Positions 1 through 64,000 of a stretch of DNA of 64,000 nucleotides are shown one piece after another. The stretch is from positions 124,001 through 188,000 of the forward strand of contig CDROCS010004055.1 in assembly GCA_977020255.1 (NCBI GenBank). The letters run 5' to 3'. The notes under the pieces were generated by a model. That model did no database searches. It was not told the origin of the DNA and worked only from the letters and a program-made list of their open reading frames with translations. The position numbers and the translations under genes are program-made. This stretch comes from Obrimoposthia wandeli. Lineage: Eukaryota. Numbering within the stretch: position 1 is the stretch's first letter; each line of letters begins with the position of its first letter.

Positions 1-580
1 CCTTCTGTATTAACTTACAGAAATTTACTTCACTATCTATTTTATAATCTTTTGAAAACGTTTTCAGTTCCACTACAGTCTTTGGTCTCGTTTCAAGTAA
101 TAACACTTTTGCTACTCTACCAGGAACATTTATAACCGAATTAGATGAGATAATATCCCGTTTATTACGAGCTACTGTTTGTTCACTATCAAAACTTAAA
201 TGAAGAGCTTCTTTTTTAGATTCAAAATTAATTTTAATAACTTGAAGAAATTTTAATCGATTTTTAAATCTGACTTTGTTATTTTCAAATATTACTTTCA
301 CTTCTTTATTTATACAATTGTAATAGAATTTTCCTTTACTATCAAACCTGATCACAACTTCAGTTGTTTTTTCATGATTAACTTCTTTTGTAAACGAAAT
401 ATGTCAGTTTTTTTTGATAGTAATTGGAGAATAATAAAAAGAAAATTCTGTTAAAGCCGCTTCCCATTCTCCTTGGAGATTTATAGAATTTTCCCAATCG
501 ATAATAAAGCTACTAGCGTCATTATCTGGTTGAGTCTTCGGACATCCGTTACTTGGTAAAACCATATACATAGAATTCAT
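1..580 (-). pseudogene. Polinton minor capsid (penton-like) protein, N-terminal part, frameshifted, runs off window
   Basis: MNSMYMVLPSNGCPKTQPDNDASSFIIDWENSINLQGEWEAALTEFSF aligns with 36582 MYVVLPSNGSPLTQPNNTANSFSIDYQSSINLPGAWKAALTDFSF. Frameshift in a poly-T run. Confidence 0.78.
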
Positions 581-1605
581 ATTATATTAGATGCTGATAT
601 CCAAGTTGGGTCTGAATAACAATGCCATTTAACAAAGTATTGTTTATGTTTACCTGTACCCTTAGATTTTAATATTTTTTGAATACGGAAAACGCTAGGT
701 TTATTTGATATTACTTGTAGTTCTTACTCGTAAAATTTACCGTGAACGATATTATTGTCAGCATCTTTAATAGTATAAATTATTGGATTACTCTTTTGAT
801 CAATTTTACTTATACAAAATATTTCATCGCTCCAATTCTGATCAAAGTTTTTAATAAATGGAGTAGAGCTAATTTTCGAAATTCGAACATATTCGTTTTT
901 CTTATATTTAGCTTTTTTAATTTTATCTTTTTTATTCCTGTTCATCCAAATGTCCATAGAGTTTTTATTAGTAACATCAACAGGTCTCATTCCCTTGAGA
1001 CCTCTATGTTCAGAGTGATTATATGCATGTATTATTTTAGGTAAAACTTGGATCCATTTTTTATTTCCTTCTTTTGTGAAATACTTTTTTATTCGATCTC
1101 TTAGAGTACGATTAAATCTTTCTACTACTGCTGCTTTGTATTGTGAAAACACAGAGTAGTGATTTATATTATTTTGTTTAAATAATGATTGAACTTGCTT
1201 ATTATAAAATTCTTTTCCTAAATCAGTTTGCACATTTTGTGGAATGTCCTCTTTCAATATTTCTTTAATGGCTCCAAGCATAGCTATTGAAGACTTTGCT
1301 TTAACTGGAATTGCACGAGCAAACCTGCTAAATACATCAATACATGTAAAAATATATCGATATCCCTTATTAATGGAAGAATATGGGATCATCTCCATCA
1401 AATCCATTTGCCATAAATTATTAGGACCGCTGGTTTTGTAAGCTCTAGTTGGAAACCTTCTTCTCATCGGCTTGTTCAGACTGTAGTCTAACTGATCGCT
1501 CAGCCATTTCTGCGTTTTCTTGTAATTTTGTTTTGTTCTTTTTGCTAATTTTGAAACTCCTGTGTAGCCAATTGGATCTTTTGGATTGAACCATATCTTC
1601 TCCAT
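577..1605 (-). pseudogene. Polinton DDE integrase with C-terminal chromodomain; premature TAA at 724-726
   Basis: WQMDL...TDLGKEF...VERFNRTL catalytic core. The frame continues past the stop as ELQV...KQYFVKWHCYSDPTW (chromodomain) to TGA at 577-579. Confidence 0.92.
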
Positions 1606-1663
1606 TACAACAATTTGAATAGAAAGAAAATTTAAGTTTGGGTAAAGAAGGGCTAGCACCCAT
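1445..1663 (-). CDS. Small ORF overlapping the integrase start; MGxxxS myristoylation motif plus CC
   Basis: MGASPSLPKLKFSFYSNCC is conserved in element 2 (MGSLPSIPKFNIKIKSSCC). Confidence 0.5.
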   Translation of the reverse strand: MGASPSLPKLKFSFYSNCCNGEDMVQSKRSNWLHRSFKISKKNKTKLQENAEMAERSVRLQSEQADEKKVSN

Positions 1664-1691
1664 ATCTTTAGCTGATTTTAGAAATAATTGT

Positions 1692-2021
1692 TTATGAACA
1701 TGTCGCAGCTATAATACTACTGATAATTGAAGCAACAACTGGAATAACAGCCCCTATGAAACCACCATTCTGTTTAAGAATAATATTTCGTTTCCTTTTT
1801 TTACTTTTTACATTAGCAATATCTAGAAGAGTTTTTCTATATTTCTTTAATATATTTTTCCGATTTCCAACTTTTACTCGACCCAAAACTATATTATACA
1901 AAACTTCCAATAAATCATCTACAACAAAGGATGGAAATGCTTTAAGAATAATCATTCTCTTATTAGAAGAGGCTTTGACTAAAGCTTTAAAATAGGGTAT
2001 GCTTCTTTGTATTTTCTTCAT
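1692..2021 (-). CDS. Basic virion protein with adenain-like cleavage site (QNGG/F) and C-terminal amphipathic/hydrophobic helix (pX/pVI-like)
   Basis: K/R-rich body ending KQNGGFIGAVIPVVASIISSIIAA. Homologue at 35169-35450. Confidence 0.7.
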   Translation of the reverse strand: MKKIQRSIPYFKALVKASSNKRMIILKAFPSFVVDDLLEVLYNIVLGRVKVGNRKNILKKYRKTLLDIANVKSKKRKRNIILKQNGGFIGAVIPVVASIISSIIAATCS

Positions 2022-2052
2022 TTTAATAAAAAAGGTTCAATTTAAATATTGT

Positions 2053-2193
2053 TTATATTCGAAGCCATTTAAGTTTTTTTTTATTTTTAACTACAGATTT
2101 GATTACTTTTTTCACTTCTTTTTTCTTAATGATTCTTTTTTTTGATTTCTTAGATTTTACTTTACGTTTTAATATCAACTTTGTAAAAGGCAT
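2053..2193 (-). CDS. 46-aa lysine-rich peptide (candidate DNA-condensing core protein), below ORF-track cutoff
   Basis: Manual translation MPFTKLILKRKVKSKKSKKRIIKKKEVKKVIKSVVKNKKKLKWLRI*. EVKKVIKSV matches EVKKFIKSV at 35021-35116. Confidence 0.6.
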   Translation of the reverse strand: MPFTKLILKRKVKSKKSKKRIIKKKEVKKVIKSVVKNKKKLKWLRI

Positions 2194-2200
2194 TGCGAAT

Positions 2201-2848
2201 TTATTTTTTATAATTGTTCTCTATTTGTTTATAAACAGTTACTCCCTTAGAATTAAATATGTATGTTAAAACACGTAAATCATCTGGGCAAGCTTGTGTA
2301 AAGTCAATAAATATATACCCATGTGCTTGTTTAGCAGCATCGTGGAATGAATCAACTAGAAAGTTCTTATTTTGAGGAAATGCCTGTCTGGCCACAAAAT
2401 CAACAACTGTTTGATCTCTAGGATTTTTAAATAAAACTAAGTAATGTACATTAAGATTTCTTGTTCTATGGTGACCTCCTTGGTGAAACAGATTTTGAGT
2501 GAAAAATATAACTGTAACTTCACGATGTCTTGCAATCTTTGTAAATAAATTATTAAAGTCCGATTCCTTGTTAGCCTCCTCATACAAATCATCAATTATT
2601 ATTACATCTTCTTTTTTCAATCTTTCACACCAATTTGCATCAAATCCTTCAATAAATTTTATACCCTTCAACTTGCAAACTTCTGTTTTGGTTAACCCGC
2701 TTTCCCCTCCTCCACCATGATGCCAATAAATATTTTTGAAACTAGATTTGAAAAGAGATTCATTTTGCAACAATTTACAGACGAAATGTGTCTTTCCACT
2801 TCCACTTGGGCCAACAATTTGAAATACAGCATTATTATTTAACTCCAT
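2201..2848 (-). CDS. A32/FtsK-family DNA packaging ATPase, apparently intact
   Basis: Walker A GPSGSGKT, Walker B IIIDD, TQNLFHQG...RTRNLNVHYLVLFKNPRD. Confidence 0.92.
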   Translation of the reverse strand: MELNNNAVFQIVGPSGSGKTHFVCKLLQNESLFKSSFKNIYWHHGGGGESGLTKTEVCKLKGIKFIEGFDANWCERLKKEDVIIIDDLYEEANKESDFNNLFTKIARHREVTVIFFTQNLFHQGGHHRTRNLNVHYLVLFKNPRDQTVVDFVARQAFPQNKNFLVDSFHDAAKQAHGYIFIDFTQACPDDLRVLTYIFNSKGVTVYKQIENNYKK

Positions 2849-2885
2849 TGCATATACTCTTTCATTTTTAATATTGTTTATATTA

Positions 2886-3158
2886 TCATAGAAGTTTCCT
2901 TATTGAAATGTACAATGTTAGAGCTGTTGTAGATGAAATACAAAAATTAATTAATGAATATTTGGCTATAATTTTATTTATTTGTGTACGATTTCTAAAT
3001 TCTCGAATAACGTGTGATCTAACCAATATTTCAATGTTATCTCTTGTTATATCATTATTTTTTAATTCTGATAAAATTTCTTTACCCCTAATTTTTCCAG
3101 AAAATATTTCATCGGCAAGCCGATCCACTTCGTTGTCTCTATTTATAGTATTATTCAT
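2886..3158 (-). CDS. Hypothetical 90-aa Polinton accessory protein with hydrophobic C-terminus
   Basis: Closed ORF packed between the TBP-like gene and the ATPase on the same strand; no family recognised. Confidence 0.45.
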   Translation of the reverse strand: MNNTINRDNEVDRLADEIFSGKIRGKEILSELKNNDITRDNIEILVRSHVIREFRNRTQINKIIAKYSLINFCISSTTALTLYISIRKLL

Positions 3159-3186
3159 TCAAAACAATAAGTTTAAACGGGTTTGT

Positions 3187-3685
3187 TTATAGAAAAGATA
3201 ACAAGATGTAATAAGATATATTTTCTAAAATCAAATCAACTATGTCTGGATAATCAAAATGTTTTATTCCCAATATCATAACTTTACCACTGGAAAATAT
3301 ATTTACACATAGCGGTTTAAACTTCAAATAACTGAGAGCAGGAAACATTTCTGGTTCAAACATGCATTCTTCTTTCATTTTCTCTGCAGTTTTAAAAAGA
3401 TTTATCTGTTTCCCGAGATTAGACGAAATCGTGATTGATTGTATTGCAGTGATTTGAATTCCAAATGGTAAATTGAACCCAAGCATTGGTATTTTGCATC
3501 CCATAACACGACAATTTCCTAAAGAATTCAATATGAAAATAAAATAAAAACTAACCTGTAGGAAAAATAACAACTGTGAAATTGTCAAACTTTTCTACAT
3601 ATTGTCTCGGCTTCCATTCATTGAATGGTAAGTACGAAACATCATCTTCTGTTCTACCTTTATAATTTATATTTACGAGTTTCAT
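3187..3685 (-). CDS. TATA-binding-protein-like gene, 2 exons (3685-3556, 3518-3187), 37-nt GT-AG intron, 153 aa
   Basis: Splicing joins VVIFPT-G-NCRVMG (TBP repeat 1) to FEPEMFPALSY...VNIFSSGKVMILG (TBP repeat 2), with no stops. Confidence 0.8.
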
Positions 3686-3896
3686 TAGACTGAAATTGTA
3701 TTCTGTAAAATCTTCTTTATATATGTCTGAACCTGCTTTTTTATTGCACGTTTCTTGTAATTATCTTGCAAACCTATTATAATTGGATGATATATTTCTT
3801 CCAATCAATTTTGATTTTTAATATAGATTTAGTCCTATCAAATTCAATGCTTTAGTTATATTAACCAATGAGATTCATGTCTTTGTTAGAAATTAG

Positions 3897-3903
3897 TATA
3901 AAA
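3897..3903 (+). promoter_or_regulatory. Candidate TATA box (TATAAAA) in the divergent intergenic region
   Basis: Lies ~30 nt upstream of ATG 3935. Weak evidence in an AT-rich context. Confidence 0.3.
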
Positions 3904-3934
3904 GAATGCGCCATTGGAGGACAAATCACAGTAA

Positions 3935-4411
3935 ATGCATTCATATCAAAGACAATTATCAACGATGGACGATAGCCAACGGGTATTAAGCGATGACGAA
4001 GAAATGTTTGAAGAATCGGATAAGGATATGTATGAAGAAGTGAAACAATATTTCAAATACAAAGTCAGATTCTTGAAGAAGGCTCAACTGATTGCTTTAG
4101 TAAATCCTGTGACAATTGAAAGAAGAAAGTTCAGCTACTATCTATCAGGTATTCAAAAACCTGATTTTCAATATCTTAAACAGAAAATAAAAAAGGCAGT
4201 TCCGAATTTTACTTTCAATAAGAACGAATTTTATATCCGAGGAGCCGATGAAGCATTTCTAGATGACTATGGAAGATATGTTGATATTGATGCGTTTCCG
4301 AAAAAGAAGCAATGGACTGTAACAATTCGACTTTATGGTTACAAGAAAGATGAAATGGGAACAAAGTTGCCTATGTGGAAAATTGAACGTGCTCATATTT
4401 CTATGTTTTAA
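3935..4411 (+). CDS. Orphan Polinton protein A (paralogue of next ORF)
   Basis: LKKAQLIALVNPVTI...WTVTIRLYGY...PMWKIERA aligns with the next ORF. Confidence 0.7.
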   Translation: MHSYQRQLSTMDDSQRVLSDDEEMFEESDKDMYEEVKQYFKYKVRFLKKAQLIALVNPVTIERRKFSYYLSGIQKPDFQYLKQKIKKAVPNFTFNKNEFYIRGADEAFLDDYGRYVDIDAFPKKKQWTVTIRLYGYKKDEMGTKLPMWKIERAHISMF

Positions 4412-4544
4412 CTTTTGTGTGTAATAAATTGTAATCGGTTTTACTATGTTTCTTTCATTTAATAATCAGTTTTATTTGTATCTTATTTGTATCTTATGTG
4501 TATTTTTTATAAACATTGTTTTTAATCAGTTTCCTTATTTTAGA

Positions 4545-4949
4545 ATGGATAAGAGATGTGTAGCAAATTTTTATTATCCAGAAAGAATTTCAAAAGAAAA
4601 ACTATGTAATATATTAAAGAGGCATCAAATTATACGAATTATGAATCCTGTGAAAATATCAAAAGTGGAGAAAAAATATCTCATCGAAATTTTAACAACA
4701 ACTGATTTTGATCAATTGAAAAATATTTTGGGATTTTACATTCCTGATTATGTATATGAAGGAAATTGTTTCGAGCTTGAAACTGATCCCAGTCTGGATT
4801 TTAAAGATGATCTAGGATATTTGATTGCTCCAATTCTAGATGAAGAACTATGGAATATCTCAATACGTCTCAATGGATATTTTGCTGATGACAGGAAAAT
4901 GCAGCCTCTCTGGACTTTGAGTGAAGCCAATATGTTGTTTTATGTTTAA
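4545..4949 (+). CDS. Orphan Polinton protein B (paralogue of previous ORF); likely start MDKRC at 4545
   Basis: LKRHQIIRIMNPVKI...WNISIRLNGY...PLWTLSEA. The upstream in-frame stretch is T-rich, UTR- or intron-like. Confidence 0.68.
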   Translation: MDKRCVANFYYPERISKEKLCNILKRHQIIRIMNPVKISKVEKKYLIEILTTTDFDQLKNILGFYIPDYVYEGNCFELETDPSLDFKDDLGYLIAPILDEELWNISIRLNGYFADDRKMQPLWTLSEANMLFYV

Positions 4950-5194
4950 TAAATATTTTGAAAAATAATTTTGTCTCGTATTTTGTTTTTGCTCCTCTAA
5001 ATTATATAGATCTGACCGATTTTTTCCCTCTAAATTCTAAAACTGACATAGATATTTAACATGTAGTAATTTATTGATCTAAAATCTTTCTGAAAAATAG
5101 TAGTAATATTTGAAATCTCGTCTGCAAAAAGCCGCCGGGGTCAATATGGATTCTCGTGGTCTTCTCTAACCACTTTTGAGATTCATGGTAAAAG

Positions 5195-5372
5195 TTTAAC
5201 AAATATGGTGGGGGGGTACCCCCTTCCTTCCCCCTTTGGGTGGGATGGAGACACACATACACGAAATTTCACTCCACACACCTACACGAAATTTCACTCC
5301 ACACACCTACACGGTTTTAAAGGACAAGGGGGGAGAGGGGGGTGTGGATTAGACCGGACACATCCACCTACT
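5195..5372. repeat. Terminal (TIR) region of Polinton 1: G-rich tracts, 2x ~25-bp ACACGAAATTTCACTCCACACACCT, terminal motif
   Basis: Direct inspection; ends ...GGATTAGACCGGACACATCCACCTACT. Confidence 0.72.
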
Positions 5373-5378
5373 GGCACA

Positions 5379-5920
5379 TTAATTTTTTTAGATTCATATC
5401 TTTTTACAACAACTACTTTTGAAAGATTGGTTAGTTATCTTCCAAAATTGACCAAAATCGTCAAGATACTTTAGTACCAATTTGATATCTAGTAAATGTG
5501 AATTTCCTGATAATGTTATAGATGATAAATATAATTTAGCTCTCACAATGTGGACAAACCTAGGTTGCATTAACCTTAAAGACTATACGATGGAATATAT
5601 GCGCCTTGATGTATTGATGGATTTGAGGCTTTTAAACAAAAAGTTAGATCTGGTGATAATCTCGAGGCTCTTAATTTATATTGTATTCCAGGTCTTAGTT
5701 GGTGTAGTAGAGTTTAATCTTTAACACATAAGGCAGAAATGATACATGATCTGGATATGTATAATTTTTTGAAGCAGGTATTAGAGGAGGTATGACTTTT
5801 GTCAATAAACCTTATTGTAAGTCTGATGACAGTACATCTTGTATCTATATAGATGTAAACAATTTATACGATTGGGATTTAAGCCAACCTTTTGCCACAT
5901 ATGGAATTTAAGTAATTTAA
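5379..5920 (+). pseudogene. Older, degraded protein-primed DNA polymerase B remnant (target of Polinton 1 insertion)
   Basis: FLDSYLF, MWTNLGCINLKDYTMEYMRLDV (Exo III), RGGMTFVNK and YIDVNNLY (motif A) match the pPolB at 42-43 kb. Confidence 0.82.
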
Positions 5921-6845
5921 TTTAGGAATTTAAGTTTGCAGTAAAGGGTACTCCACGGTGGGTTCAGCACTGCGACAGTATTCATAATTTGATGATTTTG
6001 AGTGATTTTGAGTAAATTTGACCAAATGTAGACGTTATGACTAATGTATATAGTGTTGTTCCTGCCGCCACCTCACAAAGAATGAAAGTTACATAAAGCA
6101 AAGCTTTCGACAGTCTATGAATGGATTGTTGATGCGTAGAAAAATGTATTAGCAACCGGCATTATTAATGGCTTTCAAAAGGTTAAAGTCAACCATGGCG
6201 ATGATGACGATAATAATGATGACTGTGATAAAAGCGATATTGTGAAATATCATTTGCATTTTTATAAGTATTGATTCAGTTCAAAAAATATCATCATTAT
6301 GACTTGTTAGAAAAACTAAAAATAGCTGGATACTTGTTATTTTGGCCGTAATGCTTTCTACATGAATATGTAGATGAGAAGGTACTAGAATGCTCTTCAC
6401 TTTTATTGGCAAAATTTTCTGAGCTAAACTTGGAATACATGAGAAATAAATTAAATTGAATCATATCAGCAGTCTAAAATACACAATTTTAGTCTATACA
6501 CAATTAGATTATTTGTTCAGATATCATATCATAAATGTTTCTCTTCAAATATAGTCAATGAAGAGATTGTGTAACACTTTTACAAATTATGATAGATATA
6601 ATTTTTGTGAATGTATATTTCAATAAATATAAGAACACCTTAAGTATAAGTAATGCTCTTTAATATTAATTAAACTAGTAATGATAATATCAATTATTTA
6701 TTACATCATAACTAATTATATAATAATGTGGCTAATAAATAGCACAAAAAAACAAAGAGATTGGGTAACATAATTTAAATATTAAATACAACATAACTGT
6801 TTATAATCTATTGGAACCATCATTTTTTTAGTACTTTTAAGTATC

Positions 6846-7105
6846 TGTTCTGATGTAGTAAAAATAATTTTGTAAATTTGTAGTAAATTTGTAGTTGTAA
6901 TAAAACAATTTAAATAATTAAGTTAGATAATCTGTTGTCAACATAGTTTATACGTTTTGCAAATTGACAAAGTATAAAAAGTTGTATTTGTTTGAACGTA
7001 GGCAGCAGTGATTTTGAAGATAGGAAAGTTTGAATGTTTTTGAATAAAATAGTTGAGTTATATTGAATATGACTTTTGAAATGCGAAAATCCGGCCGCCA
7101 AAACA
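6846..7105 (+). repeat. 5' LTR (TG...CA)
   Basis: Direct repeat of 13268-13525. Confidence 0.9.
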
Positions 7106-7123
7106 TGGTAGCATAGCGTGGTT
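7106..7123 (+). promoter_or_regulatory. Primer-binding site (tRNA-Met-like)
   Basis: TGGTAGCATAGCGTGGTT directly after the LTR; resembles the complement of the tRNAiMet 3' end (TGGTAGCAGAG...). Confidence 0.75.
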
Positions 7124-7160
7124 GGGCTATGGACCCCCAGTTACAAAAAAATAAATTAAG

Positions 7161-7612
7161 AAGGATACCGAGGAAGCTGACGAGGATTCGCCAAAACAGC
7201 CTGCTCCGAAGGATCCTTTCAGTTTACTTCCAAAGATAACTTTTGATATGGATGAATGGAAAAGAACATACTCGAACAATGATATTGCTACAATTGCTAT
7301 GCCATATGTCTGGGATAAATTGGATAGATAAAACTATTATATTTAGGAGTATGAATATCTCTTCCCAGAAGAGCTTAGTAACTTGTTTATGACATGTAAT
7401 CTTATCGGTGGTATGTTCCAGCGCTTGGACAGTTTACGTAAACATGCATTCGCTTCGGTGGTTGTCATTGGTAAAGATAATGCTAATACAATTAAGGGTG
7501 TGTGGGTATGGAGAGGTCAGGATCTCGCTTTCATTTTATCAGAATATTGCCAAGTGGACTACGAGTATTACAAGTGGACTAAGCTTGACTCCAACTTAGA
7601 AGAGACCAAGAA
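7161..7612 (+). pseudogene. EEF1G: Captured intronless fragment of eEF1B-gamma C-terminal domain
   Basis: KDPFSLLPKITFDMDEWKRTYSN...[25 protein letters not shown]...[12 protein letters not shown]; internal stops. Confidence 0.92.
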
Positions 7613-7848
7613 AATAAAGGTAAAGAAGCACGCAACGACAACAGAAGCTGCGTAGAGAAGTAGAGAAGGCAAAACGTGCACTGAGTGGTTCACATAGCTT
7701 CAGAATAGAGATTGAGTCGTTCTATGATGGTGACGATTTTCCTGAGACGTTAACTAGAGCACGATTTGAAGAGCTGGATATGGATCTCTTCAAGAATACA
7801 CTGAAACCGGTTCATAAGGTTTTGGAGGATTCGGAATTAAAAAAGACC
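7613..7848 (+). pseudogene. HSPA5: Captured fragment of ER Hsp70 BiP/GRP78 ATPase domain
   Basis: [15 protein letters not shown]...[48 protein letters not shown] (frame of 7651). Confidence 0.9.
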
Positions 7849-8112
7849 TTCATTGTCCAAGGATTCGGAAAGGTGAGGCTGAATACAATGCGCTATTAAC
7901 ATCGATATGGAGTGCGCTGTATCGGGGTAATCGAGTTTGATTTGGCAATCTACATCAAGGGCGGTATCGATCCAAAAGAGCTGGAGGACTTTAAGATTGC
8001 GAATGGGACCATCAATGGATACCCAAAAGCGGAGAAGAGTGACTCAGAACTGTTATACAAAGAATGTGACATCTTGATATCGGCAGCCACGGAGCGACAG
8101 ATCACGAGCACT
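7843..8112 (+). pseudogene. GLUD1: Captured fragment of glutamate dehydrogenase (NAD-binding domain)
   Basis: [11 protein letters not shown]...MRY*HRYG...GIDPKELEDFK...CDILISAATERQIT. Confidence 0.9.
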
Positions 8113-8324
8113 AAAAGTTCCCTCTATGTTGGTGAGTTTGTAGGTTGCGTGAATTGTGTTGGCAACAGTTTAGCTTTGAAATCTTTGAAATATAATGTGG
8201 GTGGGGACAACCCCAGATTTAACCCCAACAGTTTAAAACCTTTAAGAGATAATGTGGGTGGGGACAACCCCAGATCTAAACCAACATTTTTAAAAATTAT
8301 GAATTTTACAATTTCGACTCTAGA

Positions 8325-8552
8325 TTTCAAATTTTCGCAAAAACTATTGTTGGAAAGACAATAAAATTAGAACTAGAATCAGGTGAAACTATTGAAGATG
8401 TAAAGGTAAAGATTCAAGAAAAGGAAGGCATTCCGCCAGACAAACAACGGTTAATATTTGCAGGTAAGTAGCTTGAGGGTGGGCGCAATCTAGCAGATTA
8501 TGAGATACAGAGAGAAAATACCCTTCAGTTAGTACTAAGACTTAGAGGTGGG
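8325..8552 (+). pseudogene. Ubiquitin moiety, in frame with downstream gag
   Basis: [74 protein letters not shown]; same frame as ATG 8712. Confidence 0.93.
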
Positions 8553-11500
8553 ACAGTGGAAGAAGAGAAGAAGGAATGAATGCGGATAAAGAAAACAATG
8601 AAGTGGAATTTAACCAGATTAAGGAACATGGTTATAGAAGGAATAGCGATGGGAAATGTAGCGAGTTAGCGATCGAGCTATGAAGAAGAATACGAAAAAT
8701 CGGTAAGAAAGATGATGGACATGGTGGAGTGGTGTTGTAAGAACGGGCAGGAGGAGAAATCAGCGAAAACTGAGAAAGAGATAGACGAGCTAGAAAAAAA
8801 TGATGAAGAAATCAGTCAACTACTGATCAAGAAAGTATCAGAGATGAACCCAGAGGTTGGTTGGGCTGGGGATAGAAGGGTAGGATCAAAAGAGAATATC
8901 AGACTTAGAAGATTAAAAAAGTTAACTGTCCAAAAATTCAGTGGGAATTTAAGAGAATATGCAGCGTGGAAAGCAGTATTTGAGGTATACGTACACAACG
9001 CAAGTGGAGAAGCAGGCGAGAAACTCTTATATCTCCGGGATTGATTGAGAGGTAAATCGTTGAAATTAGTGGAGAGTCTGCGTTTTTCAAACGAGGCCTG
9101 TGAAGTGGCAATCGAAAAATTGGAAAGAAGATATGGAGGACAAGAAAAAAGTTATAATTTAATTATAGAAGAGATCGAAAGATTTAAACCTCTTCGACAT
9201 GGAAAGGTAAGATATTGGGAACGATTTACCGATTTTCTGGAAACCGTAATAATTAAATTGATATCAATGGGTAAAGAAGGGGAGTTACGGGATGGCAAGC
9301 TGTTCCATAGAGCTCTTAAGTTATTGCTGGAGACAGAAATTATTAGCTGGGGAAGATATTGCAAGAAAATATGTACACCTTGGATAACTGAGCTAGGGAA
9401 GAGTCAGGGTATTTGCGAAAAGCTACTGACGTATCACGGGGAGTGGACAGAAGCGGAATGGAGCGAAAGAGAGCTACTTTCCACACACAGACGATGCAAG
9501 AAAGAAGAGGGGATCAATTTTAGATATCACGAAATAACGGAGTCAATAGGGCAGAACTTCCAAATTATGGGCGAGAACCGAGAAACGAGGAAAGGAGAGC
9601 TCAAAATCAGAGAACAATGTGGAAGAAGAGTTTCTGCAAATGCGGAGAAAATCATTATTTAAGCCAATGTGAGAAGTTCAAGAGCTTGCATTTGGACGAG
9701 AGGTGGGAGTTTGTAAGAAAGAATGTGCTCTGTTTTAATTGTCTTAATGAAGGCCATTGGCGAATGAATGCAAGTTAAGGAAGTTCTGTAATGTGACTGG
9801 ATGTCCAACAAAGCACCACTTCTTGGTGCATCGAAAATGTAAGGGGAGCACTATGTCATCGGTGAAATTCACAAACCACATTAAGATAGGTGGTAAGAAC
9901 AAAGTAATTACATTGAGGACCGTGCCAGTCGTCCTCAGAAATGAGAAAAGAACAGTGCAGGTAAATGCGCTATTAGATGATGGTAGCACCACCAGCTACG
10001 TCAACAGTTAAGTGGCGAAGACATTGAAGGCAGAAGGTACAAGGCAGACAGTACCAGTCAGTGTTATCGGAGGTAGATTACACGAAATAGCCACAACCTC
10101 GGTGACATTAACAGTGAAAGGGGTAGATAGTTGAGAAAGAATGCAACTAGATGCACTCACAGTAAATAACGTGACCGGCTACTTGAAAGTTTATGAGTGA
10201 GGAGATGTGGTACAAAGGTGGACACATCTCAGGAAGATAAAATGACCTCAGGGAGATAGAAGAATGCGGAAGGTGTATGTACTTATAGAAACCGATTGTA
10301 TGCGGGCACATCGAGTATTGAGAAAGATTGCTGGGCGAGAGGAAAGCCAGTGACAGGATTGACTCCACTCAGGTGGACATGTGTAGGGAAGGTCAATGTA
10401 GACCAGCGGCAACAGGTTAATTTCATAAGGACGTATTTTACAGGTAATGAGCAACTAGATCAGACACTTCAATGTTTTGGGAAAGTAGAGGAAGAACTGA
10501 TGAAATCTAAGATATCGACTGAAGACAATAAATTATTGCAGATGACAAAAGAAAATATGAGGTACGATGGCGAGAGGTATCAGGTAAAATTACCTTGGAA
10601 GATAGAAAAAGAGAAATTACAGAAGAGTCAGGAAATGGCGAAAAGAAGATTGGATAATTTGACACAACGTTTTAAACGGAATAATCAGCTAGAAGAAGCA
10701 TACACCCGAGTAATAAAAGACAACTTACAGAAGGGTATATTAGAGTAGTAGAAGAAAAAAATGAAGTGGGAACTAAGAGGTTGTTATCGCACTTCCCAGT
10801 AGTACGTAATGATAAAATTACCTCAAAAGTGAGAATTGTATTTGACACAGCAGCAAAAGTGAACGGAATCAGTTTGAATGAAGCTTTAGTATGTGGCCTA
10901 AAATTCCAGGGTGACTTGATAACAATACTAACAAGATTCCGACGGCACCCAGTAGCATTGATATGCGACATTCAGAGAATGAACCTACAGATACAGGTTG
11001 CAAAAGAAGATCAACCGTATCTTAGATTTTTATGGTGGATATATGGTAAGGTGCGGCAACTAGAGTTCAACTGATTGGTATTTGGTTTAAATACATATCC
11101 GTTTCTGGCATAGTTGATCACACAAGAGAATGCTAGAAGCTACCTAGGGAAGTATCCGAGAGCTGTTGAAACAATATTATATTCTACTTATATGGATGAT
11201 AGTATTGATTCAGTCACCACACTCGAACAAGGTTTAAAATTGAAGTATGAGTTAAAAGAAGTGTGGACTGCAGCAGGGATGAAAGCACGAAAGTGGTTAA
11301 GCAACAGCGAAGAATTGATGAAGACTGTACCTGAAGATGAGCGAGCTACCAAATGGAAGACAGAAGAAGAAGAAGAAGAAGAAGAAGAAGAAGAAGAAGA
11401 AGAAGAAGAAGAAGAAGAAAATGAAGTAACAACGAAGACATAATGAGTGAAATGGGATCCACGAGATGATCTGTTTAAATTTAATATCACCGAGATAAAT

Positions 11501-13195
11501 TTAGAGCGAATAACGAAAAGAACATTTCTCAGTCTCATAGCACGAATATATGACCCGTTAGGAATGGTGAGTGCATTTACTATAAAGGGAAAGATGATTA
11601 TGTAAGATATATGGTTAAGTGCTGCAGATTGAGACGATGAATTGGATGAAAAATTAACAACTACCATAAGGAAATGGAGCGACGATTGTTTATACTTAGA
11701 CAGAATACGAATGAATCGATGTTTAAAAATATTCGAGAAATCAGTGATAGATTACCACATTTTTGTAGATGCGTCAATGAAAGCTTATGGAGCAGTGATG
11801 TATGCTTGTAAACTGGTAGAGGAAGTGCGCAGTACATTAGTAATAGCGTAAGCAAAGATTGTCCCAATATCTACAATATGTCTACCAAGGTTAGAGTTAA
11901 TGGCAGCTTGTGTAGGATTAACCATTGGAAGAAAAGTGGCGGAAGCGTTAGAAATCGAAATGAAACAAATAACATTCTGGAGTGATAGCATGACCACGTT
12001 GAGCTGGATAAAACAACACACTCGTTTGTTCAAAACATTTGTAGTAAATAGAGTATCAAATATTCAGAGGCAAACAAAACCTAATCAATGGCGGTATGTT
12101 TTTACCAAAGAAAATCCAGCAGATTTTCTATCCCGAGGCATAAATTTAGAAGAATTGGTAAAGTCGAGAATGTGGTGGGAAGGTCCAGAATTTTTAAAGC
12201 AGGAGCAAAATGACCAAAATAAGAAAATAAATGCGCAAGAATCAAAAACTGAACGACAGAAGGAGCCTTGTGTTTTAACAAAACCACAAAAGTCAGAACC
12301 TATGTGGGACAAACAGACGTATTTAGGACAGAGACTTTTTCAGATTGGAGAAGACTGATTACAGTACGAACTTGGATAAATAGATTCGTAAAAAACTGTC
12401 GAGTTCCAAAATTAGAACGACAGGTGGAAACATTATCGATAGAGGAATTAGAAGATGCAAGATGTACTTTAATAAGAGAAGATCAAAAATTAAATTATCC
12501 ATATGAATTAAAAGCATTGGATGAAGGAAAATCGATTCCACAGAAGAGTATAATTTCCAGCCTAAATTCAATATTAGATGAATTAGTGATAAGAAGTAAT
12601 AGCCGAGTTATTACCATCAAGCACGAGATTTCCTATCATTTTAGCACAACATAGTTGGGTCACGTGGCTGATAATAAGAGATTATCATAAGAAACGAAAA
12701 CATATAGCTGGTGTAAATAATTTATTTAGTGAACTAATCAGAAAATTTTGGGTAGAAAAAGCAAGAGTGGTCGTACAAGAGTATCAAAGAAAATATTTAG
12801 AGTGTAAACGTCGTGCGAGAAAAGGAGTTATAGTGAAAATAGCCCCCTTACCACGAATGACATTTCTAAGTCCATTACGAGCTTTTGATAAAGTGGGGGT
12901 TGACTTCGTATCTAACAATGCAAGGCCGTGGCAAAATTCGACAGAAACGGTACCTTTGTTTGTTCCCGTACCTACAAACTCGATCAGTGCACCTCAAATT
13001 AGCATGGGGTTTGGATACAGATGCGTTTCTACGAGCATTCAAAAGAATAAAGAGTTTAAGACGAGACAAAGCAGGAGAGACACGAAGCTGTATAGTAGTG
13101 TTAGGTGGAAAGGAATTTGTACGGCCGGTAGCGAGGTTGTATCCACTAGAGGTAGAAGGAAGAGAAGAATGAAGATGCAGGAAACAAAGGTTTAA
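8553..13195 (+). pseudogene. BEL/Pao gag-pol, many stops and frameshifts
   Basis: Gag KFSGNLREYAAW; Zn knuckles; protease ALLDDGS; RT YMDD (~11190); RNase H FVDASMKAYGAV; integrase C-terminus RPVARLYPLE. Confidence 0.92.
11363..11419 (+). repeat. (GAA)19 microsatellite (poly-Glu) in RT/RNase H linker
   Basis: Direct count. Confidence 0.95.
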
Positions 13196-13267
13196 AATGG
13201 CAGTTGTTAGGTCATCCTTTGTAGGGTTGACAAACCAGGAGATCGGGTTTGGTCAAGGCGAGGGGTG

Positions 13268-13525
13268 TGTTCTGACGTAGTAAAAATAATTTTGTAAATT
13301 TGTAGTAAATTTGTTGTTGTAATAAAATAATTTAAATAAGTAAGTTAGATAATCTGTTGTCAACATAGTTTATGCGTTTTGCAAATTGACAAAGTATAAA
13401 AAGTTGTATTTGTTTGAATATTGCTACGTAGGCATCGGTGATTTTGAAGATAGGGGAGTTTCAATAAAATAGTTGGATTATGTTGAATATGACTTTTGAA
13501 ATGCGAAAATCCGGCCCACCAAATA
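13268..13525 (+). repeat. 3' LTR, preceded by polypurine tract AAGGCGAGGGG
   Basis: Direct repeat of the 5' LTR with several substitutions and indels. Confidence 0.88.
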
Positions 13526-13559
13526 TATTTTATTCATATCTTTATACACATTTCGTATT

Positions 13560-14260
13560 GTTTCAGCATTTCAATGATTAATTGCTTGGTGTGCCATCTA
13601 AATTCTGTCCCATAATTCTGCAAGATTTTTTATAGTCAATATATCATTACATAAAATTTCATCATTTTCCAGGCATTTTCTATTATAGATTAATCTGCAC
13701 TTCTCGCAGGCCATTTTCAAACTGATATCTTATCATTTTTAAAATATGCATTCACGATCTTTGCTGTATGTGGGCTAGTGTTATCTTGTTGGTTGATGAA
13801 AATAGTACCATGTTGTTCTCTAATAAGCGGAATAACTTTATATTTCATTAAATTTTGATAAATTTGAGAATTTATAGTGCCGTTAATTTTTTCAATATAC
13901 AAATATCCAGATGAACTTATAAAACCATATCCATCTATCATTATCTTAGGTCTTTTACCATCACCTTCATACGAGTCCCATGACAAGAAATTATCAGGGC
14001 CATCTAAAGAAAATTGGCACTCATCACGAAATATTATTGTATTAAAATTTATATTATCCTGGAACCCACTAGTTATTTTTTTTAACTCTATTACTTTTTA
14101 CAGGATCTTTAAGTACGATACGTTTTTTTGAAATTTCTTAACTTGAATCCTTTATGCAAGGTTCGTAAACTTATTGGTTCTGATACATCCATCATTATTT
14201 TCGCGGCCGTAGCTTTAGATTTCTATTTTTAAAATGTTTTATATAGATTTTTTATATTGT
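13560..14260 (-). pseudogene. Tc1-family transposase remnant
   Basis: SLDGPDNF, QQDNTSPHTAK and WPARSAD*SIIENAW motifs (DD34E-like). Confidence 0.8.
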
Positions 14261-17200
14261 TTTCTTAATTTATTTTCATCATATTTACATGGCATTCCCC
14301 TTTATTTCATTTTTTATGGTATATACAAATTTTTGACTATTTTCGTATCTTTTACTAATTTCAGTAATACTTATCTTTTGTTCCAAATCTCTTTTAATTA
14401 ATTTGAAAAGATGATGTGAATAATTTCTTTTGTAGTTTTTGTTCATTGTCATATAACTAGAAATCTAAAAAGTACACATGAAATACATAAAATTAAAAAA
14501 TAAAATGCGTTATCCAATCTTTTCGATTTTAAAAATTTTAGTTAGTCGCGAAATAATGTTAGAATTAATATTATGTTTAAACAAAAACACTAAATATTCT
14601 GGATTTTTTTAAATAAGTATAAGTTTGGAGTTATGTATTATGACTACCAATATCATTAGCAATTCGTTTCACTTTTTAATAGTAAATTTAATTTAAAATT
14701 TATTGTTACCCAATCTTTTCGTTGACTATATGTGATACGTCAAATTATCGGTTGGTGTATGGGCTTCTTGAGAATATCAAAATCATATTTAACCACAACC
14801 CCACATTTTTTTACAATAAACTTAAATATTAAAATAAACAGTTAGAATTTATTTCAAATTCCATCAGATCGTGGTCTATTTTCTCATTAGAGCTAGTCCG
14901 TGTTCTACTTACAATAATTGTATAACAGTTTTTGTATAATCCCGTAATAATGTACACTCAAGGAGTTAACAAATTTGTACGTTATTATCAATGTTCGTTA
15001 TGTTTAGGGTACTTACTTTTAGAAAGTTTGGACGAAATAATGATCTCCGGTACTGCATAACACTGTTTTAACCAGCGAGTAATTGTTGATTTATTAGCAT
15101 TGTATTTGCAAGTAATTCATTATGAATATATAAAGTAAATATTATGAATAAATTTCAAAGTCAAAATATCATTTCAAGCAGTAATTTCATTAAAAATCAA
15201 ATAATGGACCTACAATTATTGGACAAGAACATATGATTGAAATTAATTGATCTCGAAATTAATTGATCCATTGCTGCCTTTGCTTCAGTTGCGAAATTGT
15301 TAATCAGATAAGCATAACCAAAATATTTGCTCATAACCAAATATCAACATACTCATATAGACTAGATATTTTCATGCTGTTGAAATCTAACGTATATAAC
15401 CGCTTTAGTAATATAAGGATACAAATCCCCAATGGAGAGACTCGTACAAATAACGAAATTAGTCATATATTCTTTATGTATATTACATCAACAACACATA
15501 AGAACCGTTTTGATCCATCCAGTTATGTCTTATTAGTATATATCGCATGCATCAAACACACATACCTTCGGCTCCAATTGAACAATTGTCAAGATCATTC
15601 ATAAAATGACGTGATACAGCAATTTTACTGAATCACATAATTAAATGTACTTAGAAGTATATTTCATTAACTACATAATCTGAGCAGAAGGATTTTAAAA
15701 TGTAAGGTAGAAGTGTCTATAGTTTTCTAGAATCCTCGTACGGAAGCCTCTAATGTGAGTTCCATAGATATAGGTCTTATTGGTCTTCTTGGCCTACCTA
15801 GTCCAATCAAATCTGAAGGTGTGTATTTGTGATGTGTTCAGTTATTCGAATTATTTCCAAAAAAACTATTGAGGCTAAGGTTTCTAAGAATACTTATTTT
15901 ATTTTAATATTCTTCATTTCATTCTTCATTATCTAAAATGAGTGAGTCAATCAATTTCGCAACAAACAGAAGATTATACAATGTTTATATGGCACGATTT
16001 ATAATAATAAAATACTTATGACAACTATTTTTCTAATAGTTTTAAAAATATATATATATTAGTTTGACCTAAATTCAAACCCCCTCGATATCTCACATAT
16101 ATCACCTAAGTGAATGCAGAGTGGCAGGAAAGAAGGAATGGGAAATACATCTGTAAATTTCATCTCGGTCAGCGTAGATTCACTCGTTTGTTGACTGATC
16201 CTCTTACGTTTGTGAGGGAGGCATGAGACAGGATCGAAAGGCATGCTGGGTTGTGATAATCCTGGGTGTGAGCTTCTGAAGAACAGCTCTGGCTGTTGTT
16301 GTATATTGTTTCAGCAGAACTGAAAATAGTTGGCGGTCAGGCGTAACCCCTCCAGTCGTAGACATGATCCGAACACAGCGAAACCTCAAAGTGCAGATGT
16401 TAAAAAATGTCAATTGACGACCTGTCAATGAAACTTCGAAGTTATCATAGTGACAGTGCCACACAAGGGATTCTGATTAACTTCTGAGTTCCCTTATTTT
16501 CCCACGACTTTGTTGATGATTGTGACGAACAATTTAATTCCTTACAAGTTTATTTTCACAATGCTATTTCAATTAATTGGTTCGTTGGTTCTTTTATTTC
16601 TGGAATTCTGATAAGAATAACAATTTCCACGGATAAACTAATCAATTATTTCTCAATTTTTAACTGGTCAAAATCAATTTAAATTATACTTTCGAGCTGT
16701 TTCAAGGATAGAATAAATAAATTATTTCTCACTCTGGTCAAACTGGTCAAAATCAAATTAAATGATTACTTCCTTTCAAACTAAAATTTAATCAAATTTC
16801 TACTCAGAAAACGATTATTCAATTCTTCTGATATCAAATAGTCTGATGGTCTCTTGCACGACTTGATCTTTTAGTTCTGAGAATTCTGTTTCGAGTGATC
16901 GAATTGTCTATTAGCTACTGGTTGATTCTGTTGGCTTGTTCTGATCGGTATCCGACTTATCCTTGGTTTGTACGATCTGATTCGATGTCAGCTGAGAACT
17001 TCAATTTCACTCCTAAATTAAAAATTCGTTTACTAGATCACTGAATAAAAATAGTAAATATATTAATTGCCTCACCTTAAATACTTGTTTATGCTGGTTA
17101 TTTTAGACTCACTCGTTCAGTTGAATACCAGATACTGGTTATGTGGGAGATTGCAGCATAATTCTGAAGCGGCGATGTTTCTAACGCTATGTACGTTTAC

Positions 17201-17511
17201 GTATTCTGGCTCTCCGAATCTTATTCGATTTTTTTTGTAGTTCTCTGATATTAGTTATTTTTTCGTTGAGCTTTCGTTATCTTTTCCAGAGCCCTCTTTA
17301 CATTGTTCCTTCTTTTATAAACACATTCTCGTGGCATATCATGATCGTAATATCTTCATCATTTTCCTCATTTTATTTATCATTTCTTATTATATTCCTT
17401 ATTATAAATTCTAATTCTAATGTTATTTTATTTACTATAAATAATCGATTTTCATAATTGTATTTAATATATTTTAGTATCTTAACAGTTTAGCGATTTG
17501 GATTTGTACTT

Positions 17512-17767
17512 TATTCAGCAGGTTACCCGGTCATTTCTAGCTAGGATTGAATACTCGCTGATACTGCCATTGTAGCGCGTGTGCGGCCCCGGACATCTAA
17601 GGGCATCACAGACATGTTATTGCTCCATCTCATTTGGCTAAAAGCCATTGATTCCTCTAAGAAGTCCGTTTGTGCTACTTATCACACAAATACTATTTAG
17701 CAGCTTATAATCTTGTTCGTTATCGGAATTAACCAGACAAATCACTCCACCAACTAAGAACAGCCAT
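17512..17767 (-). rRNA. Isolated ~250-bp 18S rRNA fragment (pseudogene)
   Basis: Reverse complement contains TTCTTAGTTGGTGGAGTGATTTGTCTGGTTAATTCCGATAACGAAC and TCTGTGATGCCCTTAGATGTCCGGGGCCGCACACGCGCTACA. Confidence 0.92.
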
Positions 17768-18146
17768 CGAATTGTAACCAATGATGAAAAGTTGATTCAA
17801 TATAACAATCGACATCGGTCGGCTCAATGGGTTGATAAAAATGAACCTCCTATACACTTTCCAAAGCCTGAAGTTCACGAAAAGAAGATAATGTTTACTT
17901 TATGGTGGTCAGCAGCTGGTATTGTTCATTATAACTTTCTAAATTCTGGTGAAACTATTGATTTCGAAAAGTACTGTTTAGAAATAGAAGAAATGCATAG
18001 AAAATTGTTGATTAAACAACCTTCATTAATTAATAGAAAAGGTTCTATTATTTTACATGACAATGCTTTACCACATATTTCTAAAGTTACTAGTCTAAAG
18101 CTTAAACAACTTCGATGTGAAGTTTTAACTCACCCTCCGTATTCTC
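17768..18146 (+). pseudogene. Mariner (DD34D) transposase fragment
   Basis: RIVTNDEK...PKPEVHEKKIMFTLWWS...ILHDNALPH...HPPYS. Confidence 0.9.
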
Positions 18147-18307
18147 ATGTTCTTGGCAAAGTATATAATCTTCCTGTAGACCAGACGGCAGTAGATATTG
18201 AACTGTATCACCATTCAATGAAAATTCAAACAGACTATACAACAGCTGACGATTGCTGATCATTAGTGCCATATCACTAGTTAAAACTATAGCAACTTAT
18301 TCGTGAA

Positions 18308-18395
18308 CTATAACGGCCCAGATGCTGAGGAACGTGTCGTCGTATTCGCCACCGACTCCCACTTGTAACGTATCGTCTCTTGTGACACTTGTGCA
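18308..18395 (+). pseudogene. Probable MULE transposase fragment 1
   Basis: YNGPDAEERVVVFATDSHL resembles the MULE RILIFAT segment preceding DGTF. Confidence 0.45.
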
Positions 18396-19265
18396 TGTAT
18401 TGGGAATTATGTGTGCGTGCTTGTTTCATTAAGCTCGAAGGGAACAAATATATGTTTAGATTTTAAAAAAAATATGGTTATAAAAATCCAATTAATAATA
18501 ATTGGTTAATTAAAATATTAGTTTAATCAAAATGCCCACGATTGAGCGGCAAGTTCTAAAAAGATCATGACGACCAGCACTTTTGGCCGTTTCAGGCCAA
18601 ATAAGTCTTATATTTTATTTCGCAATAAATATTTACCGCAGAATAAAAAATAAGACAGTTAAAAATAAAGATTAAAAATAAATACCTCGTCACAAGAATC
18701 GCCCAGATAGCGGCGTTTTCTCCGACCAGTCTCCTTGTGGCATCGCGATGTTAGCGCCGTTATCTGGATCCAGCTTCAAAATGAATTGCATCACTGTGGG
18801 ATGCTTCGTCGCCGATGCAGGAGAGCCGGTGGTGCAATTTGGCATATGGGCGGTGGCGGTCGGAGACGGAAGGAAAGAAATGGCTATTTCGGGATCTCTT
18901 CGACGACTTGTGACATTTTGTATATTTGCTATAAAAAGCAACAGTTTGACTGAAAAATCTGCATTATTATTATTCAAACTAATTAATTGTGTATTTAAAT
19001 AAAAATTGTTTATAATCTTTGTAAATTATTAAAACTGAGGTGTGTATTCTAAAAATAGATTTAGAATAGTTAGAATCTGAAGAATTATATTAGTTTGGAA
19101 TGGTCAAAATCTAAAAATATATATAATTAATTTTGACATTTCCAACACATGATCGATTTGAGGGAGATACGCTGTCGGTTGACAATTAAATTTTTTTTTT
19201 GGATTCATACATTTATTAATTGTATAACAATTTTGTAGAGACAGTTGGATTCATATATTTAACAC

Positions 19266-19400
19266 ATGGACGGTACTTTAGCTGTTGCACTTCACCTCTT
19301 CCATCTACTGTATGTTAATGGAATTTTTGCCTCTTGTCTATGCTCTGCTCCAGCGCAAAAACTAGACCACATACAAATAATGCTTTGTGTGTTAGAGGAA
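19266..19400 (+). pseudogene. Probable MULE transposase fragment 2
   Basis: MDGTLAVALHLFHLLYV resembles MULE MDGTFxxxPxxFxQLY. Confidence 0.5.
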
Positions 19401-20149
19401 GCAGGATGTGAACCGTCGGTGGTGATAAGACCAAGGAAAAATCAATAAAAATTTACACTGAACTCCAAATCATACTTCATAATCTTTGTGAGGACAGGTT
19501 TTCTGAGCGAAAATCAATATCTGATAAATAAATGATTGAACTGTGATATTTGTTTTAATATTTTCTTGCATATTTTTTTAAAATCTTAAATGATTTAATT
19601 AATTTTTTTCTTTCTTATAAATTTTCCCAAATCTTTTTTTTTTCATTAAATTGATTCAATTTAAAATCAAACTAACTATTTCTTATAAATTGGCTCAAAT
19701 TTAAATTTTCATAAAAATTCTCAAAAATATCGAACACTATCTTCAACAAACTAAATTTACCAAAAATATCTTTTAAATCTTAAAATTAGAAATAAAAAAA
19801 GAGAATTCGAAACGTTTGCGCACCACTGACCATAAATATGTAAGTTTTAGCTATGTGCGTCATTACTGAATTCATTACTGAAGTTCACTATTTTTCGTAT
19901 AGTTTAAATATTCATATATTTTTAAAAAATTCAGCCGATTTAATTTTTTTCTGTATTTGTTACGATAAGCTGTGATTCTTTTGACACAGCTAACATATTA
20001 ATGCAATGTATAATGTTCAAAGCAAATTTAATTCTAAAGTAATGTTACGCATTAAGTCGTTAAATACATTGTATACTTCATTTTCTTCTCTTTGTTCAAA
20101 GTATTTATTGTTGATTGAGATTTAGTTTGATATTAGTACCAAAATTGTA

Positions 20150-20722
20150 TTAAAAATAAAAAATATTGGAAATATTTAATTAAATTGTATTGTACAATCC
20201 ATCAATTAATAACTTTGCGTAACATAAAATACATTTTATTCTTACCCTTTCACGAAATAGCATATTTCTAGACTAAATGTGTTAGTGTATTACAAAAATG
20301 ATATATGAAATCCATCGTCAGTGTCTTAAAATATCAATTTGGTAAAAAAATACATTTTGTAAACTCAAAATAACGATCTGGAAGGGACGAGATATTGAAG
20401 CTTGCACTAAATTTTGATGGGTCTAACTCGAATATTTGACTAAAATGAAAAATGTCTGGCTGGATTTTTCTGTTCGTGACGCTTCAAATTGTGTATTTTT
20501 CGTGTTTGTGCTATATCAGAGATGTCAATGGTCTCATCAAGAGCTATAGAAAAATGTTCAAATACCGATGATGTGGCCTTAAACTGTTGTTTTATGTCAT
20601 TTAACATTTAATCAATCCGTTCAGCAATATTATTGCTGGTTAATTAAATATCTTTGAAATTACATGTTTTTTTTTGTGAGCCGCAGATGTAGTTGTCTGG
20701 GGCCGCATGTTTGTCGTGCCTG
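20150..20722 (-). mobile_element. Internally deleted hAT (Buster/Charlie-like) remnant
   Basis: Minus strand: terminus CAGGCACGACAAACATGCGGCC, then DIKQQFK...FSIALDETIDISDIAQ. Confidence 0.7.
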
Positions 20723-22176
20723 AAATATAGTATGCTGCTTTTCAAATATGCTCATTGACAAGGACCTAGCTTATAATACAATTATATTTTCAGTAACTGG
20801 ACACCACATACCCGTGACATCAATCAATGAGTCAGCCAGTTGAGAATGAAGATTCTGATATTCGTGATTAAAAAATCCCACATGAAAATTGGTATATGTT
20901 TTACAGGTTATATACTACTGAATACCTATGGTAGACTGTGAACAACTAATATATTTGAAATTAATATTTTGAAATGATGTTTAGAACAAGAACGAATTTA
21001 TGTGTTGGAACCAGTGTTGTTACTTTTCTTATCGAAGACTCTAGCTCGTAAGTTCTTAAAAGTTTTTGCATGTTAAGGCATATCCTGGGTAGTCTCAAAA
21101 TCTGAAGGTTACATGGTTTTGTGTGCTAACAAAGGGTCGTAAAGAATTAAATACAATTTTTTACATAAAAGGTAAATCAACGACTATACAAATCTTAAAT
21201 AATTTTTACAAAATTTACAAACTTTTATAGTCCTTTACATAAATCGAAAGTATAAAAACGTTTACGTCGTAATGTCGTGTTATCAAAAAATGGGTTTGGG
21301 TATTTGATGTTAGAGTTGATGTCAAAGGGATTCGTGTGACTGACTACTATAGTCAGCCCGGGTCACCTGAGGCCATTCAACTCATTTTAAAATTTACTGA
21401 ATTCATTTTTTATTATTATTTCCGGCTTTTAATTAAATTTAATTTGTTCTTAATGTATCTTTGGCCAAGTATTTATATATAGCCAATTTCATTTAATTTT
21501 TTTAAATTAATTAATTGACCTCAACATCAACAAAAAGAGATTTTTTCATACTAACACATATTTGCAATTTCGAGTGTTTGTTAGGTTTAGTCCAGCCATT
21601 ATATAATAAAAACCAATCTTTAATGAAATGAAATTTGATTTTTGTTGTGGTTGTTAGAAATGAAGTTGAAATTGAATTTTAAAATAAATAACTTTTAGTA
21701 TAATCACTGAACAATTTTATCTTAATTTTGTAAATTATATGTAATCTTTCAACAATTGTAAAAGGATCAATTTGAAAAAGAAATAAATAAAAATTCACAA
21801 GAAAAAAAATGGAAAGCTTGTACAAGTGAAAGTAAATATTTATGAACTTATAAACTTGTGAAAAGACTCATTATTCTTTTTAATAAAATCCAACTTGAAC
21901 TCGGATAGATCTGGTAAATAATATCTAAAATAAAAGATCATAAACAAAGAAGTAATAAAAAAGAAGTGAGGAAAGATGGAAAGTAACTTGCAAAACAAAT
22001 ACAATCGATGCAAAACGTTTTGAGTGGTTTTGTATTAAACTTGCCAAGACTTTAGAGATAAAGGAAGGCAAGTCACTGTCCTTTAAAACCATCTGTGTCA
22101 GGTCTCGAGCATTTTCAGATAAGAAACACATTCACAATTTTAAATGACTGCTGACTTTCATTGGGACGAGTGAGAG

Positions 22177-22203
22177 TGGATTAGACCGGTACATTCATCT
22201 ACT
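22177..22203 (-). repeat. Isolated Polinton terminal tip of the element-1 family
   Basis: GTGGATTAGACCGGTACATTCATCTACT closely matches the element-1 end at 5344-5372. Confidence 0.7.
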
Positions 22204-22334
22204 AATCTTTCCTAATTTTTATATGTTAGTTGCCTTGATAGTTTGTCTCTTATGTGCTTCCGTCTGTAAAGATGAATTCTATACAACTTAAAATTTTGCT
22301 CATTTTTCGTCTTCTGAATTCCAGACTGTTCTAT

Positions 22335-23680
22335 AGTAGGTAGAAGGATGGAGTCTAGACCACTTGACCCCCCTAAAGGGTGTCACACCATAAGGATGTC
22401 TTGCCACACCATAAGAGTATATGTTGCCTCACCTCTGGTGAGGCACCATATACCCTTATGGTGTGGCAAGACATCCTTATGGTGTGACACCCTTTAGGGA
22501 GGAGGAGGGAGGGGAGGGGGAGGGGAGAGGGTGAGGGGGTCAAGTGATCTAGTCTCCACCCTTCTTTTGGCTAACTACTATGGTCGTCCATAATTCAAAG
22601 GGTCAAGTGGCTTAGTCTCCACCCTTCTTTTTGTGATATACCACTATGAAAGGGTCAAGTGGCTTAGTCTCCACCCTTCTTTTTGTGATCTAGTCTCCAC
22701 CCTTCTTTTTGTGGTCTAGTCTCCACCCTTCTTTTTGGCTAACCACTATGATCATCCATAATTCAAAGAGTCAAGTGGTCTAGTCTCCACCCTTCTTTGG
22801 TATACCACTATGATCGTCCATAATGAAAATTTATGCTAAAGTTCACTCTTATCAGTTAAGGAATGTGGTTTTTAACACACATACACTATTTTATGTGAAA
22901 TTTAGACTAAAGTTCACTCTTATCAGTTAAGGAATGTATTACGTAATCACACACATACTATTCTATGTGAAAATTTAGATCAAAGTTTTTTCCAGGCTTA
23001 CACATTTATAGAATTATGATAAAATTTCTTTAAATAACTTCAATTATATATTAAAATAAAAAAAATAAAATAAGAAAGAAGTCAGAGAATAATACAAAAT
23101 TAAACACATTTATTATGTAATTTCATAATATCATCTTCAAACTTAAGTGAATAACATTTACAAAGTAAGAAAGTCCATTCTTTATACATTCTTTTCGTTT
23201 CAACGACTAAGTTACAACGGAATTAATAGAAAAAGGAAAAAAAAAAACAACACTAAGTTTAACGCTATAAATGAAAATTAGTAAAAAAAAAAATATTAAT
23301 TTATTTGAATATTCGAATGTGAGTTTGAATAAATGAGAGTTAGAATGAATGTAAATGAATAAAATTATGCATGCAAGTATGAATGTCATTTACAAGTAAG
23401 AGTCTTAGCAAGTGAATGTAATTTTAAAATAAGAGTGTCGATAGTTTGATTGAATACAAGTATAATTTAGACTATAATTAAATTAAAATAAAGTTTTCGT
23501 TGAATAAATTATAGTTAGATTGAATGTAAATGAATACAAGTATGAATGCAAGTGAATGCTAGTATGAATTTCAATACAAGTAAGTGTCTTAGCAAGTGAA
23601 TGGAATTTAAAAATAAGAGTGTCGATAGTTTGATTGAATGCAAGTGTAATTTAGACTATAAGTAAATTAAAATAGAGTTT
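22335..23680. repeat. Left TIR (~1.05 kb unique plus ~1.7 inverted satellite-2 units)
   Basis: Reverse complement of ~31660-33073; differences are mostly homopolymer lengths and subterminal repeat number. Confidence 0.9.
22371..22499. other. 63-bp-stem hairpin, loop TCT, two stem mismatches
   Basis: 22371-22433 pairs with 22437-22499. Confidence 0.92.
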
Positions 23681-23690
23681 TTCCCGCCCA

Positions 23691-26600
23691 CTGCATATAA
23701 CATAAATTTCAAATATAAAGTACTATTAAGTTTATTATTTTGAATAGTAAATGTTTTTTCGAGTTATTTAATTTTGTTTACTAGACATTCGAAAATTTAC
23801 TTGTAAACTACAATATTTATTTGTTGTTGTATATATTTAGTTTAAAATGTTGTAAGTTATTACTTTAATATAATTTTCAACAAAAACTTCAAGTAGTTTA
23901 CTTATTAAACATAAGTTTAATGTTTTGTACAATAAATTGACTTGTAAACATAATTTATTTTGATATATTTTCAATTTAATATGTTGTAAGTTATTACTTT
24001 AATATAATTTACAACAAAAACTTCAAGTAATTTACTTGTAAACTACAATATTTATTTGTTGTTGTATATATTCAGTTTAAAATGTTGTAAGTTATTACTT
24101 TAATATAATTTTCAACAAAAACTTCAAGTAGTTTACTTATTAATCATAATATTAATGATTTGATCAATAAATTGACTTGTAAACATAATATAATTTGCAT
24201 ATTTTCAATTTAATATATTGTAAGTTATTACTATAATATTACATTACATAAAAAGTAATTGATAGTTTACTATCGTTTACAATAAATTGACTTGTAAACA
24301 TAATATAATTTGCATATTTTCAATTTAATATATTGTAAGTTATTACTATAATATTACATTACATAAAAAAGTAATTGATAGTTTACTATCGTTTACAATA
24401 AATTGACTTGTAAACATAATATATTTATGCATATATTCACTTTAATATGTTGTAAGTTATTACTTTATTATAATTTTCAACAAAAACTTCAAGTAGTTTA
24501 CTTATTAAACATAAGTTTAATGTTTTGTACAATAAATTGACTTGTAAACATAATTTATTTTGGTATATTTTCAATTTAATATGTTGTAAGTTATTACTTT
24601 AATATAATTTACAACAAAAACTTCAAGTAATTTACTTGTAAACTACAATATTTATTTGTTGTTGTATATATTCAGTTTAAAATGTTGTAAGTTAATACTT
24701 TAATATAATTTACAACCAAATCTTCAAGTACTTTACTTATTAATCATAATTTTAATGATTTGATCAATAAATTGACTTGTAAACATAATATAATTTGCAT
24801 ATTTTCAATTTAATATATTGTAAGTTAATACTGTAATATTTCATTACATAAAAAGTAATTCATAGTTTACTGTCGTTTACAATAAATTTACTTGTAAACA
24901 TAATATATTTATGCATATATTCACTTTAATATGTTGTAAGTTATTACTTTAATATAATTTTCAACAAAAACTTCAAGTAGTTTACTTATTAAACATAAGT
25001 TTAATGTTTTGTACAATAAATTGACTTGTAAACATAATTTATTTTGGTATATTTTCAATTTAATATGTTGTAAGTTATTACTTTTATATAATTTACAACA
25101 AAAACTTCAAGTAATTTACTTGTAAACTACAATATTTATTTGTTGTTGTATATATTCAGTTTAAAATGTTGTAAGTTATTACTTTAATATAATTTTCAAC
25201 AAAAACTTCAAGTAGTTTACTTATTAATCATAATATTAATGATTTGATCAATAAATTGACTTGTAAACATAATATAATTTGCATATTAAGAATTTAATAT
25301 AGTGTAAGTTATTACTGTAATATTACATACATAAAAAGTAATTGTAAGTTTACAATAAATTGACTTGTAAACATAATAATTTATAATTTTGTGTTATTAC
25401 TTTAATATAATTTTCAAAAAAACTTCAAGTAGTTTACCTATTAAAACTAAGTTTAATGGTTTTTACAATAAATTAACTTGTAAACATAATTTATTTTGGT
25501 ATATTTTCAATTTAATATGTTGTAAGTTATTACTTTAATATAATTTACAACAAAACTTCAAGTAATTTACTTGTAAACTACAATATTTATTTGTTGTTGT
25601 ATATATTTAGTTTAAAATGTTGTAAGTTATTACTTTAATATAATTTTCAACAAAAACTTCAAGTAGTTTACTTATTAAACATAAGTTTAATGTTTTGTAC
25701 AATAAATTGACTTGTAAACATAATTTATTTTGGTATATTTTCAATTTAATATGTCGTAAGTTATTACTTTAATATAATTTACAACAAAAACTTCAAGTAA
25801 TTTACTTGTAAACTACAATATTTATTTGTTGTTGTATATATTCAGTTTAAAATGTTGTAAGTTATTACTTTAATATAATTTACAACCAAAACTTCAAGTA
25901 ATTTACTTATTAATCATAATTTTAATGATTTGATAAATAAATTGACTTGTAAATATAATATAATTTGCATATTTTCAATTTAATATATTGTAAGTTAATA
26001 CTGTAATATTTCATTACATAAAAAGTAATTCATAGTTTACTGTCGTTTACTATAAATTTACTTGTAAACATAATATATTTATGCATATATTCACTTTAAT
26101 ACGTTTTAAGTTATTAGAATTTGTGTTCTTGTATTCAATGATTAACTTTTATTAAACTATTATATAACATTGAAATGTTTAAAATACTTGAGCAAAATAA
26201 ATTAATATAATAAAAGGATTTTAAAATGTATTTTAGTTTAAGATAAAAAATGAGGTTATACGAAGTTAATCTAGTTTAAAAAACAATTAATACCAAAATT
26301 ACTTACCAGAATGTGTAAACAACAGTAAACTATTATAACCTACAATAAAGAAACTATTGAATTATAATATAACCAATCGTATTCAGTAAGTGATAAATGT
26401 ACAAATCATTAATATTATGATTATTAAGTAAACTATTCGAAATGTTGTAAAAATCAAGAAATAAGTTAAAAATATTCATAGTTGAACAACTCATAACTGA
26501 AATTTACATTAGTTTAGTATTATATCAATCATATACCTATACGTTTTAAATAAAGTTACTTTTAAAAAAAAAAACCATTGATTTTAAGTATTTCATGTTA

Positions 26601-26921
26601 AACATTGGTTTTAAAGAAGAATTTAGCATTGCAATATCATAAATTAGATTTAATTTAACTATTTTTTATTTATTATTTGATAATTAACTTTTATATCGCT
26701 TTTAATTATTGAAATATCTACAAATTTTGTACAAGTACACAAGTTCGAATAACTTACAACATATTAAACTGAAAATATGCAACAAACAAAAAAATAATAT
26801 TATGTTTAGAAGTAAATTTTCGAATGTCTAGTAAACAAAATTAAATAACTCGAAAAAACATTTACTATTCGAAATAATAAACTTAATAGTACTTTATATT
26901 TGAAATTTATGTTATATACAG
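23691..26921. repeat. Nested inner inverted-repeat module (~170-bp arms) enclosing satellite 1
   Basis: 23691-~23855 is the reverse complement of ~26745-26921. Confidence 0.8.
23793..26115. repeat. Satellite 1: ~100-130-bp related subunits (core ACTTGTAAAC...TTGTAAGTTATTACT), ~20 copies with mixed higher-order blocks
   Basis: The AAACTACAATATTTATTTGTTG marker recurs at ~235-600-bp spacing. Confidence 0.88.
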
Positions 26922-27699
26922 CTACTAACTTTATAATTAAAATATTTTTATAGTTTAAGGTTAAAATCACTTGATAAAAACCACAATAATGTGGTAAAGA
27001 AATATTATTTAACATATAAAAGGAATTTTTGAAGAAATAAATTGAATATTCATATTATATTAATAAGACAATGGCAAAAATATCAAGTAATTAAAAAAAA
27101 ATTGTTTGTTGAGTTAATTTACTAAATTTGTATATATAAAAACAGTTTCGAATAGTTAAAAAGAGAAACGAATAATGATAATTTCAATTATATTTCCGAA
27201 TATAATTGTATAATCAAGTTATTTAAAAATAAAGAATTTAAATTTAACTAATTTTTTTAAAAATATTTCAATTAAGGAATTTTATCAAACGAGATAAGAC
27301 TTTTTAATTATTCAAATTCATTAATATATTTACTAATTTTCATTCATAATTGACATTCGTACTTGCATATTGCGTATTCTTTCTTACTTGTACTTGTAAC
27401 AGCATTCAATCATACTTGCATTCATTTACATTCAATTTAACTGTAATTTATTCAAACTATCTTTCAATTACATTCAAATACATTAATATTTTACTAATTT
27501 TCATTCATACTGTCAAATTTGGTGTTGTTTTCTATTAATCTTGCCATAACTTAGTCGTTCTAATTTTTTAACATACTTCAATATCACTGTTTCCTATAGT
27601 TGCTTACTTGTTATTAATCTAACTGTAACTTAACATAACTTTATTCATACTAAAACTCTATTTTAATTTATTTCTAGTCTAAATTACACTCTCATTCAA

Positions 27700-30600
27700 T
27701 CAAACTATCGACACTCTTATTTTCACTGTCACTCATTCATAGTTTTATATTTACTTGCTGAAACTCTTACTCGTATTTGCATTCACTTGAATGTATACTT
27801 GTATTCATTTACATTCAATCTAACTATAATTTATTCTACGAAAACTCTATTTTAATTTACTTATAGTCTAAATTACACTTGCATTCAATCAAACTATCGA
27901 CACTCTTATTTTATAAATTACATTCACTTGCTAAGACACTTACTTGTATTGAAATTCATACTATCATTCACTTGCATTCAATCTAACTATAATTTATTCA
28001 ACGAAAACTCTATTTAATTTACTTATAGTCTAAATTACACTTGCATTCAATCAAACTATCGACACTCTTATTTTTAAATTACATTCACTTGCTAAGACAC
28101 TTACTTGTATTGAAATTCATACTAGCATTCACTTGCATTCATACTTGCATTCAATCTAACTATAATTTATTCAACGAAAACTCTATTTTAATTTACTTAT
28201 AGTCTAAATTACACTTGCATTCAATCAAACTATCGACACTCTTATTTTATAAATTACATTCACTTACTAAGACACTTACTTGTATTGAAATTCATACTAT
28301 CATTCACTTGCATTCATACTTGCATTCAATCTAACTATAATTTATTCAACGAAAACTCTATTTTAATTTACTTATAGTCTAAATTACACTTGCATTCAAT
28401 CAAACTATCGACACTCTTATTTTTTAAATTACATTCACTTGCTAAGACACTTACTTGTATTGAAATTCATACTAACATTCACTTGCATTCATACTTGCTT
28501 TCAATCTAACTATAATTTATTCAACGAAAACTCTATTTTAATTTACTTATAGTCTAAATTACACTTGCATTCAATCAAACTATCGACACTCTTTTTTTTT
28601 TTTAAATTACATTCACTTGCTAAGATTCTTACTTGTAAATGACATTCATACTAGCATTCACTTGCATTCATACTTGTATTCATTTACATTCAATCTAACT
28701 ATAATTTATTCAACGAAAACTTTATTTTAATTTAATTATAGTCTAAATTACACTTGCATTCAATCAAACTATCGACACTCTTATTTTTTAAATTACATTC
28801 ACTTGCTAAGACACTTACTTGTATTGAAATTCATACTAACATTCACTTGCATTCATACTTGCATTCAATCTAACTATAATTTATTCAACGAAAACTCTAT
28901 TTTAATTTACTTATAGTCTAAATTACACTTGCATTCAATCAAACTATCGACACTCTTTTTTTTTTTAAATTACATTCACTTGCTAAGATTCTTACTTGTA
29001 AATGACATTCATACTAGCATTCACTTGCATTCATACTTGTATTCATTTACATTCAATCTAACTATAATTTATTCAACGAAAACTTTATTTTAATTTAATT
29101 ATAGTCTAAATTATACTTGTATTCAATCAAACTATCGACACTCTTATTTAAAATTACATTCACTTGCTAAGACACTTACTTGTATTGAAATTCATACTAG
29201 CATTCACTTGCATTCATACTTGCATTCAATCTAACTATAATTTATTCAACGAAAACTCTATTTTAATTTACTTATAGTCTAAATTACACTTGCATTCAAT
29301 CAAACTATCGACACTCTTATTTTTAAATTACATTCACTTGCTAAGATACTTACTTGTATTGAAATTCATACTAGCATTCACTTGCATTCATACTTGCATT
29401 CAATCTAACTATAATTTATTCAACGAAAACTCTATTTTAATTTACTTATAGTCTAAATTACACTTGCATTCAATCAAACTATCGACACTCTTATTTTTAA
29501 ATTACATTCACTTGCTAAGACACTTACTTGTATTGAAATTCATACTAGCATTCACTTGCATTCATACTTGTATTCAATCTAACTATAATTTATTCAATGA
29601 AAACTCTATTTTAATTTACTTATAGTCTAAATTACACTTGCATTCAATCAAACTATCGACACTCTTATTTTTTAAATTACATTCACTTGCTAAGACACTT
29701 ACTTGTATTGAAATTCATACTAACATTCACTTGCATTCATACTTGCATTCAATCTAACTATAATTTATTCAACGAAAACTCTATTTTAATTTACTTATAG
29801 TCTAAATTACACTTGCATTCAATCAAACTATCGACACTCTTATTTTTTAAATTACATTCACTTGCTAAGAAAACTTCTTACATTACACTTGCATTCAAAT
29901 ATCGACATTTTAATTTACATACTAAATTACACTTGCATTCACTTGCATTCATACTTGTATTCATTTACATTCAATCTAACTATAATTTATTCAACGAAAA
30001 CTTTATTTTAATTTAATTATAGTCTAAATTATACTTGTATTCAATCAAACTATCGACACTCTTATTTAAAATTACATTCACTTGCTAAGACACTTACTTG
30101 TATTGAAATTCATACTAGCATTCACTTGCATTCATACTTGCATTCAATCTAACTATAATTTATTCAACGAAAACTCTATTTTAATTTACTTATAGTCTAA
30201 ATTACACTTGCATTCAATCAAACTATCGACACTCTTATTTTTAAATTACATTCACTTGCTAAGATACTTACTTGTATTGAAATTCATACTAGCATTCACT
30301 TGCATTCATACTTGCATTCAATCTAACTATAATTTATTCAATGAAAACTCTATTTTAATTTACTTATAGTCTAAATTACACTTGCATTCAATCAAACTAT
30401 CGACACTCTTATTTTTAAATTACATTCACTTGCTAAGATACTTACTTGTATTGAAATTCATACTAACATTCACTTGCATTCATACTTGCATTCAATCTAA
30501 CTATAATTTATTCAACGAAAACTCTATTTTAATTTACTTATAGTCTAAATTACACTTGCATTCAATCAAACTATCGACACTCTTTTTTTTTTAAAATTAC

Positions 30601-31960
30601 ATTCACTTGCTAAGATTCTTACTTGTAAATGACATTCATACTAGCATTCACTTGCATTCATACTTGTATTCATTTACATTCAATCTAACTATAATTTATT
30701 CAACGAAAACTTTATTTTAATTTAATTATAGTCTAAATTATACTTGTATTCAATCTAACTATACACTCTTATGCATTACATTGAAATTCATACTAGCATT
30801 CACTTGCACATACTCTTTAATTCAACGAAAACTCTATTTTAATTTACTTATAGTCTAAATTACACTTGCATTCAAGACACTTACTTGCTAAGATTGTATT
30901 GAAATTCATACTAACATTCACTTGCATTCATACTTGCATTCAATCTAACTATAATTTATTCAACGAAAACTCTATTTTAATTTACTTATAGTCTCTAAAT
31001 TACACTTGCATACTCAATCAAACTATCGACACTCTAAATATTTTTCAAAACATTCACTTGCTATTACATTCATTTTCACTTGCATTCATACTTGCATTCA
31101 ACTATAATTTATTCAACGTCTATTTTAATTTAATACTTATAGTCTAAATTACACTTGCATTCAATCAAACTATCGACACTCTTTTTTTAAAATTACATTC
31201 ACTTGCTAAGATTCACTTGCATTCATACTAGCATTCACTTGCATTCATACTTGTATTCATTTACATTCAATCTAACTATAATTTATTCAACGAAAACTTT
31301 ATTTTAATTTAATTATAGTCTAAATTATACTTGTATTCAATCAAACTATCGACACTCTTATTTTAAAATTACATTCACTTGCTAAGACTCTTACTTGTAT
31401 TGAAATTCATACTAGCATTCACTTGCATTCATACTTGCATTCAATCTAACTATAATTTATTCAACGAAAACTCTATTTTAATTTACTTATAGTCTAAATT
31501 ACACTTGCATTCAATCAAACTATCGACACTCTTATTTTTAAATTACATTCACTTGCTAAGATACTTACTTGTATTGAAATTCATACTAGCATTCACTTGC
31601 ATTCATACTTGCATTCAATCTAACTATAATTTATTCAACGAAAACTCTATTTTAATTTACTTATAGTCTAAATTACACTTGCATTCAATCAAACTATCGA
31701 CACTCTTATTTTTATTTTTTTTAATTACATTCACTTGCTAAGACTCTTACTTGTAAATGACATTCATACTAGCATTCACTTGCATTCATACTTGTATTCA
31801 TTTACATTCAATCTAACTATAATTTATTCAACGAAAACTTTATTTTAATTTAATTATAGTCTAAATTATACTTGTATTCAATCAAACTATCGACACTCTT
31901 ATTTTAAAATTACATTCACTTGCTAAGACTCTTACTTGTAAATGACATTCATACTTGCAT
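27700..31960. repeat. Satellite 2: ~174-bp unit (longer ~186-bp variant), ~24 copies
   Basis: CAATCTAACT recurs at 29227, 29401 and 29575. Confidence 0.92.
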
Positions 31961-33073
31961 GCATAATTTTATTCATTTACATTCATTCTAACTCTCATTT
32001 ATTCAAACTCACATTCGAATATTCAAATAAATTAATATTTTTTTTACTAATTTTCATTTATAGCGTTAAACTTAGTGTTTTTTTTTTTTTCCTTTTTCTA
32101 TTAATTCCGTTGTAACTTAGTCGTTGAAACGAAAAGAATGTATAAAGAATGGACTTTCTTACTTTGTAAATGTTATTCACTTAAGTTTGAAGATGATATT
32201 ATGAAATTACATAATAAATGTGTTTAATTTTGTATTATTCTCTGACTTCTTTCTTATTTTATTTTTTTTATTTTAATATATAATTGAAGTTATTTAAAGA
32301 AATTTTATCATAATTCTATAAATGTGTAAGCCTGGAAAAAACTTTGATCTAAATTTTCACATAGAATAGTATGTGTGTGATTACGTAATACATTCCTTAA
32401 CTGATAAGAGTGAACTTTAGTCTAAATTTCACATAAAATAGTGTATGTGTGTTAAAAACCACATTCCTTAACTGATAAGAGTGAACTTTAGCATAAATTT
32501 TCATTATGGACGATCATAGTGGTATACCAAAGAAGGGTGGAGACTAGACCACTTGACTCTTTGAATTATGGATGATCATAGTGGTTAGCCAAAAAGAAGG
32601 GTGGAGACTAGATCACAAAAAGAAGGGTGGAGACTAAGCCACTTGACCCTTTCATAGTGGTATATCACAAAAAGAAGGGTGGAGACTAAGCCACTTGACC
32701 CTTTCATAGTGGTATATCACAAAAAGAAGGGTGGAAACTAAGCCACTTGACCCTTTCATAGTGGTATATCACAAAAAGAAGGGTGGAGACTAAGCCACTT
32801 GACCCTTTGAATTATGGACGACCATAGTAGTTAGCCAAAAGAAGGGTGGAGACTAGATCACTTGACCCCCTCACCCTCTCCCCTCCCCCTCCCCTCCCTC
32901 CTCCTCCCTAAAGGGTGTCACACCATAAGGATGTCTTGCCACACCATAAGAGTATATGTTGCCTCACCTCTGGGTGAGGCAACATATACTCTTATGGTGT
33001 GGCAAGACATCCTTATGGTGTGACACCCTTTAGGGGGGGGTCAAGTGGTCTAGACTCCATCCTTCTACCTACT
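31960..33073. repeat. Right TIR unique part, with 52-bp subterminal repeats and perfect 63-bp hairpin (32906-33035)
   Basis: Inverted copy of 22335-23385. Confidence 0.9.
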
Positions 33074-33789
33074 TTCTATCAATTTCAAAGTCGTGATTTA
33101 TTACTGAATCACAGTTACAACACACTTTAAATATGTTCGTTGTCGAGTTTAGACCATTCTTATATCTCAAGGCATTGAAAAGGTCTTCGGCTAAGACGCT
33201 TTATTTCTTGAAATTATTTCTTAATCTAACCTCATATGTATTCTTGGATGTTTTTTTCTTAAATGTAACGACTTTCGTTTACAATAACATCATAATTTCT
33301 TCATTCAATATCCATAGAAATTCTTTCAAAGTATAATTTGATATTTTTCAGTAATTTTTCGACCTTTCACTTTAGTTTTGCTCATTCGGTTGTAGTGTAT
33401 CTTTTTCACGAGATTTTTAGTTCTTACATTTATTAATTCGTTTTATCTGATTGACATTTTGAAGCAGTGGCGGTGCTAGACTCTTATAACAGACAGTATA
33501 TAGAGATCTTATTAAAATTCAAGATACTGTACTCAAAAATTACACTATTTAAAAGTCATAATTTACGCTTCTAAAAAAATCTGTTTGTTTGGTTGAAGTA
33601 GGTAGATGTGTGACTTCTGGAACAAAGCCCCCCCTCTGAGGACAAGTTGAGGTCAAAAAATGTAAGTCAAATTTTTGATGAGGACAAAATATTTAGCTCA
33701 AATTTTGGAAATTTGCGCGAAAATTTTGACATGTATATTGACATGTGAAGCGTAGGTAAACAACGGGAGTAATTATAACTTCCTGCAGG

Positions 33790-34312
33790 GGGCCCAAGAC
33801 GATATTTTTGGGTTACTGCGAAACTACGATACCAACGAGGAGTGCGCAAAAATACTATCTGGTATTATCGACAAACTTGTAATGTCAAAGAACAACACTA
33901 GTCTAGAGGAAGCAGCGGATTCGTATGCCAAAAATAAACCTTTTATCAACGATCGAACAGATTAGTTAGGAAATTTGAATAATGGTGGTCAGATTTCGAA
34001 ACTTTGACATGGACAGGAGGAGAAATCGTACCTGATAACCGACCTGCGGTCGGTTACGGGTAATGGGCGAAAAGGTGGCCCCGCTACAATCAAGACTGCC
34101 GAGGAGCCCAAAACTGTACCCGGCGATGACGTAAGAGTACTGAAATAGTACGCGGATCTAAGTTCCAATGACGAAAGAAGAATGGTGCACGACAAGGCTG
34201 ATAATCGTCTCATTCTGAGATACAATAAGAAGAAGAAACTTGCAAAGAAAGAAGAGAAAAGGAGCTTTTCTGGGAGAAGAGTTTTTTATTGTTTCTTAGT
34301 GGATGTATTATA
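33790..34312 (+). pseudogene. Degraded unknown ORF next to the left terminus
   Basis: Long frame (DDIFGLLRNYDTNEEC...KKKKLAKKEEKRS) broken by three stops; no family recognised. Confidence 0.35.
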
Positions 34313-34373
34313 ATAAAAAATTTTAAATAGTTTTGTCTTATAAACATTATCCCGAAAATCTAATATTTTTAAT

Positions 34374-35024
34374 ATGAACTTAAAAAATAATTCAGTTTTT
34401 CAGATTGTAGGTCCTAGTGGCAGTGGGAAACCTCATTTTATATGTAAGTTACTGCAAAATAATAAATACTTTACTTTTAAGTTTAATAAGATATATTGGC
34501 ATCAGGGAGGAGATGGAGAAGCCGGTTTAACCAGTAAAGAGTTTAAGAAAATTAAAAATATAAAAGTCATTAATGGATTTGATGATAATTGGTCTGAGCG
34601 ATTACAACGACATGATGTTATTGTTATTGATGATTTATATCAAGAAGCAAATAAAGAGAGTGATTAAAATAATTTATTCACTAAAATAGCACGACATCGT
34701 GACGTAACTGTTGTTTTCACAACACAAAATCTATTTCATCAAGGAGGGAACCATAGAACTCGTAATTTAAATGTACATTACCTTGTTCTCTTCAAGAATC
34801 CACGTGATCAGACGGTTGTTGATTTTGTTTCAAGACAAGCTTACCCGAATAATAGAAATTTCCTAATTGATTCATTTCAAGATGCAACTACTATTCCTCA
34901 TGGATACATTTTTATTGATTTTACTCAAGATTGTCCTGATGACTTTAGAGTTAGAACTGATATATTCAATTCATCAGGAATTACCGTCTATAAACAAACA
35001 AAGAAACCAGTTTCTCGAAGATGA
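34374..35024 (+). pseudogene. Packaging ATPase, premature TAA at 34665-34667
   Basis: GPSGSGKP and VIVIDD; collinear with 2201-2848. Confidence 0.9.
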
Positions 35025-35116
35025 ATTTTAAAAAGGAAACTGTTAAACCTGAAGTTAAAAAATTTATTAAATCAGTTTTAAGTGCAAGGAAAAATGGTTG
35101 CTCAAAAATCAAATAA
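35021..35116 (+). CDS. 31-aa basic peptide (homologue of 2053-2193)
   Basis: MNFKKETVKPEVKKFIKSVLSARKNGCSKIK*; ATGA overlap with the ATPase stop. Confidence 0.5.
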   Translation: MNFKKETVKPEVKKFIKSVLSARKNGCSKIK

Positions 35117-35168
35117 GAAAAGAACTGTTGTTTAAAAATCTAGGAGTATTGCTTATTTCAATTCTATC

Positions 35169-35450
35169 ATGCGTGCACCTGCTATTCGCCACCCAGCTAT
35201 TCTTAAATCATTCCCTACTTTTGTAATTGATGATTTACTTAATATGATACAGAAAATAGTTTCTGGTAAAATAATTGTCAAAGCTAGCATGAATCGGCAT
35301 AAGAAACCTCTACTTGCTTTGTTTCACACCAAAACACGAATCGGTAAACGTAAGTTGCTTTATAAGCAAAGTGGTGTATTTTTTGAATTTCTCGTACCAA
35401 TTATTAGCTCAATAGTTGATGCACGTGCTAGTAGACTAATAAAACGATGA
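35169..35450 (+). pseudogene. pX/pVI-like basic virion protein homologue
   Basis: FPTFVIDDLL...KQSGVFFEFLVPIISSIV aligns with 1692-2021. Confidence 0.65.
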
Positions 35451-35489
35451 TTATAAACATAAATTCGAATCAATAATATGAATTTATAT

Positions 35490-35735
35490 ATGGGATCACT
35501 TCCATCTATTCCTAAATTCAATATAAAAATCAAATCGTCTTGTTGTAATGGAGAAAATATGGTTCGATCCAAGTCACCCCGTTGGTTACACAGGGGTTTC
35601 AAAATTAGCAAAAGAACCAAAGAAGGGGGAAAATGTAAGTCAAGTGTGGTTGAGAAATCAATTAGCTTACAGCTTAAACAAACCAATGAAACGTCGGTTC
35701 TCAACGAGATCATACAAAACGAGCGGGCCAAATGA
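35490..35735 (+). CDS. Myristoylation-motif ORF overlapping the integrase start
   Basis: MGSLPSIPKFNIKIKSSCCNG, in the same position and frame relative to INT as in element 1. Confidence 0.5.
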   Translation: MGSLPSIPKFNIKIKSSCCNGENMVRSKSPRWLHRGFKISKRTKEGGKCKSSVVEKSISLQLKQTNETSVLNEIIQNERAK

Positions 35736-36573
35736 TTTATGGCAAGCACATTTGATGGAAATGATTCCATATGCGAGTATTAACGGTGGAAATCGATATA
35801 TTTTAACTTGTATTGATGTCTTTAGCAGATTCGAGCGAGCTATTCCATTAAAGTCTAAGTCTGGTACTGATGTTTTAGCCGCAATGAAGCTTTTGATTAA
35901 AGAAATAAAACCAAGAAATTTCCAAACGGATAATGGAAAGGAGTTTTATAATAAACATGTTAGTGCACTATTGAAAAAACATAATATTAATCATTACTCA
36001 GTATTTTCCCAATATAAATCTGCTTTATTTGAACGTTTTAATCGAACATTGAGATATCGATTGAAAATGTATTTCACAAAGCAGGGAAATAAGTCCTGGG
36101 TCACTGTTTTACCTCAAATAATACATGCATACAATCATAGCGAACACTCACCATTAGATCGAAAGAGACCTGTTGATGTTACAGATGAGAATGCTATGGA
36201 AATTTGGCAACGCCGTAACCAAAGTCAAGTTGTAAAGAAACCCAAGTATAAAGTTTGTGATTATGTACGTATTTCTCGAATTAGTACTATTCCTTTTATA
36301 AAGAATTTCAAAGAGAATTGGAGCGATGAAGTATTTCGTATAACTAAAATTGATAATAAACATGTGCCGGTAATGTATTTCATTGAGGATGAGAGCAATA
36401 ATGTAATCACAGGTAAATTTTATCACAAGGAATTACAAGTCTTGCCAGAGAAACCAAATGTATATAGAATTCAAGAAATCTTAGAGACAAAAGGTAGAGG
36501 AAAGCATAAACAATATCGTGTTAAGTGGCATGGATAAACTGAACCTAGTTGGATATTAGTTTCTCAAATATAA
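35548..36573 (+). pseudogene. Integrase plus chromodomain; first catalytic Asp replaced (WQAHL), stop at 36535-36537
   Basis: Collinear with the element-1 integrase; frame continues TEPSWI after the stop. Confidence 0.9.
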
Positions 36574-36581
36574 TTAACTCA

Positions 36582-37594
36582 ATGTATGTTGTATTACCAA
36601 GTAATGGTTCGCCATTAACTCAGCCGAATAATACTGCTAATAGTTTTAGTATTGATTATCAAAGTTCAATCAACTTGCCTGGTGCTTGGAAAGCTGCTCT
36701 TACGGATTTTTCTTTCAATTACTCTCCTCTATCTATTCAAAGTGAAACTGAGATTGAATATATTACTCATCAAGAAGCTGATAAAGTAACTGATGTGACT
36801 TTACTATTTGATAAGGGTTAAATGGATTTGGCTCGTATTAAGGCAGGAGATGATTTCACAATCTTTTTAAATAAAGAGAATCGAATTCAAATTATAGGAA
36901 AAAGGGATTATTTTGAAATTGTTTTTAGTGATGAGATTGTTGCACAACAATATGGATTTCCAACTAACGTTGGAAAAGGAAAGCATGTGCTTTCGGGAAT
37001 TATAGATAAACATGTCAAGTATCCGATAATTACATTCAAGATAATAAGCAGATTCACTAAACGCGAGAGGAAAATATATTCAGTTCCCAATGATTTTCTT
37101 TTTTCCATAGTGGAAGCATGTGTAAACATGTTAAAACAGTGTTACCAAATGTATTTGAAAACTTTAAACTAGTTAATAAATTGATTCATTTCAAATTGAA
37201 ATCAAATATTGATAAAGTTGTCATGGATAAATCATTAGCCTCAATTATCGGTTTTTATGAAAATGAATTTGAAAATTAAAATGAGGTTTTCAAAGCAAAG
37301 ATTATTCCTAAAATAACTAATGCATATAATCAAATTTATATTTACACGAACATTACTGAACCAATATTCGTAGGAGGAAGTAAACTTTCCTTAATAAAAG
37401 CAATTTGGGTTCAACAGGAAAAACACAAGTATGGTGATGTTATACATATTCCAATTGAAAATCCACTGTATATTCCAGTGAGTTCTTCTTCTATAAACAA
37501 TATTGAAGTTAATATACGTAATGATTCTGGAAGATTAATTATATTTGCTTACGGAGCTAAAACAAGTTTAACGGTTCATTTTCGTAAATTATGA
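36582..37594 (+). pseudogene. Minor capsid (penton-like) protein, frameshifted
   Basis: N-terminal YVVLPSN; C-terminal IYIYTNITEPIFVG...NPLYIPV...IEVNIRNDSG...TVHFRKL. Confidence 0.82.
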
Positions 37595-37956
37595 ATGATT
37601 CAAGTATAATCGATGCGTATAGTAATCCAATGCAAGGAGGTGATTTGCCTTATTTTGTGGGAAAACAGTATGGATCAGGATGGCTGAAGGTTTTTGGTCG
37701 TTTTGCTTTCCCACTACTCAAGCAACTCGGGAAATCTATTGCTAATGTTGGATCAAAATACTTGTCTGGGGATGAGAAATTTCTTCCCACACTAAAGGAT
37801 GCAGCCTTGGATCAGGTCAATGAAATTTCGTCAAGTCTAACTGAATTTTTGAAAAAGAAAACTCAAAAGGGAAATGGTTATAAACGTAAGAAAACATCTA
37901 AAGCATCGGGTATAAACAAACGTTTGAAACTAAGTGGAACAATTTTTAAGCAATGA
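37591..37956 (+). CDS. Small virion protein with QxGxG motifs and amphipathic helix (pVI-like candidate)
   Basis: QYGSGWLKVFGRFAFPLLKQLGKSIANVG...QKGNGYKRKK. Confidence 0.65.
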   Translation: MNDSSIIDAYSNPMQGGDLPYFVGKQYGSGWLKVFGRFAFPLLKQLGKSIANVGSKYLSGDEKFLPTLKDAALDQVNEISSSLTEFLKKKTQKGNGYKRKKTSKASGINKRLKLSGTIFKQ

Positions 37957-39146
37957 GTTGTGCTAAAACTGAATTGTGTATATTCGATAAACCTATACCC
38001 CAGGTTGTGGTTGATAGTGCTAGTTTTGAAGAAAATTTTCCCGACAAATACGGTTAACGGGACATCTTCTCCGGATTTAGAATTCAATATAAATGGATCC
38101 AATACTCAATATCTTGATTTGAATAATAGTTTATTTCTCGTTAAATTGAAAGTTACAAAGGAAGGAGGTGATTTGGATGATGATTTGGATATCAAATCAG
38201 CTAATTTCATGTTGCATACTATTTTCAAGGATGGGATTCTCAGTCTCAATAATGTGAAAGTTGAGGGAAATAATACTAGTTACACTCATAAAGCAATGAC
38301 TGAAACATTACTGAATTACGGTAATGATACGAAATTAATCTTGATGCAATTGGGTTTGATGATGATGAAAAAAGAAGAACTGCTTCGATTGCAAAGTCTA
38401 AAGTATTGTCACTTCGTGGGAGTCTCCATTTGTATTTATTTAAGCAACCAAAGTATCTTTTACCCGGTGTAAGTGCACATATTCGAATGAAGATAAATCC
38501 AGTAGGTTTTAGTGTTGTTTGCGCCGATACTATTAAAGCAGCAATTGAGATTACGGAAGCAAAACTGCTGGTTCGTAGAGTAAAGGTGGAACCATCTGTA
38601 CTCGTTGCACATCGAATGGGGTTGGAGAAGCAAAATGCATGTTATCCTATTATAAAAACTAATCTTGTTTCTCATGCTATCCCTACGGGAGCACTATCTT
38701 ATTACAAGGATCAGATTTTTGGTAATATGCAACTTCCAAACTTTGTTTTAATTGCTTTCCAAAACACTTCTACCTATGGAGGTGAGTCTAAAAATGAGGT
38801 TTCTCAATTTCGACTCATGCATGTGAGTTCAATTAAACTTGCACGAAATATTGATTATCAAGAATCTTATACGAATGACTTTGAAAATAATGATTATGTG
38901 TTTTCTTATGTGCAATCTTTAATTAGAAATCTTGGTCGTTTGGATAAGGATGCTAATATTGGAATTTCCATGACTGATTTCAAGGACAAGTATACACTGT
39001 TAACATTTGTTATCTCTCCTGATTTTGATATAAATCAAGCTCAAATCCTTAAACAGGGAAATTTGAAAGTAGAAATCAAGTTTTCAAAATCACTTGAACA
39101 TCCTGCTAATATTATAATCTATGGAGTATTTGATTCTGAGGTTCAA
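37953..39146 (+). pseudogene. Major capsid protein (double jelly-roll), frameshifted, C-terminus lost
   Basis: MSCAKTEL...LEFNINGSNTQYLDL...LRGSLHLYLFKQPKYLLPGV...GNLKVEIKFSKSL. Confidence 0.88.
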
Positions 39147-39461
39147 AGCGGAAGAAAACTACTAGGTTCGCGTTTCAATGGAGTCCACAGTCTTGATCAT
39201 ATTCCCTCTTTGACTCGTTTAAGTGGATATGTAATCAATACACATTCATCTAATCTGCGTGGCGAACAATGGATTGCAATACATGTTAAAGAAAATGAAA
39301 TCTTTGTTTTTGACCCCTTTGGGATATATTACCCTTCTAAATTAGTATCTACAGTACTTGACTCTGGAAAGAAAGTACATTTTAGTAAGAAACATTATCA
39401 AAATGTTTTAACACAGTCATGTGGACAACTCTGTCTGCTCTGGTTAAAGCATAAACAATAG
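39147..39461 (+). pseudogene. Adenain-like cysteine protease, fused in frame to the MCP remnant; catalytic His replaced (GEQW)
   Basis: FNGVHSLD...VINTH...GEQWIA...FDPFG...QNVLTQSCGQLC. Confidence 0.85.
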
Positions 39462-39498
39462 ATATAAACAAATTCAAATAAAATTATTGCTATAAAAA

Positions 39499-40010
39499 AT
39501 GTCTGTTTATTTTCTTGATTTTGAAGCTTTTATTGATAACAATACTGAGTTTGTAATAAAGGAACTATGTATAATGGATTTGGATGCAATCTTCTATCCT
39601 AAACATTATGTTTTTAAAATGCAACCTATATGGAGTATGATGAATAGAAAATCAAGAAAAATAAATAGATATCTCATCAAGCATTACCATCGACTAAAAC
39701 TAGTTTATAGTAATAGTTATTTCAAGATATAGGATATAACTCAGGAAATAAACGTTGTTGTGATCTATCCAAATCAATTTTCTTTGTTTTGGATGAATAT
39801 AATGGAGCTAAAATAAAGACAATCAGTAAATATTTTCCTGAAATATTTAGACTGATAAATTACTCGAAAACATTAAAACAATTAAATCCATCAAATATCA
39901 ATTGTCCATATATCAAACATGGAGAGCATTGTGCATACAAGAAATGCTTTGCAGCTAGTTTGGATTATTTAAATATAAATGAAAAATCAACTACTCACAT
40001 TAATCAGTGA
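39499..40010 (+). pseudogene. DEDD-fold (DnaQ/Maelstrom-like) nuclease, frameshifted
   Basis: FLDFEAF...FVIKEL...HYHRL...CPYIKHGEHCAY. Confidence 0.65.
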
Positions 40011-40153
40011 ACTAATTTCCATTCTGATTTGTTTTAAATGAATCTGGTTGGTTTAAATAATGAATGATTTTGATTGGCTTAATACTAGCTCGAAAGTAGT
40101 ATATAAGCAAGCATCAATCAACAAATAACTATCTATTATAAACGAAATTGAAA

Positions 40154-43100
40154 ATGGTAAGTTTCTTGTTATTTCTAGATTTATTATATTTCTTTCTAGA
40201 ATTGCAATATGAATAAACAATTATGCTTCAATGAGAGTCACAAGGAATGTGACTGGAAAATGAAAAGCTATTGTGGGCAGAAGTTCAATGGACAACTCTA
40301 CTACGTATGTCCAGTATGTCTCTCCGCGGAGGAGATTGATTGGGTGGAGTTTGTGGCGCGCCATCGCACCTATCATCGCCATTTCCAGCAACATGGTAAG
40401 AAGGCCATCTTCCAGGATAGAGCTCATACTGCTTCTCCTGCTACCATTTCTCAAGATCGGGTTGCTGCTCCAGTTGCTTCATTAGTTACTGCTTCGTCCC
40501 CAGATACTGCTTCTTTGCCAGTTACTGCTCCAATTGTTGCTCCAGTATCTACTCTAATTGCTGTTGTCCCAGTTGCTGCACCCATTGCTGCACCCTCTAC
40601 TATGCTTCAAGTTATGCCTCCTCCAGTTGGTATGATCTCTGTGCCGTTACCAGCATCTACCCGCAAGAGAGGTGTTATTCCCACTTCAGGTAGCTCTGTT
40701 GCGAAGTTGCCCAGGGTTAATGCTGTTAAGCGAAAAACTAGTCTTCGGGGCACGATTGAGACATTGTCATTAGATGTTTCTAATGACAATGTCATCGATT
40801 TACAAGTTCCTGTATCACTTTTGATTAGCTTAAGGGACACAGTCAGCAAGTTTGCGACTTACAAGGTTCAATTCGGGGTGCGTGTTGAATTTTCCAATAT
40901 TGGAGAAACACGTGCTGGGAAATTTTCCAATAGAAGGCTCTCCATAGATGAGAAATTTATAGATGCGGGAGTAGATGGGATCAACAAGAAGATTGAGAAT
41001 TATTACCAAAGTAGCAGTAATTGGGTAGTAAACCGCTTCCTGGAGATTTCGTTTGTTGTGACTAAAACAACTCCTGGGGAGTAGTTATGTACTTAATCCA
41101 TCTGAGTTAGCACTCTCACATTGCGTTATCAATATGCAGAACTTTAACACTTTTTGCTTCCTTTATAGTATCTTATCTGTACTTTTCCGCGAAGTATTTC
41201 GCTCTAATCCTCATCGGGTTAATCAATATGATGCCCTGGTGAGTCAATTAGGTTTTGATGAGAATGAGATGCCAATGCGTCTATGTAATATACCACGATT
41301 TGAGAGAAAGAATCCATCTCTCTCAATCAATGTATTTACATTCAATAAGTTCTCTAATGTGCAAACAGATATGGATATCTTCCAAAAATCCGTATGTGGA
41401 TGTCATTTACAGAACCACAAACCCAGACGCTAAGGCAATCAATCTTCTCCTTTTAGAAAATAATGATAATTTTCATTATCTTGGTATTCCTAAACTCCAT
41501 AGGCTGCTTAATTATAGGAACAGAGGTGTATCTAATCGCATCCAGTGTACTTGGTGCCATAAGTGTCTCCATGGATTCCGGAGACCAATAAGTTATGCCA
41601 AACACGTTCCGATCTGTAGGATGAATTTAGATCATACAACACTTTATTCAATGCCTACAGGGAAGCATATTGAGTTTAAGGACTTTTCAAAAACGATTTC
41701 TCCGCCTTTTGCTGTTTACGCGGACTTTGAAGCTGTGCTGCCGCCACATGGAATCCATCATCAGATTCAGCTTCCAATCTCTGCCGGTATGCTCATGTCT
41801 CCCGTTGCAGCTACGACAGGGTACACACATGAATACTCGGTCTTTACCGGGGAATCTTGTGTGGTATCCTTTTTGCAGAAATTAGAGGACTTGACGAAAG
41901 AGGTTGTTCTCCCATGCAAAAACATGCAATCGAGGTGATGCGACAACTTACACGGGAACAGGTATCGAGTTTCAATGACGCAAGAATCTGTTACCTGTGT
42001 AAGAAGAAACTCACAAAGAAAGTTCGAGATCATGATCACATGACTGGCGAATACCTGGGAGCAGCGCATACGAAATGCAACTTATCAAGGAGAATCTATC
42101 GATCTTTTCCCGTCATTTTTCATAATCTGATGGGTTATGATATGCACCACATATTGAAGCACGCACTGTGCAAGTTTCCTGACTGGAATGTCTCTGTTAT
42201 ACCTCAATCAACAGAGAAATTCCAGGCTATGATGGTGTATATTGGAGGAGTCTGTATACGTTTCATCGATTCCCTTCAATTTTTGAACAGCAGCTTAGAA
42301 TAACTTGTGGAAAACATGGGTGTGACTCCTCTTACACATTCAGTCTTCCCGCAACATCTGGTGAGCACTAAGGGCATCTTCCCATACGATATGGCAGTAT
42401 CAGAGACTGCTCTTCGTGCAATCACCAGCTTACCGCCAAAGTGGGATGAGAAGATCAAGCCAGCACAATATGAGATGGCGAAGATGGTCTGGACTCAGAG
42501 TGGCTGTTCATCGCTCTGGGACTATATGCTGGTCTATATGAAGATGGACGTCTACCTTCTAGCATATGTGTTTACATAATTCCGGAACAAGGCCATTGCT
42601 GACGATGGATTGGAGCCACTCAATTTCTTCTCCATCCCTGATTTGTATTTTATTAATTTTCACCAAGTAAATTTTTATTAAGTAACTTTTCACAAAGTAA
42701 TGATTTTCACAATGATTTTAATAAATGTTTTATTTCCAGGACTGACATTCGCGAGTGCTTTTAAATTCCTGCTTCGCCCGGATTCTTCTTCTTCTGCTCC
42801 TCCTGTACGAGTCGAGCTAATACAGGATCCAGAAATGTATCATCTTTTCCGCTCCGGGATTCGCGGGGGTATGACCTTCGTCAATGAACACCGCGTGGAC
42901 GCCATCAATGGTACATAACTTTGTACGTTGATGTAAACAATTTGTACGGGTGGGCTATGTCCCAGTTTTTACCTTGTGGTAACTTTTCCTGGGTGACTGA
43001 TCAATTAGAATTGGGAAATATTATTTCCAGCTTAAAATCAGCAGATTTATCCTGTAGTCGCTTATTTATTGGAAATAGATTTATCGATTCCCAATGAGCT

Positions 43101-43500
43101 TCATAATAAATTCGACGATCTTCCCTTGCTCCAATTAAACAGCGTCCGCCAGGGTGTAAAACTGAAAATTGTTATTAACGCATTACCCTAAGAAACATTA
43201 TGTTGTGCATTCTAGATTGCTACAAATGTACGTTAGACTTGGTGCCAAGGTAGATTTTGTATACAGAGTAACAGTTTTTTACAAACTAATGTTTTTCAAA
43301 ATATATTGAGGATAATTCTCTCAAAAGAGCTGCGGCTACAACAGATTTCGAGCGGGATTATTACAAACTGAAGGTGAAATCTTTATTTGGAAAACTCATT
43401 GAGAATCTGATGAAAAGAATTAACCTCCGGATTTGTAATACTCCACAGAAGCTGGTTACCTATTGCAGTAAAGCCCACTTTCGTAGGACAATCGAAAATG
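40154..43500 (+). pseudogene. Protein-primed DNA polymerase B with N-terminal extension; introns at 40157-40199 and 42641-42739; truncated before motif C
   Basis: HNLMGYD, FIDSLQFL, KGIFPYD, YMKMDV, IRGG, YVDVNNLYG and KSLFGKLIEN motifs. Confidence 0.92.
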
Positions 43501-44499
43501 AGTTCTGACAATAAAAATGAGATATTTTACAAACTTTCAAAGCATCAAAGACCGCTTTAACAGCCATTCCAACTTACATGAATCTCAAAAAGTCAGAATA
43601 TTGAACAAGTTCGCCTCAGGTAAAAATTTGAAGCAAGGATAATACAAAATGGAACCAACGGGAAGCTTACCTTCGCAAAAACGGGACTTTTTAAATATTC
43701 AATAATCAGCAATGGTTTTAAGGGTCAAAATTTCCGTCGAATAGTCGCCACTATATGGAAGCTACAAGCAGTGACCTAAATCATTCACTGTACCTAGTAC
43801 AACTAATATCCAAATGACAGCTATGGATGAGAATATCAATTATATTAATTATCACATTAAATAAACCAAGAACTAATTATTAGAATAAAATGGGAGATCA
43901 AGCAATCAAGGAATCCTGGTGTAAAAGAAACAGAATGACACAATAAAAGAAATAAATGATAAAATGAATGCTACTCAGATGAAAATGTGTCAGCAGAAAG
44001 CTCAATGCAGAATTAAGAAAATGCAAGTTAGTAGCAGCTATGGCTTGCGATTACAAGATGATTCATGAAGAAGTCTAGTGATGTAATTTGTCTTGAGACC
44101 TTAGTTACATGGGTGATTTGGGTCGTTGATCCTCAGATATAACAGGGGGAGCAGACTGGAAATCGGTTTCGTAGATTCGTTTCTGGCGAATCAGGGAGAA
44201 TCTGGGCGAGAAATCAATTTGATGCATTCACTCTACTCTGCTATCTTCTCTGAATCCTTGATTCGATGACACTCACTGATTTTCATATCAATTCACAATT
44301 CTCACGTATCAGCAACTGTAAAGCACGCAACTACTATACAATTGTATCTATCCTTTGGGTCGAACCACAATATTTCAACTCCATTGAAAGAGCAGTATTG
44401 TTAAAAAACACGAATGTATGAATTTAAACAGTTAGATTGGCTTTTTCACTGATATATCATGTGACAACAATAATATTACTGACTTTGTCTAAACAGCTG

Positions 44500-47400
44500 C
44501 TATTCCAACAGAGACGCTTTATACTCAATTATGATTCGTGACCGATAACATAAACATACATATTCATTAACGTTACATAACTGTTGATTTTTCATATCGT
44601 CAAGATATACACACATAACAAGATACTGTAAAGTGCTTTCGCCTGCAAACATTCTCATTGGCCCATTTGAAAACTGCAATAGCGTCATACAGCATTAGCT
44701 GAATTACAATATACTTTAAAATACATTTCATAATTAACAATTTGTGATAATTATCAACTGGAACAGTTTACCAATTTACCAAAAAACTGCAATGTGAGTG
44801 GTTACCTTTTGACGTAGAACCACAGCGTAGCAGCCAGCGTGTTCCAGAGCACAATGGCCGAAACATAGCCGAATACACATTGCAACACCACATCGACCCA
44901 GCGACGAGTCCAGTGCAACCAGTGACGCGAAGACATCACAATCTGCATCGATACCGCCGTTTCGTTGTATCTGGAAACCAGGACCAACTGTCAGGATTCG
45001 CCAGGTCGTATAACTAGTTTTTAATTAAAATGTCAGAAGACATCAACTAATGCTTGTACAGTGGCCAAAAATGACATCAGTAATTGTCTAGATTTAAGTC
45101 TTAGTTACTCTGTGAAAAGCTGAGGAGTGACAAGACGGACAGGACAGACAGCCATCTTGAAGTCTGCCCATTTCTGTTGCTCCAGAACACGCTCCTCGGC
45201 TGTCAGCTTGCAGTGGCTCGGTATCGGGACCCGGTTGGGCTTGTTGAGAATGTCGGAGATCAATTTTCCACTCTCCGTCGTCTGCAGCCAGTAGTTTCGC
45301 ATTCAGCAAATTAATCTATTGTTGATTGCAAATAACGAAATTGCCAATTTCCGACCTTGTACTGCCTCAAGATGTCACATTGATAGCGCTCCAACTGGGC
45401 AGTCCAATCAAGCCAAGCATTCAGTACGTCCTGTAGCTCTGATTGACGCTGGTGCACAAACTGCTCGTAGGCTGCTAGATCATAATGGTTCAGCTGACGA
45501 GCGCTTTGGACGAGCTGAGTGTTGACAAAGCGGTTCCGGAGATGAGCTGGCAGAGCCTGAATAAGTAAATGAGGTAGTGAATTTTAGTGAATTTTGAGGT
45601 GAACAATTAGAAAAAGACAATTCCTTGAACACCGATTGTTTACAAGTTATATTAGTAACATATTTCCCATTAATTTAAATTTATCAAAAATTTACAGTTA
45701 ATGTTTAATATTTTAATATGCACAAAAACATGGAATATATGAGCCATTTTTAAAATATCAATCAAAATATTTTTTGAATGGTTAGGAGAGAGCCATCGGA
45801 CCCATGACTCAATTAACCCATTGTCTACTCTGGCCCAGAATGTCAAATTCGCTGCGGATGACTCAGTTACTTCTATCAATTCTTTACTGTAAATGTAATC
45901 AAAAAACCGTAAAAGCCACTAAATTTTGAGGAGTTTTGTATTTATCTTGCAGAACTAGAAAATATATAACTTTTGATGCTATAGATGAACTTAACAATGG
46001 TAGATAGTTCCTTTTTCTCAGGTGGATTTCTCAGTATAATTTATGATTTTGAAATTTGATACTATTTTTCTAATCAGAAAACAGAAAAATCCTACTTGCT
46101 ACAATTAGTTTATGAATAAGTATTTACCATACATAAATTGTGGAATCTAATTCTTGAATTATGTCTACGATAGAAAACATAAATATACTAGTGATACCAT
46201 TAATAGGTATAATATATTGTGAGAGTGACTTGGACTTCATTTTTAGACAACCATAATATCAAATTATTAAAGTGACTAATTTTCAGCTTACCCCTACTGT
46301 TTTCATTTATTTTCGTAGTAAAAAGTAACATATTACAAGTAATTAGTTACTATGGAGTGTTGAAATGGAGTGCTATGATAATGTTAGAGATTGACAAAAT
46401 ACTTCTCGAATTCTTCAACATATGCTGTTTGAGGGACCAGTAAATAAAACCATAAACCCATCGACATCCAATACTTCTTTATTGATCATTAAATTTTAAT
46501 TTAAATTCAAACTTTAAATAACAACTTTGCTAACAACCACTCTGACCAAACAACTTGCAACTTCCTAACATTAAAAAAAAATTTATTGACCTTCTTCGCT
46601 ACTTTCATTACCCACCCCTCACCGTCATTTTATTGGCCACTATTTAATTTATTTTACTAATTTAGAAAATTTTAATTCCATTCTATCAATAATAATTACT
46701 TCTTCAACATATGCTATTAAAATGAAAAATATATGTATGTTATCGAAAAAAAATTGAAAGTTAATTCATAAAAACGTCATAATGTCAGTTTAAAAAAACA
46801 ACAACCTTAATTTGCGTGATTTACTTTTTAATTAAAAGAAAATTGTATTTGTATGATTTTTTTATAAAAGCTTGTCAGTTTATGAATAAGAATTTTAACT
46901 GAGTCTATCATATTTAAAGCTACCAGTCTGAAAAATAAAAAATAAAGATAAAGCTGCTAAAAAAAAGTATTGAGACAATAGGTTGAAAGCATTTTCTTTA
47001 CTTAATTCTCAGTTAACTTGTCTCCACAAGAAGATAATTCAATTTCGTATGATGCTTTGGTATAAACAGTACAATTTAATGAGAATATCTTGTGAAGTCT
47101 TCTAGGATGATGTATATTTTTAAGCCACATTTCATCATCATTCAAGAACAACTAACATTTCAATTAATTAAGTTAATTCCTTAAAATATTATTTTCCCGA
47201 TATAAACCTTCTAAAAATAACATTTAAAATATATAGAGTAAATTACCCAATGAAATCTATGCAGCCTAATTTAAGTAGATAAATATGCTGACACGGTCAT
47301 CTAATTTGACGAGACCTTTCTTTCCGTGTTCAATTTTTGGCTATAAATATACAATTTATTTTTTACAAATCTTAGTCGGGGTTGACTTTGTTGCGCTCAA

Positions 47401-47553
47401 AGTAAGTCTAAAGTGTCTCACCATATTATCGTAGTAGCCAACGTAGTCAAGAGCCTCTTCCGAAATGAGTTCATTGAGGTGGGTCGACAGAAGATAGATG
47501 ACGAAGAGGGCAAATGCAGAACCACAGAACTTCGGAACAAACGAGGATTCCAT
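44500..47553 (-). CDS. Probable multi-exon host gene or pseudogene (secreted/membrane protein); exon chain not resolved
   Basis: GC-richer open blocks with GT/AG edges (47553-47422 with hydrophobic N-terminus; ~45565-45370; ~45325-45115; ~45020-44805). Splice phases do not all join. Confidence 0.38.
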
Positions 47554-47997
47554 CGTCTAGATATAAATTTATTTGACTAATTCGATTGCACTGAAGCATT
47601 CTTTATTTTGCAAACATGAATAGTTTTTGGTTTTAATCAGCGATCATTTCATAGTTATTCGTGAAAAATAAGTGATTCTTAGAAAATGTATATAATTTCT
47701 ATTAAAAGCTAGTATTCTAGTTATGTACAAGGGTCAACAAGATGGTTACGTATGATTACGTAGCATTCAATACCATTTATCATTTCTTATTAGTTTGTTA
47801 TATACACTTGAAAATATTCTCAATCTATGACCCATGCCCAAATTTGGGATACGGCTTGATTTAGAATAGACCAAGGTAAGTAATAAAAAAATATTTTAGG
47901 TCAAAATAAGTACCGGCCAGAAATATTTAAATTTTTTTTATTTTGAATATTACTTATATTTACTACTTTATTTAGAAGTAATACAGTTATGTTTAAC

Positions 47998-48930
47998 TTA
48001 ACCCTTATCAGGACAGATGGCTACAAAATGTAACTTTTGACTTTCCAACCATATTAAACATGTGAAAACTAATCATTTTATAATAATTTCTCAAACCCAG
48101 GGCTAAAAGCAAAATGTTAATCATATTTTAGCGTCCCATATGAATGTTTTTATTTGTGGATATTCTATGGAATTTATAAAAATATTAAGCAATTATTGAT
48201 TTATTTTTAACCCTTGACAATAATGGCAAGTAATCGCCTTTATAGAATGACATTTGTGAACGTCAGCCAGAAGAAAATGAACAAGATGCAAATATGATGG
48301 TTATAGATGCAAACGGAGATACCATTGTAAACAGTGTCGAAGAAGAACATTTGAAAGACATTGATGTATTTGCAGGCGGAGATGTTTACGACGATAGCAG
48401 ATCTGAGTCAGATAGCGAAGACGAAGTACCACCAGAAAATTTAATATCAAGAAGTGGTATTGGGTATCGCCTCGAACGCCAACGTAATATTGTTCACCAA
48501 CGTCCAAGGCACGTAAATGTTTGCACTATATTTTTCTGATGACAAGCTACAAAATATTTTAAGCTGCCCGAACATCAAAGCGAGAGAAATTCGTCGGAGA
48601 GCTGGAAATAACTAATTTACTATTATTAACTATCGGCAGGTATCACTCTTGAAATCAGAGCTCGTGTTGATTGTGAAAATTTTACCGATGTATGTGGATC
48701 TTTGGAACCGAACCGAACGGACTCTTTTACTGTGGGACAATGGGTCCCAAAAGATTCAAATTATTTCTCCTATGTTTGTGATTTAATGATTATTGAACGA
48801 TACAGTGTAGTCAACTAGAAAATCAGTAAGATATTTGAAACGATTAAGACGAATAAGCCTGACTTGACAAGCAACTGGTCGGATTACACAGAAGAATACC
48901 CAAGTGGACATACATGCCTTCAAACCTGAA
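47998..48930 (+). mobile_element. piggyBac-like remnant
   Basis: TTAA-CCCTT start, acidic N-terminus (SESDSEDE), SRSG, and GTMGPKRFKLFLLCL*FND resembling the piggyBac MSxxRF...LRFDD block. Confidence 0.58.
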
Positions 48931-50699
48931 GTGAAGAATAAAATAATTTTGGCTATGCTCTGAATGATATTATAATTACACCTGAGTCGATCAGGTGTTC
49001 ATCGATACACCACAGAAGGACAGATAAAGAATTGGGTATGATGTTTCAGCAGCAGCCAACACCAAATGCAAAATCCACAACGTCCATGTCAAGTTGGTCA
49101 TAATGACGAATGAAAACTGTCATTGCTTTGTTTGTTCTCAACATCATCATCTCACTAAATGGTTCCGAGACTCGTCGAAATTTCTCCACTGGTACTCTAC
49201 TTGTCTTAATAGGCTTCTGAATTTTGCTTATAGTTGAATTTACTCTCTATATTACTCAGTGTGTATAAAGTGACCAAAATATATACACGCTTTTATGTTG
49301 TTATGTCTTTTGATAATAGTAAATATGATTCAATAAATGAACAACACGTATTATTTACCTCCAAACACTTAAGATAACAATACATTATATGACTTCAAAA
49401 TTTTTCCCTGTTCCCTTCAATGTATGCGATTTCTATTGCCCTGATACGTTTCATTTTTCAATATTTTACATTAATTACAAAATCACTTGCACAACAAGAA
49501 TAAGGTTAACTGCACAACAAGAATAAGGTTAACTGAATAACTACTGTTTATAAAGATCAAAGATTGTTTTTAAGTGCATCATTAAAAATTTTCCTATAAC
49601 AAAAACTAATATTCTTACCTCACAAAAAGTTCTTTTCAACATAAACTTGAAATTGTTTTCGTTTCTTTTCCTTCGACGTTTCCCTGAATAAAAAGAAGCG
49701 GGTTACAAAAAATAATAAAATACGAACTTCAAAGATTTTATTTAAATATTCTAAAATAAATGCTTTTCTGTTACTTAAAAAGGATCAAAAACGTTCAAAT
49801 GACCTTTTAAATAAGTTAACTTTGGTAAAGTCAATTAAACTAGAAAAAAATCCGAAAAATCCGAAAAACTAAAAAAGAAAATAGTCATAAAGAAAATGTT
49901 TACTAAGACAACTTTTATCAAAAGTGAAAACAAAATAATAGAAAGTTTCAAGATATTTAAATGACCTGATATATATATATATATAGGGTGTGCATAAAGT
50001 AACTACTTGATTTTGAAATTAAATAAAATTATAAATTGAGAATGTATGAAAAGTAAATATTTAAAAATTATATTTAAATTAATTTTGTTTTATTATGCTA
50101 TTCTTTAATATAATATTTTGCACCAATTTTAAATTTATAAATGTTGACTTTACATGAACATTTTTTATTTATGGCAAAGTTTGAGCCAATTGTAAGAGGC
50201 GAACTTCAAAATATAGATAAGATTAAGAAAAAATAACGTCCTTCACTATTGCTGGTATTGACTTCAAACAATGATATTGAATTCATTACATTTTCTAGTT
50301 TTATTCAACCGTACATACTATGAAAACAGCAAACGGTCGTAAATAATGAGAGCTAACTAGATATTTGTAATTAATACATACGGCACATAAATCCATACGA
50401 TCCACTAACAATTTATTCATAAATTTGACCAACTTCTATCACTGTCAATTAACAACTTACAATAACACAGCATTCATTTATCTTAACACTGATTAGCTAG
50501 TACTTTTAACAAAGACATCTATTATATAGCCAGACAAACAATACGCACTCTAAAGTGCAACACACCAAGCTTAAACCGTGCTAATTGGCAATCCTTCAAT
50601 TAGACCGGACTACTAACAAAAATGACTAATTTCATAATTTAATTATATATATAGAAAAAATACAACCCTGAAAGGTTAAAGAAAATAAAATAAATAAAA

Positions 50700-53600
50700 A
50701 ATGTTAATTAAAATAAAATCGAATGTAATAAGATTATAATAATTTTAGGACCTTGAGAGGTCATGTGTGTTGTGTGAGTATATAAGAGAGTTTAAATTAA
50801 TAGAAAGGGCCCAAAAAATTTACAAGTATCAAGAAACAAGAAAAGAGACGAAATCAAAAAATTCCGAAGAAACAATAAAAGAAGAAACTAGAAAAATGAC
50901 CAGTGGGAATAACCATATGCGTAAGAAAAACCCATTAGCAGAAGTCTCAGATCGTTGGGATTACGCCAACTGCGAGTGTCTCGAGACGAGGGGCAATTAG
51001 CGACATCGGTTGACTTCCATGATGAGTGTATATATATTTGGGATTCTAAATTGATTTTCCATTAGTAGATCGAATCGTACAATAAGTTGTCACGACACAG
51101 GCAGAAGAATTGAAGTTGGACTCATTTTATGAAAATCAGTGGAAAATAGATTCCAAAAAATCAGCAGCCGCGAACCCACAACCGAAGAAGCAAACAAAGA
51201 TAAATTCAACTATAAGCGTATTGATTAATGGATACAAAATTCAGAAGTAGGCCTAACAAGACAAGCGGAGTACCAGTGGAGAAATTTCGACAAGTCTCGG
51301 AACCATTTGAACTGAAGTGGATCGTGTCAGAACCCAGCTAACGGAACTGAGACAGGACAAGGAACGCGGAATCGAGATACCAGGACCAACAGGATCATCG
51401 GCGAGGAATGTATAAATTGATTTCAACAATAAAATTTGAGAATCATTGTGGAATCAAAATTGTGCTTGATTTGAATATTGAAATTTGAGAATCGTTTTAG
51501 AATCAAAGTAAACGTTGTGTTGTTAAACAGTATTGTACCTGATTTAAATATTGAAATTTGAAAATCGTTTTAGAATTAAAGTAAACGTTGTGTTGTTAAA
51601 AGTAAAAACAGTTTTGTACTTGATTTAAATATTGTAATTTGAGAAAAGTTTTGGAATCAAAGTGAAGCCTTTGAATTAAATATAGTCTAGAAGTAAAAAT
51701 TGTTGACATAATATTTGAATTAGACATAAATGTTGACTTCGGTAACGTCTTTGAAGTCAAATACAAGTTTCTGACCTTACAGTGAAGTAAAAGTAAGGTT
51801 ATCATATTCAATAAAAGTGAATCGGTCAATTGGACTTGACGGGTTAAAATTAAATAGGAAGTAAGCAACCACGGAACGAAAAACCCAATCTCTGAATCCC
51901 TAGGTAGAAATTAAAATCAATACGTTAGCCTAAGGTCATCGTCGTTTAGAGTGTGTTGAATCAAGTGTTATAGGACCAGTTACTTGTTTCTTGTTAGAAA
52001 CCTTTTTAATTAGTGTGAAAAAAAATCACATTTTACTACAAAGCCAGTAGAGTTATCTCGGTTAACCCCATCCATCATTAGAGCAGTACGAATTCTTTTA
52101 CACATCACACTACATTAGTGGGAAACCTTCTAGTAATCGTTTTGAACATAACACTGTACACATCTCGCAAAACAATAGCACAAATCCTTTAGATTGAGAC
52201 TAAGTTAAGTAAGACAAAACCTAAATAGGCCACATCCATATGTAAGCCCTATTGCTACAGAACTCATGTTGAAGGCCTTCCTAAGAGGATCTATTTAAAA
52301 TTAGAAACCTCAACACATACACTATTAACTAAACACAAAAATTATAGGTAAGGCATGATTTTTATTTTGATAAATGTTAGTACACTGGAATTAATATTAA
52401 AATAAAGAAATCGAGGTATTTATAGGTAAACAATAATAAGAACTTTCAATAAAATAATTCAGATTAAGATAAAGAAATAACAATGTAAAAAATAAGTTGA
52501 ATTAAATTGACCTTGAATAATGTATATGCGAATAGACCTGATATTAAGGAGGACCGAGAGTTAATAATCTCAGAAGCATTGTAACTAGAATATAATTACA
52601 GAGAAAAGAACAACAAGAAAATATAATTTCGAAAACTTAATTACACAGACAGTTAGAGAACATATTTACAGAGATTTTATTACAGACCAAATTTCGACCA
52701 GATATACCACTAAGACCCTTTAGACCTATCTCTACTGAACTCACATTCGGGGCCTTCAGACTACGATTCTAAAAACCGTTTTTAGTAAACGCCATTATAA
52801 ATGTATCAACTAATATTTGGGCAATTTGGATTGGCCGAAAGGTTAAATAAATAGTGTTTTTTGTGCAGTAGCAGCGACAGACTGCCTCATTGTGGTCAAT
52901 TATATCTAATCATCTATGGTGATATAAAAAGCATTTGGATTTACACCAAAAGTTAAAAACTAAAGAATTATTTTCATATTTTAGGAAAGGTACCACTTTC
53001 TATAACTAAAAATGTTTTGATCACGAGTAATGAAATGTACTTTTTGAAAGTGTGAATGTAATTTTTCTGTTAAGTTATATTTAAAATCTGTTTGAACTTA
53101 TATTATTTGTAAATAAAATCACATAATTGTTAAGAATAGGAAATTTAAAAAATAAATTAAAATAATGATTATTTATAGAGAAATTTGAACCTTGAAATTG
53201 AAGGTTGAAAAAGAAAATTAAATAATAAATTAAAATTTGTTAAAATTAAAAAAATATAATAATTTAGGACCTTGAAAACGTCTTGTAGAGTGTGTGATAT
53301 ATAAGGAAAATGGTTTTAATTCAAAAGGGCCCCAGAAAAATATTACTCGAAAGAAAATCAATAAAGTAATTAACGCGAGAAAGCCCAACAAAGTAAATGT
53401 CAAGATTGCAAATAATTGAAGAAAGTCAATTCATTATCTAATACAATGCGTGGAAGAAACTCCAGCCGTCAGCACTTAGAAAATCTCCAACAGAGGTAAG
53501 TCTGTAATTAAGGAAAATAATTGATCGATTGTCTACCTCAGGTACGGCCAATCGAACACAGATAATTGCCATCTGAGAGAAATCCCAGCCGTGACCAATT

Positions 53601-53990
53601 TGAAGAATTACATAACGAAATCTGAAAGACTCCAGGTGAATGCATATATAAAGGAAGATAATTAACCTGAACAGGAAGAGAAAATCCCTATTAGTTGGTA
53701 TAATAATATAGTTCTTTCCTACAGATCGACTAGATCATTTTCAGGTACCCACCGTATAGCCGCAGAGCACAATCAACCACGTTACACATCACACTACATT
53801 AGTTGGAACCCTACTAGTTATATTTGTGAACACAACTTCTTACACATCTCGCAACAGAATAGTGAAAAAACCTTCAAATTTGAGACTAAGTTAAGTAAGA
53901 CAAACCTAGTTAGGCCACATACACCAGTAAGCCCTATCGCTACAGAACTCACGTTGTGGGCCTCCATACGAGGATCTACTTGAATAGGAG
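50700..53990. repeat. Diverged direct-repeat pairs (50740-50830 vs 53255-53340; 52095-52300 vs 53775-53975)
   Basis: Shared AGGACCTTG...TATATAAG...AAAGGGCCC and ACACATCACACTACATTAG...GAGACTAAGTTAAGTAAGAC blocks. Confidence 0.65.
51430..51670. repeat. Short degenerate ~70-80-bp tandem repeat, ~3-4 copies
   Basis: TGATTTAAATATTGAAATTTGAGAATCGTTTTAGAATCAAAG-like units. Confidence 0.7.
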
Positions 53991-54521
53991 TAATTCAAAT
54001 AGAAACCCCAACATAATTATGACGATCAGAAATATCGAATACGTTCTTCATGATATAAAAAAAAAGTGTTTGAAAAAATTATACGAAAATATTTTAAATA
54101 AATTTATGAAGTATATCGAAAATAAGAAGCTGAGGTCAATTAATTATTTCTTTCTGTAAATTTTCATATTTTTAGGAAGATATTATACAATTTTTGATAA
54201 AATTAAAAATGTTGAAAATAAAGCAAACAATACAAGCAATATAATACTGACTATAAAATACTGAACAACATATAAAAGTTGAAAACGGGAAAACGACTGA
54301 AAGACCGTTAACAAATATTTTTGTTGTTGAAATCATGAAAATGCTTATAATTGAAAGTAATCAAAAATCTTTAAAAAAAGGAGATAAACACATTTAGCGA
54401 TACGGCTCTCAACGTAATCCAGAATGGTCCCTTCGCAATATGGGTTTTTGTGGCTGTTAGGGATATGATGATTTAGTGTAGATCAATTGGATTGATGTTG
54501 AATACAGAATACAGTTAAATT

Positions 54522-57500
54522 CAGTTATCACAAAATCTTCATAATTTTTTAGAAAAAATACTTCACTACTTTTTTTATGATATATATGAGATGTTCTGTA
54601 AATTGCAACGATTTTCCAAGAAAGTGTTTTTTGTTATATGTTTGTAAAAAAAAAGATTGGTGTCATGAAAAGTCAATAGTATCAGAGCAATCGTATGCAG
54701 ATATAAGCAAACGGAATTAATCAGCAGGGTGTCGAAATCCAAAATAGCTGAAGATCTCGGGAAATTGCTATTAGACAAGCTGGGTCAAAATCCGTACATT
54801 ACTCTTAGAGATATGGCTCAATTTATCGGGTCTCGCAACGTTATTTGGACGTCTATGACGGTATCTAATTCCTTGGATGGAAAATTGATCAGTTTTAAAT
54901 ATACCCGAGGCATCGCTGTACAGTAAAATACCCCAGTCACCAAAAGAAACGAGTAGCTTACGTGAAACAATTCATGAAGGAATGCATGTACATGATGAGT
55001 GCATATTGAATGTTCGGATGCGGAGCAGAAGAGGTTAGTCACATCAAAAAGAACGGTTCTACAATATCTTTCCGAAATCCAGATGCCCTAACATCAGCCT
55101 CGGGTTAAATATTTGTCGATTCATGTCGATTCACTTCAAGATAACAAGAGGTTCTTTCAACAAAAAAACATAGCAGGAATTTATCACTGAGATAGGAGCT
55201 AAACTGGATACCGAGGAGAAGCAATATCTGATACATGACAATGTATCCATTCATTGGGGCTCTGTTGTGATGAATGCCTATCACAAGACAGTGAATTTGT
55301 CTCCGTACTGCTCATTATTGAACCCCATCGTCGGGGTTTTCGAAATTTAAAGCTGGAGTACAGAAGCGAATGAACAGGTCAGTTCAAAGCGAGCTCACAA
55401 CTAATGAACGTATGGCCAAAATGGTGGCTGGATATGATACATTCTTCAATCCAGTAGCCCGAATTCCAGGACTTCAGTAACCGATATCGTCATAATAAAA
55501 AATCAATGTTTGAACAAACCGGACATTTTCAGCGACTGAATGCGTTTTTATAATGTAATTTAAATAAATGTATCCCCTTTTCTTGTCTTTTCAACAACTT
55601 GTAACAGAATCCGTACACTCCATATTGGATTCAATCACTCATGACACGATGCAGCTTATGAGATTGTTCAGTAATCACAAAATCTTCATAATATTTTAGA
55701 AAAAATACTTCACTACTTTTATTATGATATATATGAGATGTTCTGTAAATTGCAACGATTTTCCAAGAAAGTGTTTTTTGTTCTATGTTTGTAAAAAAAG
55801 ATTGGTGTCATGAAAAGTCAATAGTATCAGAGCAATCGTATGCAGATATAAGCAAACGAAATTAATCAGCAGGGTGTCGAAATCCAAAATAGCTGAAGAT
55901 CTCGGGAAATTGCTATTAGACAAGCTGGGTCAAAATCCGTACATTACTCTTAGAGATATGGCTCAATTTATCGGGTCTCGCAACGTTATTTGGACGTCTA
56001 TGACGGTATCTAATTCCTTGGATGGAAAATTGATCAGTTTTAAATATACCCGAGGCATCGCTGTACAGTAAAATACCCCCAGTCACCAAAAGAAACGAGT
56101 AGCTTACGTGAAACAATTCATGAAGGAATGCATGTACATGATGAGTGCATATTGAATGTTCGGATGCGGAGCAGAAGAGGTTAGTCACATCAAAAAGAAC
56201 GGTTCTACAATATCTTTCCGAAATCCAGATGCCCTAACATCAGCCTCGGGTTAAATATTTGTCGATTCATGTCGATTCACTTCAAGATAACAAGAGGTTC
56301 TTTCAACAAAAAAACATAGCAGGAATTTATCACTGAGATAGGAGCTAAACTGGATACCGAGGAGAAGCAATATCTGATACATGACAATGTATCCATTCAT
56401 TGGGGCTCTGTTGTGATGAATGCCTATCACAAGACAGTGAATTTGTCTCCGTACTGCTCATTATTATTGAACCCCATCGTCGGGGTTTTCGAAATTTAAA
56501 GCTGGAGTACAGAAGCGAATGAACAGGTCAGTTCAAAGCGAGCTCACAACTAATGAACGTATGGCCAAAATGGTGGCTGGATATGATACATTCTTCAATC
56601 CAGTAGCCCGAATTCCAGGACTTCAGTAACCGATATCGTCATAATAAAAAAATCAATGTTTGAACAAACCGGACATTTTCAGCGACTGAATGCGTTTTTA
56701 TAATGTAATTTAAATAAATGTATCCCCTTTTCTTGTCTTTTTCAACAACTTGTAACAGAATCCGTACACTCCATATTGGATTCAATCACTCATGACACGA
56801 TGCAGCTTATTGTTCAGTAATCACAAAATCTTCATAATATTTTAGAAAAATACTTCACTACTTTTATTATGATATATATGAGATGTTCTGTAAATTGCAA
56901 CGATTTTCCAAGAAAGTGTTTTTGTTCTATGTTTGTAAAAAAAAGATTGGTGTCATGAAAAGTCAATAGTATCAGAGCAATCGTATGCAGATATAAGCAA
57001 ACGAAATTAATCAGCAGGGTGTCGAAATCCAAAATAGCTGAAGATCTCGGGAAATTGCTATTAGACAAGCTGGGTCAAAATCCGTACATTACTCTTAGAG
57101 ATATGGCTCAATTTATCGGGTCTCGCAACGTTATTTGGACGTCTATGACGGTATCTAATTCCTTGGATGGAAAATTGATCAGTTTTAAATATACCCGAGG
57201 CATCGCTGTACAGTAAAATACCCCAGTCACCAAAAAAGAAACGAGTAGCTTACGTGAAACAATTCATGAAGGAATGCATGTACATGATGAGTGCATATTG
57301 AATGTTCGGATGCGGAGCAGAAGAGGTTAGTCACATCAAAAAGAACGGTTCTACAATATCTTTCCGAAATCCAGATGCCCTAACATCAGCCTCGGGTTAA
57401 ATATTTGTCGATTCATGTCGATTCACTTCAAGATAACAAGAGGTTCTTTCAACAAAAAAACATAGCAGGAATTTATCACTGAGATAGGAGCTAAACTGGA

Positions 57501-60500
57501 TACCGAGGAGAAGCAATATCTGATACATGACAATGTATCCATTCATTGGGGCTCTGTTGTGATGAATGCCTATCACAAGACAGTGAATTTGTCTCCGTAC
57601 TGTTTCATTATTGAACCCCATCGTCGGGGTTTTCGAAATTTAAAGCTGGAGTACAGAAGCGAATGAACAGGTCAGTTCAAAGCGAGCTCACAACTAATGA
57701 ACGTATGGCCAAAATGGTGGCTGGATATGATACATTCTTCAATCCAGTAGCCCGAATTCCAGGACTTCAGTAACCGATATCGTCATAATAAAAAATCAAT
57801 GTTTGAAAAAACCGGACATTTTTAGCGACTGAATGCGATTTTATAATGTAATTTAAATAAATGTATCCCCTTTTCTTGTCTTTTCAACAACTTGTAACAG
57901 AATCCGTACACTCCATATTGGATTCAATCACTCATGACACGATGCAGCTTATGAGATGTTCAGTAATCACAAAATCTTCATAATATTTGAGAAAAAATAC
58001 TTCACTACTTTTATTATGATGTATATGAGATGTTCTGTAAATTGCAACGATTTTCCAAGAAAGTGTTTTTTGTTCTATGTTTGTTAAAAAAAAGATTGGT
58101 GTCATGAAAAGTCAATAGTATCAGAGCAATCGTATGCAGATATAAGCAAACGAAATTAATCAGCAGGGTGTCGAAATCCAAAATAGCTGAAGATCTCGAA
58201 ATTGCTATTAGACAAGCTGGGTCAAAATCCGTACATTACTCTTAGAGATATGGCTCAATTTATCGGGTCTCGCAACGTTATTTGGACGTCTATGACGGTA
58301 TCTAATTCCTTGGATGGAAAATTGATCAGTTTTAAATATACCCGAGGCATCGCTGTACAGTAAAATACCCCAGTCACCAAAAGAAACGAGTAGCTTACGT
58401 GAAACAATTCATGAAGGAATGCATGTACATGATGAGTGCATATTGAATGTTCGGATGCGGAGCAGAAGAGGTTAGTCACATCAAAAGAACGGTTCTACAA
58501 TATCTTTCCGAAATCCAGATGCCCTAACATCAGCCTCGGGTTAAATATTTGTCGATTCATGTCGATTCACTTCAAGATAACAAGAGGTTCTTTCAACAAA
58601 AAACATAGCAGGAATTTATCACTGAGATAGAGCTAAACTGGATACCGAGGAGAAGCAATATCTGATACATGACAATGTATCCATTCATTGGGGCTCTGTT
58701 GTGATGAATGCCTATCACAAGACAGTGAATTTGTCTCCGTACTGCTCATTATTGAACCCCATCGTCGGGGTTTTCGAAATTTAAAAGCTGGAGTACAGAA
58801 GCGAATGAACAGGTCAGTTCAAAGCGAGCTCACAACTAATGAACGTATGGCCAAAATGGTGGCTGGATATGATACATTCTTCAATCCAGTAGCCCGAATT
58901 CCAGGACTTCAGTAACCGATATCGTCATAATAAAAAAAATCAATGTTTGAACAAACCGGACATTTTCAGCGACTGAATGCGTTTTTATAATGTAATTTTA
59001 AATAAATGTATCCCCTTTTCTTGTCTTTTCAACAACTTGTAACAGAATCCGTACACTCCATATTGATTCAATCACTCATGACACGATGCAGCTTATTGTT
59101 CAGTAATCACAAAATCTTCATAATATTTTAGAAAAAATACTTCACTACTTTTATTATGATGTATATGAGATGTTCTGTAAATTGCAACGATTTTCCAAGA
59201 AAGTGTTTTTTGTTCTATGTTTGTAAAAAAAAAGATTGGTGTCATGAAAAGTCAATAGTATCAGAGCAATCGTATGCAGATATAAGCAAACGAAATTAAT
59301 CAGCAGGGTGTCGAAATCCAAAATAGCTGAAGATCTCGAAATTGCTATTAGACAAGCTGGGTCAAAATCCGTACATTACTCTTAGAGATATGGCTCAATT
59401 TATCGGGTCTCGCAACGTTATTTGGACGTCTATGACGGTATCTAATTCCTTGATGGAAAATTGATCAGTTTTAAATATACCTCGAGGCATCGCTGTACAG
59501 TAAAATACCCCAGTCACCAAAAGAAACGAGTAGATTACGTGAAACAATTCATGAAGGAATGCATGTACATGATGAGTGCATATTGAATGTTCGGATGCAG
59601 AGCAGAAGAGGTTAGTCACATCAAAAAGAACGGTTCTACAATATCTTTCCGAAATCCAGATGCCCTAACATCAGCCTCGGGTTAAATATTTGTCGATTCA
59701 TGTCGATTCACTTCAAGATAACAAGAGGTTCTTTCAACAAAAAAACATAGCAGGAATTTATCACTGAGATAGGAGCTAAACTGGATACCGAGGAGAAGCA
59801 ATATCTGATACATGACAATGTATCCATTCATTGGGGCTCTGTTGTGATGAATGCCTATCACAAGACAGTGAATTTGTCTCCGTACTGCTCATTATTGAAC
59901 CCCATCGTCGGGGTTTTCGAAATTTAAAGCTGGAGTACAGAAGCGAATGAACAGGTCAGTTCAAAGCGAGCTCACAACTAATGAACGTATGGCCAAAATG
60001 GTGGCTGGATATGATACATTCTTCAATCCAGTAGCCCGAATTCCAGGACTTCAGTAACCGATATCGTCATAATAAAAAAAATCAATGTTTGAACAAACCG
60101 GACATTTTCAGCGACTGAATGCGTTTTTATAATGTAATTTAAATAAATGTATCCCCTTTTTCTTGTCTTTTTCAACAACTTGTAACAGAATCCGTACACT
60201 CCATATTGGATTCAATCACTCATGACACGATGCAGCTTATGAGATTGTTCAGTAATCACAAAATCTTCATAATATTTTAGAAAAAATACTTCACTACTTT
60301 TATTATGATGTATATGAGATGTTCTGTAAATTGCAACGATTTTCCAAGAAAGTGTTTTTTGTTATATGTTTGTAAAAAAAAAGATTGGTGTCATGAAAAG
60401 TCAATAGTATCAGAGCAATCGTATGCAGATATAAGCAAACGAAATTAATCAGCAGGGTGTCGAAATCCAAAATAGCTGAAGATCTCGGGAAATTGCTATT

Positions 60501-63500
60501 AGACAAGCTGGGTCAAAATCCGTACATTACTCTTAGAGATATGGCTCAATTTATCGGGTCTCGCAACGTTATTTGGACGTCTATGACGGTATCTAATTCC
60601 TTGGATGGAAAATTGATCAGTTTTAAATATACCCGAGGCATCGCTGTACAGTAAAAATACCCCAGTCACCAAAAGAAACGAGTAGCTTACGTGAAACAAT
60701 TCATGAAGGAATGCATGTACATGATGAGTGCATATTGAATGTTCGGATGCGGAGCAGAAGAGGTTAGTCACATCAAAAAGAACGGTTCTACAATATCTTT
60801 CCGAAATCCAGATGCCCTAACATCAGCCTCGGGTTAAATATTTGTCGATTCATGTCGATTCACTTCAAGATAACAAGAGGTTCTTTCAACAAAAAAACAT
60901 AGCAGGAATTTATCACTGAGATAGGAGCTAAACTGGATACCGAGGAGAAGCAATATCTGATACATGACAATGTATCCATTCATTGGGGCTCTGTTGTGAT
61001 GAATGCCTATCACAAGACAGTGAATTTGTCTCCGTACTGCTTCATTATTGAACCCCCATCGTCGGGGTTTTCGAAATTTAAAGCTGGAGTACAGAAGCGA
61101 ATGAACAGGTCAGTTCAAAGCGAGCTCACAACTAATGAACGTATGGCCAAAATGGTGGCTGGATATGATACATTCTTCAATCCAGTAGCCCGAATTCCAG
61201 GACTTCAGTAACCGATATCGTCATAATAAAAAAAATCAATGTTTGAACAAACCGGACATTTTCAGCGACTGAATGCGTTTTTATAATGTAATTTAAATAA
61301 ATGTATCCCCTTTTCTTGTCTTTTCAACAACTTGTAACAGAATCCGTACACTCCATATTGGATTCAATCACTCATGACACGATGCAGCTTATGAGATTGT
61401 TCAGTAATCACAAAATCTTCATAATATTTTAGAAAAAATACTTCACTACTTTTATTATGATGTATATGAGATGTTCTGTAAATTGCAACGATTTTCCAAG
61501 AAAGTGTTTTTTGTTCTATGTTTGTAAAAAAAAAGATTGGTGTCATGAAAAGTCAATAGTATCAGAGCAATCGTATGCAGATATAAGCAAACGAAATTAA
61601 TCAGCAGGGTGTCGAAATCCAAAATAGCTGAAGATCTCGAAATTGCTATTAGACAAGCTGGGTCAAAATCCGTACATTACTCTTAGAGATATGGCTCAAT
61701 TTATCGGGTCTCGCAACGTTATTTGGACGTCTATGACGGTATCTAATTCCTTGGATGGAAAATTGATCAGTTTTAAATATACCCGAGGCATCGCTGTACA
61801 GTAAAATACCCCAGTCACCAAAAGAAACGAGTAGCTTACGTGAAACAATTCATGAAGGAATGCATGTACATGATGAGTGCATATTGAATGTTCGGATGCG
61901 GAGCAGAAGAGGTTAGTCACATCAAAAAGAACGGTTCTACAATATCTTTCCGAAATCCAGATGCCCTAACATCAGCCTCGGGTTAAATATTTGTCGATTC
62001 ATGTCGATTCACTTCAAGATAACAAGAGGTTCTTTCAACAAAAAAACATAGCAGGAATTTATCACTGAGATAGGAGCTAAACTGGATACCGAGGAGAAGC
62101 AATATCTGATACATGACAATGTATCCATTCATTGGGGCTCTGTTGTGATGAATGCCTATCACAAGACAGTGAATTTGTCTCCGTACTGCTCATTATTGAA
62201 CCCCATCGTCGGGGTTTTCGAAATTTAAAGCTGGAGTACAGAAGCGAATGAACAGGTCAGTTCAAAGCGAGCTCACAACTAATGAACGTATGGCCAAAAT
62301 GGTGGCTGGATATGATACATTCTTCAATCCAGTAGCCCGAATTCCAGGACTTCAGTAACCGATATCGTCATAATAAAAAAAATCAATGTTTGAACAAACC
62401 GGACATTTTCAGCGACTGAATGCGTTTTTATAATGTAATTTAAATAAATGTATCCCCTTTTCTTGTCTTTTCAACAACTTGTAACAGAATCCGTACACTC
62501 CATATTGGATTCAATCACTCATGACACGATGCAGCTTATTGTTCAGTAATCACAAAATCTTCATAATATTTTAGAAAAAATACTTCACTACTTTTATTAT
62601 GATGTATATGAGATGTTCTGTAAATTGCAACGATTTTCCAAGAAAGTGTTTTTTGTTCTATGTTTGTAAAAAAAGATTGGTGTCATGAAAAGTCAATAGA
62701 ATCAGAGCAATTATATGCAAATATAAGAAAAAGAAATTAATCAGCAAGGTGGCGAAATCCAAAATAGCTGAAGATCTCGAAATTGCTATTAGACAAGCTG
62801 GGTCAAAATCCGTACATTACTCTTAGAGATATGGCTCAATTTATCGGGTCTCGCAACGTTATTTGGACGTCTATGACGGTATCTAATTCCTTGGATGGAA
62901 AATTGATCAGTTTTAAATATACCCGAGGCATCGCTGTACAGTAAAATACCCCAGTCACCAAAAGAAACGAGTAGCTTACGTGAAACAATTCATGAAGGAA
63001 TGCATGTACATGATGAGTGCATATTGAATGTTCGGATGCGGAGCAGAAGAGGTTAGTCACATCAAAAAGAACGGTTCTACAATATCTTTCCGAAATCCAG
63101 ATGCCCTAACATCAGCCTCGGGTTAAATATTTGTCGATTCATGTCGATTCACTTCAAGATAACAAGAGGTTCTTTCAACAAAAAACATAGCAGGAATTTA
63201 TCACTGAGATAGGAGCTAAACTGGATACCGAGGAGAAGCAATATCTGATACATGACAATGTATCCATTCATTGGGGCTCTGTTGTGATGAATGCCTATCA
63301 CAAGACAGTGAATTTGTCTCCGTACTGCTCATTATTGAACCCCATCGTCGGGGTTTTCGAAATTTAAAGCTGGAGTACAGAAGCGAATGAACAGGTCAGT
63401 TCAAAGCGAGCTCACAACTAATGAACGTATGGCCAAAATGGTGGCTGGATATGATACATTCTTCAATCCAGTAGCCCGAATTCCAGGACTTCAGTAACCG

Positions 63501-64000
63501 ATATCGTCATAATAAAAAATCAATGTTTGAACAAACCGGACATTTTCAGCGACTGAATGCGTTTTTATAATGTAATTTAAATAAATGTATCCCCTTTTCT
63601 TGTCTTTTCAACAACTTGTAACAGAATCCGTACACTCCATATTGGATTCAATCACTCATGACACGATGCAGCTTATGAGATTGTTCAGTAATCACAAAAT
63701 CTTCATAATATTTTAGAAAAAATACTTCACTACTTTTATTATGATATATATGAGATGTTCTGTAAATTGCAACGATTTTCCAAGAAAGTGTTTTTTGTTC
63801 TATGTTTGTAAAAAAAAAGATTGGTGTCATGAAAAGTCAATAGTATCAGAGCAATCGTATGCAGATATAAGCAAACGAAATTAATCAGCAGGGTGTCGAA
63901 ATCCAAAATAGCTGAAGATCTCGGGAAATTGCTATTAGACAAGCTGGGTCAAAATCCGTACATTACTCTTAGAGATATGGCTCAATTTATCGGGTCTCGC
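54522..64000 (+). repeat. Tandem array of ~1,145-bp units (>8 copies, runs off window), each a dead IS630/Tc1-like transposase gene
   Basis: Marker GTGTCGAAATCC at 54729, 55874, 57019, ~58168, ~59308, 60457, ~61609, ~62749, ~63894. Unit encodes HTH-like NPYITLRD, then DE, HDNV and SPY...NPI motifs with shared stops. Confidence 0.93.

Follow-up and report, generated by a model that had tools for sequence, protein, structure and literature searches.

Does a Polinton carry a promoter-recognition factor of its own? The question is raised by a 64,000-nt stretch of DNA from Obrimoposthia wandeli (hereafter the window; contig CDROCS010004055.1, positions 124,001 to 188,000), in which a gene resembling the TATA-binding protein (TBP) lies among the genes of such an element. 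Polintons bring capsid genes but no RNA polymerase of their own, and to our knowledge no mechanism for the activation of the structural genes has been described. Viral TBPs are familiar from large DNA viruses and herpesviruses; what the window adds is a probably spliced form with an intron site common to several lineages.

Genomic setting of the TBP-like gene

Near one element end the gene order is integrase, basic core-like protein, A32 ATPase, a 90-aa ORF, TBP and two divergent paralogous ORFs. The first four are encoded on the reverse strand: the rve integrase at 724..1605 (Pfam rve, E 4.6e-13), the 109-aa basic core-like protein at 1692..2021 (a weak adenovirus mu/pX match, Pfam Adeno_PX E 0.01, below the cut-off), the A32-type packaging ATPase at 2201..2848 (Pfam Pox_A32, E 2.5e-6) and the 90-aa open reading frame at 2886..3158. 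The element possesses the rve integrase and the A32 packaging ATPase expected of a Polinton/Maverick, the setting assigned to the TBP-like gene in an earlier note made from the sequence alone. ORFs resembling PolB, protease and capsid genes continue in the adjoining genomic stretch (L032). The labels capsid, penton, PZ and DEDD used throughout are ones we presume from gene order and motifs, and the Pfam matches to DNA_pol_B_2 (E 4.9e-6) and, weakly, Peptidase_C5 (E 0.064) were scored on the second element of the window only. The right end of the element lies near 5372 (loose read ends); a search for terminal inverted repeats found no match to it in 20 kb upstream, and this copy may be interrupted. 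A Pfam scan of 13 window ORFs detected neither a viral TFIIB nor a viral RNA polymerase.

The forward-strand gene at 3935..4411, divergent from the TBP-like gene, encodes a likely single-stranded-DNA-binding protein (SSB) of the T7 gp2.5/Enc34 type, as judged from its predicted fold: the top 8 Foldseek rows are SSBs (T7 gp2.5, Enc34, ASFV CP312R) with E values of 0.02-0.12. It is followed by an SSB-like paralogue at 4446..4949 (+) whose product is 24% identical. We know of no SSB among the standard Polinton genes. Metagenomic Polinton relatives of the SSB-like gene appear to possess an upstream exon.

Further features were observed in and around the element. A tiny reverse-strand frame at ~1606-1663, which starts with MG, ends with a CC motif and overlaps the integrase start, has similar counterparts in several metagenomic relatives and possibly encodes a small myristoylated protein. 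Judged by eye, accessory genes in metagenomic relatives (L041 222-719; L038 4008-4319; L077 1710-2171) resemble genes for a ubiquitin-conjugating enzyme, a dual-specificity phosphatase and a RING protein. Just past the far end of the element, a retroelement-like stretch (L031 3-5048, reverse strand) contains ORFs that resemble gag and one of 600 aa that resembles an envelope gene. Elsewhere, the window contains a foldback-like element at 22437-32968, whose long and almost perfect inverted arms (557 nt, 100%) enclose arrays of ~174-nt and 101-235-nt repeats, and a tandem array at ~54500-64000 with at least 8 copies of ~1145-nt units. A second, degraded Polinton of another family (~70% DNA identity) occupies ~34170-42600 on the forward strand and is cut off just left of its ATPase.

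A short intron interrupts the TBP-like gene

The TBP-like gene runs on the reverse strand from an ATG at 3685 to the end of a TAA at 3187. Exon 1 (3556..3685) comprises 130 nt, equivalent to 43 codons plus 1 nt, and encodes most of the shortened N-lobe. A phase-1 GT-AG intron of 37 nt (3519..3555) falls within the Gly codon following the N-lobe Phe. Exon 2 (3187..3518, 332 nt) encodes the last N-lobe strand, a short linker replacing helix H2 and the complete C-lobe with its FEPE stirrup. Exon coordinates and open frame confirm the proposal of the earlier note that removing the 37-nt intron yields a stop-free 153-aa protein, as the spliced frame has 153 codons plus a stop. Without splicing, an in-frame TAG inside the intron terminates the frame after 44 codons. 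Three other GT-AG pairs (four in total) also leave the frame open; the 3555-3519 pair alone gives the register VIFPT-G-NCRVMG, matching IIFRS-G-NCRVMG of intronless homologues, and it has the best donor. Aligned with these homologues, the two exons meet without gap or overlap, which fixes the junction. Exon 2 matches Pfam TBP (PF00352) with 44.3 bits and an E value of 1.6e-11 (curated cut-off 22.9) as well as 35 TBP sequences in the PDB. Exon 1 by itself has no Pfam TBP match, yet reaches E 3e-12 with the TBP-like family profile.

Within the window family, the intron was found in 30/30 and 26/26 alignable copies, with a length of 35-40 nt behind an exon 1 of mostly 130 nt, and GT-AG borders are present in 24/26 and 25/27 alignable copies. 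Four of the 12 best-supported indels across 5.6 kb hit the 37-nt intron, a figure inflated by homopolymers. The second Polinton family of the genome (family B) has an intron of 38-39 nt at the same site and in the same phase (the pattern matched 7/12 stretches), and the metagenomic element L077 has a GT-AG intron of 40 nt in the same Gly codon. The gene is continuous across this site in 41/60 metagenomic loci, the other 19 being partial or outside the search pattern. Two host TBP introns measure 47 and 48 nt. Splicing of the GT-AG intron is likely, being well supported by the intronless homologues, the recurring site, the variation in intron length and the short introns of the host. Four read runs (one sample, kind unspecified) gave an even, very high depth over genes and intergenic DNA, as DNA would give; the joint at 3519-3555 is not in the best 15 of ~1130 read joints, which in DNA-like reads says nothing on expression. 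In four copies (L108, L111, L112, L126) a 3' end longer by 2 nt carries the TBP frame into the downstream 90-aa ORF, and other genome copies acquire a 12-13-aa tail.

Predicted fold: a TBP in miniature

The fold was predicted for the homologue P0001 rather than for the window protein, to which it is 54% identical across exon 2. The P0001 model (pLDDT 96) is a two-lobed TBP saddle that aligns with a Z-score of 13.5 and an rmsd of 2.5 Å over 149 residues of both lobes (VIA); the next non-TBP entry reaches Z 6.8. Foldseek returned 44 matches to P0001, and every listed row at E<=0.001 is a TBP. By way of this homologue, a small TBP with two lobes is predicted for the window product as well; the fold match sought in the earlier note was obtained. 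The two TBP repeats described there stand at the level of the fold; the first repeat, however, is ~25 residues shorter and without helix H2. The C-lobe of the P0001 model is complete, H1 is a single turn and there is no long helix at H2. The linker from N-lobe to C-lobe measures 19 aa in the window protein, 17-22 aa in 99/110 family rows and 32-33 aa in cellular TBPs. The window protein lacks the N-lobe H2 with basic patch by which eukaryotic TFIID-type TBPs are recognized.

TBPs are characterized by four phenylalanines that intercalate into the TATA box, conventionally given in yeast numbering. The window protein has three of them, the number given in the earlier note, and these are kept in 110, 110 and 111 of 111 family rows. 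At the fourth position, the internal-repeat register places Lys and MAFFT places Tyr; the family mostly has Lys there. The stirrup E-P-E is kept in 106, 111 and 111 of 111 rows. The DNA-facing strands of the family display the invariant polar residues N6, R47, M49, S72, R107 and N117. At one position the window family has Ser, in all 8 copies compared, where 109/111 rows carry Arg.

Two stirrup glutamates bind TFIIB and the basic patch of H2 binds TFIIA, TAF1, Mot1 and Brf1, according to the accessible parts of PMC7221094, in which viral TBPs are generally argued to have lost the host-TFIIB signature and Polintons are not mentioned. A decoy, sequestering host TFIIB or the regulators of TBP and having no activity on DNA, would explain why the acidic stirrup is nearly invariant while one Phe is lost. 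We regard such a decoy as quite improbable, as it would have dispensed with the very patch that binds the regulators, its DNA-facing residues would still form the most conserved columns of the family and the promoter word described below would be left unexplained. Conserved DNA face, deleted H2 and matching promoter word together fit a promoter-recognition factor better than a decoy, the two roles between which the earlier note had left the choice.

The family is widespread in Polintons and under purifying selection

The 1.35-Gb genome contains at least 150 matches to the gene, all 150/150 scored being 95-100% identical. From 30 copies picked by promoter similarity, 26 aligned fully, and the spliced frame is open in 14/26 and broken in 12/26. 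The family profile recovers 295 clusters at E<=1e-10, mostly of 144-160 aa; at 50% identity, 43 representatives reach E<=1e-30. Polinton genes lie beside the TBP-like gene in 43/60 metagenomic loci, near-complete elements among them, and the 17 loci without such genes are 1-3 kb long. These loci display two gene orders, SSB-TBP-ATPase and capsid-protease-exonuclease-TBP. The TBP-like gene is a regular gene of a whole Polinton/Maverick clade. A phage collection yielded no match to the family. Two matches to the family pattern in viral_contigs were rejected as ordinary NCLDV TBPs.

The SSB-like family adjoins the TBP gene in 20/60 metagenomic loci and a DEDD-type exonuclease-like gene does so in 16/60, a neighborhood that would suit a minor-groove bending protein serving a replication origin, the termini or packaging. 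This role is improbable for a protein that keeps the TFIIB stirrup and whose candidate motif stands at promoter distance from start codons.

Among the 30 listed pairs, which are non-independent, the 27 with dS>=0.1 have dN/dS values of 0.11-0.45 (median 0.19) and the three closest have 0.47-1.14; dN/dS is thus about 0.2. Within the genome (12 copies), shared variants are 9 synonymous and 9 non-synonymous and singletons 5 and 41, corresponding to pN/pS of 0.25 for shared variants vs 2.0 for singletons (Fisher p 0.0016). The gene is under purifying selection.

In a quick maximum-likelihood tree of 87 rows, a branch of 0.96 with an SH-aLRT of 100 separates the family from the TBPs of the host, plants and archaea, and the window family does not group with the host TBP/TRF paralogues. 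A wider set of small TBP-like proteins (P0194-P0265, 150-220 aa) has the C-lobe signature of the family and groups with it in the tree. The family is an old virus-borne lineage rather than a recent capture. In the host itself, two TBP genes lie side by side in divergent orientation, and there are also a pair of near-identical TRF-like genes without introns and one more divergent TBP paralogue (L095-L100; contigs C238, C60, C1092, C968). Together with the short introns, this gene set would suit a flatworm.

Copy number, linkage to Polinton genes, selection and the separate branch exclude the one-off host pseudogene by which the earlier note would have been overturned. A captured host TBP pseudogene, or a dead gene with an unspliced intron, would account for the broken frames in nearly half of the aligned copies; its probability is nevertheless very small in the face of the tree, the purifying selection, an intron site common to three lineages and host introns that are likewise short.

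A TATAAAC word precedes packaging and structural genes

The divergent TBP-like and SSB-like genes are each preceded by a putative canonical TATA box: TATATAAA (3716..3723, reverse strand) lies 38 nt upstream of the TBP-like start codon, and TATAAAAG (3897..3904, forward strand), with CCAAT upstream, lies before the SSB-like gene. TATA-like boxes had been noticed before 3935 and 40154, and both were retrieved, the former as TATAAAAG and the latter as TATATAAG at 40100 and TATAAACG at 40137. A different word, TATAAACA, occurs on the reverse strand at 3184..3191, where it overlaps the TBP stop codon 33 nt ahead of the 90-aa ORF, at 2875..2882, 34 nt ahead of the packaging ATPase, and at 2050..2057, 36 nt ahead of the 109-aa basic core-like gene.

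In the window element TATAAAC[AG] stands 33-42 nt ahead of the 90-aa ORF, ATPase, core, capsid and exonuclease genes; it was observed 6 times in 5.4 kb vs 0.86 expected, and 0/200 simulations were as high. Upstream windows of metagenomic elements, de-duplicated yet related to each other, have the motif on the sense strand ahead of ATPase (11/13), core (6/9), capsid (5/7) and exonuclease (5/11) genes and 0 times on the reverse strand; in 10 of the 11 ATPase cases it lies 32-37 nt from the ATG. Elsewhere it is patchy (integrase 2/9, penton-like 2/6, protease 2/5, PZ-like 1/6). Upstream of TBP genes, TATAAAC[AG] was found in 0/46 windows, TATAWAW in 22/46 and CCAAT in 13/46. The SSB upstream windows (motif 0/17) are mostly intron sequence and were therefore left out as evidence. 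TATAAAC[AG] occurs 11 times in 37 kb of AT-rich flanking DNA vs 11 times in 17 kb of element, often overlaps an upstream TAA or sits in coding sequence, and resembles a poly(A) signal. A promoter role is favoured by its tight spacing to the downstream ATG.

The second Polinton of the window contains the motif 8 times and has no TBP gene. We did not accept it as a control lacking TBP: its left side is truncated, and in 9/12 of its sibling copies a TBP gene with the same intron site lies ~0.4-2 kb upstream of the ATPase. A search of viral_contigs with ATPase and capsid queries found no TBP-less Polinton to serve as a control.

The N-lobe of TBP contacts the 3' half of the TATA box, where TATAAAC[AG] departs from the consensus. 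Instead of being specific for TATAAAC, the viral protein might be a general TATA-binding booster or competitor on viral and host TATA boxes, which as a Mot1-immune protein may shut off host or early promoters while host TBP reads TATAAAC[AG]. In favour of this reading, TATAAAC is one base off the consensus, a kind of variant for which there are TBP structures (PDB title 1qn3, 'C(-25)' variant), and three Phe and the stirrup are kept. We nonetheless consider it unlikely, in that the invariant polar substitutions on the DNA face fit a changed specificity and the motif is absent from the TBP gene's own promoter.

Comparison with known TBPs

Cellular and archaeal TBPs (PF00352; PDB 7egb_P, 1ytb, 1mp9) share with the window family the two-lobed saddle, the E-P-E stirrup and three Phe, namely those of both S4-S5 turns and the one of the C-lobe FP. 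The window family differs in its size (~150 vs ~180 aa), the missing H2 and reduced H1 of the N-lobe, the loss of the fourth Phe, the polar invariant DNA-face residues, an identity of ~20-25% and its separate tree branch.

The beta- and gammaherpesvirus mimics (KSHV ORF24, EBV BcRF1, HCMV UL87) provide a functional parallel: as described in the accessible parts of PMC12529657 and PMC8360532, in these viruses, which have no RNA polymerase of their own, a variant TATA word of late genes is read by a TBP fold whose interface contains Phe and is rich in polar residues. EBV BcRF1 is a weak fold match to the P0001 model (E 3.7e-3). The mimics are, however, large multidomain proteins that belong to a six-protein complex, contact Pol II directly and, according to PMC12529657, are incompatible with TFIIB, whereas the window protein is a bare 153-aa TBP core that keeps the TFIIB stirrup; its candidate word is TATAAAC where theirs is TATT. 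The window protein does not belong to the herpesvirus TBP mimic family.

NCLDV TBPs are likewise virus-encoded TBP folds (27 BFVD matches at E<=0.001) and, from what is accessible of PMC7221094, have likewise lost the N-lobe regulator signature; unlike the window protein, they have a diverged stirrup and accompany a viral TFIIB and RNA polymerase. Two NCLDV TBPs that we examined (L033, L034) are, in contrast to the window protein, full-length and host-like.

Starrett et al. 2021 (PMC8502044; preprint 10.1101/697771) also point to a TBP-like gene, carried by a mid-size virus or a related element whose PolB is adintovirus-like; in the accessible text, 'TBP' is a label in the legend of Fig. 5 on MELD and mid-size viruses, in the section on non-animal datasets. 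There it is a legend label alone, which may denote this family or another, and the accessible text analyses neither structure nor family nor promoters. Neither 'TBP' nor 'TATA' occurs in one of the supplementary files. Our literature searches turned up no account of the family, of its loss of H2 or of the TATAAAC word; figures, preprint supplements and subscription papers may show more.

A candidate late-promoter recognition factor

Taken from sequence and model, the TBP-like product is probably the element's own late-promoter recognition factor, expressed early and recruiting host Pol II in the manner of the herpesvirus mimics. Early in the cycle, the divergent promoter of the TBP and SSB genes would be read by host TBP and Pol II at its ordinary TATA boxes. 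The viral TBP would bind TATAAAC[AG] ~35 nt ahead of the packaging, core and capsid genes via its remodelled DNA-facing surface, and host TFIIB and Pol II would be recruited via the retained acidic stirrup. As helix H2 is absent, the viral TBP would escape Mot1/BTAF1, TAF1, TFIIA and Brf1. More tentatively, and with a chance we place somewhat short of even, the Polinton clade may run a herpesvirus-like early/late cascade with one regulator-proof mini-TBP of 150 aa, which would combine a rebuilt N-lobe, a private TATAAAC box and host TFIIB.

The window protein represents a natural TBP deletion experiment, in which the DNA saddle and the TFIIB stirrup are kept and a whole regulatory helix is dropped, and it bears on the minimal requirements of a TBP and on orthogonal transcription tools. 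With a dedicated TBP and a defined promoter word, the activation of Polinton structural genes becomes directly testable. If the proposed cascade is true, it would constitute an orthogonal Pol II promoter system of minimal size and provide the switch by which an integrated Polinton becomes a virus that makes particles.

Follow-up and report, generated by a model that had tools for sequence, protein, structure and literature searches.

Host coding fragments upstream of a ubiquitin-Gag fusion in a BEL/Pao retrotransposon of Obrimoposthia wandeli

How does an LTR retrotransposon come to hold pieces of several host genes between its primer-binding site (PBS) and gag, and how might it go on moving with them in place? 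The question is raised by an element in a stretch of 64,000 nucleotides of Obrimoposthia wandeli DNA (here called the window), in which an earlier note had described sense-strand fragments of elongation factor 1-gamma (EF1G), BiP, glutamate dehydrogenase (GDH) and ubiquitin between the PBS and gag. We found all four, with coordinates that were right to a few bases, and followed the fragments to their host genes, to the sibling copies of the element and to relatives beyond this genome.

The element and its host-derived fragments

The element in the window is a BEL/Pao LTR retrotransposon, identified as such by its LTR pair, the adjoining PBS, a Gag with DUF1759 and an A17 peptidase (Table 1). 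The two LTRs share 94.0% identity (15 mismatches over 251 aligned bases, and a few indels), and the PBS, which we take to resemble the complement of the 3′ end of initiator tRNA-Met, is kept in all sibling copies, in a related family on contigs C2209 and C556, and on metagenome contig L080. DUF1759 (PF03564) matches the Gag of this decayed copy at E=2.3e-5, just below the curated cut-off, and matches its relatives much more strongly; the peptidase matches Peptidase_A17 (PF05380) at E=3.5e-7. No Pfam match to reverse transcriptase (RT) or integrase was found on the fragmented pol ORFs of the window copy, where pol is decayed, and there is neither a clear target-site duplication at this copy nor a tRNA gene found in the window. 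A run of about 20 Glu codons, a GAA/GAG repeat, occupies positions 11350-11420 within the decayed pol. The window copy is an old, dead insertion whose stops and frameshifts are private: in-frame stops interrupt EF1G (7329 and 7344), GDH (7897) and ubiquitin (8469), alignment of the BiP piece with host BiP shows a gap of 10 nt near 7640, and immediately past the GG of ubiquitin the frame is broken, with a stop at 8577.

Table 1. Features of the BEL/Pao element in the window (positions within the 64,000-nucleotide stretch)
Feature	Position	Strand	Basis and remarks
5′ LTR	6846..7106	+	TG...CA ends; direct repeat with 13268-13527
PBS, sequence TGGTAGCATAGCGTGGTTGGG	7107..7127	+	directly 3′ of the LTR
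PBS-adjacent ATG and short conserved element-own segment	7129..7157	+	comparison of 18 copies; precedes every cargo variant
EF1-gamma C-terminal domain fragment (cargo 1, youngest by structure)	7158..7612	+	PF00647, PDB 1pbu, host gene
BiP nucleotide-binding-domain fragment (cargo 2)	7608..7847	+	PDB BiP chains, host gene
GDH fragment (cargo 3, three host exons)	7843..8114	+	PDB GLUD2, host exons
Spacer with 57-bp tandem duplication (8175-8231, 8232-8288)	8115..8327	+	one frame with GDH and ubiquitin in sibling copies
Ubiquitin, residues 2-76 (Met1 lacking), C-terminus LRLRGG, joined directly to Gag	8328..8552	+	PF00240
gag, starts TVEEE... directly after GG; DUF1759 at 9045-9662	8553..9800	+	3′ end (~9800) approximate; frameshifted in the window copy
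Decayed pol region; Pao peptidase A17 at 11642-11851	9801..13250	+	Pfam
3′ LTR, purine-rich tract just before	13268..13527	+	direct repeat

A comparison with host genes, proposed in the earlier note, located the sources of EF1G, BiP and GDH in this same genome. The EF1G piece (Pfam PF00647, E=1e-10 and 3e-22; PDB 1pbu, E=3e-33) is 93.0% identical at the nucleotide level to the host gene (L021) on C4623, whose 315-aa last exon holds the entire captured piece. The second fragment matches PDB chains of BiP at E=1.3e-30, against about 1e-17 for cytosolic HSP70s, and is 91.2% identical in nucleotides to a long exon of host BiP (L078, C3923). The GDH piece is of animal type (PDB GLUD2, E=1.3e-18) and 90.2% and 93.1% identical to two host exons (L076 and L077); the host gene, which is split into exons, lies on C1485 with a second copy on C3178. 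Measured on small pieces of the host genes, nucleotide identity is 90-96% for EF1G, BiP and GDH. The ubiquitin module (PF00240, E=2.2e-13) is about 72-75% identical to host ubiquitin, with synonymous sites saturated. Judged by this divergence, the captures of EF1G, BiP and GDH appear to be recent and that of ubiquitin ancient.

The genome assembly (1.35 Gb) is that of a holobiont and holds many bacterial contigs beside those of the animal. Among loci L031-L062 are intact bacterial DnaK and GdhA genes from several lineages, and some of the matches contain many in-frame TGA codons, which suggests a genome using genetic code 4. A first search of the assembly for ubiquitin gave more than 5000 candidates. 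Tandem ubiquitin-like arrays with a period of about 270 bp and separate frames of 82-90 aa occur at C2592:108492-110327, C2050:143565-144848, C1456:374610-376436, C4682:39914-41725 and C1351:88680-89429; they differ from the canonical 228-bp polyubiquitin genes on C2160, C2465, C83 and C1890.

Spliced origin, junctions and sibling copies

The GDH fragment is the informative one with respect to splicing. It consists of about 16 nt of an upstream host exon followed by exon A and then exon B, with exon-exon joints at about 7860|7861 and 7998|7999, and its 3′ end falls inside exon B. In the host gene an intron ending in CACCAG stands directly before the GGATTC of exon A, exon A gives way to GTAAGT, and an intron of 5.3 kb separates the two exons (C1485). 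Because the fragment spans two host introns, it must have been copied from spliced mRNA. The EF1G and BiP pieces each lie within one host exon and are uninformative on this point; a second cargo type, about 1.3 kb of a gene on C1043 carried by L023 and L030, likewise lacks that gene's 75-nt intron (seen in L030).

LTR elements, including Pao/BEL elements, capture host mRNA by microsimilarity-dependent template switching (Tan et al. 2016, Genome Res, PMC5131818). At the locus studied here BiP and GDH are joined in frame at a shared AAGAC (7843-7847), and the EF1G|BiP junction falls within a lysine-run microhomology, AAGAA..AAGGTA, where it is out of frame in the window copy and in frame in siblings L004, L002 and L007. 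The fragments thus lack introns, the BiP-GDH joint runs in frame through a shared lysine codon and the EF1G-BiP joint sits, out of frame, on a microhomology, all as first described; the serial capture of mRNAs that was proposed on those grounds is supported by the spliced GDH piece, the sense orientation of every piece, the microhomologies and the nested variants described below.

Searching the genome with window positions 7100-8600 gave 70 matches. The same mosaic stands on other contigs at about 90% identity (L002, L003, L004 and L009), and with internal deletions in L012, L018 and L028. At least five mosaic copies carry a full LTR at independent loci (L001, L002, L003, L009 and L012 among those tested), and since their flanks are unrelated, the mosaic must have transposed as a unit. 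The earlier note had made the existence of siblings a check on its reading, and the mosaic proved to be a trait of a family rather than of the window copy. A further set of matches (type B: L005-L008, L010 and L013) was considered as a subfamily and rejected, as their flanks align at 94-98%: they represent one 5′-truncated copy that lacks the LTR and most of the PBS and has lost internal parts of EF1G. The segment that holds it, at least 4 kb long, has undergone segmental duplication at least six times, at 94-98% identity.

The earlier note had also held that a mosaic unsupported by spanning reads would count against it. Read-derived contigs cover the region, and one of them (X3 record 18) bridges the BiP|GDH junction; they come from four runs of one sample that is probably the source of the assembly, no RNA run being found, and at 50-200 nt are too short to cover more than one junction each. 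That the mosaic arose as an assembly artefact, or by DNA-level rearrangement of genomic gene copies, strikes us as very improbable: a holobiont assembly with many bacterial contigs and homopolymer lengths that differ between copies might invite such an explanation, but the same mosaic on many contigs with unrelated flanks, the absence of introns and the contig across BiP|GDH all speak against it.

Beyond the mosaic itself, variant copies have the 3′ end of GDH, the spacer, ubiquitin and gag in common and differ on the 5′ side; sibling subfamilies have swapped this side of the cargo for other host coding fragments. L014-L017 and L020 hold a much longer BiP piece (about 120-325 of the HSP70 profile) with an identical BiP|GDH junction, which implies that EF1G was captured later and truncated BiP. 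A copy on C2224, in which a longer GDH piece (profile 1-139) adjoins the spacer, fits the state preceding the BiP capture. Read as a nested series, these variants put the captures in the order GDH, then BiP, then EF1G. A fragment of an acidic protein that we could not name is found in L011 and L020, joined to EF1G in one copy and to the long BiP in the other. The cargo of L024-L027 was related by a language-model protein atlas to the HEAT region of an N-terminal kinase-like protein, which we take as a lead only; the atlas gave nothing for another piece, and searches of Pfam and PDB left most of the remaining cargo without a name. The history of capture is nested and partly reticulate, as frequent template switching predicts.

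Reading frame and the ubiquitin-Gag fusion

All identified cargo pieces are sense coding sequence, with no UTR or antisense piece among them. Several siblings are open across the joints: L004 has one frame of 344 aa through EF1G, BiP, GDH and spacer; L002 is open for 232 aa through GDH, spacer, ubiquitin and gag; L003 for 306 aa through spacer, ubiquitin and gag; and L024 for 246 aa through its own cargo, the end of GDH, spacer and ubiquitin. Ubiquitin is in frame with Gag in L002, L003, L017, L023, L024 and L027. At least eight distinct junctions are in frame, against a chance of 1/3 for each (about 0.003 for 8 of 10, by a rough estimate), and one or two (L015, L024) are out of frame, each observed in a single copy. 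No stop is common to most copies, and none of the copies in the window's own family is free of both stops and frameshifts. The most extensive frame is found in the related family, represented by two copies over their first 1.6-3.2 kb (C2209 and C556), whose LTRs are unrelated to those of the window's element and whose ubiquitin-gag is 71% identical to it. In C2209 a frame of 1108 aa starts at the ATG beside the PBS, crosses Cys-rich cargo and spacer (about 330 aa together) and continues into ubiquitin and gag; it ends after those 1108 aa, so that this copy, too, is not fully open through pol.

Where translation would begin is less uniform. L020 and C2209 have the PBS-adjacent ATG in the same frame as the cargo, and most other copies, C556 included, do not; in the window copy the frame of the ATG at 7129 differs from that of EF1G, and in most copies the out-of-frame ATG opens a frame of only 9 codons. 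The suggestion that the region was once a single ORF from the ATG at 7129 is thus sustained by siblings open across the junctions and by the 1108-aa frame, but not by the position of the ATG, which is off the cargo frame in most copies. Just 3′ of the start codon the lengths of a C run and an A run differ between copies and toggle the match between ATG and cargo frames (L082 292-360, from C556; L079 1641-1700, from C2209; window 7129-7160), and the A run of C556 reads A AAA AAG, a phase typical of slippery sites. These differences may be real, may be assembly errors or may reflect programmed or transcriptional slippage.

The ubiquitin module bears the marks of an old component. Nearly all copies and lineages read lack Met1, and most keep the terminal GG, as a rule with Arg before it. 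Between the window's family and the C2209 family the dN/dS of ubiquitin is 0.19 at a dS of about 1. Ubiquitin is probably an old module, under purifying selection and common to a wider clade. The earlier note had counted it as one of four serial captures; it does appear to be a captured module, but an ancient and selected one rather than a recent acquisition. A calculation of dN/dS for each fragment, also proposed there, was informative for ubiquitin and not for the three recent fragments: EF1G, BiP and GDH have only 5-18 shared substitutions per fragment relative to the host, confounded by changes on the host branch, and for EF1G 11 of the 18 shared changes are non-synonymous. These captures are too young for their open frames to prove selection.

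The same observations bear on an explanation that we consider unlikely, in which the fragments and ubiquitin are untranslated passengers in a 5′ leader, translation of Gag begins at a Met of its own within a few codons of the GG, and the shared frame is coincidental or inherited from one event. Met codons do lie in Gag 6-10 residues past the GG, where Gag could in principle start, the PBS-adjacent ATG is off the cargo frame in most copies, and stops are present in all copies of the window's family. Set against this are the number of different junctions that are in frame, the C2209 frame that passes from ATG through cargo and ubiquitin to gag, the constraint on ubiquitin together with its kept GG and lost Met1, and the lack of UTR and antisense sequence among the identifiable pieces. 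The stretch from PBS to Gag is probably coding, and where the earlier note had called it a leader, we find that it behaves as the 5′ part of the gag ORF rather than as an untranslated region.

Ubiquitin fusions are cut with any next residue but Pro, and Thr, Ser and Gly are stabilising N-termini. In the copies and lineages read, the residue after the GG is never Pro: it is T in the window's and C2209 families and T, S, G or M in relatives. With its fold, its C-terminal RGG and a non-Pro next residue, ubiquitin-Gag has the sequence features of a deubiquitinase substrate, and cleavage itself is predicted from them. An exhaustive HMMER search with the Gag part alone returned 568 relatives, the best of which are ubiquitin plus DUF1759 fusions on metagenome contigs, and a word-based protein search with the N-terminus of the C2209-family Gag gave no match. 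One of these relatives, P0002, carries an HSP90 fragment 5′ of its ubiquitin. The HSP90 fragment, ubiquitin and a BEL/Pao Gag share one frame of 525 aa on a metagenome contig from a more GC-rich organism (L080; ENA ERZ27314303 k141_4160739, 280-1857), and this frame also runs through a PBS of the same type (TGGTAGCAGAGC...).

Two further explanations can be weighed, and we think each of them improbable. In one, the copies are dead-on-arrival chimeric retrocopies of the type described by Tan et al. 2016, defective and non-autonomous, mobilised in trans by intact relatives, and neither cargo nor ubiquitin has a role. The mechanism and multi-gene chimeras are documented, including for Pao/BEL (PMC5131818), and the pol of the window copy is decayed, but the retrocopies described in that study replace part of the internal ORFs, whereas here gag-pol is kept and the variation, which recurs and stays in frame, is confined to the region upstream of ubiquitin; ubiquitin itself is conserved across families and in other datasets. 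In the other, the cargo is useful to the element, either as a hostage against small-RNA silencing or as chaperone pieces that aid translation or assembly. Chaperone or housekeeping pieces do recur in two datasets (BiP here, HSP90 in P0002) and are kept through bursts of transposition; however, the cargo is often replaced and is heterogeneous, including proteins without a recognisable domain, the excess of non-synonymous changes in EF1G indicates that its protein sequence is not conserved, and abundant mRNAs are the likeliest to be co-packaged in any case.

The spacer between cargo and ubiquitin is itself conserved. It holds 57-bp tandem units, one to three per copy, each holding a motif of about 44 nt (window 8185-8228 and 8242-8285; L075 ~709-752; L082 ~1057-1100). 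This motif, with the core AATGTGGGTGGGGACAACCCCAGAT, is 93% identical to its counterpart in the C2209 family, compared with 71% for the adjacent ubiquitin-gag coding sequence, and its 3′ part (AACCCCAAC) is complementary to the 3′ part of the PBS. A local RNA hairpin in the motif was considered and rejected, as folding was no better than that of shuffled sequences (z -0.6 to -0.8), which gives no support to a structural role.

A proposed mechanism and its relation to known systems

The explanation that we favor, and hold to be reasonably though not overwhelmingly probable, is that host pieces entered a translated N-terminal region one after another by template switching, and that the element tolerates them because ubiquitin serves as a linker cleaved by the host. 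We envision an element ordered as a start segment of its own, a hypervariable cargo region, a conserved spacer and ubiquitin fused to Gag. Late in minus-strand synthesis, which copies the region from PBS to Gag last, RT would switch onto a co-packaged host mRNA and back, once for each fragment. Only switches that leave the frame open would survive, and the cargo pieces would be coding, sense and in frame because translation must cross them to reach Gag. Ubiquitin would have been captured long ago and kept by selection as a built-in cleavage site, at which host deubiquitinases would cut after ...RGG and free a Gag with Thr, Ser or Gly at its N-terminus, whatever lies upstream. If Gag is released in this way, the upstream region becomes free to take cargo.

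A broader version of this model, which we regard as possible but rather less than probable, is that a BEL/Pao clade in this animal and in the organisms behind the metagenome contigs has domesticated host ubiquitin as an N-terminal cleavage site for Gag. The stretch from PBS to ubiquitin would then be a translated but expendable sandbox in which in-frame host exons are shuffled, and homopolymer slippage may govern entry into the cargo frame.

Parts of this arrangement have counterparts elsewhere. Retroviral oncogene transduction yields Gag-onc fusion proteins in which, as here, a retroelement carries host coding sequence from spliced mRNA joined in frame to Gag. In those fusions viral genes are lost and the product is not cleaved, whereas in the present element the host pieces precede Gag and are set apart from it by a ubiquitin through which Gag could be released. 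The polyproteins of cytopathogenic pestiviruses (BVDV) with host ubiquitin inserts and the natural ubiquitin-ribosomal protein fusion genes provide a second parallel, in that a ubiquitin ending in GG stands directly upstream of a protein that needs a free N-terminus, and host ubiquitin C-terminal hydrolases make the cut. Those cases concern an RNA virus and cellular genes; here the carrier is an LTR retrotransposon, with cleavage predicted from its sequence.

The closest precedents for the capture itself are the chimeras described in PMC5131818, which resemble the present element in having partial, intron-less copies of host mRNA between LTRs, microhomology at the switch points, Pao/BEL carriers and secondary rounds of transposition. 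Those retrocopies are single events that take the place of part of the element's ORFs; here a single slot upstream of ubiquitin-Gag holds many variants, gag-pol is kept and a single frame is maintained. Pack-MULEs and Helitrons similarly collect several unrelated host gene fragments in one element, but they take genomic DNA with its introns, in either orientation and with no requirement for frame (PMC6431247), whereas the pieces studied here are spliced, sense and in frame. A full-text literature search found no published case of ubiquitin in the Gag of an LTR retrotransposon, nor of a ubiquitin-Gag clade with an in-frame cargo slot. The mechanism of capture was already known, and a ubiquitin-Gag clade with an in-frame cargo slot is new as far as that search goes.

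The capture of host mRNA is usually a dead end that destroys an LTR element. A ubiquitin placed before Gag may explain how captured pieces were accepted repeatedly at a fixed slot while the element continued to move, and the model provides a testable rule for why these pieces are coding, sense and in frame. We know of no retrotransposon that outsources a step of Gag processing to the host ubiquitin system; if the ubiquitin is indeed cut by the host, this would be the first such retrotransposon known to us, and a natural counterpart of the ubiquitin-fusion technique used in the laboratory. It would also go on supplying in-frame chimeras of several genes (EF1G-BiP-GDH, HSP90 and others) that could seed new ones.

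Follow-up and report, generated by a model that had tools for sequence, protein, structure and literature searches.

The window analysed here, a stretch of 64,000 nucleotides of DNA from Obrimoposthia wandeli, contains a decayed BEL/Pao LTR retrotransposon of 6.7 kb, which surrounds a region where ubiquitin codons run directly into gag. The parts of this element, all of them on the plus strand, are the following:

6846-7105, plus strand: 5′ LTR of about 260 bp, bounded by TG...CA; direct repeat with 13268-13525
7069-7071, plus strand: ATG in U5, a candidate start codon placed 37 nt before the primer-binding site (PBS), from the reading frames of L056 and L073
7106-7127, plus strand: putative PBS, TGGTAGCA..., adjoining the LTR end and starting with the letters TGG
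7155-7612, plus strand, sense and in the native frame: captured piece of the host EF1-gamma C-terminal domain (Pfam EF1G)
7605-7847, plus strand, sense: captured fragment of host BiP/GRP78, an Hsp70 (Pfam HSP70)
7848-8110, plus strand, sense: captured fragment of glutamate dehydrogenase, GDH (Pfam ELFV_dehydrog)
8111-8324, plus strand: leader linker of unassigned origin, containing a tandem duplication
8325-8552, plus strand: ubiquitin module of 76 codons with the tail LRLRGG and a stop at 8469 (translation, Pfam and alignment with the host protein)
8553-8669, plus strand: start of Gag, with a small residue, an acidic run and a basic K..K..LTR.RN motif, interrupted by stops at 8577 and 8667
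8670-9659, plus strand: Gag, long helices and then the DUF1759 core (Pfam DUF1759); stop at 9042
9524-10131, plus strand: zinc knuckles and aspartic protease in frameshifted pieces (CX2CX4HX4C-like motifs and LLDDGST in the translations)
10685-12355, plus strand: reverse transcriptase (YMDD) and RNase H region, in pieces (translations, Pfam Peptidase_A17)
12253-13192, plus strand: N-terminal part of the integrase, the core and C-terminus being absent by comparison with the sibling L054
13268-13525, plus strand: 3′ LTR, direct repeat with 6846-7105

The two LTRs differ by 13 mismatches over 241 aligned bases plus two indels, and the putative PBS is kept in more than 20 sibling copies as well as in L073, a relative from a metagenome. 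Elements of the BEL/Pao group (Belpaoviridae) are characterised by the layout LTR-PBS-gag(DUF1759)-PR-RT-RH-IN and by a Pao peptidase_A17 signature (PMC3118150), and both are seen in the element of the window, with a candidate PBS. In the translations of its pol region, LLDDGST, YMDD (in the piece 11114-11440) and the N-terminal pieces of the integrase follow each other in the order PR-RT-RH-IN, and the Peptidase_A17 profile (Pao, PF05380) matches 11642-11848 with 30.7 bits (cut-off 22.3). The DUF1759 profile (PF03564) reaches 24.9 bits on the broken piece 9045-9659, just under its cut-off of 25.4, which is exceeded in siblings (60.2 bits in C2423 and 55.6 bits in C227) and in relatives. As a whole, the copy in the window is dead, with frameshifts in the leader and in pol and a truncated integrase, unlike the sibling L054, which reads on through the integrase core. 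A GAA-repeat expansion lies at about 11360-11425, inside the reverse transcriptase/RNase H region, and a match of the piece 11114-11440 to SRP9 (E 0.004, below the cut-off), placed beside a poly-Glu run, was taken as chance.

The stretch 8325-8552 translates as a ubiquitin of 76 codons, followed in the same frame by TVEEEKKE and then by gag, first a helical stretch and next the DUF1759 core. A preliminary description of this DNA had claimed that ubiquitin and gag share a frame with an intact LRLRGG, which translation confirms, and that only point stops interrupt it, which is true for 8325-9044: four stops (TAG at 8469, TGA at 8577, TAG at 8667 and TGA at 9042) and no indels are found in gap-free alignments of 718 nt with the in-frame siblings L006, L014 and L029. 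Nor is a stop or frameshift between both parts a trait of the family, as the junction is read through without stops in several siblings (306 aa in L033, 254 aa in L014, 182 aa in L010 and L043, and 175 aa in L051). The Pfam ubiquitin profile (PF00240) matches above its curated threshold, giving 50.2 bits on the stop-free N-terminal part only and 79.1 bits when read across the stop (row C4055:132331-132546), and 57 of 82 aligned residues, comprising the gap-free ubiquitin and six flanking positions, match host ubiquitin. Compared with canonical ubiquitin, Leu8 is replaced by Ile, Lys63 by Arg and His68 by Gln, and Met1 is absent: codon 1 reads F in the window, and none of the 30 siblings inspected has an ATG at this codon either. 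A set of 13 mostly conservative substitutions is common to the window, L006 and L008. The module is best described as a diverged ubiquitin-derived unit and not as ubiquitin proper. An AlphaFold model of the corresponding stretch in L033 predicts the β-grasp fold, and a Foldseek search with this model against the PDB returned essentially only ubiquitin chains among the top 50 matches (TM relative to the target up to 0.92, rmsd of 1.4-2 Å); in the Gag part, the model has three long helices and, after them, a helical domain.

The association of ubiquitin with gag is common to at least 40 scored copies, out of 324 candidates in the genome, with identities of 85-93%; these comparisons were made copy by copy, leaving consensus sequences aside. 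The C-terminus of ubiquitin and gag lie in one frame in about 16 of 30 copies, and matching the PF00240 hits by coordinate against those of PF03564 places ubiquitin and DUF1759 together in one unbroken frame at C2349 (628 aa) and at C332 (614 aa). Long open frames with ubiquitin also lie in C2209, C556, C369 and C6369. The stops of the window are private point changes, and the ubiquitin-Gag fusion is an inherited feature of the family, not the accident of a single copy. A subfamily of six copies, which pairwise pN/pS comparison places only 1-2% apart, has two common stops inside ubiquitin; its spread with a stopped module implies that copies can spread without an intact one, which can happen by trans-mobilisation or segmental duplication.

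Upstream of ubiquitin, a leader of 1.2 kb forms a coding patchwork made from pieces of the host genes for EF1-gamma, BiP and GDH. The first of these shows EF1G matches of 1e-10 and 3e-22 and a nucleotide identity of 93.0% with the host gene L049. The second carries an HSP70 match of 9.5e-17, is 96.1% identical over 7641-7847 to the host BiP gene L060 (whose product ends in ...SRDEL) and has in the window a private deletion of 10 nt near 7645, while the GDH fragment (ELFV_dehydrog, 1.5e-6) is longer in the siblings L054 and L016. The linker holds a 57-nt tandem duplication at 8175-8288 and, near 8283-8290, a frameshift private to the window, the siblings being in frame here with both GDH and ubiquitin. 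Because of their 93-96% identity with host genes, the EF1-gamma and BiP pieces are considered recent captures, and the fragment junctions fall in A/G-rich microhomology, a pattern such as would be expected of template switching. All the parts, from EF1G, Hsp70 and GDH through linker and ubiquitin to gag, share one frame in L005, L010, L011, L015, L029, L058 and other copies, and open frames upstream of ubiquitin span 128-232 aa among the siblings. Other candidate modules of the leader were discarded: the sequence LRNE before ubiquitin in one leader variant resembles an old ubiquitin tail (LRGG) only weakly; the linker 8111-8324, with its YNVGG motif, is too short for a decayed ubiquitin-like module (about 40 residues, with no Pfam match); and an extra fragment in the sibling L028, considered as SCYL1, was not confirmed by Pfam.

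Regarding the start of translation, an ORF from the U5 ATG crosses the PBS into the EF1-gamma fragment in the sibling L056, and the ORF called in the metagenome relative (L073, protein P0122) crosses the PBS in the same phase. L056 is the one complete copy with this ATG in phase with the EF1G frame; most other copies are one base out of phase with it, in A/C runs, and a TAG inside the PBS closes the EF1G frame of the typical copy. The window and L035 are in phase with the EF1G frame from the PBS onwards. As for other starts, the ATG at 7129, after the PBS, was rejected as lying one base off the EF1G frame in typical copies (the spacing across an A-run being 25 nt, where 24 or 27 would be in phase), +1 frameshifting on AAA-AGA or a non-AUG start found no support, and no copy fits the phase required for an AUG supplied by a spliced leader.

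Outside this genome, a library of 1.84 billion proteins was searched with a gag-only query, a 306-aa query covering leader, ubiquitin and gag having returned polyubiquitins of 400-535 aa. The six closest gag relatives, from metagenomes plus one UniParc entry, all carry ubiquitin directly upstream of gag, at the same joint and with gag only 28-40% identical. Among the best 150 of 568 DUF1759-type gag relatives, which were those examined, the ubiquitin domain is found only in these six, the remaining ones aligning to the core only. Across 10 sequences from family members and relatives, G76 is invariant, G75 is conserved in at least 90%, and the next residue, T in the window, is T, S, G, M or N, never Pro. 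Moreover, the Gag-start motif after GG is kept in siblings and in the six public relatives, P0122 carries part of Hsp90 ahead of ubiquitin and in its frame, and gene calls in independent contigs span leader, ubiquitin and gag. We found no description of a natural ubiquitin-Gag retrotransposon in a literature search of incomplete coverage, by which novelty is not proven, and the word ‘ubiquitin’ is absent from the BEL/Pao survey PMC3118150.

The age of the module differs from that of its neighbours. Nucleotide identity with host polyubiquitin is 68-73% (68% in the window), with saturated dS and a dN of 0.15-0.22, and the saturation of synonymous sites marks ubiquitin, unlike the adjacent host fragments, as an old component kept under constraint. 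Its pN/pS is 0.40 between subfamilies and 0.84 within the main one, where change looks like near-neutral decay, the signal of constraint arising from the comparisons between lineages only.

Altogether, these data lead us to favour, with a probability of about 0.62, an ancestral leader-ubiquitin-Gag-Pol frame with an old and maintained ubiquitin, from which Gag was freed by a host deubiquitinase cutting after Gly-Gly. In active ancestors the whole 5′ region would have been one ORF, comprising in this order a short peptide derived from LTR and PBS, the EF1-gamma, BiP and GDH fragments, a complete ubiquitin unit and Gag-Pol. A leader of around 400 codons would be translated from a start in U5, and cleavage by host deubiquitinases after the Gly-Gly of ubiquitin would release Gag with a fixed N-terminus (the small residue and the acidic run) whatever leader precedes it. 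New in-frame host fragments would enter the leader by template switching during reverse transcription, and would be tolerated because the leader is cut away. As ubiquitin sits behind such a long leader, itself probably translated, its role is likely to be that of cutting Gag loose from a variable extension, and the conservation of the di-Gly is the pattern expected, by analogy with pestiviruses and cellular ubiquitin fusion genes, of a site processed by deubiquitinases. The preliminary proposal that co-opted deubiquitinases define the N-terminus of Gag gains from the di-Gly joint kept in distant relatives. Ubiquitin is not the N-terminus of the product, however: with a non-ATG codon 1 and a probably translated leader of some 400 codons ahead, the idea of a ubiquitin simply heading the protein or boosting its expression is not supported, nor is the module a recent capture, given the saturated synonymous sites.

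Some other readings have to be weighed against this one. Ubiquitin could be kept uncleaved and serve Gag as a ubiquitin-like domain at its N-terminus, which would, for example, recruit ESCRT, proteasome or trafficking factors or tune the stability of Gag. The conserved module with its correctly modelled fold would suit such a function, ubiquitin placed on retroviral Gag can replace budding functions, and the helix that begins two residues past GG in the L033 model could restrict the access of a protease. Nevertheless, we consider this unlikely in view of the complete LRLRGG-type tail, with G76 invariant, G75 nearly so and a non-Pro residue behind them, a tail usually lost in uncleaved ubiquitin-like domains; besides, without a cut Gag would carry a variable junk leader. 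An improbable extension of the favoured cleavage would turn the 5′ end into a tolerant ‘cargo slot’, in which any host mRNA fragment free of stops and gained by template switching is translated and afterwards cut off, so that the element goes on sampling abundant host genes (EF1-gamma, BiP, GDH, Hsp90), the released leader-ubiquitin being conjugated to host proteins through its free Gly-Gly; if true, leader-tagged ubiquitin would let the element interfere with, or exploit, host ubiquitylation. We regard as quite improbable that leader and ubiquitin are an untranslated 5′ UTR, with Gag made from an internal ATG and the common frame a coincidence or relic. The ORF 8712-9044 does open with ATG, codon 1 of ubiquitin is never one in the copies examined and the long frame has no clean in-phase start codon in most of them; against this, three to four independent host fragments stand in sense orientation, in native frame and in phase with ubiquitin and gag, which phase alone would produce with an expectation of about 1/27, open frames of up to 232 aa precede ubiquitin, ubiquitin and the next 40 residues, from GG to 8712, are conserved at the protein level, and the gene calls of independent contigs include leader, ubiquitin and gag. 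Finally, a passive passenger, an abundant host mRNA piece brought in by template switching and devoid of any role, would fit the row of captured fragments, the abundance of ubiquitin mRNA and the near-neutral pN/pS of 0.84 among decayed copies of the subfamily, but it is very improbable: the difference in age and the homologues outside this genome have largely refuted it already, ubiquitin being exactly one full unit, saturated at synonymous sites, beside partial domains 93-96% identical to the host, and standing with its di-Gly at the same joint in relatives of distant gag.

If the cut after Gly-Gly is real, a clade of animal retrotransposons would have made host ubiquitin a permanent part of its polyprotein, host deubiquitinases and not the protease of the element would define the N-terminus of Gag, and it would be explained how an LTR element carries and exchanges in-frame host fragments without harm to Gag, offering a natural system to study gene-fragment capture through template switching. 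To our knowledge, this ubiquitin-processing trick has been known until now mainly from sporadic pestivirus recombinants. For annotation, the thousands of ubiquitin-like matches in this genome (5275 first-look candidates) may belong to such elements and not to host genes.

In cytopathogenic pestiviruses (BVDV), host ubiquitin gained by RNA recombination is inserted in the polyprotein and cut by host ubiquitin hydrolases. The retrotransposon resembles them in its in-frame unit, whose intact Gly-Gly directly abuts the N-terminus of the protein that follows. However, the pestivirus insert is recent, strain-specific, nearly identical to host ubiquitin, linked to pathogenicity and placed before protease/helicase, whereas that of the retrotransposon is old, about 70-75% identical in amino acids, fixed in a clade and placed before Gag. 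Host deubiquitinases likewise cleave polyubiquitin and ubiquitin-ribosomal fusion products after Gly-Gly, and linear ubiquitin fusion genes are present in the host genome (L061-L072), where UBA52 and RPS27A genes lie at C765:282347 and C194:1360514. As in polyubiquitin, UBA52 and RPS27A, one unit ending in RGG is joined head-to-tail to a downstream protein with a non-Pro residue next, but in the cellular genes ubiquitin is N-terminal and begins with Met, while that of the element is internal, lacks Met1 and follows the leader of about 400 codons. Retroviral and LTR elements are known to transduce host fragments, as in gag-onc fusions and plant LTR elements with captured exons, and the leader shares with them intron-less, sense-strand host mRNA fragments joined at microhomologies within the element; unlike those, it strings together several unrelated housekeeping and chaperone fragments in a single frame ahead of the ubiquitin joint, and the captured set varies between siblings and distant relatives (EF1-gamma, BiP and GDH here, Hsp90 in P0122). 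A last parallel is found in some non-LTR retrotransposons, whose ORFs carry 2A ‘self-cleaving’ peptides N-terminally: in both cases a short module would part an upstream leader from the protein of the element during or just after translation, by ribosomal skipping in the 2A peptides and presumably by a host protease here, the class of element and the origin of the module being also different.

Translation of 8325-8552 in the frame of the preliminary description yields a 76-codon ubiquitin (Ub) unit with phenylalanine at codon 1, LRLRGG at its C-terminal end and a single TAG at 8469, which scores 50.2 bits against the Pfam ubiquitin model over its stop-free N-terminal part and 79.1 bits when read across the stop. 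Downstream come TVEEEKKE and a TGA (8577), then 29 codons up to a TAG (8667), and then helical gag sequence that a TGA (9042) separates from the DUF1759 core (24.9 bits on 9045-9659); a Pao Peptidase_A17 match (30.7 bits) lies 3′ of the latter. Alignments of 8325-9044 with the sibling copies L006, L014 and L029 contain no gaps, so that the changes of the window in this stretch are substitutions only. Translation, Pfam scores and gap-free sibling alignments thus bear out the earlier claim of an in-frame Ub-gag fusion with LRLRGG, interrupted only by point stops.

The copy carrying this joint is a dead 6.7-kb BEL/Pao element lacking the integrase core; the animal genome that harbours it is AT-rich and 1.35 Gb in size. 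Around Ub and gag the element comprises:

6846-7105 and 13268-13525: LTR pair, direct repeats with 13 mismatches in 241 aligned bases and two indels
adjoining the 5′ LTR: primer-binding site (PBS), TGG at its start
7155-7612, sense: nearly complete EF1-gamma C-terminal domain (Pfam 3e-22)
7605-7847, sense: Hsp70 piece (Pfam 9.5e-17)
7848-8110, sense: glutamate dehydrogenase (GDH) piece (Pfam 1.5e-6)
between the GDH piece and Ub: linker of ~210 nt with a 57-nt tandem duplication (8175-8288)
3′ of gag: zinc knuckles, aspartic protease (LLDDGST), reverse transcriptase (YMDD), RNase H region and integrase N-terminal part, as frameshifted pieces

The duplicated linker units are 79% identical and encode ...YNVGGDNPR... 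twice, one or two units being found in siblings. At ~11360-11425, a GAA-repeat expansion gives a run of ~20 Glu within the reverse transcriptase/RNase H region.

The genome that contains the window yielded 324 candidate copies, of which at least 40 were scored; these have Ub and gag at 85-93% identity and were compared one by one, not via a consensus. At each of the four stop positions of the window, siblings still in frame have sense codons, and the stops are therefore private. The Ub C-terminus and gag share one frame in ~16 of 30 copies, and no stop or frameshift separates the two in the family as such, siblings being open across the joint: the stop-free run is 306 aa in L033 (22 residues of leader, all of Ub and 208 residues of Gag), 254 in L014, 182 in L010 and 175 in L051. 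Moreover, tables crossing PF00240 with PF03564 place Ub and DUF1759 within the same uninterrupted frames of 628 and 614 aa at two loci (contigs C2349 and C332), along with many further pairs at a constant spacing of ~400 nt.

Six copies (L005, L011, L013, L015, L018 and L024, on contigs C1558 (twice), C5309, C6309, C2648 and C4988) have two in-frame stops in Ub in common, as well as a deletion of 3 codons there, and differ pairwise by only ~1-2% (pN and pS), indicating that a defective element was amplified, by either trans-mobilisation or segmental duplication. On C1558, 22 kb separate two of them, which are oppositely oriented. A deletion derivative without Ub or gag (L054, G000:C2224:158588-161998) joins a longer GDH fragment and the leader linker straight to the RNase H/integrase end. 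First-look candidates genome-wide were more numerous for ubiquitin domains (5275) than for DUF1759 gag (1405). Tandem arrays of ~89-aa open frames with Ub-like units every 270 nt, distinct from canonical polyubiquitin, occur on C2592, C2050, C1456, C4682 and C1351.

Modelled with AlphaFold from a 10-row alignment (mean pLDDT 71), the L033 stretch shows a disordered leader tail before a beta-grasp fold (residues 22-95), an RLKGG tail, a helix beginning two residues past GG, three long helices and the helical DUF1759 domain. The gag sequence previously described as coiled-coil corresponds to these three long helices. Top Foldseek matches in the PDB were ubiquitin chains only (TM up to 0.92).

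Relatives beyond this genome were sought among 1.84 billion representative proteins with Gag sequence alone as the query (208 aa, from the open stretch of L033). The search retrieved 568, most of the best-scoring 150 matching the DUF1759 core only. Among those whose alignment extends into the N-terminal part of Gag, the six closest (28-40% identity), from ENA/JGI metagenome assemblies plus one UniParc entry, all carry a ubiquitin domain immediately upstream of gag, which none of the others among the best 150 do. Aligned across the joint, the sequences show no variation at G76 and at least 90% conservation at G75; GG is followed by T, S, G, M or N but not by P. About 15 residues further on they have a basic motif in common, K..K..LTR.RN; given this motif and the conserved GG, the joint is homologous and the fusion old.

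The host genome has canonical polyubiquitin genes, to which the element Ub is 68-73% identical in DNA, with dN of 0.15-0.22 and dS above 2 or undefined (saturated); in protein, 57 positions match in an alignment of 82 residues, six of which flank Ub. Thirteen mostly conservative Ub substitutions are common to the window, L006 and L008 and hence predate the burst of the family. The EF1-gamma fragment of the window is 93.0% identical in DNA to its source, a host gene of at least two exons (L049, contig C4623), and the Hsp70 fragment 96.1% identical, likewise in DNA, to its source, host BiP (L060, contig C3923), whose 633 codons form one open frame that encodes a signal peptide and terminates in ...SRDEL. 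Judged by divergence, the Ub module is old and the other host fragments of the leader are young. Between two subfamilies, Ub is much more divergent (pS 0.41, pN 0.165, ratio 0.40) than adjacent gag (0.14 and 0.076), which shows constraint on Ub in active lineages and a probable recombinational swap of the leader/Ub part. Copies of the main subfamily have a Ub pN/pS of 0.84 among themselves, which fits their being dead.

Leader content varies, siblings having different fragment subsets and extra pieces, so that this region is fluid, and the fragments meet at A/G-rich microhomologies, the pattern that template switching by reverse transcriptase would leave. Further in-frame leader pieces without a Pfam match (L025 798-1150; L028 2642-3169, minus strand) are possibly fragments of other host genes. 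In many siblings (e.g. L005, L010, L011, L015, L029, L058) the EF1-gamma, BiP, GDH, linker, Ub and gag matches share one frame, and open frames of 128-232 codons precede Ub; the window has private frame shifts here, one from the loss of 10 nt near 7645 and one from a 1-nt change around 8283-8290. Each of three unrelated fragments keeps its native frame and matches the phase of gag, for which phase alone gives an expectation of ~1 in 27. The simplest reading would be that the leader was translated, under a filter admitting only stop-free, in-phase insertions. On this reading only these allow Gag-Pol production, so that the translation start must lie upstream of them.

None of the copies examined has an ATG at Ub codon 1, which encodes F, L, I or Y. 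In typical copies a TAG inside the PBS closes the EF1-gamma frame, and the ATG directly 3′ of the PBS misses the phase by one base. From an ATG in U5 of the 5′ LTR (position 7069 of the window), the frame continues across the PBS into EF1-gamma in a single complete copy, L056; in the window and L035 the phase agrees from the PBS onwards. The differences among copies at U5/PBS are single bases in A and C runs. The called ORF of the metagenome relative P0122, with an in-frame Hsp90 fragment upstream of Ub, likewise reads through its TGGTAGCAGAGC primer-binding site. The U5 ATG is taken as the best candidate start of the long frame. The P0122 contig (L073; ENA ERZ27314303, k141_4160739) is GC-rich over approximately 1-270, unlike the AT-rich element after it, and may be chimeric, which calls for caution with the start codon called 27 nt before the PBS.

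Altogether, the Ub-Gag joint is real, family-wide and old. The proposal that the element co-opted host deubiquitinases is partly supported, the joint being most likely a host-cut release site behind a translated, changeable leader; cleavage after Gly-Gly itself is predicted from the conserved tail, the module position and the established behaviour of linear ubiquitin fusions. In the full-text literature searched, no natural Ub-Gag retrotransposon is described, and the main BEL/Pao survey makes no mention of ubiquitin (PMC3118150). Functionally, the joint is most closely paralleled by the ubiquitin insert of cytopathogenic pestiviruses; its closest cellular counterparts are polyubiquitin and Ub-ribosomal protein genes, and the leader is closest to retroviral transduction. 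The element differs in that its Ub module is old and fixed, internal and without Met1, and is preceded by a chain of changing host fragments.

Follow-up and report, generated by a model that had tools for sequence, protein, structure and literature searches.

A gene-free, satellite-filled foldback element with Polinton-type ends in Obrimoposthia wandeli

The closest described relatives of the element reported here are the adintovirus-like Polintons, or Mavericks, of which a 6-bp target-site duplication (TSD) is characteristic, as stated in sections of PMC10045372 and PMC8097293. The vertebrate Mavericks treated in sections of the latter have terminal inverted repeats (TIRs) of 46–1,447 bp, intact copies of 12.7–24.6 kb, and ends that read (AGT)2 or (AG)3. 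Non-autonomous members are also on record. In zebrafish, the families Polinton-4N1_DR, -2N1_DR and -1N1_DR have consensus lengths of 10,436, 11,092 and 15,469 nt, next to four autonomous relatives of 16,276–20,287 nt (PMC9341512 supplement 3), and the N families reach 1,874–5,744 copies (PMC9341512); the “N” denotes non-autonomous in Repbase-style names, as a section of PMC10045372 states for the IS481EU families. Our element is of the same class and of similar length, in a comparison made by table (name, length, divergence and copy number) over all seven Maverick rows of that supplement. The class is thus already known from zebrafish, whose non-autonomous Polintons of 10.4, 11.1 and 15.5 kb bear names of their own.

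A second point of reference is Tetris of Drosophila virilis, together with FB and Galileo, which share with our element the long modular TIRs, the tandem repeats and the non-coding middle. In Tetris, the AT-rich tandem-repeat domain of the TIR expands into satellite arrays, and the sections of PMC4079207 that describe it report no helper. Tetris has TSDs of 8–9 bp and no link to Polintons, whereas the present element has a 6-bp TSD and ends that match those of Polintons. While non-autonomous Polintons of 10–15 kb and the foldback-plus-satellite build are each already described, a Polinton-ended element with a hairpin-and-satellite build is unusual; no title or passage in the literature searched, which covered few subscription journals and stopped short of Repbase Reports, reports a gene-free, satellite-filled Polinton derivative.

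The element lies at 22335–33073 of the window, by which we mean the whole stretch of 64,000 nucleotides that was analysed. It is 10,739 nt long, with a GC content of 24.5%, and arms or satellite make up 85% of it. Its outer parts are as follows.

22329–22334, plus strand: TSD TTCTAT, left copy
33074–33079, plus strand: TSD TTCTAT, right copy
22335–23681, plus strand: left arm (long TIR, 1,347 nt), stopping abruptly inside a 175-bp satellite unit
31641–33073, minus strand: right arm (1,433 nt), continuing into the 175-bp array

The original prediction had described a 10.7-kb element with exact termini, a perfect TSD, near-identical arms of about 1.3 kb and no genes, and on all of these points it was confirmed: a gene-free mobile element of 10.7 kb is real. 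The termini are AGTAGGTAGAAGG at 22335 and CCTTCTACCTACT at 33073, and a direct repeat flanks them only at a length of 6 among the lengths of 2–11 that were tried; with the ends fixed, chance alone would produce a 6-bp match with a probability of 5e-4. No other AGTAG...CTACT pair in the window carries a 6-bp duplication, and the window holds one copy of the element. Two scans of bacterial and archaeal genomes, which are uninformative on copy number in a eukaryote, gave 0 matches each. The arms differ by 12 substitutions over 1,343 aligned positions and by 7 gaps, one of them of 78 nt, and their lengths fall within the vertebrate Maverick TIR range of 46–1,447 bp, as given in sections of PMC8097293.

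The longest of the 36 stop-to-stop frames of at least 50 aa in the element spans 82 aa, tblastn of 142 proteins against the element gave 0 hits, as did tblastx of the element against the rest of the window, and 0 of 3 frames matched Pfam. While the TSD, the AGT-type ends and a TIR of up to ~1.45 kb are those of an autonomous Polinton, the element has no gene for the protein-primed PolB, rve integrase, ATPase, protease or capsid and measures 10.7 kb against the 12.7–24.6 kb of intact vertebrate copies; its neighbours do have morphogenesis genes. No Rfam family matched inside the element at its gathering score. The reading as a ribozyme-bearing retrozyme or a miRNA is unsupported, because the 12 weaker Rfam matches all lie below the family cut-offs and on the subterminal hairpins of the element.

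Broken Polinton pieces are abundant across the window, and three Polinton ends bear on the element.

1–5372, minus strand: Polinton-1, with integrase, A32 ATPase and a TBP-like frame; one end at 5372
33597–43500 (right coordinate approximate), plus strand: Polinton-2, broken
22175–22203, minus strand: isolated remnant of another Polinton-like end, which lies 131 nt to the left of the element

Polinton-2 encodes an ATPase, an integrase, a double-jelly-roll capsid protein, an adenain-like protease and PolB2; its capsid/protease frame had no match among PDB sequences, and its far end was not found in the window. The ends of both neighbours are placed by position; each neighbour has one end in the window and offers no TSD to check. 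As had been claimed, the element terminus resembles both: it is identical to each at 20 of 30 positions without gaps, and its first 10 nt are those of Polinton-2. Among 106,338 positions outside the element, only these two reach 20/30 to the terminal 30-mer, and two such positions anywhere were given by 2% of 300 shuffled queries. The similarity persists without the first 7 nt (alignment of nt 8–40 with p values of 0.001 and 0.0003 against shuffles), and the remnant end matches the same nt 8–40 with a p value of 0.002. The terminal AGTAGG, which is 5/6 to (AGT)2, is identical in both neighbours.

Taken with the 6-bp TSD and the AGTAGG ends, this similarity over some 40 nt makes insertion by Polinton-type chemistry well supported, and to this extent the original prediction stands; a multi-copy parasite that is mobilised, replicated and packaged in trans would go further than the one copy examined can carry. 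The likeness to a defective-interfering genome, with which the element would share its dependence on a helper, is weak, because the body has no homology to Polinton interiors detectable by tblastx or tblastn: it is no recognizable deletion derivative of the neighbouring Polintons. Nor does arm similarity to them extend past ~40 nt, which rules them out as direct parents. The neighbours’ ends also have no strong long hairpin (z scores of −0.8 and −2.3) and no inverted copies of their own end motifs, the best reaching 15–16 of 31. The element has both, among the following parts of its arms:

22335–22374, plus strand: Polinton-like terminal 40 nt, a putative origin and integrase site
22371–22499, plus strand: left subterminal hairpin, stem with two mismatches and loop TCT (z −14.9)
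32906–33035, minus strand: right subterminal hairpin, perfect 63-bp stem with a 4-nt loop (z −19.0)
22497–22525, plus strand: G-rich purine tract behind the hairpin, with a mirror copy at 32880–32908
22537–22796, minus strand: 29-nt terminal motif recurring four times in inverted orientation, within 26/52-bp repeats of the left arm
32531–32868, plus strand: right-arm counterpart, in which the terminal motif recurs six times in inverted orientation
22824–22987, plus strand: 71-bp repeat of ~2.3 copies, with a mirror copy at 32350–32503
23325–23681, minus strand: two inverted 175-bp satellite units within the left arm

The hairpins, of about 130 nt, begin 37 nt in from the ends. None of 200 shuffles was as stable as the left one, and the next-best perfect stem in the window has 15 bp, against 63 bp in the right one. 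Outside the two purine tracts, nothing in the window matches the G4 pattern, and the terminal motif is matched 12 times in all against 0 expected, ten of these being the inverted subterminal copies. When each hairpin is read inward from its own end, the two loops are reverse complements of each other. In the flip/flop hairpin mechanism of parvoviruses and poxviruses, two loop orientations are likewise found at opposite ends; the present hairpin differs in being subterminal rather than a covalently closed or priming end.

Inside the arms, the element is built of the following parts.

23683–23690, no strand: GC-rich 8-nt filler at the junction of the left arm and the inner unit
23691–26926, no strand: nested 3.2-kb foldback
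23793–26116, plus strand: second satellite, with 20 anchor sites and monomers of 93–141 nt
27267–27566, plus strand: old direct copy (68%) of the inner section of the right arm at 31807–32118
27631–32006, plus strand: 175-bp satellite array of ~25 units (23 anchors found)

The filler is likely a rearrangement scar. The inverted arms of the nested foldback (23691–23808 and 26804–26921) are 97% identical over 118 nt and more decayed inward; its right end reads AGTAG from outside, and its left end lacks this motif. No TSD was found in a plausible place for the nested foldback, for the remnant end at 22175–22203 or for Polinton-2. The second satellite has higher-order repeats of 235 and 484 nt; a shared origin with the 175-bp satellite is unsupported, 14 of 200 shuffles matching the score. 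None of 200 block shuffles reached the alignment score of the old copy, and the 175-bp units have a mean pairwise identity of 94.6% (range 79–100%). The arms seem to have been copied last at a time when the non-coding body was already very old, because only 3 substitutions separate them over positions 126–1234, against an old copy at 68%, satellite units as low as 79% and inner arms that have decayed. Relaxed BLAST matches of 58–66% between the element and AT-rich DNA outside it were put down to composition noise, with shuffle controls on five pairs.

The reading that we prefer, at a probability of roughly 0.6, is a non-autonomous, Tetris-like foldback element of the Polinton/Maverick type, inserted recently and already gene-free by the integrase of a helper. 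The Polinton-type ends, the staggered 6-bp insertion and the absence of any gene remnant inside all argue for it. The helper would be a Polinton family elsewhere in the genome, whose integrase inserts the gene-free unit; the terminal 40 nt and the ten inverted subterminal copies would be binding sites for helper proteins (the integrase, an origin-binding protein, or both), and a linear form may be copied from its ends by the helper’s protein-primed PolB. Pairing between the 1.35-kb arms could hold them uniform, the inversion of the hairpin loop could be the footprint of template switching or recombination, and unequal exchange may have expanded the satellites within the arms, in the way proposed for Tetris. 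Packaging is no part of this explanation. It is worth pointing out that the identity of the arms does not by itself date the insertion, since gene conversion can maintain it as well. Also against this reading, one copy was seen in the window, neither neighbour qualifies as the partner by the arm, hairpin and motif comparisons above, and the AGTAGG ends are unlike the vertebrate (AGT)2 or (AG)3, though common to both neighbours.

The abrupt junction at 23682–23690 could also mark the removal of genes after insertion, which counts against the preferred reading and leads to the strongest of its rivals, a wreck that arose only once. An autonomous Polinton with long, satellite-bearing arms would have inserted here and had its genes deleted in place afterwards, the gene-free form having never moved. 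The break in mid-unit with its 8-nt filler and the lost left end of the inner unit fit such a history, as do the single copy in the window, the broken Polinton pieces that fill it, and the 96% of vertebrate Maverick loci reported as degraded in sections of PMC8097293. We nevertheless consider it rather unlikely, as 10.7 kb are without trace of any Polinton frame, the autonomous parent would have had to carry ~8 kb of foldback and satellite sequence that was already old, and the arms are far better preserved than the genes of the neighbouring broken Polinton.

A bolder alternative would make the element a gene-free satellite of an endogenous animal Polinton virus: the helper would both copy and package it, the satellite DNA would be stuffer that keeps it above a size floor set by the capsid, the flip/flop hairpin would bear witness to copying by way of hairpins, and the nested foldback with its AGTAG end would represent a second, similarly designed family. 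Neither the element nor any of the three zebrafish N families is shorter than 10.4 kb, the zebrafish ones having 51–84% of the length of their named partners. We regard this reading as quite doubtful; if it were true, satellite DNA could pass from genome to genome inside such particles.

Still less probable is that the element is a giant MITE or a common foldback, that it owes its mobility to an unrelated cut-and-paste transposase, and that its ends resemble those of Polintons by chance. Its build (a flanking domain, a tandem-repeat outer domain and a non-coding middle) is indeed that of Tetris, and 6-bp TSDs are also made by IS3EU/GingerRoot, but Tetris has TSDs of 8–9 bp, the IS3EU/GingerRoot termini given in sections of PMC10045372 are TA..TA or TG..CA against AG..CT here, Ginger1 and Ginger2 have TGTNR termini and TSDs of 4–5 bp, and the similarity to the local Polintons reaches nt 40. 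A palindromic or chimeric misassembly that mirrored one arm is hardly credible: the arms are nearly identical with many differences in homopolymer length, satellite arrays are hard to assemble and the loop inversion by itself could be a polishing error, but the flanks are unmirrored and carry a direct 6-bp repeat, the mirror starts exactly at the Polinton-type end, and the arms differ in satellite unit variants and by the 78-nt change in repeat number.

The original prediction had also noted that removal of the element restores an open frame on the minus strand. The frame is indeed open, over 42 codons to one side of the site and 10 codons to the other side, but these carry no weight, because 58–63% of the non-coding positions of the window lie within a stop-free frame of at least 52 codons in any of the six frames; the argument was dropped. 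The 42-codon piece matched nothing in Pfam, and a search of 1.84 billion proteins gave it a single marginal hit (E value of 5.9e-4, with no passing stretch).

The abstract of PMC8097293 states that Polinton virions had yet to be observed. To our knowledge, the cis requirements for Polinton movement have not been mapped. If a gene-free family still moves, its minimal cis signals would be the 40-nt end, the repeated inverted motifs and the hairpin, and the length distribution of such a family would be an indirect computational test of whether a size-selective capsid takes part in Polinton movement. Polintons would then also count among the elements that generate and disperse satellite DNA. A single wreck, by contrast, would be nothing out of the ordinary in a region rich in transposons.

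Tlr1 of Tetrahymena and the polB-less Polintons of Lepidoptera are Polinton-related elements that are missing the polymerase and are sometimes called non-autonomous; they retain many genes, whereas the present element has none. As a precedent, polB-less Polintons have nonetheless amplified in a butterfly.

The element, a gene-free foldback with Polinton-like ends, spans 10,739 nt (22335-33073; GC 24.5%), starts with AGTAGGTAGAAGG and finishes with CCTTCTACCTACT, and has TTCTAT immediately outside each end. Of the lengths tried, 2 to 11, the only one at which these ends show a duplication is 6, and for that length the chance of a match at fixed ends is 5e-4; none of the AGTAG...CTACT pairs elsewhere in the window has a 6-bp duplication. 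Its arms, the long terminal inverted repeats, are:

22335-23681, left arm
31641-33073, right arm

The arms differ by 12 substitutions and 7 gaps over 1,343 aligned positions, with five of the substitutions at the hairpin centre, three at positions 126-1234 and four in the last satellite unit. The exact termini, the 6-bp target-site duplication (TSD) and the near-identical arms of the original prediction are all confirmed, as is its claim that there are no genes. The longest of the 36 stop-to-stop frames of at least 50 aa is 82 aa, and the longest ATG-started frame 69 aa; a tblastn search with 22 window proteins and 120 integrase homologues as queries (142 in all) found nothing in the element at E 0.01, a tblastx comparison with the remainder of the window was equally empty, and none of the three frames submitted to Pfam matched. 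Having no genes, the element is not an autonomous Polinton. No Rfam match within it reached the gathering score, and the 12 sub-threshold matches all fall on the hairpins. The element had no match in either of two scans covering bacterial and archaeal genomes.

The sequence itself shows Polinton-type ends, a 6-bp staggered insertion, and an old non-coding body enclosed by arms that look young. Divergence is 0.3% in the mid-arm against 20-30% in parts of the interior, and this contrast leads us to favor, at a probability of about 0.6, an interior that took shape in the absence of genes and was mobilized in one piece. The main rival, that an autonomous Polinton copy lost its genes at this site, fits the abrupt junction and could explain the uniform arms by gene conversion; we consider it unlikely though worth keeping in mind.

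The link to Polintons comes from the termini. When the first 30 nt were slid over 106,338 outside positions, only the ends of two neighboring elements, Polinton-1 (end at 5372) and Polinton-2 (start at 33597), reached 20/30, the next-best position scoring 18; among 300 shuffled queries, 15% found one or more positions scoring 20 anywhere in the window, and 2% found two or more. The likeness does not depend on the first 7 nt: an alignment restricted to nt 8-40 gives p 0.001 for Polinton-1, p 0.0003 for Polinton-2 and p 0.002 for a third end, the remnant at 22203. The published features of Mavericks, namely 6-bp TSDs, (AGT)2 or (AG)3 ends and terminal inverted repeats of 46-1,447 bp (PMC8097293), agree with this link. 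Mobilization by an unrelated transposase fits poorly and is improbable: IS3EU and GingerRoot also make 6-bp TSDs, but their termini are TA..TA or TG..CA (PMC10045372), Gingers have TGT termini and 4-5-bp TSDs instead of 6 bp (PMC2836005), and the likeness to Polinton ends persists over nt 8-40. Least probable of all is an assembly artefact, since the flanks of the element are unmirrored and its arms differ by a 78-nt repeat-number change, both of which argue against a palindromic misassembly.

The original prediction saw a parasite moved by Polinton chemistry, a reading supported in part: the Polinton-type ends and insertion hold, by the 6-bp TSD and the terminal likeness. The two neighbors share a partial likeness over ~40 nt with the arm and none past that, so they are rejected as direct parents. 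That prediction also held that excision of the element plus one TSD restores a minus-strand frame. The frame is open, with 42 codons to one side of the site and 10 to the other when the flanks are read separately, but it is not evidence, because it is short and such stop-free stretches are common: in two control regions, 58-63% of positions lie within one of that length in at least one frame. The 42-codon piece had no Pfam match and one marginal protein match with no passing stretch. A short frame nearby (20440-20607, minus strand), also without a Pfam match, resembles by eye a hAT-type transposase remnant.

Each arm carries a hairpin of ~130 nt beginning 37 nt in (z -14.9 left, -19.0 right). 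The right one has a perfect 63-bp stem, the window's next best being 15 bp; the neighbors' ends fold weakly (z -0.8 and -2.3). The loops are reverse-complementary when each arm is read from its own end, and the hairpin centre is thus a direct repeat inside the inverted repeat. This arrangement resembles flip/flop isomers, although the loop inversion was seen in one copy and could be a polishing error. Inverted copies of the 29-nt terminal motif number four in the left arm and six in the right, making 12 matches with the termini (0 in 100 shuffles).

In the left arm the 175-bp satellite forms two inverted units; at 27631-32006 it forms an array of ~25 units, of which 23 anchors were located, with identity averaging 94.6% and falling to 79%. 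A nested 3.2-kb foldback, the inner unit (23691-26926), has arms 97% alike across 118 nt, a weaker likeness deeper in (reached by 0/200 shuffles), and its own satellite with monomers of 93-141 nt; the stretch at 27267-27566 repeats the inner part of the right arm at 68% identity. The hairpins, motif copies, satellite array, nested foldback and old arm copy extend the original account. Read from outside, the inner unit's right end is AGTAG (7e-4 per position), which would hint at a second Polinton-ended family; this is suggestive only, since an 8-nt GC-rich filler stands in place of the left end, nt 8-40 show no likeness to the outer element's end (p 0.53), and AGTAG was noticed after the fact.

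Adenovirus-type replication is protein-primed copying from the ends. By analogy, such copying combined with arm pairing would keep the arms uniform and permit template switches at the hairpin. A helper, that is, a gene-bearing Polinton family elsewhere in the genome, would supply the integrase. This enzyme may recognize the terminal 40 nt, with the repeated motifs perhaps acting as further recognition sites in the way that additional transposase sites serve in Galileo (cited in PMC4079207).

The element is built like a foldback and would work like a non-autonomous Polinton. Three of the seven zebrafish Maverick families in supplement 3 of PMC9341512 are non-autonomous "N" families (10,436, 11,092 and 15,469 nt; 1,874-5,744 copies). 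Polinton-1N1_DR is named in PMC9341505 and the capsid-encoding Polinton-N1A_NV in PMC11296320, Tlr1 is termed a non-autonomous Polinton (PMC5499653), and polB-less Polintons have amplified in a butterfly (bioRxiv 2025.02.07.637071); a lizard survey found no non-autonomous Polintons (PMC3014272). General background is found in PMC6431247, bioRxiv 2024.01.15.575659, bioRxiv 2023.08.22.554363 and PMC12628747. Tetris is a close architectural parallel, but with 8-9-bp TSDs instead of 6 bp (PMC4079207). Gene-poor relatives are already known, and the wholly gene-free, satellite-filled, hairpin-bearing build is what is unusual; our literature search found no such derivative described, though Kapitonov and Jurka 2006 or Repbase may contain one. 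A further reading, in which an endogenous Polinton virus packages the element as its satellite and selects it by size, is doubtful; its sole basis is a length of at least 10.4 kb in this element and in each of the three N families of zebrafish.

Both neighbors are Polintons, with ends placed by position (one end each in the window, no checkable TSD). Polinton-1 carries an rve integrase (837 homologues, many among the matches listed having rve plus chromo domains), an A32-type ATPase and, between its end and the ATPase, a TATA-binding-protein-like frame (3187-3594, minus strand; Pfam TBP, E 2.5e-11). A 25-bp tandem repeat (5251-5313) lies in its subterminal region, so subterminal repeats occur in a gene-bearing neighbor as well. 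Its end adjoins a broken PolB fragment belonging to another Polinton (5373-5950, plus strand), as expected of an insertion boundary and suggesting a nested insertion. Polinton-2 has an integrase, PolB2, an ATPase collinear with that of Polinton-1, a double-jelly-roll capsid-like protein (Atlas score 0.97), a below-cut-off Pfam match to adenovirus protease and, in the PolB region, a weak endonuclease VII-like match (41833-42303, plus strand; E 2e-4, below cut-off). A solo Polinton-like end (22175-22203, minus strand), closest to that of Polinton-1, lies 131 nt left of the element, with no partner end in the window. Four Polinton-type elements within 34 kb make this a Polinton-rich cluster.

Elsewhere, a decayed BEL/Pao LTR retrotransposon (6846-13523; Pao peptidase, ~257-nt LTRs 88% alike) contains pieces captured from EF1-gamma (7347-7655) and from glutamate dehydrogenase (7900-8364), and at 17606-18259 an 18S rRNA fragment (Rfam) joins straight onto a mariner transposase fragment. 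A tandem array at 54520-64000 has at least 8 copies of a ~1,146-bp unit at ~98% identity; its frames, one of which was scanned with no Pfam match, resemble by eye a decayed Tc1/IS630-type transposase. A direct repeat pair of ~196 nt (52098-52293 and 53782-53978; 83% identity) possibly represents old LTRs.
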